The notes beneath the pieces were generated by a model, which made no database searches, was not told the origin of the DNA, and was given only the letters and a program-made list of their open reading frames with translations. Both the position numbers and the translations under genes were made by a program. A DNA stretch of 36,579 nucleotides from a virus (Duplodnaviria > Caudoviricetes), in the IMG/VR virus record IMGVR_UViG_3300032212_000082, positions 1 through 36,579 of that record, one strand, 5' to 3'. Within the stretch, counting starts at the first letter, position 1; every line of letters begins with the position of its first letter. Below are positions 1 to 36,579 of the stretch, in pieces.

Positions 1-185
1 TCTTAGCACATCTAACCAACACCTTCATTATCAATAATGACACTGCGCTTAACGCAGAGAATTATTCCTATGAGTTAGCTTATCATAATGGTGAAGCAGG
101 TACAGTTAGGTACATCATCCACCAAATGAATAGAGCCGAGCAGTTATGAAAAATAAAGAACTAGAAAAACTCAGGAATCAAGCGA
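1..185. repeat. Terminal direct repeat, left copy (circular overlap of a complete phage genome)
   Basis: 1-185 (TCTTAGCACA...ATCAAGCGA) matches 36395-36579 at 184/185 positions. The single difference is G128 vs A36522. The repeat cuts through coding genes, consistent with assembly circularity or permutation. Confidence 0.97.
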
Positions 186-553
186 AGAAATTAGGTATTC
201 CTTCCTACTGGAACAAAGGGGAAGAGCGGTTGCTTCGTGAAATCCATGAGCTAGAGCCGCCTAAACGAACTCAAATCCCTATGCAAGTAAACAACTCAGA
301 CCATATCTACCTAAACTCTGTGGGCTTTAAAGAAGCTTGGTTGGGCAAGTATATGGATGAAGACGGTATAGAGAAGTTTGAATACATTCATAAGTTTCGC
401 GCCTTTCGATGCTACATCAAAGGACAGCATGTTGATTGGGTTGACATCAACCGAATTGCGCTAGATAACGGGGCCAGAGAAGTTTGCGAAATCCTGCTCT
501 CTCACCAACCTTTACCCCAACACCGAAAAGTAATAGGAGTCAATCATGACTGA
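146..553 (+). CDS. Hypothetical protein with an N-terminal Rho-N/HeH-like small helical motif
   Basis: 135-aa ORF with an ATGA overlap to the upstream gene across the circular junction. The N-terminus ELEKLRNQAKKLGIPSYWNKGEERLLREI resembles Rho-N/HeH nucleic-acid-binding helices. Confidence 0.6.
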   Translation: MKNKELEKLRNQAKKLGIPSYWNKGEERLLREIHELEPPKRTQIPMQVNNSDHIYLNSVGFKEAWLGKYMDEDGIEKFEYIHKFRAFRCYIKGQHVDWVDINRIALDNGAREVCEILLSHQPLPQHRKVIGVNHD

Positions 554-1283
554 AGAAGTATCAGAAGTAGTTCCAGAAGCCCCTGTCGAAACACCAGAGG
601 TTGAATCATTGGTAGCAGACACTCAAGCTGAGGCGTCATGGTTCTATGATGACAACATGGCTGGCGTAGGCGATAAACCTGAGTATCTAAAAGAGAACTT
701 CAAGAATCTAGGTGAACAGGCTAGAGCTTATGTTGAACTAGAGAAGAAGTTTGGCGGATTCAAAGGCGCACCCAAAGACGGGTACTCTATGCCTGAGAAC
801 ATCAGTAAAGACGATGCTTTAGTGCAAGAAGTCATTAAGTTCGGCACATCTCACAACATGTCACAGGAAGGATTTAATGAAATGTTAGATCTCGCTATGG
901 CACAAGCTGAAGTGACAGAAACTGTCTCTAGAGAGAATGAGATGGCAAAGCTAGGTGACGACGCTAGTAAGCGTGTCTCTCGTGTGGACGGCTTCTTGCG
1001 TAACAACCTGGAAGCGGAAGAGTATGAAAAGATAGCGCCTTTACTCACTACTGCATCTCATGTTGAGTTAACCGAAGCCTTGATTTCTATGACCTCTCAA
1101 CAAACACTTCCAGTTGATGAAATGGTAACTCCAGAAGGCGTTACATTTGATTCAATGATGAAAGAGCAGATGAAGAAAGACGAGAACGGGAATTACCTCA
1201 TGAATGTTGACGAGAGCCATCGAAAGAAAGTTCAGCGCATGAAAGCTCAGCTAGAAGCACTAGAGAAGAGAGGGGCGTCATAG
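546..1283 (+). CDS. Capsid scaffolding/assembly protein
   Basis: Acidic 245-aa ORF with a Glu/Pro-rich N-terminus and a KPEYLKENFK...AYVELEKKFG motif typical of T7-type scaffolds. It lies just upstream of the capsid gene. SD AGGAG. Confidence 0.8.
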   Translation: MTEEVSEVVPEAPVETPEVESLVADTQAEASWFYDDNMAGVGDKPEYLKENFKNLGEQARAYVELEKKFGGFKGAPKDGYSMPENISKDDALVQEVIKFGTSHNMSQEGFNEMLDLAMAQAEVTETVSRENEMAKLGDDASKRVSRVDGFLRNNLEAEEYEKIAPLLTTASHVELTEALISMTSQQTLPVDEMVTPEGVTFDSMMKEQMKKDENGNYLMNVDESHRKKVQRMKAQLEALEKRGAS

Positions 1284-1306
1284 CCCTTCTCTAACTGTAG
1301 CTTTTT

Positions 1307-1326
1307 GCTACATGTAGTGTTATAAT
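1307..1326 (+). promoter_or_regulatory. Extended -10 promoter for the capsid operon with an adjacent palindromic site
   Basis: TGT-TATAAT at 1318-1326 is a consensus TGn-TATAAT. The perfect palindrome CTACATGTAG at 1308-1317 lies immediately upstream. Confidence 0.65.
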
Positions 1327-1332
1327 ACACAC

Positions 1333-1400
1333 ATCGGGTAATTCACTTCTATGAATCCGGTAATTAGGCGAACATTGGCCCACTTACCGGACAACCAATC
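1333..1400 (+). other. Structured 5' leader of the capsid mRNA (candidate cis-regulatory RNA)
   Basis: TCCGGTAA (1356-1363) pairs with TTACCGGA (1384-1391). ATTCA (1341-1345) pairs with TGAAT (1352-1356). Loop ATTGG (1374-1378) is complementary to CCAAT (1395-1399). Confidence 0.4.
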
Positions 1401-1447
1401 TAAGCCTTCAAAACCTAATCTAATACTCAAATTATGAGGATACTGTA

Positions 1448-2281
1448 ATGAGTAAGACTTTATCGTCTGTTGCAGTGCAGGAATTTGACTCAATGGTAAA
1501 ACATGCCTTTCAGGGTATGGGACTTTTGAAGGACACATGTACTGTACGAAGCAACGTAGTAGGTGATCAATATAAATTCCGTCGTATGACTAAAGGCTTG
1601 GCTAATCAAAAGTCAACTAGTGATTTAGTAACACCGATGGATATCGATCACGAATTTAAAATCGCAGTCCTGTCTAACTGGAATGCACCTGAATATACTG
1701 ACATCTTTGACGCACAAGAAGTAAACTTCGATGAGAAGCAAGAACTTGCTACAACCATCGCTGGTGCTTTAGGCCGTCGTTGTGACCAGTTAATTATTGA
1801 CGCTATGGATGCGGCTACCCCTCTAACTACTGCGGTAGTAGAAGGTGGCACAAACCTAACTATGGCTAAAGTAATCGACGCACAAGTTGGCTTACGTGAC
1901 CAAGGTGTACCTAACTCAGACTTAAACGCAGCCATTGAAGCATATGGCCTAGGTGGTCTGTTAAATGATGAGAAGGCTTCATCTGCTGATTACCAGAACA
2001 TTAAAGCTCTGGTAGCGGGTGACATCGACACATTAGCCGGCTTCAAGTTCAAGATTATTGAAACTCGCGTTGAAGGTGGTCTGACTGAGGCAGCTAACAT
2101 TGTTGACTCATGGTTCTACAGCAAGAGTTCTGTAGGTTTGGCTATCGGCCTCGACATGAAAACTGACATCGACTGGATACCACAGCGTACCTCTTGGTTA
2201 TCTAACGGTATGATGAAAGCTGGTTCAGTTGTTCGTGACGAAGGCGGCCTCATCAAAGTTCAATACAATAAGACTGCGTAG
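1448..2281 (+). CDS. Major capsid protein (HK97 fold, T7/podovirus type)
   Basis: 277-aa ORF after the scaffold gene, with motifs EFDSMVKHAFQG, EYTDIFD, ALGRRCDQLIIDA and GDIDTLAGFKF typical of this capsid family. SD GAGGA. Confidence 0.9.
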   Translation: MSKTLSSVAVQEFDSMVKHAFQGMGLLKDTCTVRSNVVGDQYKFRRMTKGLANQKSTSDLVTPMDIDHEFKIAVLSNWNAPEYTDIFDAQEVNFDEKQELATTIAGALGRRCDQLIIDAMDAATPLTTAVVEGGTNLTMAKVIDAQVGLRDQGVPNSDLNAAIEAYGLGGLLNDEKASSADYQNIKALVAGDIDTLAGFKFKIIETRVEGGLTEAANIVDSWFYSKSSVGLAIGLDMKTDIDWIPQRTSWLSNGMMKAGSVVRDEGGLIKVQYNKTA

Positions 2282-2290
2282 GAGGCTATC

Positions 2291-2560
2291 ATGGCATTTT
2301 CAAGAAATGGCTTAAGCCTAATCGGCTTTAGTGCTGGCGATGCGCCAAGCGTTTTCAGCTACACTTCAGCTGACGCGATTGCAACTGTCAATACGGCTGG
2401 TTACTTCAATGATGCGTCTAAAGAACTTAGTGTTCGTGACATTATCTTTGTTGTAGACAGCAATACACCAACTACTCACATTGTAAGCGTTCTAAGTAAT
2501 GCTTCAGGAGTTGTTGATGTTTCTGATGGTTTAGCAATCACTGAAACTGATACTGACTAA
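2291..2560 (+). CDS. Small capsid decoration/cement-like protein
   Basis: 89-aa beta-rich ORF directly after the capsid gene and before a terminator. Contains YTSADAIATVNTAGYFND. SD GGAGG. Confidence 0.6.
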   Translation: MAFSRNGLSLIGFSAGDAPSVFSYTSADAIATVNTAGYFNDASKELSVRDIIFVVDSNTPTTHIVSVLSNASGVVDVSDGLAITETDTD

Positions 2561-2576
2561 TACTCGGTGGTGGGTC

Positions 2577-2612
2577 GGGGACACGCTCTTTCGGGCCTCT
2601 GTCCCCATTTTT
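2577..2612 (+). terminator. Intrinsic terminator after the capsid/decoration genes
   Basis: GGGGACA (2577-2583) pairs with TGTCCCC (2600-2606), with an inner GCTC/GGGC stem, followed by ATTTTT. Confidence 0.6.
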
Positions 2613-2626
2613 AAATAGGAGCTATC

Positions 2627-3184
2627 ATGCCGAGTAAAGTAGATATAGTTTCGTCAGCCTTAGTGCTGATAGGCGATAAGCCAGTAAACGACCTAACAGG
2701 CACTGACCGTCGAAGTGTCGTTGCCAATCAATTATATGAACGCGCAAAGCAGAACGAGCTATCCAAGTTTCGTTGGGGTTTTGCTCGTAAGAAGATCCAA
2801 CTTTCCCTCTTAACAGACATCCCTGTTGACCAAGAGTGGCAAAGCATCTATCAATTACCAAGCGACCTAATCACCCTGATTAAAGTTTACCCTAATATTA
2901 AATATCAAATATTGGGCGATAAACTATATTGCAATTTGAACCAGGCTCTGTATGCGGAATATATCCATGATGTGGATGAAGATGATTTTCCTGCTTACTT
3001 CACACGAACATTAGAGTACGCTTTGGCAAAAGACTTTTCTGGCGCTATTACTGACAGCGATAATAAACGCGCACTAATGGCTGAGGAATATGTGATTCAA
3101 TCAAGAATGGCTAGAGCAACGGATTCTCAACAACATCCACAGGACAGCTTTAGGGACCAGCCATTTATTAAAGTGAGATACTAG
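2627..3184 (+). CDS. Tail tubular protein A (adaptor, T7 gp11-like)
   Basis: Motifs SKVDIVSSALVLIGD, FRWGFARK, YQLPSD and FPAYFTRTLEYALA, in the position after the capsid genes. Confidence 0.85.
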   Translation: MPSKVDIVSSALVLIGDKPVNDLTGTDRRSVVANQLYERAKQNELSKFRWGFARKKIQLSLLTDIPVDQEWQSIYQLPSDLITLIKVYPNIKYQILGDKLYCNLNQALYAEYIHDVDEDDFPAYFTRTLEYALAKDFSGAITDSDNKRALMAEEYVIQSRMARATDSQQHPQDSFRDQPFIKVRY

Positions 3185-5664
3185 TGGCATCATCTAGAAA
3201 CATTCAAAACAACTTCACATCGGGGGTGTTGTCACCTCTGACGAGAGGCCGCGCAGACATCCAGCAATACTTCAATGGGTTGGCGCAGTGTGATGACTTT
3301 GTTCTTTTGCCGCAAGGTGGTGTTAAGGCTAGAGGCGGACTTGCTTATACTGAAAGGACTTTAGGCAGCCTAACCTTTGATACAACAACGCCCACAACCC
3401 CTAATGGCGGCACAGGCGCTAATGCAGTGGATGGTGATCTATCTACCTACCTAACCACCACAACCCCAATAGGCGTAACAGATAATTATGTCATTGCGGC
3501 AGTTGATCTAGGCGCAGACACTGATGTCGCTTTATTTAACATCCGAAAGATTAGTATATCAACCGCAGTAGCAACCACAGAGATTTGGATACAGCACAAG
3601 CCAGATGGTGGAGCATGGACAGACTTGCTAAACCTTCCTTTAGTGTCTAACGTTGAACGAGACTATAGGGTTTCTATTGACGTTCCAACTAGAGAGTTTA
3701 GAGTTATTCGTAAAGGAACAACTGACCTAACAACCTCAGTAGCATCTATTGCAGAACTTGGCGCGGTCACTGAATCAAGTGTATCAAACGTCAAGATGCA
3801 GGAGTTCTCATACGACTCTGACACCCACTACCTAATGGTGTTTACAGATAAGAATTGTCGGGTATTTAGAAAGGGCGTGACACCTCATGTTATTGACCTA
3901 TGGACAGACTATGCAAGCGCAGATGTAGCAGAGATAAGAACTGTTCAGGCAGAAGCAGTCATGCTAGCCTTCCAAGAAGACCACGCACCCATCAGAATAA
4001 CCAACTTTAACTCAGATACTATTTGGCGAGTAGATGAAGCGCCTTTCACAGTTATCCCTCAGTACGACTTCAATGACAGTGACTCACCTACCCCGGTAGC
4101 AGATATACAGGTATTAACCTTTGCTGGCTTTGTAATTGGCGACACATTCCAGTTAGATGTTGAAGGAGTGCTTAGTAAGAATATTACTTGGGCTGGCGAT
4201 TTAACAGCAGACGCGCAATCATCCACCGCCTTTAATATACGAAAGAATTTACAGGACATGCCTAACTTTGGCGAGACAGGCATAAGCGTTGCTAGAACGG
4301 CTCTAGGCGAGTATACAGTAACCATTAATGGTGAGTCAGCAGATGACTATGAATTAATCTCAGGCTTTGCTACAGAAGGCACAGCGGCCAAAGGGATTAC
4401 GGTAGTCAAGACTCAAAATGGCTCTCCTCGCTCAGAAGATGTTTGGAGTGCAACTAGAGGCTACCCAAGAAGCGCATGTTTCTATGATGGCCGATTAGTA
4501 TTAGGCGGCACAACTCAAAAGCCACAATCAGTATTTTTATCCAAAGCAGGGAGTTTTTATGACTTCGATATTGGCGAAGGTGACCCTGACGAAGCAATTT
4601 TTATCACGATTACTTCTCGTAAGTTTAATCGCATCTTTGATGTTTACCCTGGCCGTGATTTACAAATCTTCACTAGCGATCAGGAATTTGTTATTGACAC
4701 TAAACCGATTACGCCAGAAGATGTTGTCGTTAAACCTCAAACTTCCCACGGGGCGTCAAATCTGGAAGTAAAGGAAATTGATGGGGCAACTTTTTTCATT
4801 GACCGATTTGGAAAGAAACTATTTAACTATTTATATTCTTTTAACGAAGATGCGTACAACACTCAGTCTCCTTCTGTATTAAGTCCTGAATCAATTAGCT
4901 CGCCTGTAGATATAGATATATTGAGAGGGACAGCAAGCAGTGATGCCAATTGGATCTTCATTGTAAACAGTAATGGCGGTGTATCTGTACTTAATACATT
5001 AAGAGAGCAGGACATCAATGGATTTACTCACTTCACAAAGACGGGTGAGTCGGCCACATTTACCAACGTAGTTGTTGTTGATGACCAAGTATATTTCATT
5101 TCAAATCAAACAGTTAATGGCGTTAATGGCAATTATCTGTTAAGATGGGATGATGAGTATCTCACGGATAATTCAATTAAAATTGCTCATGGTGGTGGCG
5201 CTACATTATCAGCCGCAACTCATTTGGCAGGGCAGACTGTAACTGTGTTTGGTGACGGCAACTATATAGGCGAGTTAACTGTTGACGCTAATGGTGATAT
5301 AACGCTTCCGCTATATAATCAGGACTACACTACGTATGAAGTGGGCTATCTATTTAACCCTTATATGAAGTTCTTGCCGGTAGCGACCTCTGTTGGCTCA
5401 GGGAATAATTTCTTTAGAATTAAAAAGGTTGTTAAGTCTAACATCCGAGTACATCAAAACACGCTATTGCAATTAGATGACAATATCATTGAGCCAAGAA
5501 CATTTAATGACACTGCGTTATCTGGCTTAGATGCGTACACAGGAATCCTTGAAGACTCATTCGACAATATAGGATGGGGCAGAGATGACAGTCCTGAAAT
5601 AACATTACCACAAGGCGGCAGAGGCATCGTGTTAGCCGTTGATATGGAGGTAGAATCGTCGTGA
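3184..5664 (+). CDS. Tail tubular protein B (nozzle, T7 gp12-like) with inserted domains
   Basis: GTG start coupled to the upstream TAG. Motifs QNNFTSGVLSP, LPQGGVKARGG, WSATRGYPRSACFYDGRLVLGG and PITP. Confidence 0.88.
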   Translation: MASSRNIQNNFTSGVLSPLTRGRADIQQYFNGLAQCDDFVLLPQGGVKARGGLAYTERTLGSLTFDTTTPTTPNGGTGANAVDGDLSTYLTTTTPIGVTDNYVIAAVDLGADTDVALFNIRKISISTAVATTEIWIQHKPDGGAWTDLLNLPLVSNVERDYRVSIDVPTREFRVIRKGTTDLTTSVASIAELGAVTESSVSNVKMQEFSYDSDTHYLMVFTDKNCRVFRKGVTPHVIDLWTDYASADVAEIRTVQAEAVMLAFQEDHAPIRITNFNSDTIWRVDEAPFTVIPQYDFNDSDSPTPVADIQVLTFAGFVIGDTFQLDVEGVLSKNITWAGDLTADAQSSTAFNIRKNLQDMPNFGETGISVARTALGEYTVTINGESADDYELISGFATEGTAAKGITVVKTQNGSPRSEDVWSATRGYPRSACFYDGRLVLGGTTQKPQSVFLSKAGSFYDFDIGEGDPDEAIFITITSRKFNRIFDVYPGRDLQIFTSDQEFVIDTKPITPEDVVVKPQTSHGASNLEVKEIDGATFFIDRFGKKLFNYLYSFNEDAYNTQSPSVLSPESISSPVDIDILRGTASSDANWIFIVNSNGGVSVLNTLREQDINGFTHFTKTGESATFTNVVVVDDQVYFISNQTVNGVNGNYLLRWDDEYLTDNSIKIAHGGGATLSAATHLAGQTVTVFGDGNYIGELTVDANGDITLPLYNQDYTTYEVGYLFNPYMKFLPVATSVGSGNNFFRIKKVVKSNIRVHQNTLLQLDDNIIEPRTFNDTALSGLDAYTGILEDSFDNIGWGRDDSPEITLPQGGRGIVLAVDMEVESS

Positions 5665-6116
5665 TTGATTGGTTAATCGCTTTTTCAGTAAAGCACCAAA
5701 CAGCAATTCAAATAGCTTACGCAGCAGCGGCTACAGCGGCAGTAACAGCCCACGGTCAGCGAGAGCAAGGACGTATGGCAGAAGCCATGTATGAGCGAGA
5801 AGCTAAAGAAGCAGAAGTTGAGGCTTCAGGCCGAGAGCTACAGCGTAGAGAGCAAATTAATCGAAGATTAGCTCAGAATGTTGTAGGCATAGCTGGCTCA
5901 GGAATGAGTGGGGAGGGAACCCCAGCCTCTATTGCATTGGAAGACGCTAAGAAGATCGGAGTATCTGAAAGCATGGAAACATTGTCAGACAGATTAAAGG
6001 CGGCTCAATTAAGGCGAGAAGGCCGCTTAGCCAGAGAAACTGGCAACTTAAACGCCTCATCAACTTTATTGAAGGCTGGGATTGGCGTAGCATCAGGTGG
6101 CGGATACGGTGGCTAG
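5661..6116 (+). CDS. Internal virion (ejection) protein, T7 gp14-like
   Basis: Ala/Gly-rich N-terminus, helical Gln/Glu/Arg segment and a GSGMSGEGTP motif. First of three genes after the nozzle. Confidence 0.65.
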   Translation: MIDWLIAFSVKHQTAIQIAYAAAATAAVTAHGQREQGRMAEAMYEREAKEAEVEASGRELQRREQINRRLAQNVVGIAGSGMSGEGTPASIALEDAKKIGVSESMETLSDRLKAAQLRREGRLARETGNLNASSTLLKAGIGVASGGGYGG

Positions 6117-8145
6117 ACAAACTAAAATAGGCATCTATGGTAGGTACAGGCCAACTGGCCCTGACCAGGGTGAACTAAATAAAAGCAAAGCATTTACTGA
6201 GGCCGTTGCTGGACTTGGGCAACAGGCAACTGACTATCTTAAGCAGAAGCAAAAGGATGAACTATCATCTTATCGAGCCACTGCAAACAATGATACCTTC
6301 TTGAAGCTGGATGAGCTTCAGAGGCAATATAAGGACGATCCTGCCGCTTTTGAGGCTGCGGCTAAGTCATATACTGATACTGTCATAAAAACCGCTCCAG
6401 AGCCTCTCAGGCGCATTCTGACGGGTGATTTCGATACAGCAATCACTAAACGCATTGTTAAGACGAGAGATGCTTACGATCTAAAACACCAACAAGAATT
6501 ATTAGGTGAATGGACTGAAGGCACTCTTGGGATGGAATCCGAAGGGCTTAATAGCATACGCAATGGTGCAGATGCCGCATTAGAGATAAACCGATATGAA
6601 GACCATGTAGACTCCACTGAACTACTAACCCCCGAACAAAAAGCTATTGCAAAATCAAAGTACCGAACTAGAGCGAAAGCGGCTAGTTATATGGGTATGT
6701 TTGATTCTATTGTTGAGAAAGAAGAAGATCCAGAAAGACAGATATTAAGAGCAAAGGCATTAAGAGATGAAATAGCCCAAGCAGATGTCAAAGAACTGTC
6801 ACCCGAACAGAAAGACACTTTCTTGAACAAGATGGATGTTCGCATCAATAAACTAGAATCTAACCTAGCTAAAGATAAAGCTGAGTTAACCCTAGATGCT
6901 AAACGACGAATATCTGACATCGAGATACAGGTGGCGACAGGGAAGATCACACCAGACAACTATGACGAGTTTGCTGACGAGGTTGAGGGTTTATTTATCT
7001 CAGAGGCAATCACTGCACCAAAAAGAACTCAATTGCTAGCCAATGCTTACAATAAGATAAATAACAAATCAAAGGCTGAATTAGATAAGCAAAAGGCTTT
7101 TCAGGATATTGAAGATGTTTTAGGTGGTGTAGATTTTGAAGACGGTGTTCGTCCTGTATTAGATAAGCGATACGTTGACAACCATTTTAATGAAGTATAC
7201 TGGCCGACTATTGAGAGCCTTCCTGAAAGCGATAGAGCTAAAGTAATGGCCGCTTACATTGAAAAGACTCGAATGGTTCCATCTAAAGTCAAAGGCTTAG
7301 TGGACCAATATGTGACATCAGGCGACATATCTCTTATCTCTCAGGCGCAAGATTTAGTCTCTCGTGTGGACACTCTACCGGGAATGCTAAACAAAACCGC
7401 TGATAAAGACACTAAAGCATTTATCGAAACATCAATTAAGTTATCTGAGTATATGCCAGAAGAAGAGGCTATTGCAGAAGCTAAGAGGCGGATAGACCCT
7501 CAAAATGCAAACCTAATGGAAGCTAGGGCGAAGCAACTAAAAGATATCGAGAAAGACGATGACGAGTTCTTTGATGATGGAATTAAGGACGCTCTTGAAG
7601 GCTGGACAACCTCTGATTTAAATCCAAATGGATTTGAGTATGCTGACATAAAGAATGATTACAAAGAGCTTTATACGCATTACTTCACTAGAACAGGCGA
7701 CAAAGATACAGCTAACCGTCTAGCAACTCAGGACTTAAAGGCTTATTGGGCTGATTCTGAATTTGGCTTCATGAGAAACAAGCCTGAACTATTTTACAAT
7801 ATGTCTGGCCCAGAGATTAGGGATGATGTGTACGAAGCCCTAAGACAAGAAGTGTTTGGCGAAGACTTCTCTAAAGGCAGCGTGAAGTTGTTTTCGGATG
7901 ACATTACCGAAAGGGAAGTTAGTTCAGGAAGACCCACTTATCGCGTTATGTACATGCGTGAAAATGGGGACTGGAACTTCATGGAAGACCGCTTCTACCC
8001 AGACGAAGAGAAGGCTAGAAAGGTGAGGCTGACTAGAGCAGAACGAGAATTTCAGATTGAGCAAGAGAATATTCAGCGAGAAAAAAAGGCTGAAGAGCTT
8101 TCTGAAGCAAGAAGCACTGAGAAACGATTTGGGCCGGAGTATTAA
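6097..8145 (+). CDS. Internal virion (ejection) protein, T7 gp15-like
   Basis: 682-aa charged, predicted helical ORF in the second ejection-protein position. GTG start is uncertain. Confidence 0.6.
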   Translation: MADTVARQTKIGIYGRYRPTGPDQGELNKSKAFTEAVAGLGQQATDYLKQKQKDELSSYRATANNDTFLKLDELQRQYKDDPAAFEAAAKSYTDTVIKTAPEPLRRILTGDFDTAITKRIVKTRDAYDLKHQQELLGEWTEGTLGMESEGLNSIRNGADAALEINRYEDHVDSTELLTPEQKAIAKSKYRTRAKAASYMGMFDSIVEKEEDPERQILRAKALRDEIAQADVKELSPEQKDTFLNKMDVRINKLESNLAKDKAELTLDAKRRISDIEIQVATGKITPDNYDEFADEVEGLFISEAITAPKRTQLLANAYNKINNKSKAELDKQKAFQDIEDVLGGVDFEDGVRPVLDKRYVDNHFNEVYWPTIESLPESDRAKVMAAYIEKTRMVPSKVKGLVDQYVTSGDISLISQAQDLVSRVDTLPGMLNKTADKDTKAFIETSIKLSEYMPEEEAIAEAKRRIDPQNANLMEARAKQLKDIEKDDDEFFDDGIKDALEGWTTSDLNPNGFEYADIKNDYKELYTHYFTRTGDKDTANRLATQDLKAYWADSEFGFMRNKPELFYNMSGPEIRDDVYEALRQEVFGEDFSKGSVKLFSDDITEREVSSGRPTYRVMYMRENGDWNFMEDRFYPDEEKARKVRLTRAEREFQIEQENIQREKKAEELSEARSTEKRFGPEY

Positions 8146-11051
8146 TGCCATTTGTTAAACCACAAAAAGAAACTTTCTTAGCAAGCCCTATTATCAGGGA
8201 TATAGCTGAAGAAGAAACGCCAGACTTTTCAGAGGTTTGGGGCGCTATGTGGCGCAATGAAAATACCATTGGCTCGTATATGCACGAGAGGGACTTTGAT
8301 TTAAGCTCGGTTTATGGCGATCCAAATTACAAGGTGTGGGATAAGCTGACAGAAGAAGAAAAGCTGGACGACAGATTTCTCGACCTGGCTCACAATATTT
8401 CTTCAGACAAAGACCTAGAAGAGTCTAGAAGGTATTACACTCAGCGCAAGAAGGACTTAAATACCATTGCAAGTGGCGGGTGGAAGTCACTAGTAGCAGG
8501 GTTAGGTGCAGGGGTATTTGACCCTATCAACCTATTGCCTGTAGGTGGCGCAGCAGTCAAAGCCTATAAGACAGGCAGTTTATTAAAAGGGGCAATGGCT
8601 ACCGCTACTATTGGCGGAGCATCTGTAGGCGCACAAGAGTTCCTTTTGCATAGAACTCAACTAGAAAGAAATATGAACGATACAGCGCTTAATATGTCTA
8701 TGGGCATGTTCCTGTCAGGCGCTATTGGCGCGGCAGCAGCTAAACTATCAAAGTCCCAGATAAAGGCTTTAGAGGATACTTTAGATGTAGATAAGTTGTA
8801 TAGAGCCTCTGCTGAAGTAGAGGAAGCGGCAAGTCTTAGTGCGGCAAAGACAGTGGATGATGTGAATGTTAAAGGCCGTGTTGCTCAAGCTTTATTAAAG
8901 ACTATTGGCTTTGATCCATTATCAAGAACAATTACATCAGTCTCTAACGCCACAAGAAGAATAGCTAATTCGTTAGCAGAGAACCCTATTTGGATGGAGA
9001 CTAAAGGTTATGCAGGTCAGGCAGTTGAGTCATTTGTAAAAACCAATATCAGCAAACACTTAAATCCTGCATTAATGGACTTAGATAATAGTTATAAAGC
9101 CTATGGCGTAGCGGGTGGCAAGTTAGGTAGACGTGACTTTAATAACGCGGTATCTAAAGAATTAAGAAACCCAAACCCAAATGCAGATCCACATGTCAAG
9201 AAAGCGGCTCAATCGTTTCAGAAGAACGTATATGACCCACTAAAGAATGAATTAATAGCGGCTAAAATGCTACCAGAAGATGTGGATGTTGTTACAGCGA
9301 AGAATTACCTGAACCGTGTTTGGAGTCCTGAGAAGATTAAGGCAAACCGAGGTGAGTTTGTTACCAAGGTAGCTCAATGGCTCAAGCTACAGAATGCGCT
9401 AAAGGAAGGCGCAGAAGAGTTATCAGAAGCAGAATTTACTGAAATCGCACGACAGATTGCACGAAGAGTTGAAACGTCTAGGGACGGCATACTTCCTTAT
9501 GACTGGAAGATAGGTGAAGGCTCAAAGGGTGTTAAAGGTACAAGCGCTAGAGGCGCACTAAAAAAACGTGTATTTAATATCCCAGATGACCTAATTGAAG
9601 ACTTCCTAGAGAATGATATTGAAAAGCTAGCTGGTAGATATGTTCGCCAGGTTGTTCCAGATATTCACCTAACTAAAGCATATGGCGATATTGACATGAA
9701 GGCTGAAATATCAGAAATCATGGATGATTGGGACGCCATCATAGCCAAAGAAACAAACGCTAAGAAACAAGAAAAACTGGAAAAACTTAGAGATAGGGAT
9801 AGAAGGGACATTGAGGCAATGCGCGATAGATTGCGTGGCGTATATGGCAATGATAAAGATCCAAACACCCTGTTCAACCGGACATTAAGAGCTACAAGAA
9901 ATCTAAACTATTTGAGATTTATGGGTGGTGTAACAGCGGCATCTATACCAGACATGGCTAGATTGTTTATGGCAGAAGGATTTGTTAACGCATTTCGATT
10001 CGGCCTAAAGCCACTAATGACGAACCTAAAGCAATTTAAAGTATCCGCTAACGAAGCCAAGTTATGGGGTGTTGGTTCAGACACATTAGTAGGTGGGCGC
10101 TCACAGATTATAGCTGACGTAGGGGATGTCACATTAGCTGGAACAAAATTAGAGCGCGGCCTTCAAACCATGTCGGATAAGTTTGGCAAATACAACTTAA
10201 TGGATTATTGGACAGGTGGCATGAAACAGATACACGCTGTCACCATGCAAACATCAGTCTTCAAGAAGTTAGCTAAAGGCACTTACGACAAGCGATTACA
10301 GCGTTTGGGTATTGAAGAAGCTGATGCTATGCGAATGGCTAAACAGGCTGAGAAGTATGGTGGTATGGAAGATGGTGTATTTGTTACTAACTGGAAAAAG
10401 TGGGATGACCAAGAATTAGCGCAGATGTGGGGCAACGCACTAAGAAAAGAATCAGACAGAGTTATTGTTGTGCCAGGTCAAGAGAAGCCATTGTTTATGT
10501 CTACTGAAATGGGCAAGACACTGTTTCAATTTAGGTCTTTCATGATGGCTGCAACTCAAAGAATGGCTATAGCGGCTATTCAAGGACAAGATAAGAATAT
10601 GCTCGGTGGTTTCGCCATGCTAACTGGGTTAGGGATGATGTCCTACGCATTTAAGCAATGGGACGCTAAAAGACCAATTACTGATGACATGTCTGCACTT
10701 GTTATGGAAGGAATTGATAGGTCTGGTGCAACAGGCATGATTATGGAAATCAACAATACTTTAGAAAAAGCGACAGATAACCACATGGGGTTAAGACCAT
10801 TATTAGGTATAAGCACCCCTGCATCAAGGTTTGCGTCAAGAAATAAATTAGAAAACTTGCTAGGGCCAACTTTTGGATCTGCATTATCCACAGTAGGTAC
10901 AGTGACGGGGGGTCTTGGCTCCGCTTTAAGTGAAGGTGAATGGAAAGACAGCGACACAAGAGCGTTAAGAAGACTGCTTCCATACCAGAATCTGTCGCTA
11001 ATTAGGCAAGGATTTGATACAATAGAAGAATCTGTAAATGAGGCATTATAA
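8145..11051 (+). CDS. Large internal virion (ejection) protein, T7 gp16-like
   Basis: 968-aa ORF with a hydrophobic Gly/Ala segment (DPINLLPVGG...) and motifs NYLNRVWS, KTLFQFRSFMMAA and LRRLLPYQNL, just before the tail fibre. Confidence 0.72.
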   Translation: MPFVKPQKETFLASPIIRDIAEEETPDFSEVWGAMWRNENTIGSYMHERDFDLSSVYGDPNYKVWDKLTEEEKLDDRFLDLAHNISSDKDLEESRRYYTQRKKDLNTIASGGWKSLVAGLGAGVFDPINLLPVGGAAVKAYKTGSLLKGAMATATIGGASVGAQEFLLHRTQLERNMNDTALNMSMGMFLSGAIGAAAAKLSKSQIKALEDTLDVDKLYRASAEVEEAASLSAAKTVDDVNVKGRVAQALLKTIGFDPLSRTITSVSNATRRIANSLAENPIWMETKGYAGQAVESFVKTNISKHLNPALMDLDNSYKAYGVAGGKLGRRDFNNAVSKELRNPNPNADPHVKKAAQSFQKNVYDPLKNELIAAKMLPEDVDVVTAKNYLNRVWSPEKIKANRGEFVTKVAQWLKLQNALKEGAEELSEAEFTEIARQIARRVETSRDGILPYDWKIGEGSKGVKGTSARGALKKRVFNIPDDLIEDFLENDIEKLAGRYVRQVVPDIHLTKAYGDIDMKAEISEIMDDWDAIIAKETNAKKQEKLEKLRDRDRRDIEAMRDRLRGVYGNDKDPNTLFNRTLRATRNLNYLRFMGGVTAASIPDMARLFMAEGFVNAFRFGLKPLMTNLKQFKVSANEAKLWGVGSDTLVGGRSQIIADVGDVTLAGTKLERGLQTMSDKFGKYNLMDYWTGGMKQIHAVTMQTSVFKKLAKGTYDKRLQRLGIEEADAMRMAKQAEKYGGMEDGVFVTNWKKWDDQELAQMWGNALRKESDRVIVVPGQEKPLFMSTEMGKTLFQFRSFMMAATQRMAIAAIQGQDKNMLGGFAMLTGLGMMSYAFKQWDAKRPITDDMSALVMEGIDRSGATGMIMEINNTLEKATDNHMGLRPLLGISTPASRFASRNKLENLLGPTFGSALSTVGTVTGGLGSALSEGEWKDSDTRALRRLLPYQNLSLIRQGFDTIEESVNEAL

Positions 11052-14000
11052 TGACTGTTCAAGATAGAGGTGTTCGTACTGAAATCACTGCTACAGCAGG
11101 GCAAACTGTTCTGACGTATGACTTTGAGGTGCATGAGGATGCTGATTTAGCGGTGTTCAAAGACGGCACAAGGCTAACACTAACAACTGATTACACAGTA
11201 TCTGGCGCTGGCGCTGATACAGGTGGGACAATCACCTTGGTCACTCCCGCCTCTGCTGGGGAGGTATATATATTTCTCCGTGATATGGATTTAGATAGAG
11301 AGCAGGATTACGCTGATGGCGGAAACTTTAAGGCACAGCAAGTCAATGATGATTTCGATAGACTGTGGTTAGCAATTCAGCAAATCACTGGCGGTGGCGA
11401 TACCTTAACTATTGATTTAGATGATGACGATACATTTTCTACACTCATCCCTAAACCAACGATCCCTTTAACATATCTTCGTGTTAATGCGGCCCTAACC
11501 TCATTGGAATGGGCTGATCCAAACGGAACATCCCCACTAACCTCTATTACAGGCATTATCAACTTAGACGATTACGTTACTGTTGACGGTGCGGCCTCAA
11601 CTGAGATTAATGAAGCATGTGCAGCATGTCGCTCTAACCGATACGCCTTAGTATCATATGACCCAACAAGAACCTACACACTAGATGCTCAGGTGGATAT
11701 GAGGGGAATACCTTTTATTAACCTGGCTTGTTCATTTGACACAACCCCTATTGATAACACAGCGGTTGCCTCAACACGCACAGTAAATGGCGTAGCCAGT
11801 ACGTGGGATAACTACTGCATGATTGTGGGCGGATTTTCCTACAGCACCAGTACAGGCGGTACAGGCAATTACGTTTACACCTTTGGTGACAATGACGATA
11901 AAACTGCGGGGCTAACTGCGGGACTACAAGCCTTACTAGACGCCTCTGTAGGCGCTACAGTAAACGGCATACTTAAAGTGGCAGGAGCGCCTTCTGCTGG
12001 TGAGTTTAATGTTTCTACGACGGCTTATGCTGGTGAATACGATGAGAGCATTATTGATTGGCGATTCCGCGGTGAGTTTAAGTCATCCAATGTAACTGGT
12101 GTTAATCACACTGTCAGACCTCAGTTATCCATTAATGGCGTAAAGAACTTTCACATAGAGATAGGTAAAGCAAAATACGTTCGCTTTTATCAGCAAGACA
12201 CTTTAGAGGCTGGTGTAAGAAGTTACAACTCAAACGCTTATGGCCGCGTTGATTTAACAGCACAAGTTAATTTACTTGAGATTGATAACGATCAAAGAAA
12301 TGAATTAGAAGTCCCTACTGTTGGTTGGTTCACAGAGGTGGAAATACATAATGGCCGACTCATTCAAGTTAAAGACTACGATAAAGGGTACATACATAAC
12401 CATGTTCGCTTCTATGGAAATAACTTTGAGGAGCAAGCTTGTCGAGTTGATTTAGAAGTAGCTTCTAACTGGTTATTCAAAGATCAACGCTGGGAAGGCA
12501 TTAGCAAGTCCTACACAATAACAGGCATTACCGAAGCTAACCCTGCGGTAGTAACTGTCGATGAACACTTCCAAGAAACTGGTGATGAAGTATATATCTA
12601 CGCAGTCACCGGGATGACATTAGCTGAAGGCTATTATACGATTACCAAAATATCAGACACGCAGTTTAGTCTGGACAGCACTGACACCACTAGTGCCGGG
12701 GCGTTTGTCTCAGGCAATGCGCGTGGTTCTACATTAATCTTAGGCGAGAAGACCTATCTAAACAGCTTCCATGGAACATGGGTGGCGTCTCTCAACCCAT
12801 ACGGCTATCTGAAATCCCCATTTCTCTCATCAGGGGTAATAGACAACGGTGTTGGCAATGAGTATGCCTTAGAGAGAGCAGAGCAAAAGAAACGCACCGA
12901 AGTATTTAGCTTTTCAGGCGACAACACATTAGTAAGTAACGGCGTAGTCTTAAACTCTTCTAGCTCATCATCTAACATTAAAGGCTTGGTAGGCATCCCT
13001 GAAGAGCGCAGAAACTATGCCGGTCCAGGCGGCGCTGTTCCTTCACCAATTAGTTCATACTTCCCTAACGCATTTACACAAGTATGTGAAAGCCCATTAA
13101 TTCCAGTAAAGGCCGGTGATATTTTTGCATTCTATGCCGATGTGCCAGAAGGAAATATTCGATACAACGCTTATCTGTACGACGCAGAAGGCGCTCCTTT
13201 AGTTGTTCCCGCAGCACAGCAAGTGCCTAACCAGAATATCTTAACAGGCGCTGGAATGTGGTTTAGCTCATCTGAGCTAACAACCTACACGGCAGACGGC
13301 TCATTTGCTTCAGGGCAGTTAACAGGCGATGACGCATTTGAAAATTCAGGGCTAACCCCTAACGCATCATGCTCCATTATCACTAACGACATTGCCTACA
13401 TTCGATTCAAGGTGTATACCGGGGATGTGGCTTGCCAGATAAAGCATGTATCTTGTTATTACTACGAGAACGCGCAAGGCAACTCAGCAGTAGTAGCCAG
13501 ACTAGAGAAGCAACCAACAACCTTGTATCTTGATTCAGAGCCTACTATGGGCTTTGCTGATATGGGAACGGTTTGTAGCACCGAGGCAGGGGATTATGTC
13601 TGCTCATTTGCATTGGCAACTAAACTCAATGGGGCTTTGGCTAATGGCGCGACAAGTGTAACTGTTGAAGATGTATCCTTAGACACTCCATTAACAGGCG
13701 CGTTACAAGCTGGCGATCTAGTAGGCATACTCTTAACTGACAATACAATGCACTGGACAGCTGTTGATTCTGGGTATGCTTCTGGATTGACATTTACTAT
13801 CGACACTGGTGTTGACAGCCCAACGGGAACTGCCTCAATAGGCGCTGCTGATGGCGCCATAGTGTACTTGGTGAGATGGACAGCCGCCGGTGGTGACTGG
13901 ACTTATAGTGCGGTTGACTCAACAATTGCTGTACAGGATATTGATTTTACCTCTCTTCCTGCTGGGTTAAATGAGATAGAGGTTTATGTTACTGAGATGC

Positions 14001-14365
14001 GCTTTAATGGCGGTGGCGAACTTCAGATCCAGCTAGGTGACTCAGGCGGATTTGAGACTACTGGCTATGTGGGCAGAGTGTCAGCAGACGATGCAACCAA
14101 TACTAACTTTAGTGCTGGATTCCAGTTATGCAGAAATCAATCTGCGGCACAGAACAACTACTTTAAGGCTAGTATGGTTAGGGTCCCAGGAACAAATAGG
14201 TGGCAGTGTCACGGAACTAACGCAAACCATACAGGAGTCGTGTCACAATTGTGTACAGCTAATGGCTTTAAGTTGCTCTCAGATGAACTAACCCAGGTTA
14301 GAGTAACGTCCACAGGTAGTGACAACTTTAACTCAAACGATGGGATATTTATTAGATACAAGTAA
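11051..14365 (+). CDS. Tail fibre/tailspike with a T7-type N-terminal anchor
   Basis: The first ~110 aa (TYDFEV...LTLTTDYTVSG...QVNDDFDRLWLAIQQ) match the T7 gp17-like anchor. The body is Gly/Thr/Asn-rich and beta-type. The C-terminal domain contains IDFTSLPAG...IQLGDSGGFETTGY. Confidence 0.88.
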   Translation: MTVQDRGVRTEITATAGQTVLTYDFEVHEDADLAVFKDGTRLTLTTDYTVSGAGADTGGTITLVTPASAGEVYIFLRDMDLDREQDYADGGNFKAQQVNDDFDRLWLAIQQITGGGDTLTIDLDDDDTFSTLIPKPTIPLTYLRVNAALTSLEWADPNGTSPLTSITGIINLDDYVTVDGAASTEINEACAACRSNRYALVSYDPTRTYTLDAQVDMRGIPFINLACSFDTTPIDNTAVASTRTVNGVASTWDNYCMIVGGFSYSTSTGGTGNYVYTFGDNDDKTAGLTAGLQALLDASVGATVNGILKVAGAPSAGEFNVSTTAYAGEYDESIIDWRFRGEFKSSNVTGVNHTVRPQLSINGVKNFHIEIGKAKYVRFYQQDTLEAGVRSYNSNAYGRVDLTAQVNLLEIDNDQRNELEVPTVGWFTEVEIHNGRLIQVKDYDKGYIHNHVRFYGNNFEEQACRVDLEVASNWLFKDQRWEGISKSYTITGITEANPAVVTVDEHFQETGDEVYIYAVTGMTLAEGYYTITKISDTQFSLDSTDTTSAGAFVSGNARGSTLILGEKTYLNSFHGTWVASLNPYGYLKSPFLSSGVIDNGVGNEYALERAEQKKRTEVFSFSGDNTLVSNGVVLNSSSSSSNIKGLVGIPEERRNYAGPGGAVPSPISSYFPNAFTQVCESPLIPVKAGDIFAFYADVPEGNIRYNAYLYDAEGAPLVVPAAQQVPNQNILTGAGMWFSSSELTTYTADGSFASGQLTGDDAFENSGLTPNASCSIITNDIAYIRFKVYTGDVACQIKHVSCYYYENAQGNSAVVARLEKQPTTLYLDSEPTMGFADMGTVCSTEAGDYVCSFALATKLNGALANGATSVTVEDVSLDTPLTGALQAGDLVGILLTDNTMHWTAVDSGYASGLTFTIDTGVDSPTGTASIGAADGAIVYLVRWTAAGGDWTYSAVDSTIAVQDIDFTSLPAGLNEIEVYVTEMRFNGGGELQIQLGDSGGFETTGYVGRVSADDATNTNFSAGFQLCRNQSAAQNNYFKASMVRVPGTNRWQCHGTNANHTGVVSQLCTANGFKLLSDELTQVRVTSTGSDNFNSNDGIFIRYK

Positions 14366-14374
14366 GGATAAGTT

Positions 14375-14761
14375 ATGGGAACATCAGACAGACAGAGGGA
14401 TTTTGCGGAGATAATTGAGCCGTATGCCAAATTGGTTTCTGAGCAGAACACGCAGACTAATAATCGTCTTCGTGATTTAACAGAGTCAATAAATGAATTA
14501 GCTCAGGCTCACATAAGAACTGAGCAGATACATACTGAAAACAAAGAGCGATTTAGGGGTATCTCAAAACGTCTTGAAGGACATGACGACAAGATTACTG
14601 AACAAGAAAAAAAAATTTCGGCTCATGAAACGAGAGTAACTGTTTTGGAGTCAGGTCAAGAGGCCAACGCAAAGCCACGAGAGTGGGCTGAAAAGGTGGT
14701 GTTTATTGCCATCGCAATATTTATGAGTACCTTCCTTGCTACAATGCTTGGAAGTAATTAA
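14375..14761 (+). CDS. Coiled-coil protein with a C-terminal transmembrane helix (possibly holin-like)
   Basis: Heptad-rich 128-aa ORF ending VVFIAIAIFMSTFLATMLGSN. Confidence 0.6.
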   Translation: MGTSDRQRDFAEIIEPYAKLVSEQNTQTNNRLRDLTESINELAQAHIRTEQIHTENKERFRGISKRLEGHDDKITEQEKKISAHETRVTVLESGQEANAKPREWAEKVVFIAIAIFMSTFLATMLGSN

Positions 14762-14772
14762 CAGGAGCTAAC

Positions 14773-15012
14773 ATGGCAACATTAACAGACGGGGATGTCT
14801 TCATAGTCCCAAACACGGGGATATACTCGGTTGCATTCGTAATGAGTGCTGGCACAGCTAAGATAGAACTATCCTTAGACAAGGGTGTTTCTTATACTGA
14901 TATGTCAGATTCAAGTGTATCAGCAACAACTACATTCAATGTTGAGGCAACCCAAGGCAGCCTACTAAGAGCGGCACTTACTGGCGATGCCACTATGCAG
15001 ATAGATGGCTAA
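14773..15012 (+). CDS. Small beta-sandwich virion protein (possible spike/fibre base)
   Basis: 79 aa with alternating beta-strand pattern (GTAKIELSLDKGVSYTD...LRAALTG). SD AGGAG. TAATG-coupled to the next gene. Confidence 0.55.
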   Translation: MATLTDGDVFIVPNTGIYSVAFVMSAGTAKIELSLDKGVSYTDMSDSSVSATTTFNVEATQGSLLRAALTGDATMQIDG

Positions 15013-16484
15013 TGGCAACTGCTAACGACCTCAACATATCTGGTTGGACTGTGCAGAGTTCTACCCCTCTAAGAGATGGTAGTTTCCCTGCATCCGTTCG
15101 AACTGAATCCAGTTCATACGCACCAAGTGCAACAGCAAGAATAATCTATGTTGATTCAACACTTGGAAATGATGGTACAGGCGCACCAACTAATCTTGCA
15201 GCACAACCAGACCCGTTCATCCCTGATGGGAACGAACTACCATATCAGTCCATTTCAGCCGCATCATCTCAATTAAGGAGTGGTGAAGGCGACTGGATTC
15301 TATTTAAGAGAGGAGAGTCGTTCGCAGGCTCGCTAGGTTTAGCGGCATCCACAGATGGGTCATCTGCGGTATTGCCAACTCTGATTGGCTATTATGGCTC
15401 AACAGGCGATAGGCCTGTCATTTCAAATGGCGCAGGAACTGTTGCTAATGTGACTAGTGGGTCAGCCAATTATATAACTTTCTATGGATTAAAAATCTAT
15501 TGTGCAGAGCGTGACCCTGATAACGTTGGTTTCGTCTTAGGCAATGAGTCGTCTGGGGCTTATGGTATCCGCTATGTAGGATCTGGTGGTGGCTCAGATA
15601 TAGTTGTTGATGACTGCGATATATCTTACTTCAAGGATGGCATCGTCATCCAGACAACAGGCACAGCATATCAGAATATAACAGTCAAAAACTCTATCAT
15701 CCACGACCAACTTTATGACCTCAGTTCAGGCTACTCATCTGGGATATTCTTATCAGGGGTTGAGGGTTCAATTCGCGTTAATGATAACTTCTGGTATCAC
15801 AACGGATGGCATGAAAATGGCTCTCTGTCTGGCTGTCACAGACACCAATACAACCACAATGTTTACTTCCAACACAACAATAACGGAGCAGATGCAGACT
15901 TCAAGAGAAATGTATCACTAGAGGGTGCTAGTCATGGTTGTCAAGGGCGCATGGGTGGAACATATGAAGATAACTTATATGCTCGATGCGCTGTGGGTTA
16001 CTCAAAGGCAGGGGTAGATGTTCCTTTTGATAATGGAGTCACAGGCATTTCACTAAAGCAGGTGATTATTGAGGGCATGAGAATGGATGCCACTGACCCT
16101 CAAAACGCAGGAACTACAACGGCTGTATACGGGGTTTATATTGTTGGTTATACAGAAGATAACGGTGGTGAGGCGGTTGTACAGGACACTATTGTAGCAA
16201 ACAGATTAGAGTCTGGGACAAATGTAGGAATAACGCAACAAGGTTTCGCAACATACACGAACAACATCGTATTCAACTGGAACGCAACAGAAGATGCGCC
16301 AGATACGTTCACAGACGCAAGCAGAAACGTAGACAGCTATATGGTCAGCGAGGGATTGGGGACAACATACGATGACTTTGTTTCATGGCATTTAGCTCGA
16401 CCAACAGGTACAACTCATGGCCTGTACTCAGCACCCAATGTAAACGACTATATCCGAGAAGGATTTGACTTGGTGGTATCATAA
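15012..16484 (+). CDS. Right-handed parallel beta-helix protein, copy 1 (putative polysaccharide depolymerase)
   Basis: Motifs IIYVDSTLGNDG, DWILFKRGESF, NITVKNSIIHD, NFWYHNGW and HNVYFQ, with Asn/Gly ladders. Paralogue of 17287-18747. Confidence 0.75.
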   Translation: MATANDLNISGWTVQSSTPLRDGSFPASVRTESSSYAPSATARIIYVDSTLGNDGTGAPTNLAAQPDPFIPDGNELPYQSISAASSQLRSGEGDWILFKRGESFAGSLGLAASTDGSSAVLPTLIGYYGSTGDRPVISNGAGTVANVTSGSANYITFYGLKIYCAERDPDNVGFVLGNESSGAYGIRYVGSGGGSDIVVDDCDISYFKDGIVIQTTGTAYQNITVKNSIIHDQLYDLSSGYSSGIFLSGVEGSIRVNDNFWYHNGWHENGSLSGCHRHQYNHNVYFQHNNNGADADFKRNVSLEGASHGCQGRMGGTYEDNLYARCAVGYSKAGVDVPFDNGVTGISLKQVIIEGMRMDATDPQNAGTTTAVYGVYIVGYTEDNGGEAVVQDTIVANRLESGTNVGITQQGFATYTNNIVFNWNATEDAPDTFTDASRNVDSYMVSEGLGTTYDDFVSWHLARPTGTTHGLYSAPNVNDYIREGFDLVVS

Positions 16485-17287
16485 TGACAACTCTATTAGT
16501 ACAGGAAAAAGCGGCAACTAACAACAACTCGAACCCTGCTACAGTTACACTTGATGCACCTGCAACAGCAGGAAATATACTGTTCTGTGTTGTAGCGTCA
16601 AATCACAATGCGCTTACATCATTCACTGCGCCTACTGGGTTCACCATCCCGACAGATGGGCAGATGCAAACTGCTAGCAATCAGGCAGGAATAGCCATTG
16701 CTTACAAGGAAGCGGTTGGTGGTGAAACGGCTATTAGTTGGACTTCGGACAGAGATCCAGATAACTACTCATGGGATGTTTGGGTTGGGGAGTATTCAGG
16801 CTTAACAGGAGCTACCCCTCATGTTGCGGTTATTAACAACACATCAGGATTCTCGACAGTTCAGACGCTATCAACAGGCACAAGCGCAGCAACAACGGCT
16901 GCAAACACTTTCTCTATAGCGGCATGGGTAACAGATGCCGACAACCCAACAGTAACATCAGCACTCTACTCTAATAGCTTCACAGAGGAGCATCAAGACA
17001 CTACTGGCACAACCTTGTTTGTTGCTACAAAATCTCACACAACGACAGGAACAGTAGAGACTACGCTGACCCATGATGGCGCGGCAGAAAACATGGGGTC
17101 ATTACTACTGACATGGGAAGAGAGTGTTGTTACAGCCTCAGTAGACGACATTAACACTAATGAGATTATCTTAGACGCTCAACAGAATAACACTTACGAA
17201 GTCTCAGGCTTCTCAGGAAGCATCACAGGCATTACATTAACCAACGGCACACGCGCTAGCGCTATGACGGGGATTACGGAGGACTGA
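16484..17287 (+). CDS. Thr/Ala-rich beta-sandwich virion-type protein, copy 1
   Basis: Motifs ATAGNILFCVV, PTGFT, AIAYK and WVGEYSGLTGATP are shared with 18744-19862. TAATG coupling. Confidence 0.65.
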   Translation: MTTLLVQEKAATNNNSNPATVTLDAPATAGNILFCVVASNHNALTSFTAPTGFTIPTDGQMQTASNQAGIAIAYKEAVGGETAISWTSDRDPDNYSWDVWVGEYSGLTGATPHVAVINNTSGFSTVQTLSTGTSAATTAANTFSIAAWVTDADNPTVTSALYSNSFTEEHQDTTGTTLFVATKSHTTTGTVETTLTHDGAAENMGSLLLTWEESVVTASVDDINTNEIILDAQQNNTYEVSGFSGSITGITLTNGTRASAMTGITED

Positions 17288-18747
17288 TGGCTACTGCTAA
17301 TGACTTAAATATTAGTACATGGACTGTTCAGGGCAGTAGTCCGATTAGGGATGGTGAGTTTGCTTCAGGCGAGAGAACATCCTTCCCACCTAGTTATTTG
17401 CCTGCTGCTACATCACGCATTATGTATGTGTCAGACTCAGGCAATGATGGTACAGGTGCGTATACGGATTTAGCTACTGTAGTAACGCCATTTGAACCAC
17501 AAGCAGCAGTCAATGAATACGCAACCATCGAGGCTGCATTAACTCAGGCAAGGGATGGTCAAGGCGATTGGGTTTTATTGAAGCGTGGTGATAGCTGGAC
17601 TATTACAGCGTCCTTATCAGGCGCATTACTCAATGGATTATCATCAACAAATACGTTTTTATTAGGATGCTATGGGTCATCAGGTGCTAGGCCGTTAGTT
17701 CAGATTGATGACTTGCCTGTAGTGAATTTTAACGGCAATAACTACAACTATTGGACTTGTTACGGAGTAGAGTTTTATGCCTATACCCGCGACCCTAACA
17801 ACGTATCTTATGACAATGGAGCTAGTGGCCCAGATTGTTTGCGGCTTGTGGGTGGTGGTGATTACCTAACAGTGGACGACTGCAAGATAGGATTCTTTTC
17901 AGAGTCCATTAATGTTGATGCTTTTGATATTTATAACGCATCAAACGTCACAATAAAGAATAACATCCTTCATAACTCATGGCAGTTATACGATGGTGCT
18001 AGTTATTGTTCAGGCGTTTTCTGTGAGGGTGTCGTGGGGCTAACCGTTGAGGATAACGTGTTTTACAACAACGGTTGGAATGCTGATGTTCCCGAAGTTC
18101 AGGCGCACAGATACACACGCAACCACAACATCTATATTCAACATACCTGTGATGGCACAGACCTGTCAGTACAACGCAATATCTCACTAGACGCTTCTAG
18201 CCACGGCCTTTATGTTCGTCCAGGTGGACAAGTAATAGATAACTTTGTAGCTCGTTGCCCTGTAGGGATAGAGATTGGCTATGATGGCTTTCCTTTAGCT
18301 TCAGGCGTGAATGCACTAGGCGAGGACAATGTTGTCATTGAGGGCGTTGACATGGACTTGTTAGACGCTAATCCACAAACATCAGGCTCTATATGGGGCA
18401 TCAATATCCCTATAGACGCAGAGAACAATGGCGGAACGGTCACGCTTACTACTAACGTAGTAGCTAATCGAATTGACTCAGATGTTGACAGGGGTATTAA
18501 CGACCCATCGGATATAGCAACCAAGACAGGCAATGTGGTTTATGAATGGTGGGCATCTCAAGACCAGACTGATGTTAGTTGGCCTCATCCTGACAGTGTT
18601 ATCACAGACTACATGACATCTATTGGCGCAACAGCCACATACACTTATTTTGTTAGTGAACTATTAACCAGAGAGGTAGGTGAAATCAAACCACTTTATC
18701 AAGCTCCTAGAATTAATAGTTACTTTAGAGCGGGGTTTAATTTATGA
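17287..18747 (+). CDS. Right-handed parallel beta-helix protein, copy 2 (putative polysaccharide depolymerase)
   Basis: Starts MATANDLNIS like copy 1. Motifs DWVLLKRGDSW, NVTIKNNILHN, NVFYNNGW, HNIYIQ and ASSHGL. Confidence 0.75.
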   Translation: MATANDLNISTWTVQGSSPIRDGEFASGERTSFPPSYLPAATSRIMYVSDSGNDGTGAYTDLATVVTPFEPQAAVNEYATIEAALTQARDGQGDWVLLKRGDSWTITASLSGALLNGLSSTNTFLLGCYGSSGARPLVQIDDLPVVNFNGNNYNYWTCYGVEFYAYTRDPNNVSYDNGASGPDCLRLVGGGDYLTVDDCKIGFFSESINVDAFDIYNASNVTIKNNILHNSWQLYDGASYCSGVFCEGVVGLTVEDNVFYNNGWNADVPEVQAHRYTRNHNIYIQHTCDGTDLSVQRNISLDASSHGLYVRPGGQVIDNFVARCPVGIEIGYDGFPLASGVNALGEDNVVIEGVDMDLLDANPQTSGSIWGINIPIDAENNGGTVTLTTNVVANRIDSDVDRGINDPSDIATKTGNVVYEWWASQDQTDVSWPHPDSVITDYMTSIGATATYTYFVSELLTREVGEIKPLYQAPRINSYFRAGFNL

Positions 18748-19862
18748 GTTTTGGTAATTTAGTTCAGGAAGCCTCAGATAGTGCAAATGAATACCCACAT
18801 GATGTAACTTACACCTCCGCTACGACTTCAGGAAATGTACTTGTATCGGTATTTAAGAACACCGCAAACCACTCAGGCAACACACCTGTAGTTGTTCCTT
18901 CAGGATGGACGTTGGGCGCAGAAGTTGGGGATGCAGGAACATTCACCTTAGCTATAGCCTATAAAGTCTCAGATGGCACAGAGACTAGTGTTTCATGGGG
19001 TGATGCTCGACTTGCCGCAAGACAAGGCACAGTATGGGTAGGCGAGTTCTCAGGATTAACAGGCGCTACACCTAATGTTTCGGTTGTATCGGATGGCGCA
19101 GCTACATCAACAACAAGTCGTTCAACAGGAACAACAGCCACTACAACTGCTGCCAATACAGCGGCCTTTGCGGTAGCTTGTGCTGATGCCGTTGCATTAT
19201 CTACGACCCCTGCATGGACAAATAGCTTTGCGTCTAATTACAACTCAGGCGATACAAGTATAGCTTTTGGTACAAAGGCGATTAGCGCAACTGGCACGGT
19301 AGAAACTACATTCTCTCATGGTGGAGCAGGTGACGAAATGGTTGCCTTGGTTCTTGTATGGGAAGCAGCAAGCACAGTCACAGGCACATTCGACAACATT
19401 GATGTCACTGCAATTACTACACCTACAGTGGGAAACCCATTTACATCAGCCTCTCACTCGATTACAGCCGACTTCACAGATGGTACAGACTCAGCCTCTC
19501 TAGCGGTTACCTATAACCCCAAGGCAGGGTATGCAGTACAAGAGATTACATCAGCCGTTAAAACCACAGGGAGCGTCTTTGAGAACTTCGTAGGCACTAT
19601 TCCTGACACATCTCAGGTGATGTATCCAACAGCTAACAACACCTCAGTGGATGCAACAGGCATACTTACTACTGATGCTACTAGTAACTTCTACATGCAC
19701 TATTGGGATGCAACCAGTGGGGAGTGGGATAGATTTGAGGTTATCATTGACCAGGTTGGGAGTAACCCATCAAATCCAACTGGATTAACTGGCGCTAAGA
19801 CTCAAGTTAGATCTATGGTTAGAAGCCAAGTATCCTCACAGGTACAAAGTCAGGTTAAGTAA
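18744..19862 (+). CDS. Thr/Ala-rich beta-sandwich virion-type protein, copy 2, with a C-terminal extension
   Basis: The first ~210 aa are paralogous to 16484-17287 (WVGEFSGLTGATP, TGTVETT). The extra C-terminal part ends in a periodic QVRSMVRSQVSSQVQSQVK tail. Confidence 0.65.
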   Translation: MSFGNLVQEASDSANEYPHDVTYTSATTSGNVLVSVFKNTANHSGNTPVVVPSGWTLGAEVGDAGTFTLAIAYKVSDGTETSVSWGDARLAARQGTVWVGEFSGLTGATPNVSVVSDGAATSTTSRSTGTTATTTAANTAAFAVACADAVALSTTPAWTNSFASNYNSGDTSIAFGTKAISATGTVETTFSHGGAGDEMVALVLVWEAASTVTGTFDNIDVTAITTPTVGNPFTSASHSITADFTDGTDSASLAVTYNPKAGYAVQEITSAVKTTGSVFENFVGTIPDTSQVMYPTANNTSVDATGILTTDATSNFYMHYWDATSGEWDRFEVIIDQVGSNPSNPTGLTGAKTQVRSMVRSQVSSQVQSQVK

Positions 19863-19879
19863 TAGCGCATCTATTGTGA

Positions 19880-20413
19880 TTAAAGAGATTTAAGCTCTTT
19901 TAGCTTCTTTCGATACTTAATCTTGATATCTTCGTAATCCTTAGCGGTCCTTCTGATAGGAGGGTGATACTCTTCCAGGTTTAACACCCTCTTCTTACCT
20001 ATCTTGCCTATCAAGCGTTCGCGATAATCAACAAGATTCCCAGACAAATGATTGTTACATACACTACACTGCTTATGGCAATTATCTTCATTAAATGCCA
20101 GCTCTGGGTGTGCGCCGCGAGTCTTGAAATGGCCCGCATGAAACTGCCTACCTTGTTTAATACCACAGGAAATACACCCGTCTTCTTTATCTCTTTCCCG
20201 TATATAAGCATTGAAGGCTTTAGAAGCCTCTCTTTTCTGTACGCCAATATCGCTTCGTTTGAACCGTCTTTTACGTTCTCTGAACTCTGCATCTTTTTTA
20301 TCCTGGACCTTTTTCTTAGCTAGTTTTGATGCACATTCAACTCCGCACACCACACTGGTTGTTGTAAATGGGGTGAATAATTCCCTGCAAACCCTACACT
20401 TCTTCTGCTTCAC
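19880..20413 (-). CDS. ninG: NinG/Rap-family recombination endonuclease
   Basis: N-terminal CxxC...CxxxC, then FNAYIRERD, CISCG, FHAGHF, FNEDNCHKQCSVCNNHLSGN. Confidence 0.92.
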   Translation of the reverse strand: MKQKKCRVCRELFTPFTTTSVVCGVECASKLAKKKVQDKKDAEFRERKRRFKRSDIGVQKREASKAFNAYIRERDKEDGCISCGIKQGRQFHAGHFKTRGAHPELAFNEDNCHKQCSVCNNHLSGNLVDYRERLIGKIGKKRVLNLEEYHPPIRRTAKDYEDIKIKYRKKLKELKSL

Positions 20414-20798
20414 GGCTCAAGTCTTCCCATTCAATTTTAAACTCTCTCTCTATGTATCTGCCAGCCTTCTCATAGAACTCTTCAAACTCATCCTGAGACA
20501 TCTTTGCAAATGAGATAGATTTAGATTTATAACAAGGGTATCCATTAGGCATATAAAAGCAGGACACATGATGTATACCTAGTTTAATAACCTCTTCAAA
20601 GACATCAAAGTCCTCATAAACCTCTTGGTTGTCAAAGGCAAGGCGTAACATACCAAAGAATTTACGATGAAAGTTTAGGTTTCTTGGACGGACAACCTTC
20701 ACTTTAAACATTTCGCCATTCTTTAATTTAAATAACTTATCAACATCCTGGCTTAATACCTCAAAGCCAATAGGTGTTTTCTTTGCAATTAATTCCAT
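20394..20798 (-). CDS. DUF1367-like protein (nin region)
   Basis: Motifs RPRNLNFHRKFFGML and KSISFAKMSQDEFEEFY. Adjacent to ninG. Confidence 0.82.
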   Translation of the reverse strand: MELIAKKTPIGFEVLSQDVDKLFKLKNGEMFKVKVVRPRNLNFHRKFFGMLRLAFDNQEVYEDFDVFEEVIKLGIHHVSCFYMPNGYPCYKSKSISFAKMSQDEFEEFYEKAGRYIEREFKIEWEDLSREAEEV

Positions 20799-20807
20799 GA
20801 TGTTCTC

Positions 20808-21197
20808 CTAATCATATCCTAGTTCTTTTCTGCCTTTCTGTAACTCTTCTTCAGTAGGATACTTGGGTTTTACTCCAAACTTATCTTCCATCTCACGCGC
20901 CCATGTATCGAACTCTGGTGAGACTTCAGGCTCTGGTGGTACGTATGCTTCATGTGATGGGTGAAGCGCCTCTAAGGGCTTCTCAGGGGCTGTCTCGTCC
21001 TCAAATCGACGATGCTTTAAGTATCTTTCTGGGTCTGGCCGATACTTAGGGTCTGGGTTAGCTTTAATAAATGATGACACATTATCTACAACCATCTTCC
21101 TGTCGATAGCATCCAGTTTGTCCCATTGTTTCACCGTGGCCTGTTTCCCACGCTTCTTTCTGTAGGCATTCCAGAAGTAGTTAAAGTCCTTATCCAT
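20808..21197 (-). CDS. Small protein resembling the C-terminal domain of phage replication initiators
   Basis: FNYFWNAYRKKRGKQATVKQWDKL...YRPDPERYLKHRRFEDE resembles the F..FW..YP.K..K / P..YL...R..DE domain. It has no N-terminal HTH or iteron-bearing linker. Confidence 0.65.
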   Translation of the reverse strand: MDKDFNYFWNAYRKKRGKQATVKQWDKLDAIDRKMVVDNVSSFIKANPDPKYRPDPERYLKHRRFEDETAPEKPLEALHPSHEAYVPPEPEVSPEFDTWAREMEDKFGVKPKYPTEEELQKGRKELGYD

Positions 21198-21379
21198 TAG
21201 AACACCTCTTCTCTCGTATCTCTATCCCATATAAAGGCTAGTGCATGAGTGGCCTTAGCTTTTATCTTCCTGGCTTCGCCAATGTATTTAACCTCGGCTA
21301 GTGTCTTGCTCTCTACGATTCCTGATTCGTTCCTTTGCGGCTCGATAATCAAGTACCTGTCCGGTCTGTTTTCTACCAT
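21197..21379 (-). CDS. Hypothetical protein (60 aa)
   Basis: SD GAGGA before the ATG. TAATG-coupled to the next gene. Confidence 0.6.
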   Translation of the reverse strand: MVENRPDRYLIIEPQRNESGIVESKTLAEVKYIGEARKIKAKATHALAFIWDRDTREEVF

Positions 21380-21429
21380 TATATAATCCTCTTAATTCGT
21401 CCCACTGGTGGGGTTTTGTGTCATTTAGT

Positions 21430-21567
21430 TTAGACTTCATCGTTCTTCTCCCAGCTAAATCTAACAACCCGGCAGTACCTGGCGATACCAAGAACAATCG
21501 CGGTTAGCAATAAAGGAACCCCAAGTACAGCAAACAACAAACACCAAATCTCGTAACAATCGCTCAT
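21430..21567 (-). CDS. Small single-pass membrane protein (45 aa, not in ORF track)
   Basis: MSDCYEIWCLLFAVLGVPLLLTAIVLGIARYCRVVRFSWEKNDEV. The ATG overlaps the phosphoesterase stop (TAATG). Confidence 0.55.
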   Translation of the reverse strand: MSDCYEIWCLLFAVLGVPLLLTAIVLGIARYCRVVRFSWEKNDEV

Positions 21568-22238
21568 TATTCCTCTCCTAGATCCATAAAGTGTACTCGT
21601 GGATCACCATTAATAACCGTCCCACAAGCAACAATCGGCTTCTTTCTAAAATGCTTACCATAGACAAAAGCCATAGATTTAGCGTCTACCCCACAACCAA
21701 CCGCCATTCCCCATACAAGCCTATGCTGGGAAGCAGTAGCTGATACTCCTGCATTGGAATGGTTGTGACCCGAAACTGTGTTGCACATACGAGCGATGGC
21801 ATCCCCTCTGAATCCATTGACACCGGACGCGGTTTCTCCGTGATGGTAAATGACACCATCGATTTTGACCTCATCAGCTGTGTTCCAGCCTTTAGGAAAT
21901 TGATAGACTTCGGGTAACGGGCGCATCCATACTTCCGAGTCAACTCCAATTTTCTTAAGTTGCCTAGCAGGAATACGGTCATGGTTCCCAAGAATGACGG
22001 TGAGTTTAGGGAAAGCCCTGAACCAGGGCCGAAGACGTTCCTTAGCATCTAGCAGTTCACCATTCGCGCCTTTTAGACTGGTTTCCGACTCATGAAAACT
22101 CAAAGCGTGATGGTCAATTAAGTCCCCTATGTGTATGATTTTATTGCATCTTTGTTTTTTGAACACCGACTTACAAAACTTCAAGTAATCTTTATGCTCA
22201 TAAGGTATATGTGTATCACCTATGATTCCTACTCTCAT
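21567..22238 (-). CDS. Calcineurin-like metallophosphoesterase
   Basis: All five signature motifs are present: GDTH, GDLID, GNHD, HHGE and GHNH. SD AGGAG. Confidence 0.92.
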   Translation of the reverse strand: MRVGIIGDTHIPYEHKDYLKFCKSVFKKQRCNKIIHIGDLIDHHALSFHESETSLKGANGELLDAKERLRPWFRAFPKLTVILGNHDRIPARQLKKIGVDSEVWMRPLPEVYQFPKGWNTADEVKIDGVIYHHGETASGVNGFRGDAIARMCNTVSGHNHSNAGVSATASQHRLVWGMAVGCGVDAKSMAFVYGKHFRKKPIVACGTVINGDPRVHFMDLGEE

Positions 22239-22303
22239 TACGACTCCTATGCTTTACTTTGCGAGTAAATTTCTTGGGGGTATGAAAGCCACCCTTATGC
22301 CTA

Positions 22304-22633
22304 TTATACTTGGCAACTGGATTGCGCTTTTTCATAGTTAACAATGGCTCTGGACATAAAGGATGGCCCAGATAGAAGAGTATCCCAGACAGGCTTATTA
22401 GTTTTAGCTAGTCTTTTGTCATGTTTAAGGCGGATATTTTCTTCTTCGGTTCGGTAGGTTGCTGAATGAGTGGTTATTTTACGCTTCTTTACTAACTTAA
22501 CCCCATGCTTTCTTAGGACTGTGTACACATAAGTGTTGCTACCATAGCCCAGTAAGGCAGAAACAGTATCAACATCTTTTGTTTCTTCATATAGGGCTAG
22601 AATTTTTTTTGTTGCGCTTCTCACATATTGCAT
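22304..22633 (-). CDS. HTH-like DNA-binding protein (start revised to ATG 22633)
   Basis: KILALYEETKDVDTVSALLGYGSNTYVYTVLRKHGV is an HTH-like pattern. SD AAGGAG precedes ATG 22633. The ORF-track TTG start at 22684 is the -35 box of the promoter. Confidence 0.65.
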   Translation of the reverse strand: MQYVRSATKKILALYEETKDVDTVSALLGYGSNTYVYTVLRKHGVKLVKKRKITTHSATYRTEEENIRLKHDKRLAKTNKPVWDTLLSGPSFMSRAIVNYEKAQSSCQV

Positions 22634-22655
22634 TGCTTTCTCCTTGGTTTTAATT

Positions 22656-22712
22656 ACCATACGCTTGAGCAAATCACATGTCAAGAGGTTTATTTTTATT
22701 AAATTTTACTTA
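22656..22712 (-). promoter_or_regulatory. Sigma70-type leftward promoter with an UP-like element
   Basis: On the minus strand: TTGACA (22684-22679), 17 bp, TATGGT (22661-22656). An AT-only tract AAAATTTAATAAAAATAAA lies upstream. Confidence 0.78.
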
Positions 22713-22719
22713 GTTCTAC

Positions 22720-22940
22720 CGCCCTTTCCCTCGTGGTCTGCACCACGGGTACTCAAGTCCCCTTATCCTCGTAGTCCCATCTCAGGCTAACGGTCAGTTC
22801 GCGGTATTGACCCATATTAGTTAGCAACTCTATTCTGCTTTTTTGAACACCAGGCACAGAAGAACCTAAAACTTGTGGTGGTTCAGACCAAAAAAAGGAC
22901 GATACACCAAAATCCGCTCAGGATCAAGCGGATCTGGCTA
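22720..22940. other. Structured non-coding element between cro and the leftward promoter (ncRNA or origin candidate)
   Basis: Four hairpins: CGTGGT/ACCACG; GCTAAC..GGTCA/TGACC..GTTAGC; TGAAC/GTTCA with outer T6/A7 arms; ATCCGCT/AGCGGAT. No convincing ORF. Confidence 0.5.
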
Positions 22941-22945
22941 AAGAC

Positions 22946-23134
22946 TTAATAGAGAGTGGGATCGTATCTTAATCGACCACGAGTGTGACGTTGCAACTTC
23001 ATAGCCCGAAGTTCTGGGATAACTCTACCCCACCTGGACACGGCAGATTGACTAATGCCTAATATCTCTGCAACAGTAGAGCAAGGATTATTCACTTTAG
23101 TCTTATAATAAGACAGAACATCTTCTTTATACAT
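22946..23134 (-). CDS. cro: Cro/YdaS-like HTH regulator (start revised to ATG 23134)
   Basis: MYKEDVLSYY...VAEILGISQSAVSRWGRVIPELRAMKLQRHTRGRLRYDPTLY is a typical Cro-family pattern. SD GGAGA. Confidence 0.82.
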   Translation of the reverse strand: MYKEDVLSYYKTKVNNPCSTVAEILGISQSAVSRWGRVIPELRAMKLQRHTRGRLRYDPTLY

Positions 23135-23153
23135 AAATATCTCCATTTATGAC

Positions 23154-23206
23154 TTGCATTAATGATAAAGTAAGCGTATTATACCTTTAGTTAATGAGAG
23201 ATTCAA
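23154..23206. promoter_or_regulatory. Overlapping divergent sigma70 promoters
   Basis: Plus strand: TTGCAT (23154-23159), 17 bp, TATTAT (23177-23182). Minus strand: TTGAAT (23206-23201), 17 bp, TATAAT (23183-23178). The two -10 boxes overlap. Confidence 0.78.
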
Positions 23207-23225
23207 TTATAAGGAGGTTGAATTT

Positions 23226-23642
23226 ATGTCATATCTAGTGTGTAGTTTTTATCTACCCGTCAAAAATGCCCAGTCTGTTATCAATGGAGAGGGCAATACA
23301 TTTTTCTTAAATATCAACGGCTTATCGTTACAATGCGCCTTTTTATATTCAAATTGGCAGCGTTACATTAGTGACTTTAATCATAAGACAGAAGGGGATT
23401 ACCAGTGCCTTGCGTACATTTGCCCATCTATCTTGGATATTATCTGGTCTGTTAAGTCAACAGCCACAGCGAAGGGTAGCTCCCCGTCTGTTTGCATCGA
23501 TGTTGATATGGCTGAAGTGCAAAGCCCGGTAATACCTTACGATTTAACGCTCACTGATTGCGAGAATAACAGAGAGGTTCTATGCGAAATCATGACAAAT
23601 GGGATTGGCTCTATAGCATCCTCTTGGTTGTCTGCTTCTTAA
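23226..23642 (+). CDS. Hypothetical protein, first gene of the rightward operon
   Basis: Strong SD AAGGAGGT and a 138-aa ORF. No family recognised. Confidence 0.6.
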   Translation: MSYLVCSFYLPVKNAQSVINGEGNTFFLNINGLSLQCAFLYSNWQRYISDFNHKTEGDYQCLAYICPSILDIIWSVKSTATAKGSSPSVCIDVDMAEVQSPVIPYDLTLTDCENNREVLCEIMTNGIGSIASSWLSAS

Positions 23643-23658
23643 TAATAGGAATAGTGCT

Positions 23659-24261
23659 ATGAAATTATCACAAAAACTAACTGACATTCAGTCAGACCTG
23701 AAAGCCCCAAAAGACCAGACCAATAAATTTGGCGGGTATAAGTACAGAAACATTGAGGCCATCCAGGAATCAGTCAAGCCCTTACTAAAAGAGCATGGAT
23801 TAGTATTAACATTCTCTGACTCTATTGAGGTCTATGGTGACAGGGTTTACGTCAAAGCAACAGCTATGCTAACTGATGGGATAGAGCAAGTAACCGCATC
23901 AGCCTTTGCGAGAGAGCCTTTAAATAGAAAAGGAATGGATGAGAGTCAGATAACTGGCGCAGCTTCTACCTATGCTCGTAAGTATGCCGCAGGAGGCTTG
24001 TTCTTATTAGACGACACCAAGGATGCTGACTCAATGGACTCAAGTGAAGAGGCGCGTAAGTCTACATCTAAGGGCGTTTCTGCACCTAAGAGTAAGCAGG
24101 AGTACACTGACAAGGACTTCCAGAAGAACTTGCCCGCATGGACTACGCTAATTGAATCAGGCTCACACAGCCCTGACACTATTATCGGCATGGTTAGTTC
24201 CAAAGGATACTTTATGAATCCTCAACACGTCAAAACGCTTAAAGCAATAAAGGTGAGCTAA
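23659..24261 (+). CDS. erf: ERF-family single-strand annealing protein
   Basis: Motifs IQSDLKAPKDQTNKFGGYKYRNIEAI, AFARE and KGMDESQITGAASTYARKYAAGGLFLLDDTKDAD. Confidence 0.9.
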   Translation: MKLSQKLTDIQSDLKAPKDQTNKFGGYKYRNIEAIQESVKPLLKEHGLVLTFSDSIEVYGDRVYVKATAMLTDGIEQVTASAFAREPLNRKGMDESQITGAASTYARKYAAGGLFLLDDTKDADSMDSSEEARKSTSKGVSAPKSKQEYTDKDFQKNLPAWTTLIESGSHSPDTIIGMVSSKGYFMNPQHVKTLKAIKVS

Positions 24262-24500
24262 TGGATAAGTTAGGACAAATAGTTGACGGCTTTGAGGAAA
24301 TTATTGAAGAACTCGAAGCGAGCCACAACGACGTTGATACCTTTTGTATGGCATTGTTATTCGCAGTGTTTGAAGAGAAGGGGGTCAATCTAATGGAGGT
24401 CAATGGGGGTGAGCTAGAAGTACAGTTTGGCCCAGAGTTTTTTAAAATCACAGTCGAAAAGACGGATGAACCGAGCTATGGAGGACAGTATGTCCACTGA
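24261..24500 (+). CDS. Small acidic hypothetical protein
   Basis: 79 aa, very Glu/Asp-rich, TAATG-coupled to erf. Confidence 0.6.
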   Translation: MDKLGQIVDGFEEIIEELEASHNDVDTFCMALLFAVFEEKGVNLMEVNGGELEVQFGPEFFKITVEKTDEPSYGGQYVH

Positions 24501-25386
24501 GTTTTTAGACTTGGAACAAGGGTCACAGGAATGGCAAGACCTTAGAGGGCAGTATTACACAGCCTCTGAAGCAGACGCCATGATGGGGACATCTAAGTAT
24601 AAATCACGACACGACTTATTGGTAGAGAAGAAGACCGGCATCAAGCCAGTGGTATCTGAATACCTTCAAGGCATTTTTGAGCAGGGCCACCACAACGAAG
24701 AGTGGGCTAGGGCTAGAGTTGAACAGGGTCTATTTGGATTTGCACTTGACCCTTTAACCGCTATTAAGGATAATCGCTTTCTGTCCTCGTTGGATGGGAT
24801 TAACCTGGTAAACGAAGTAGTATGGGAATGCAAGACTTGGAACAAACACCTCGCTGAACACGTATTAGAAGGTGTCATCCCGGAGTCCCATAAATGGCAG
24901 TTGGTTCACCAGTGTTATACAACAGGTATAGATAAAGTCCTGTTTTCTATTGCAGATGAAGAGAAAGAGTTGTTAGAATCTGCATGGTTCCATCCAACAG
25001 AGGACGATTTTGCTCAGTTAATTAGCGGTTGGAATGACTTTGAGGGTGAATTAGCGCACTTTGAGGTATCTAACCCGTTAGATGACATGGACTTCAATGA
25101 AGCTAGGGATGAGGCACTGAGACTGGCTGATGAGAAGCTGACTGAATACTTAGTTATGCGCTCATTATGGGTTGAGTACGACTTCAACCAGGCTATCAAG
25201 GGTAAGCGTAACATCAGAACGGTTCAAGCGGCAATTGATGAACATATGGCAGCATCTAAAGCAAATGCAAAACCATCTATTCATGTGGAGTTGGCTATGT
25301 GGGCCAACAGGCACGACATTAAACTAACAGGCAAGATTTTAGCCGACTTAGATCCTATATTAATCAAATACGGAGTAAAACTATGA
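24490..25386 (+). CDS. YqaJ/lambda-exonuclease family protein (start revised to ATG 24490)
   Basis: Motifs EQGSQEWQDLR..YTASEA, GHHNE..AR, SSLDG, WECK and WQLVHQ. SD GGAGGA precedes ATG 24490. Confidence 0.88.
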   Translation: MSTEFLDLEQGSQEWQDLRGQYYTASEADAMMGTSKYKSRHDLLVEKKTGIKPVVSEYLQGIFEQGHHNEEWARARVEQGLFGFALDPLTAIKDNRFLSSLDGINLVNEVVWECKTWNKHLAEHVLEGVIPESHKWQLVHQCYTTGIDKVLFSIADEEKELLESAWFHPTEDDFAQLISGWNDFEGELAHFEVSNPLDDMDFNEARDEALRLADEKLTEYLVMRSLWVEYDFNQAIKGKRNIRTVQAAIDEHMAASKANAKPSIHVELAMWANRHDIKLTGKILADLDPILIKYGVKL

Positions 25387-25790
25387 ACATATTACACGCA
25401 TCAGGGAACTTAGGTGGCGACATGGAAATCGCCTACACTAAAGGCGGGACAGCTATTGGCACAGTATCTATGGCGGTTACTCATGGCTTTGGTGACAAGC
25501 AAAAGACTATGTGGGTTAAGTGCAAGTTATTTGGCAAGCAAGCTGAGTCATTGACACCGTATCTAACCAAGGGTAGCAAGCCCGCATTTGTTGGACGATT
25601 CTATATTGACGAGTGGACCGGGGATGACGGCATTAAGAGAACAACCCCAACACTTGAAGTAATGGACGTAGACCTACCAAGAAGAGAGGGCCCGGCAGTA
25701 GGGAAGCAGCACCACGGCTTTAAGAATGAAGCCACTAACAACGACGGTAGCTACAAAGAAGCAGTAGTAGAAGACGATATACCGTTCTAA
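25383..25790 (+). CDS. ssb: Single-stranded DNA-binding protein
   Basis: Motifs GNLGGD, WVKCKLFGKQAE and YLTKGS, with an acidic C-terminal DDIPF. Confidence 0.93.
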   Translation: MNILHASGNLGGDMEIAYTKGGTAIGTVSMAVTHGFGDKQKTMWVKCKLFGKQAESLTPYLTKGSKPAFVGRFYIDEWTGDDGIKRTTPTLEVMDVDLPRREGPAVGKQHHGFKNEATNNDGSYKEAVVEDDIPF

Positions 25791-25878
25791 TTTCACTTGG
25801 AGATAGGTGTCTCATATCACCTTCCTTGCGGGTCTGCCCCACCTGTTCTCCGAAACGGGGCATTAAAGGAGAAAGACA

Positions 25879-26436
25879 ATGAGTAATACAGAAAAAATAA
25901 TAGATGACAAAGAGACTTGCGATTGGACTCTGGATAACAGCGATTGGTACTGCTACGAAACATCTTGTCAACAATGTTTTGTAATGAGTGACGGAGACCT
26001 AAAAGACAATGGCATAAACTATTGCTGTTACTGCGGCAAGCCCGTGAGTGAAATCAAAGAGGGGGCAACCATGACCAAATTAAAAAAATATGACCCAAAA
26101 TATAGAATAGGTCAAAAAGTAAAATTTAAGACAAGTGGCGCAGAAGCTTATGTTTTAGGCGTTCAGTGCGCCCAATCTAGCGACCAATGGGAAGTGGTTT
26201 ATTTGTTGTCTGATGGCCCCGTCCACCCTAGCACCACCAACACTGCGATCAATCAAAAATTTCCAGAAGATAATTTACTTAGTGAAACAGAATATCATTT
26301 GTATGTTACAAAAAAAGCTATAGATCACCTAAAGTCATTCGGATTCCTTATTGAATGCAACGGGATTCAGCTTGATGACAAAAACTATACAGGCTGCTCT
26401 GGAAGTCACGGGGATTGCCCTGTTTGCGGAAACTAA
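25879..26436 (+). CDS. Cys-rich hypothetical protein, probably two fused small genes
   Basis: N-terminal zinc-ribbon-like part (C..W..YETSC..YCCYCGKP). An internal SD GAGGGGG and ATG 26071 start an SH3/YorP-like KYRIGQKVKF part. C-terminal CSGSHGDCPVC. Confidence 0.65.
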   Translation: MSNTEKIIDDKETCDWTLDNSDWYCYETSCQQCFVMSDGDLKDNGINYCCYCGKPVSEIKEGATMTKLKKYDPKYRIGQKVKFKTSGAEAYVLGVQCAQSSDQWEVVYLLSDGPVHPSTTNTAINQKFPEDNLLSETEYHLYVTKKAIDHLKSFGFLIECNGIQLDDKNYTGCSGSHGDCPVCGN

Positions 26437-26448
26437 AGAAGAAAGACA

Positions 26449-27288
26449 ATGACTAAAGCATTTTACTTTGCGACTAACGATAAAAAACTTCGTTATGGCG
26501 ATAACAGACAGATAAGGGTCGGCACAACACACACTGTTGACTACGAACCCATGCTTTGTAGGCAGGGACTACACGCTTCACGGAGACTAATTGACGCGCT
26601 ATCCTATGCGCCCGGCCACTGGCTTTATTGGGTTGAGTTGGGCGGGGAGACAATCGAAGGCTCAGACAAGATGGCTGCTACATCAAGAAAGTATTTAGCT
26701 GACTTTAATGCTGAAAGACTGCTTAGAAAGTTTGCCAGAAAGCAGGCTTTGTTGAACATTGAAAAGATTAAGCCTTACTGCGGTAAGGACGACTACCACT
26801 TAATATTAAAGTGGCTGAACACTGGCGATAAGCGTTATCAGGCTGCTGCTCGCTATGCTGCCTCTACTGCTCGCTATACTGCTAACTCTACTACTCACTC
26901 TACTGCTCGCTCTGCCGCTCACTCTGCTGCTCACTGTGCTTCTTACGATGCTGCTGACGCTGCTTACGATACTGGTTGCGCTGCTGCCTCTGCTGCTCGT
27001 TCTGCTGCTGACGCTGCTGCTGACGCTGCTGCTGCCTCTACTGCTCGCTCTGCCGCTCACTCTGCTGCTCACTGTGCTGGTTGCGCTGCTTACGCTGCTT
27101 ACGATACTGGTTGCGCTGCTAACTCTACTACTCACTCTGCTGCTTACGATGCTGCTGACGCTGCTCGTTCTGCTGCTCACTCTGCTGCAAACAAGATGCT
27201 AACCGACATGGTAAGAGAGGCTACTGGATGGGATATAGGAGAAGATGATAGATACTACCTTATTGAGAAGGAGAAAGACAATGAATAA
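26449..27288 (+). CDS. Phage protein with a globular N-terminal domain and an Ala-rich repeat tract
   Basis: The N-terminal LCRQGLHAS...DALSYAPG...VELGG...DK domain is a type often seen in phage accessory regions. It is followed by ~115 aa of (x)SAA/DAA repeats. Confidence 0.75.
   Translation: MTKAFYFATNDKKLRYGDNRQIRVGTTHTVDYEPMLCRQGLHASRRLIDALSYAPGHWLYWVELGGETIEGSDKMAATSRKYLADFNAERLLRKFARKQALLNIEKIKPYCGKDDYHLILKWLNTGDKRYQAAARYAASTARYTANSTTHSTARSAAHSAAHCASYDAADAAYDTGCAAASAARSAADAAADAAAASTARSAAHSAAHCAGCAAYAAYDTGCAANSTTHSAAYDAADAARSAAHSAANKMLTDMVREATGWDIGEDDRYYLIEKEKDNE
26842..27186 (+). repeat. Low-complexity GCT-rich coding repeat mosaic
   Basis: Exact internal repeats: 43 bp (26898-26940 = 27036-27078), 29 bp (26957-26985 = 27092-27120), 21 bp (26881-26901 = 27118-27138). 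Confidence 0.92.
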
Positions 27289-27649
27289 CCAAGAAATAAA
27301 CCTAGCGATTGCTAAGTTGGTGCATCCAGAAGCAAGAAAAATTCAGCCAGACGCTATTGATTTTTGCAAGGATGGTGAGGGGGTTTTAGTAAGCCTTGCA
27401 TATGGTAGTGCAAGTCTAGTTGACTACTGCAACAACTGGAACGACTTAATGCCGTTGGTGGTTGAGCATAAGATAGCGTTAATGCCAGAGTATTTTGACG
27501 ATATAGTCATGACGGATAATTGGGAAGCGGAATACGAAATTATACCAAATGGATATCAGTGCAGTGTAAACAAAGACCCACAACGCGCCCTTGCTGAGTG
27601 CCTATTGAAAGTGTTGGAGAGCAAGCTAAGAGAGGGTGAAGATGATTGA
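27281..27649 (+). CDS. NinX/ABA-sandwich-like protein, copy 1 (start revised to ATG 27281)
   Basis: EINLAIAKL...DYCNNWNDLMPLVVEHKI...DPQRALAECLLKVL. The ATG lies within a junction repeat. Confidence 0.72.
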   Translation: MNNQEINLAIAKLVHPEARKIQPDAIDFCKDGEGVLVSLAYGSASLVDYCNNWNDLMPLVVEHKIALMPEYFDDIVMTDNWEAEYEIIPNGYQCSVNKDPQRALAECLLKVLESKLREGEDD

Positions 27650-27896
27650 TACATCATTAGATTACGCAATTCACGCTGTTAATGGTCTAAGTAAAAAAGA
27701 TATGCAGAATGTAGTTACGCATATCAATGAGGTTTTAGATATGGAGCAAGCCACGACAATTCAGAAGTTAGAAGCCAGAGTGCAGGAATTGGAGTTTGCA
27801 ATCCAAGGCCATGACAACGGCAATTATGACTGGGGTGATGTGCTTGCTGTGTTAGAAAGAGGCAAAGCCAAACTAAGAGAGGGTGAAGATGACTAA
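27642..27896 (+). CDS. Hypothetical protein with a short coiled coil
   Basis: ATG in the GAGGGTGAAGATGA junction. Contains IQKLEARVQELE. Ends KLREGEDD like the preceding gene. Confidence 0.65.
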   Translation: MIDTSLDYAIHAVNGLSKKDMQNVVTHINEVLDMEQATTIQKLEARVQELEFAIQGHDNGNYDWGDVLAVLERGKAKLREGEDD

Positions 27897-28218
27897 CGCA
27901 GAACTAAATCTAGCAATCGCTAGACTGCTTTATCCAGATGCGGAAATAGTTTTAAGTATAGAGTCGCCACTATTGGGGGCGGATAAGTACGTATTAAAAC
28001 ATGACGACAGATGTTATCAACACATCCCAAATTACAGCAACAACTGGAACGACTTAATGCCATTGGTGGTTGAGCATAAGATTACCCTGCAATGGGATAA
28101 CGAGGATATGCTTTGGGATGTTTATGGTGTTCGCACAGAATGTAAGGCAAGCAAAGACCCACAACTAGCACTAGCTAAATGCGTATTGGCTGTATTGCAG
28201 GAGAAAGACAATGACTGA
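27889..28218 (+). CDS. NinX/ABA-sandwich-like protein, copy 2
   Basis: ELNLAIARL...PNYSNNWNDLMPLVVEHKI...DPQLALAKCVLAVL. Shares 45/46 bp with copy 1 (27429-27474 vs 28037-28082). Confidence 0.72.
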   Translation: MTNAELNLAIARLLYPDAEIVLSIESPLLGADKYVLKHDDRCYQHIPNYSNNWNDLMPLVVEHKITLQWDNEDMLWDVYGVRTECKASKDPQLALAKCVLAVLQEKDND

Positions 28219-28519
28219 CCCTATAAAAGAACTAATACAGCTTGTGTTAGACCAGACTTGCCCAGACCCTGTAAGCAAGATAGAGCTTAAGTATGACATT
28301 TGCTTTACACAATCCGCAGATGAATTGATGGATGATATTGCTTTAAGTCGGACAGTGAAGTTAGAAGACAGAATAGCGGAGTTGGAAGAAAAGCTGCAAG
28401 AGAGCCAAATGTTTGACGAGATTGTCACGAATCAAAGTATTCGGAGCTATTTAAAAATCAACGATATATCAGACGATGATAAATACTACCTTATTGAGAA
28501 GGGGAAAGACGATGAGTGA
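28211..28519 (+). CDS. Hypothetical protein with an RIAELE coiled coil
   Basis: ATG in a junction repeat. Contains KLEDRIAELEEKL. Its C-terminus DDKYYLIEKGKDDE mirrors that of 26449-27288. Confidence 0.65.
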   Translation: MTDPIKELIQLVLDQTCPDPVSKIELKYDICFTQSADELMDDIALSRTVKLEDRIAELEEKLQESQMFDEIVTNQSIRSYLKINDISDDDKYYLIEKGKDDE

Positions 28520-28678
28520 TATACCGCGATACATGGATTGGGACAAGCCTGTTGAGCCTGACAAACGAGGCAAGTAAGTCACATACGATGACTGCATAGC
28601 AGACAAGAAAGCCAATAAACTAGAAATCCAGATGCTTAACGATTGGTGTCTGAAATTGAAGAACTGCAAAAGGGGTGA
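28512..28678 (+). pseudogene. Degraded small gene (premature ochre plus probable 1-nt deletion)
   Basis: MSDIPRYMDWDKPVEPDKRGK*VTYDDCIAD... has TAA at 28575-28577. A -1 shift near 28640 gives ...QMLNRLVSEIEELQKG* ending at TGA 28676-28678. Confidence 0.5.
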
Positions 28679-28682
28679 AGCA

Positions 28683-28850
28683 ATGATTGATTGGTTGAGA
28701 CGCAGACTAACCGCAAAGAGACTTGATTGCTCATTTGTAGATGTTGTAACAGGCAAAGAGGTTTTCAACTATGTTGACTACGATGGTCAAAAGTTTCTTG
28801 CTAATTACAACCATTGGTTTTTTAGGGTTTATTTTGGAGGAAAGCAGTGA
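28683..28850 (+). CDS. Hypothetical protein (55 aa, start revised to ATG 28683)
   Basis: Preceded by AGGGGTGAAGCAATGA, a variant of the second junction motif. Begins MIDWLRRRLTAK. Confidence 0.55.
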   Translation: MIDWLRRRLTAKRLDCSFVDVVTGKEVFNYVDYDGQKFLANYNHWFFRVYFGGKQ

Positions 28851-28924
28851 AACATAATAAATTTTATGAAGGCATAAAGAATTTTCTATGGGCATTGTTT
28901 AGACTGGAGAAAGACAATGACTGA
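28847..28924 (+). CDS. Mini-protein (25 aa, not in ORF track)
   Basis: SD GGAGG, GTGA overlap. MKHNKFYEGIKNFLWALFRLEKDND ends in the junction repeat. Confidence 0.45.
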   Translation: MKHNKFYEGIKNFLWALFRLEKDND

Positions 28925-29201
28925 CACATCAAACAGCGAAATGATACGGTTATCTGACTTGGTCAAAAAGCAATCAGCAAGAATAGCAGAGCTGGAGGAG
29001 AAGTTAAAGCCAGCTCGCCACCTGAAGTTATATGTAGACGACTTTAACGCGCTCGATGTCTGGGAAGAGATATGCAACGTAGTACGGGTTGATTATGAGA
29101 TGGTAGACGAAATAGATATCAACTTTCATACAGGCAACATTAACCCGTATAGAGAAGGGGAGTATTCACCAGAATATAAGCGGGAGAAAGACAATGAGTG
29201 A
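28917..29201 (+). CDS. Hypothetical protein with an RIAELE coiled coil
   Basis: ATG in a junction repeat. Contains ARIAELEEKLK. Ends REKDNE. Confidence 0.65.
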   Translation: MTDTSNSEMIRLSDLVKKQSARIAELEEKLKPARHLKLYVDDFNALDVWEEICNVVRVDYEMVDEIDINFHTGNINPYREGEYSPEYKREKDNE

Positions 29202-29376
29202 AGAATACATAACAGACCAAGGTTTTAGTTCATTAGATATAGAGACTTGTGATGAGTGTCATAGATGTTGGTACTACGAAGAAGTCACTGAATATCGAGG
29301 TGAGAAGATATGCAAGTCGTGCATGGAAGAAATCAAAGCCGACATAATAAGGGATGAGAGAAAAGACAATGGTTGA
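29194..29376 (+). CDS. Small zinc-finger-like protein
   Basis: CDEC...ICKSC pattern. ATG in a junction repeat. Confidence 0.65.
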   Translation: MSEEYITDQGFSSLDIETCDECHRCWYYEEVTEYRGEKICKSCMEEIKADIIRDERKDNG

Positions 29377-29437
29377 GTTTCACTATTGGATGTTGTTCGC
29401 TGTCCTAGTGTTGTTGTTATTCTACCGAAGGAAGTGA
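29369..29437 (+). CDS. 22-aa hydrophobic membrane peptide (not in ORF track)
   Basis: MVEFHYWMLFAVLVLLLFYRRK. The ATG is in the last junction-repeat variant, directly before the endolysin. Confidence 0.5.
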   Translation: MVEFHYWMLFAVLVLLLFYRRK

Positions 29438-29449
29438 TAAAATCGGTGG

Positions 29450-29839
29450 ATGAGAATTATACCACCTAAACGCCATGTCGATGAATACGGTAGTGGCGCA
29501 TATCTAGCACCAAGAGGCAAGCGTGACCACAATGGTATTGACCTGGCTTGCTATCCTGCATCAGAAGTAGTCACCCACGTATCTGGCCGAGTAACCAAGC
29601 TAGGCTACCCTTATTCAGACGATTTACGGTTCCGCTACGTACAAATCACGGATGACGATGGCTATCAGCACCGTTTCTTTTACGTAGAGCCGTCTATTTT
29701 CCTTCATGCAGCGGTCAAAGAGGGTGACGTTATAGGAACGACCCAAAAACTAGGCGATAGATACCCCAGGATAACCGAACATGTTCACTATGAAGTAAAG
29801 AAGGGTGGCGAGCATATTGACCCAGAGGAATGGTTATGA
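29450..29839 (+). CDS. M23-family peptidase (putative endolysin)
   Basis: Zinc motifs HNGID (HxxxD) and HVH (HxH), with VKEGDVIG and IDPEEWL. ATGA-coupled to the holin. Confidence 0.88.
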   Translation: MRIIPPKRHVDEYGSGAYLAPRGKRDHNGIDLACYPASEVVTHVSGRVTKLGYPYSDDLRFRYVQITDDDGYQHRFFYVEPSIFLHAAVKEGDVIGTTQKLGDRYPRITEHVHYEVKKGGEHIDPEEWL

Positions 29840-30237
29840 ATCCCGCGCTGCTGTCCGGCATATTTAATATTGGCTCTAAACTAATCGACCACTGGTTCCC
29901 TAACGAGGAAAATAAAGACATCAGAAAGGCCGAGCTGTTAATGCTTATTCAGGCCGGCAAGATGAAGGAACTAGAATCGGCTGCCAATGTAATCATTGCT
30001 GAGGCTCAGTCAGACCATTGGATAGTTGCAGCCTGGCGACCCATACTTATGTTAATCTTTGCGGGTATAGTGGCTAATAACTATATTTTATATCCGTACC
30101 TGTCATTATTCTGGACAGAAGCACCTCGACTCGCTGTCCCAGACCAGTTATGGTCACTCTTAAACATTGGTGTTGGCGGTTATATTGTTGGCCGAAGCGC
30201 AGAGAAAGTAGTGAAAGAGTACAAAAGCAATGACTAA
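29836..30237 (+). CDS. Holin (3TM, GTA-holin-like)
   Basis: Motifs KLIDHWFP, IIAEAQSDHW..AWRP, hydrophobic helices and GVGGYIVGRSAEK. Confidence 0.85.
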   Translation: MNPALLSGIFNIGSKLIDHWFPNEENKDIRKAELLMLIQAGKMKELESAANVIIAEAQSDHWIVAAWRPILMLIFAGIVANNYILYPYLSLFWTEAPRLAVPDQLWSLLNIGVGGYIVGRSAEKVVKEYKSND

Positions 30238-30388
30238 GAGCCATTTCGACAAGCTGTCAAAGAGTGATTTAAATAGGCACTTCCCTAATAAAGACCACGG
30301 TGGAAAAGGAAGCCATGCAAGGAAGAGTACAAAAGAAAGCCGGCAGAATTACCAAACCGGCTATGATAAGATTAAATGGAGTCGTTAA
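30230..30388 (+). CDS. 52-aa basic peptide after the holin (not in ORF track)
   Basis: MTKSHFDKLSKSDLNRHFPNKDHGGKGSHARKSTKESRQNYQTGYDKIKWSR. It overlaps the holin end and fills the gap up to the convergent gene. Confidence 0.6.
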   Translation: MTKSHFDKLSKSDLNRHFPNKDHGGKGSHARKSTKESRQNYQTGYDKIKWSR

Positions 30389-30597
30389 GTCGGGCAGTCA
30401 AATTTCTCTTTGGCGTTATACTCGTCATCATACTTTTCGTGCAAGTAGTCTTGATAATACTTTTGATTGAGATGTTCCCGCAAATCTTTATCCTCATCCA
30501 AATCCTTATGCAAGTCGTCGCACGATACACCGTCTAAATTGCTGTCAAATTTCTTTCGCCTTTCTTTTAGCTCAATAGCTAGTTTGTCATACCACAT
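30385..30597 (-). CDS. Hypothetical protein (70 aa, charged)
   Basis: TAATG-coupled to the upstream HTH gene. Its stop overlaps the convergent stop (TTAA). Confidence 0.55.
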   Translation of the reverse strand: MWYDKLAIELKERRKKFDSNLDGVSCDDLHKDLDEDKDLREHLNQKYYQDYLHEKYDDEYNAKEKFDCPT

Positions 30598-30788
30598 TAC
30601 AAAGCCCTTCTATAAGATATAGGGAATACAATCATATCCCCTTTATCGTGTGTTACATAATAATCAGATACCGCCCTATTCCGCATATTGTACATGCGTT
30701 GCGGTGTTATATCTAATGCCCTCGCTAAACTGGACCAGTTACCGCTGTGGTATAGTTTGCAGTACTCTTTTAGTGTGTATATTTTCAT
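30597..30788 (-). CDS. Small HTH/Cro-like protein (start revised to ATG 30788)
   Basis: LKEYCKLYHSGNWSSLARALDITPQRMYNMR is an HTH pattern. SD GAGG. Confidence 0.65.
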   Translation of the reverse strand: MKIYTLKEYCKLYHSGNWSSLARALDITPQRMYNMRNRAVSDYYVTHDKGDMIVFPISYRRAL

Positions 30789-30796
30789 AATAGCCT

Positions 30797-30898
30797 CTAT
30801 ATTGCTGTCAGTAGTAAGTCTACAATAATTAATACCAGGATAGCCGCACATGCTGGTTGAGCGCCTTTGGCTATCAGTAAGTCTATAATAGTTTTCAT
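30797..30898 (-). CDS. 33-aa membrane peptide (not in ORF track)
   Basis: SD GAGGTG. MKTIIDLLIAKGAQPACAAILVLIIVDLLLTAI. Confidence 0.55.
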   Translation of the reverse strand: MKTIIDLLIAKGAQPACAAILVLIIVDLLLTAI

Positions 30899-30909
30899 CG
30901 TTTCACCTC

Positions 30910-31569
30910 TTAGTGTTTATGGTAGCTAACATTAGCAACATTCTTGTTATAACATGCTGTACAATCACCGCATGAATTGTTCTGCTTTGGCGCTGGGCAG
31001 ACATAACCGTGCGCTGTTTGATTTTTATGCACAGTACTAGTGTTGATGCCCTTTCTAACTTTGGACGGCAACCCGTCAACCATAGGCGCTGAAAGTCGCA
31101 CACATAAATTATCAGGAATATTGCCTTTGTAGCTGTTTATAACCTTCTTTTCTTTAGTTGGTAGCCAGAACTTAATGTTTGGCAGCTTTTCGGCAATCCT
31201 TATAATTGCCTTGTAATGATTCAATGATTGTAAATCACCGGCATCATGCCACCTATGAAAGCCCAAAGTAGCACGTTTTTCAATTAGAAAAATCATGGCA
31301 TCAGACCAGCTTTTTAAACCGTCTTTTTTGTCACCATCTACAATATGTTGTGTGTTGTTTTCGCGGCCCTTGCGCACACTTGGATAGATACCCGTTCCAC
31401 GTTTAGCATAGCATTGGTGGCAAACACTTCCTTCTATCTTTGATAATTCAGAACCAACCTTGCATTGAAATGGATCTAAACCAAAGCTAGAACCTAACAT
31501 TTTGGAGTTTTTGTTCGATACATCGCCACCGGTGTGTACCCTGGCTGTCTTAATTGTTAAATCATTCAT
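30910..31569 (-). CDS. GP88-like Cys-rich protein (Fe-S/radical-SAM-related fold suspected)
   Basis: Motifs NSKM, C-x13-CHQCYA, RWHDAGD, FWLPTKE, NLCVRLS and CPA...CGDCTAC. Confidence 0.8.
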   Translation of the reverse strand: MNDLTIKTARVHTGGDVSNKNSKMLGSSFGLDPFQCKVGSELSKIEGSVCHQCYAKRGTGIYPSVRKGRENNTQHIVDGDKKDGLKSWSDAMIFLIEKRATLGFHRWHDAGDLQSLNHYKAIIRIAEKLPNIKFWLPTKEKKVINSYKGNIPDNLCVRLSAPMVDGLPSKVRKGINTSTVHKNQTAHGYVCPAPKQNNSCGDCTACYNKNVANVSYHKH

Positions 31570-31573
31570 ATTA

Positions 31574-31708
31574 TTATCCCCTTACTGAATTAGGGTTTAT
31601 TAATTGCAAACAGGCTCTAACCGCACTTGGCATATTGTTAGCTATTCCTGTTTTATTCTTATAACTGGCTATCCATGAACCAGTTTTAATGTCTTTGTAT
31701 ATTTTCAT
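31574..31708 (-). CDS. 44-aa hypothetical protein (not in ORF track)
   Basis: SD AAGGA. MKIYKDIKTGSWIASYKNKTGIANNMPSAVRACLQLINPNSVRG. First gene after the leftward promoter. Confidence 0.5.
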   Translation of the reverse strand: MKIYKDIKTGSWIASYKNKTGIANNMPSAVRACLQLINPNSVRG

Positions 31709-31748
31709 CAGTCTATTTTCCTTTATTAAATAGTTAACTTACTCTTAT

Positions 31749-31776
31749 ATAGTACTCCAATTAATGTATAAATCAA
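31749..31776 (-). promoter_or_regulatory. Putative leftward promoter for the GP88 operon
   Basis: Minus strand TTGATT, 16 bp, TACTAT, in an AT-rich intergenic region. Confidence 0.45.
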
Positions 31777-31804
31777 TACGTATATCGAATTATTTAGTGT
31801 GTCG

Positions 31805-31822
31805 TGTTATACTACATGTAGC
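31805..31822 (+). promoter_or_regulatory. Extended -10 promoter for the terminase operon with an overlapping palindromic site
   Basis: TGT-TATACT at 31805-31813. ACTACATGTAGC at 31811-31822 is the exact reverse complement of 1307-1318. Confidence 0.6.
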
Positions 31823-31849
31823 CACCAACCTATCAAGTTATTGTTTTTT

Positions 31850-32317
31850 ATGAAGAAATCCCAGGAAATCATCAAGCCAAGTAACAAATCCGGCAGACCT
31901 AGTATTGTATGTGACAATAGAGTAATAAAGATAATCACTGACATGCTTATATTGGGTGCTGAGCATAAGGAAGTGTGTAAAGCGCTTGGGATTAGTGCTA
32001 GTACTTATTATAAATGGCGCAAAGAGAATAAAAAACTATCTAATGCCATTGAAGAAATAGAACATTTGCAAACTGATAATGTCGAAAAGTCCCTATATAA
32101 AAGGGCTACAGGCTTTTGGGTTACTGAAACAACCACCAATAAATCAGGCGAGTCAACCAAAGAACGGTACATAGTTCCTGACACTGCGGCACTAATATTC
32201 TGGCTAACTAACAGACGTAAGGACAAGTGGCAGAACAAACAAGTGCATGATGTTAACGCTCGACCACTAGTTAAACGCAATGTAAAGCGATTTGACGGTC
32301 ATACAGAGGATGAGTAA
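31850..32317 (+). CDS. terS: Terminase small subunit (start probably ATG 31850)
   Basis: GRPS, HTH VCKALGISASTYYKWRK, VEKSLYKRATG and PDTAALIFWLTNRRKDKW. Upstream of terL. Confidence 0.85.
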   Translation: MKKSQEIIKPSNKSGRPSIVCDNRVIKIITDMLILGAEHKEVCKALGISASTYYKWRKENKKLSNAIEEIEHLQTDNVEKSLYKRATGFWVTETTTNKSGESTKERYIVPDTAALIFWLTNRRKDKWQNKQVHDVNARPLVKRNVKRFDGHTEDE

Positions 32318-32536
32318 TAGGGTGGCTAGGGTAATGAGTGTAAAGCGCTTAGAGAGGCTTACAGGGCTTGATAGGGGGGGGAGTTCGGAGCTTGGAGTTG
32401 TGAAGGTCTATACATATCCACTCACACAATTTTCCCAACCCAGAATCAAAACCCCTGAAAAATAATAATTTCCAAGTAAAACAATACTTTATATATTAGG
32501 ACTTGCTAATGTGTTACAGAAATCACGGGGATATAT

Positions 32537-32614
32537 ATGGACTTTAGTTGGTTATTTAATTTGTGTATTGGTATTTTAATCGTCGTGGTAATATGGGATT
32601 TAATCAATGAGTGA
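32537..32614 (+). CDS. 25-aa membrane peptide upstream of terL (not in ORF track)
   Basis: SD-like GGGGA. MDFSWLFNLCIGILIVVVIWDLINE overlaps the terL start. Confidence 0.45.
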   Translation: MDFSWLFNLCIGILIVVVIWDLINE

Positions 32615-34082
32615 ACAAATGACCACTGAGTATAACTTAATGCCTCAAGGTGAGGTGTTACAGAAGTTTACTGAGTGTCGTGCATCTAAATCTATGATTA
32701 TGGGGCCGCTTGGGTCAGGTAAGACGGTACAAACGATTCTGAAGTTCTTGGACTTGATGTGTGAACAAGAGCCTGTTAAGCAGAAGAACCACCCTAATTT
32801 TAATAAGCGACTGTCTAGAATCATTGCTTGTCGTAACACTTACTCTGAATTATTTAGTACAACGATTAAGGATTGGTTGGAGATACATGGCGACCTGGGG
32901 ATGTTTAAACAGGGATCTAAAGCGCCACCTACGCATTTCATTTCATTTGATTTAGAGGATGGTACGTCCGTCGAGTGCGAGGTTATCTTCATTGCATTTG
33001 ATAGACCTGACCACGTTAAGAAGGCAAGGGGTATTCAGTGTACTTGGGCGTGGTTAAATGAGACTAAAGAGCTTCCTAAGCCCGCTATTGATATGTTAGA
33101 CCTCCGTTGTGGTCGTTATCCTTCTAGAAAGGAAGGGGCTATATGTACTCATCATGGAATGATTGGTGATACTAACGCGCCCTATGAGGGTCACTGGTAC
33201 TATGAATTAGCTGAAGAAGAGCGTCCTAAAGATTGGAAGTTCTACCGCCAACCAGGCGGGGTGCTTAAGAAAGATGGTAAGTGGGTAGTGAATCAAGCCG
33301 CTGAAAACATCCACAATTTACCTGAAGGTTATTACGAAAGAGGCTTACAAGGAAAAACTGATGACTGGATACACGTTAACCTGGCAAACGAATACGGCTT
33401 CGTTGCCGACGGAAAACCCGTACACCCATGGTATGTGGACTCAACACACTGCCGTCACTTGGATGAATGGACTCCTGACGTCACGCAACCTATCATACTG
33501 GGATTCGACTTTGGGCGTACACCGGCATGTACATTTATGCAACGAGCTGAGTTTAACCGTTGGATCGTATTCGACGAGTTTCTGGCAGAAGATATGGGGG
33601 CTGTTGAATTTGCCCCAGCACTCAAGAAGTACATCGACTATGAATATCCCCATTTCAAGTTTAGAGGATGGGGTGACCCTAGTGGATCTAACAGGAACCA
33701 AGCAAACTCTCAAACTCCGTTTATGATCTTAAGAAGCGCAGGAATACCTTGCCAACCAACTCATACTAATGATCCGTTAAAACGTCGAGCAGCATTAGAA
33801 ATCCCTATGAAAGAATTGTGTATGGATGGTATGCCACGATTTGTATTAATGCCTAAAGCTAAGATGGTTAGACGGGGACTGCAAGGCGGATTCTGCTATA
33901 GAAGACTACAGAAGTCCGGAGAATACTATACCGAAGAGCCAGACAAGAATGAATACTCTCACCCGGTAGAAGCATTAGAATACGCCCTACAAGGCGAGGG
34001 GGAGGGGCGCAAAGCCTTAACATCTAGCAAGAACTTTAAAAAACCTGTATTTGCTAAAGCCAACTTCTCGGTGTTTGATTAA
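32607..34082 (+). CDS. terL: Terminase large subunit
   Basis: Walker A GPLGSGKT, Walker B WAWLNE, motif GDTNAP, nuclease LGFDFG, GDPSG and the C-terminal KNEYSHPVEALEY. Confidence 0.95.
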   Translation: MSEQMTTEYNLMPQGEVLQKFTECRASKSMIMGPLGSGKTVQTILKFLDLMCEQEPVKQKNHPNFNKRLSRIIACRNTYSELFSTTIKDWLEIHGDLGMFKQGSKAPPTHFISFDLEDGTSVECEVIFIAFDRPDHVKKARGIQCTWAWLNETKELPKPAIDMLDLRCGRYPSRKEGAICTHHGMIGDTNAPYEGHWYYELAEEERPKDWKFYRQPGGVLKKDGKWVVNQAAENIHNLPEGYYERGLQGKTDDWIHVNLANEYGFVADGKPVHPWYVDSTHCRHLDEWTPDVTQPIILGFDFGRTPACTFMQRAEFNRWIVFDEFLAEDMGAVEFAPALKKYIDYEYPHFKFRGWGDPSGSNRNQANSQTPFMILRSAGIPCQPTHTNDPLKRRAALEIPMKELCMDGMPRFVLMPKAKMVRRGLQGGFCYRRLQKSGEYYTEEPDKNEYSHPVEALEYALQGEGEGRKALTSSKNFKKPVFAKANFSVFD

Positions 34083-34426
34083 TGAAAGCAATTGTTTGTT
34101 TTGGGCCATCTAAGAATAAATTACTCCAAAGCATATTTAAAGAAGATTTTCAACACTGTTTTGTGGTATTATATCCACAGGATTGTGTCGTTATAGTAGA
34201 TCCTACTGTGGATAACATTAATATAACTGTGTGTAAGCAAGAAGTTCTCCACACAAAGATGCGGCCAATTAGGTATGCAGTTGAGGTAGATATCGGGGAA
34301 GCCGAACAAGGAATCCTTGGTTTACACTCTTGTGTATCTCATGTGAAACGAATTATAGGTATAAATAAGTGGTGGATTATTACACCGCAACAGTTATTTA
34401 AGGAGCTAGTCCGTGGGTATTTTTAG
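34082..34426 (+). CDS. Small permuted papain-like (His before Cys) protein
   Basis: FQHCFVV ... SCVSHVKRIIG ... ITPQQLFKEL. Sits between terL and portal. Confidence 0.55.
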   Translation: MKAIVCFGPSKNKLLQSIFKEDFQHCFVVLYPQDCVVIVDPTVDNINITVCKQEVLHTKMRPIRYAVEVDIGEAEQGILGLHSCVSHVKRIIGINKWWIITPQQLFKELVRGYF

Positions 34427-34676
34427 TAAGCCGAAACCACCGAGCAATGAATTGACCGCAGCAGAAGAGGCTCAGTTGAAAAGAAACAAGAGTTTATTGG
34501 ACGAAGAGATTGAAGAGTCCGAGAAGAGGTTGAAAGCAATGTCGCGGGGAAAGTTAGGTTACAAATCGCTGTTAAAAGGCGGGTCGCCAAGCGGCCCCAC
34601 AGGAGGTGGTCAGACGCCAAGCGCAGGACGAGCGACACCTAGCCTTATCCGACCCCCAGGCCCAGGTGCAAGATAA
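34413..34676 (+). CDS. Small protein preceding the portal (likely virion-associated)
   Basis: MGIFSKPKPP, a coiled segment and RGKLGYKSLL. GTG start with SD AAGGAG. Confidence 0.65.
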   Translation: MGIFSKPKPPSNELTAAEEAQLKRNKSLLDEEIEESEKRLKAMSRGKLGYKSLLKGGSPSGPTGGGQTPSAGRATPSLIRPPGPGAR

Positions 34677-36271
34677 TGGAACTACCTAGAGAGTTAGGGT
34701 CACTAAAAGACCTAAAGAATCGAGCTGGGAAGGCCAAGAGTCAAGAAGTGCTATGGGAAGATACTCTAAACGACGTTTATGACTACTTTCTCCCTCAGCG
34801 GAATATTTTTGATGATGAAGCCCCTGGTCAGCATAAAATGGACCGGATATTTGACTCAACCCCTTTGGAAGCTATCCAACAAGGGGCCTCAAAGCTACAG
34901 GAGTCGATTGCACCTATATGGTCTAGGTGGGCCAAGCCTGAAGTGCCTAAGCGCATTAAATCGTTTCTAGAGGCCAATGAGTCTGAGGTATCATTAGAAG
35001 ACGTTCAGCAGTATCTTGATAAGCAAAACGAAATATTGTTTGACTATATTCATCGGTCAAATTTTGGCACACAGTTTTATGAAATGGCCCTTGATGTTCT
35101 AGTGGGGACGGGGACACTAAAGATTGATGAACAAGATGACGATGAAAGCCCACTCGTATTCAATTCAATCCCACAGAGAGGCATTGCGTTTGAAGAAGCC
35201 CCTCATGGTTCGATTGAAACCCATTGGCGAGAGTTCAAGGTATGCGCAAGAAATCTTGAGCGAACTTGGAAGGGATTTAAGCCATCCGAAGAAATAGCTG
35301 ATTTAATTGCGCGTGAACCAGAGACAAAGGTTCAAGTGACTGAGGGTGTTGTGTATGAGCCTAAAGGCAAAAAGTATTATGGCGTTGTATGGGTCAAGGG
35401 AGAGGAGCAGATTTCTTGGCTGTATGATTTCAAAGACTCTTCACCTTTCGTTACAGGCCGTTATGCTAAATGCTCAGGCGAAATCAGAGGAAGAGGCCCA
35501 GCATTACAAGCATTGCCAGATGCCAAATCCCTTAATAAAGCCAAAGAATTTTCTTTACAGAAGGCCGCTATTGACTTGGCTGGCATGTGGACTGCTACAG
35601 ATGATGGCGTTGTTAATCCTTATAACATCACTGTCGCTCCCGGTGTGGTTATTCCCGTGGGTTCTAACAACTCTGCAAACCCTTCTTTAATGCGATTAGA
35701 CACTAATTCAAGCTTGCAACTATCTGAGTTTGTGATTAGTGACCTACAAATGGCGATTAAACGCGCCCTATTCAATGATTTAAGAGATCCTAATGGGCCA
35801 GTACGTTCAGCAACCGAAGTCTCAATAGAGGCTCGTGAAATAGCTAAACGCATTGGTTCTGCTTATGGACGCTTGCAAACTGAGATATTAATCCCGACCC
35901 TTCAGCGAGTTCATTGGATTTTAAAGAGGCGTGGTTTAATCGAGCCTATGGAAGTAGGCGGCATGGAGGTTGAATACAAGTTTACCTCTCCATTAGCTGT
36001 CTCACAGGACATGGAGGATTTAATGGCTGTACAACAAGCTGTTGAGTTTACTATGGCAACCGCTGGCCCTGCTCAAGCACAAATGGCTTTTAGATTAGAA
36101 GACTTTGGATCGTGGGCTGGTAGAAAAACTGGCATGACTTCTGAACTCTTGCGTACCGAAGAAGAGAAGAAGCAAGTAATCGAAGCTGGCGCACAAGCAG
36201 CAATGGCTGGCGGAGATACAGGTGAAGAGCCTGTAGCACGACAACAACAACCCTTGAGGAGCGTAACTTAG
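34676..36271 (+). CDS. Portal (head-tail connector), T7 gp8/BPP-1 type
   Basis: Motifs IFDST, SNF..QFYE, GEIRGRGPA..ALPD.KSLN, SATEV, GRLQTE and FTSPLA. Confidence 0.93.
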   Translation: MELPRELGSLKDLKNRAGKAKSQEVLWEDTLNDVYDYFLPQRNIFDDEAPGQHKMDRIFDSTPLEAIQQGASKLQESIAPIWSRWAKPEVPKRIKSFLEANESEVSLEDVQQYLDKQNEILFDYIHRSNFGTQFYEMALDVLVGTGTLKIDEQDDDESPLVFNSIPQRGIAFEEAPHGSIETHWREFKVCARNLERTWKGFKPSEEIADLIAREPETKVQVTEGVVYEPKGKKYYGVVWVKGEEQISWLYDFKDSSPFVTGRYAKCSGEIRGRGPALQALPDAKSLNKAKEFSLQKAAIDLAGMWTATDDGVVNPYNITVAPGVVIPVGSNNSANPSLMRLDTNSSLQLSEFVISDLQMAIKRALFNDLRDPNGPVRSATEVSIEAREIAKRIGSAYGRLQTEILIPTLQRVHWILKRRGLIEPMEVGGMEVEYKFTSPLAVSQDMEDLMAVQQAVEFTMATAGPAQAQMAFRLEDFGSWAGRKTGMTSELLRTEEEKKQVIEAGAQAAMAGGDTGEEPVARQQQPLRSVT

Positions 36272-36543
36272 TGACCTGGACCGACCTTACCACCGAGTCC
36301 CAGTCATCCCAACAAGTAGAAGAACAAAAAGCGAAAGCCCAAGCCCTTTCACAGTTAGTGCATAGGGTGTTCTCTACAACGGATGGCCATGAACTCTTAG
36401 CACATCTAACCAACACCTTCATTATCAATAATGACACTGCGCTTAACGCAGAGAATTATTCCTATGAGTTAGCTTATCATAATGGTGAAGCAGGTACAGT
36501 TAGGTACATCATCCACCAAATAAATAGAGCCGAGCAGTTATGA
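36271..36543 (+). CDS. Small post-portal protein (Bbp19-like)
   Basis: VFSTTDGHELLAHL...AYHNGEAGTVRYI pattern in the post-portal position. Confidence 0.7.
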   Translation: MTWTDLTTESQSSQQVEEQKAKAQALSQLVHRVFSTTDGHELLAHLTNTFIINNDTALNAENYSYELAYHNGEAGTVRYIIHQINRAEQL

Positions 36544-36579
36544 AAAATAAAGAACTAGAAAAACTCAGGAATCAAGCGA
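36395..36579. repeat. Terminal direct repeat, right copy
   Basis: Matches 1-185 with one mismatch (A36522 vs G128). Confidence 0.97.

Follow-up and report, generated by a model that had tools for sequence, protein, structure and literature searches.

A Short Stop/Start Joint Repeated along an Accessory Gene Row of a Tailed Phage as a Candidate Linker for Gene Exchange

We analyzed a 36,579-nucleotide stretch of DNA from an uncultured tailed phage (IMG/VR record IMGVR_UViG_3300032212_000082; the window), in which five exact and three variant copies of one short sequence, motif A, head 8 of the 12 genes in a single accessory row. With a probability of roughly 0.6, we consider the joint formed by this motif (joint A) to be a minimal linker in the modular shuffling of phages, namely a shared patch of homology where entire accessory genes are now and then exchanged, gained, or lost through general recombination.

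Motif A and the gene row

The 15-mer motif A, GGAGAAAGACAATGA, occurs exactly at positions 25868, 27270, 28200, 28906, and 29183, and variants at 26438, 28501, and 29358 carry 1, 2, and 4 mismatches, respectively; all of the positions given in an earlier reading made from the sequence alone (the sequence-only reading) were confirmed. As that reading had held, all eight array copies provide the SD and ATG of the next gene, and they do so in one orientation and for non-structural genes only. The 36 other gene starts of the genome contained no exact copy and one match within 3 mismatches, which agrees with its claimed absence from the structural genes. In a genome-wide count against a shuffled background, which had been proposed as a check, 10 matches with up to 3 mismatches were found; the 100 shuffles averaged 1.31, and none reached 10. 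Three of the 10 matches lay outside the array, at 7548 (2 mismatches, within the gene at 6097–8145), 21437 (minus strand, 3 mismatches), and 25372 (3 mismatches, at the ssb start).

The repeated unit is approximately 19 nt long, longer than the 15-mer first reported, and exact identity among the copies covers 15–20 nt. An upstream ORF ends in six of the eight copies (27270, 28200, 28501, 29183, 29358, and 28906, the last via a 25-aa GTG micro-ORF at 28847), so the statement that most copies encode the C-terminus of the previous gene was correct. The copies at 25868 and 26438 close no upstream ORF, and a gap of >50 bp precedes the copy at 25868 only. A stop at +6 to +8 was present in 11 of the 12 array starts versus 7 of the 36 other starts (Fisher p 1.4e-5). 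The spacer had been described as conserved beyond translational need. In simulations of 12 starts, no trial out of 200,000 with the spacer composition of the genome gave at least five identical 7-nt spacers, and 4 of 200,000 trials did so at 60% A.

Unrelated genes of the row have common 3′ ends of 20–53 nt, which indicates copying rather than convergence. The EKDND terminus was found in 2 of 120 NinX-like proteins among the matches listed, one being the window's own, and one close homologue of the gene at 28917 lacks the joint-encoded tail, its sequence differing right after the common part. These results indicate that the tail does not belong to the protein families. Convergence can produce part of motif A, as the EKDN(E/D) overlap occurs singly in unrelated phages.

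The row and the genes before it lie on the plus strand. The Red-like trio reported directly ahead of the row was identified with Pfam and PHROG profiles as an ERF single-strand annealing protein (23659–24261; PF04404, E 2.7e-37; phrog_155), a YqaJ/RecE-like exonuclease (24466–25386; PF09588, E 4.1e-11; phrog_7655), and an SSB (25383–25790; PF00436), whose start is the match to motif A with 3 mismatches noted above. Together with cro, ninB, and ninG, these genes (erf, exo, and ssb) make up a control region of lambdoid-like type. The row begins with the exact joint A copy 1 (25868–25886), the stop of which ends no annotated gene, and a 185-aa ORF (25879–26436). This ORF contains a second ATG at 26071 with a B-like joint, and it is probably two genes fused in frame at that joint. 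Joint A copy 2 (26438–26456, 1 mismatch) lies directly past the previous stop and heads a DUF7666-domain protein (26449–27288; PF24703, E 5.4e-7) with an Ala-rich 12-nt repeat tract (repeats D1 and D2). This gene ends in a long A joint (27232–27288; repeat D9) with the exact copy 3 at 27270, and the regions 27232–27288 and 28463–28515 match over 53 nt at 89%, the longest exact stretch being 20 nt.

A second type of joint, joint B, heads four array starts, at 27642 and 27889 and, more loosely, at 26071 and 28683. NinX-like gene 1 (27281–27649; phrog_444, E 6e-12) ends in joint B copy 1 (27622–27649; repeat D13), which shares 20 exact nt with copy 2. PF10765 was found in 4 of 40 aligned homologues of this gene and not in the window protein; a weak Pfam match to a toxin domain (E 0.0036) in 2 of 40 NinX-like homologues, again absent from the window protein, was regarded as a chance match. 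The following 84-aa gene (27642–27896), which contains a coiled-coil-like module, ends in joint B copy 2 (27869–27896); it has a homologue in locus L149, beyond which the protein database gave no match. NinX-like gene 2 (27889–28218), a paralogue 39–40% identical to gene 1, ends in the exact joint A copy 4 (28200–28218). Next, a 102-aa gene with no assigned function (28211–28519) ends in the second long A joint (28463–28519), which contains A copy 5 (28501, 2 mismatches). The frame of a 21-aa ORF runs past its stop into a 55-aa gene begun at the B-like joint at 28683 (together 28512–28850). The 25-aa GTG micro-ORF (28847–28924) ends in the exact A copy 6, a 94-aa gene with a coiled-coil-like start and a domain (28917–29201) ends in the exact A copy 7 (29183), and a 60-aa Cys-rich gene (29194–29376) ends in A copy 8 (29358, 4 mismatches). 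The row closes with a 22-aa hydrophobic micro-ORF (29369–29437) before an M23 peptidase and a holin. Several ORFs near the row have no family assignment, and the GC content of the row gave no mark of foreign origin.

Gene switching at joints

We examined two sequencing runs. X1, the likely source run, was not counted as independent; its contigs tile the region without differences, which ruled out an assembly artefact. X2 is a run from a separate study, with 5% of sampled words matching and with short contigs (85–488 nt) of low depth (2.5–5.4). In X2, two array genes recur at approximately 99% identity, preceded by different DNA, and the switch falls inside joint B. The stretches 27626–27791 (166 nt, in the 84-aa gene) and 27872–28052, each with 2 differences, both begin inside joint B behind other DNA, and records 9, 10, and 11 meet at joint B copy 2. 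Furthermore, one contig of other DNA ends in 31 exact bases at joint B, and the 3′ half of NinX-like gene 2 runs into joint B instead of A. In regards to joint A, other DNA runs into the second long A joint in X1 record 6; no A-to-A deletion was found in the X1 contigs, and contigs drop rare variants.

Relatives were picked by terminase, giving 15 arrays with TerL 71–73% identical; at least two joints were in view in only 16 of 80 terminase loci, many of the others falling short because little DNA upstream is present. L202 (a 99.9% duplicate of L197) and L140 (the window itself) were left out of the counts. Related phages use joints quite different from A and B, including a third type in L129 and L131 that behaves alike. 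Among the inner segments of these arrays, 23 of 24 are a single ORF from joint to joint; the 38 joints show 33 distinct neighbor pairs, and all nine recurring gene families have more than one neighbor. Alignment of the relatives, as had been proposed, placed gene gain, loss, and reordering at their joints: 54 of 67 blastn alignment ends lay within 5 nt of a joint against an expectation of 0.178, with p-values that are nominal because blastn ends snap to a common motif and the genomes are related. An alignment end was carried by 29 of 36 joint starts versus 24 of 61 other starts, approximately twice as often. The difference between L171 and L189 is a single gene, spanning precisely one joint to the next, and the change lies inside the motif. 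The sequence-only reading, in which whole coupled genes are added, dropped, or swapped at the junctions, thus stands for joint B in X2 and for the relatives' own joint; in regards to motif A itself, the direct evidence of swapping is thin, and most of the evidence concerns joint B or another clade's joint.

Close relatives with motif A rows were found neither by an exonuclease search of viral_contigs, nor by blastn in 50,697 phage records, nor via joint B (viral or genome contigs) or the long A joint. Of 30 NinX-like loci, three contained A look-alikes (1–2 each, with 1–2 mismatches) and none contained joint B; one weak NinX-like match in genome_contigs was not used. Exact motif A in viral_contigs was mostly single, with a second copy (up to 2 mismatches) in 11 of 121 and 16 of 60 loci in two scans; of the 123 exact matches of the first scan, 33 have the in-frame stop. 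Ten of the multi-copy loci were inspected: L016 contains a row of small genes whose joints are related, motif A stands ahead of separated genes in L294, L244, L283, L286, and L015, and the rest are single overlaps.

Alternative explanations and known systems

A passive origin of the joints is unlikely, and it is the alternative that survives best. Here, tandem duplication and selection for a good SD with overlap would have left the joints, exchange would be illegitimate with gene-boundary events alone surviving, and the sequence would record history without guiding crossovers. The two NinX-like paralogues are a duplication in the row, and the breakpoints at non-joint starts suggest that gene-boundary selection accounts for part of the signal. 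The single overlaps in unrelated phages and the exact matches with an in-frame stop point the same way, as does the identity among A copies, which is below the minimal pairing segment of Red-beta, given as 23–27 bp in PMC3945230; most mosaic joints lack boundary sequences in the account of PMC3029335. However, a passive origin does not sit well with the same tail on unrelated genes, the doubled frequency of breakpoints at joint starts, or the L171/L189 change inside the motif, and composition does not predict identical spacers.

The second alternative is a shared post-transcriptional control site, in which an RNA-binding protein or nuclease of phage or host reads the SD and spacer and jointly switches these early genes; such control has been demonstrated for T4 RegB and suggested for SAS. 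The SAS repeats of Cluster K mycobacteriophages and Cluster EF Microbacterium phages are described as asymmetric ribosome-site repeats conserved beyond 16S pairing, in one orientation, with ATG, and before non-structural genes only; they lie mostly after gaps of >50 bp, are often paired with the inverted-repeat ESAS, and have a proposed role in translation (PMC3203893, PMC7302621). The joint shares the asymmetry, the conservation beyond the SD, the orientation, the ATG, and the non-structural setting, and this likeness, together with the two motif A copies kept where no gene ends, favors a control site. In contrast to SAS, most joint copies overlap the end of the upstream gene, hold both ATG and stop, and mark exchange points, and motif A differs from the 13-bp Cluster K consensus printed in PMC3203893. 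Compared with the RegB consensus GGAGRAYARAA (PMC1702504), the first 11 bases of motif A agree at 8 of 11 positions, but A8, among the three most conserved ones, is missed; a search of the genome for RegB (PF10715) gave no match, and no control rang. A control site also leaves the in-frame stop, the 53-nt common gene ends, and the neighbor switching without account, and two different joints occur in one row and quite different ones in related phages. It explains less than a gene-swapping linker, and we regard it as quite improbable.

A folded single-strand site of the attC type at each junction is a feature of integrons. Folding of seven joints as DNA gave z values of −0.40 to 0.66 in six, which fold no better than shuffles, and −2.23 in one, whose hairpins lie outside the motif or at its edge; no fold was shared, no stem-loop was present in each joint, and an Rfam scan of the joints gave no match. 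Scans of the row for promoters, terminators, folding, and Rfam families gave nothing specific; sigma-70 promoter-like sites numbered 21 versus 19.8 in shuffles, and one (9 of 12) overlaps a joint. Profile searches of the genome found no tyrosine (PF00589; control rang in 14 of 14) or serine (PF00239; controls rang) recombinase, in line with the array having been called integrase-free. The further claim of an integron-like system tied to the erf-yqaJ-ssb trio was not supported. A start-joint row downstream of erf was found at 0 of 50 loci (those of 80 with at least 5 kb downstream, many being near-duplicates), and two erf loci scoring at least three repeats contained 18-nt tandem repeats that are not gene starts. 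ERF was found in 0 of 5 relatives with such rows; Sak and an exonuclease were present in both relatives examined, on the strand opposite to the row. Integron cassette arrays and CALINs in phages are likewise built of single-gene units in rows of variable order (Qi et al. 2023, PMC9892861), whereas the joint has no integrase, attC-like hairpin, or sign of site-specific recombination. Hence a dedicated system in which a site-specific enzyme, or the adjacent trio as a fixed partner, moves cassettes at the motif at high frequency is very improbable, given these results and the lack of deletion joints in the X1 contigs, despite the position of the row directly behind the trio, the single-gene segments of the relatives, and the nearby ORFs without family.

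We judge the joint to be a further form of the PeSL, SAS, and boundary-sequence type. In the PeSL cassettes of the T4-type phages RB49 and phi1, repeats ending in an SD and start codon precede small non-essential genes, and genes are shuffled, with no integrase, through recombination among the repeats; each cassette, with a sigma-70 promoter and a stem-loop, is its own transcription unit, mini-circles were shown, and the authors drew the comparison with integrons (Arbiol et al. 2010, PMC2839356). Both systems place the SD and start codon at the 3′ end, ahead of small accessory genes, and both show gene gain and loss at the repeat (for joint B in X2 and the relatives' joint; weakly for motif A), whereas the joint is approximately 19 nt long, lacks promoter and stem-loop, and lies within coding sequence as a stop/start overlap. 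The lambdoid linker or boundary model holds that short homologies at gene boundaries guide exchange via general recombination (PMC2839356, PMC3029335). The joint likewise is a short shared sequence at mosaic boundaries in a phage with a lambdoid-like control region, but a single row of the window repeats one linker many times, and this linker is itself the translation signal, which allows any gene to occupy any slot.

Proposed mechanism and meaning

The joint as a linker would work as follows. Its approximately 19 bases pack the SD, a fixed spacer, the ATG of the next gene, and the stop of the previous one, and this start-then-stop layout recurs in nearly all starts of the row. Termination-reinitiation at stop/start overlaps is established biology; the overlap is thus predicted to couple translation, so that a gene placed between two joints would be expressed without its own promoter. 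Neighbors are switched inside joints in other phages, at joint B and at the equivalent joint of the terminase relatives. Crossovers would be made by a Rad52-type annealase and its exonuclease, the annealase being ERF in this phage and Sak in the relatives, and would mostly involve phages that infect one cell together. Such events would be infrequent, as the exact match falls short of the known Red-beta minimum; on diverged DNA, D3 Erf/Exo is reported to perform recombination as well as Red does (PMC3945230). A crossover in the joint would spare both neighbors and regenerate the joint, so recombinants would survive and the joint would spread along the row. Neither a dedicated recombinase nor a structured site would be required.

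A broader proposal is tentative and, in our view, rather doubtful: lineage-specific, self-propagating stop/SD/start adaptors of 15–25 nt may be a standard socket of tailed phages, with adaptor-sharing phages forming an exchange pool and Rad52-type annealases recombining at homologies shorter than the accepted minimum. Whole accessory operons would then be assembled by a cassette system that needs neither integrase nor promoter. If so, rows with two adaptor types, such as that of the window, would be hybrids bridging two pools.

Whether recombination is guided at short linkers or random joins are sorted by selection is a long-standing question on phage mosaic joints. A 15–20-nt joint that is also a translation signal would be the smallest possible linker, and its spacer can be scrambled with the SD, start, and stop untouched, which makes the guided and passive models separable. 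If the linker reading is true, SAS-like repeats would gain a role in recombination, and such rows would mark candidate host-interaction genes.

Genome setting of the small-gene row

The window is a whole phage genome whose ends overlap by 185 nt. The capsid protein is 32–42% identical to those of small podoviruses (e.g., Methylophilales phage MEP301 and Vibrio phage CKB-S2), and Pelagibacter phages account for 14 of its 69 matches. The genome contains a lambdoid-like control region, whose minus strand encodes cro, ninB, ninG, a phosphoesterase, and a replication protein and whose plus strand encodes erf, a YqaJ-type exonuclease, and ssb; the small-gene row (25879–29437) follows this trio and precedes an M23 peptidase and a holin. 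Neither an integrase nor any tyrosine or serine recombinase was found in the window genome. At 22946–23642, the cro-like gene is adjoined by a 138-aa ORF without a family, at a position that could suit a repressor.

Several other features were recorded. Two tail-region genes of approximately 490 aa (15012–16484 and 17287–18747) have similar starts (MATANDLNIS...) and probably arose by duplication of a fibre or accessory module. A GP88-family gene (PF17338; 30910–31569, minus strand) lies ahead of the small terminase gene, as part of a short leftward operon, and its 47% homologue occurs in two database loci, L246 and L257, both of which also carry an exact A joint. A 26-nt inverted pair (81%) occupies two intergenic or near-intergenic places (1307–1332 and 31797–31822), and a 24-nt pair is present at 10600 and 34423.

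The repeated joint and the gene ends it encodes

The sequence-only reading had described a repeated 15-mer that supplies the SD and ATG of successive row genes (motif A). This observation is confirmed and extended: the motif has five exact copies plus variants at 26438 (1 mismatch), 28501 (2), and 29358 (4), and gave 10 matches at ≤3 mismatches against a mean of 1.31 in shuffled sequences, where 0 of 100 shuffles reached 10. Identical 11-nt leaders were shared by 11 of 66 pairs among the 12 row starts versus 0 of 630 pairs among the 36 other starts. The unit reaches past the ATG, a stop being located at +6 to +8 in 11/12 row starts versus 7/36 elsewhere, and at six of the A copies, as at both copies of a second joint type, B, the upstream ORF ends with this stop. 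Joint B is common to the starts at 27642 and 27889 (20 nt exact). Looser B forms at 26071 and 28683 are in frame with the upstream sequence; in 25879–26436 the in-frame joint gives a fused 185-aa ORF, and in 28512–28850 the frame is broken by a single stop at 28575. The 3′ ends of two unrelated row genes share the same 53 nt at 89%. The exact shared bases number 15–20 among the A copies and 20 in both the B pair and the pair of long (53-nt) A joints.

The joint-encoded tail belongs to the joint, not to the protein families. The row holds two NinX-like paralogues, and nearly all of the 120 NinX-like proteins listed share a C-terminal helix and diverge after it; the ending EKDND occurs in two of these 120, one being the window's own. 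Gene 28917 has a single close homologue, which matches it over residues 31–91 and has a different ending after that.

The two paralogues (39–40% protein identity) share a 50-nt block (27425–27474 and 28033–28082) at 96%, a stretch at which relatives show approximately 77–94%; gene conversion is possible, although the block is the most conserved motif of the family. A coiled-coil-like module (LEARVQELE, LEDRIAELEE, or ARIAELEE) occurs in three unrelated genes (27764–27793, 28357–28386, and 28968–29013). Record 8 of sequencing run X2 and the homologue in locus L149 follow gene 27642 through this module and part from it immediately afterwards, and the module is missing from the homologue of gene 28917; it may therefore mark a second site of swapping, one that lies within genes. 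An Ala-rich tract of imperfect 12-nt units (26822–27198) lies inside the DUF7666 protein; read in the opposite frame, it gives a Leu-rich ORF. An unrelated virus contig, L016 (15–2509 on its minus strand), carries a row of 50–200-aa genes with related joints reading EQD-stop, EKDNE-stop, and EQDND-stop.

Neighbour switching at joints

Two sequencing runs contained the row region: X1, with 0.99 of words and possibly the source, and X2, from a separate study, with 0.05. The results refer to the contig matches listed. X2 records 8 and 11 match 27626–27791 and 27872–28052, respectively, with 2 differences each, and both matches begin inside joint B, with other DNA before it in record 8. In record 9 (417 nt), only the last 31 nt match, exactly, at joint B, and in record 10 the 3′ half of the second NinX-like gene is followed by B, in place of the window's A. 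These records indicate near-identical genes in other contexts, switching at joint B. In X1 record 6 (742 nt, depth 5.6 versus approximately 29), the match is limited to the final 38 nt, at a long A joint; in a further contig, a NinX-like start is joined to a stretch of 21 nt at A, too short to weigh. These contigs are short and shallow. Among the contig matches listed, which cannot show rare variants, there was no A-to-A deletion joint.

Among 80 loci related by the terminase TerL (69–73% identity), 16 showed at least two joint copies, and 15 were retained after one duplicate was dropped. Their joint differs from that of the window, reading EVTA-stop with an ATGA overlap. In these 15 loci, 23 of 24 inner segments consisted of precisely one ORF that spans the distance between two joints. 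The 38 joints brought 26 gene families together in 33 different neighbour pairs, and all recurring families (9/9) had more than one neighbour. Alignment ends fell ≤5 nt from a joint in 54/67 cases at ≥70% identity and in 34/38 at ≥85% (expected 17.8%). Within the same regions, 29/36 joint starts and 24/61 other starts carried an alignment end (Fisher p 1e-4), which indicates that breakpoints occur at gene boundaries generally, and at joints with roughly double the frequency. Relatedness among the genomes and the extension of blastn alignments through the shared motif make these p-values nominal. Loci L171 and L189 have both flanking genes in common (97% and 90%) and differ by one 188-nt gene, the change lying inside the motif. 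A third joint type was found in three NinX-bearing phages of another type (plus strand: L131, 4488–5550; L132, 4056–5688; L129, 2826–3510), and in two of the three, one gene stands joint to joint between different neighbours. This joint reads NHKE-stop then MM, with up to 7 copies per genome.

Annealases, boundary elements, and the role of the joint

The proposal of an integron-like array stands for gene swapping at joints, seen at joint B in X2 and in the TerL relatives, but not for a dedicated system tied to erf. ERF was found in 0/5 EVTA relatives and 0/4 NinX-bearing records searched, and a repeated-start row in 0/50 erf loci with enough downstream DNA; in both EVTA relatives examined (2/2), the strand that does not carry the row encodes a Sak-like annealase together with an exonuclease. 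An annealase is thus a plausible agent, but erf adjacency is an ordinary operon layout. The row is not an integron of the kind described in PMC9892861: no tyrosine recombinase was found, and the joints share no hairpin, 6 of 7 folding no better than shuffled sequences. A dedicated recombination system at the joints is very improbable.

Joints of this layout are confined to the row, its genes share their ends, and neighbours switch at them. We consider it probable (roughly 0.6) that the joint is a translation-coupling seam for annealase-driven homologous gene exchange. The stop/start overlap would couple translation in the row; overlapping gene pairs are usually coupled by termination-reinitiation (13/14 tested, PMC6728339), although those pairs are ATGA/TGATG overlaps and most joints here overlap by 8 nt. 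Crossovers at joints would be homologous and driven by the annealase, and surviving recombinants would regenerate and so spread the joint. D3 Erf/Exo match Red in recombining DNA that is identical or 78% identical (PMC3945230), and the minimal pairing segments given there are 23–27 bp for Red-beta and 31–34 for RecA; against exact identities of 15–20 bases (A) and 20 (B and long A), crossovers should be rare. A model in which the joints are passive relics is less likely, at perhaps one chance in five. A regulator site is unlikely, less probable again than relics; the motif fits 8/11 positions of the RegB consensus (PMC1702504).

PeSLs and the linker model (PMC2839356) work like the joint, but PeSLs have their own promoter and stem-loop, both absent here. 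SAS (PMC3203893 and PMC7302621) resemble the joint in position and confinement, but mostly follow gaps >50 bp. In searches of the mainly open-access literature, which took in boundary-sequence work by way of PMC3029335, no paper was found that describes an SD/start/stop joint as an exchange seam. The joint is probably a variant of known phage gene-shuffling boundary elements.
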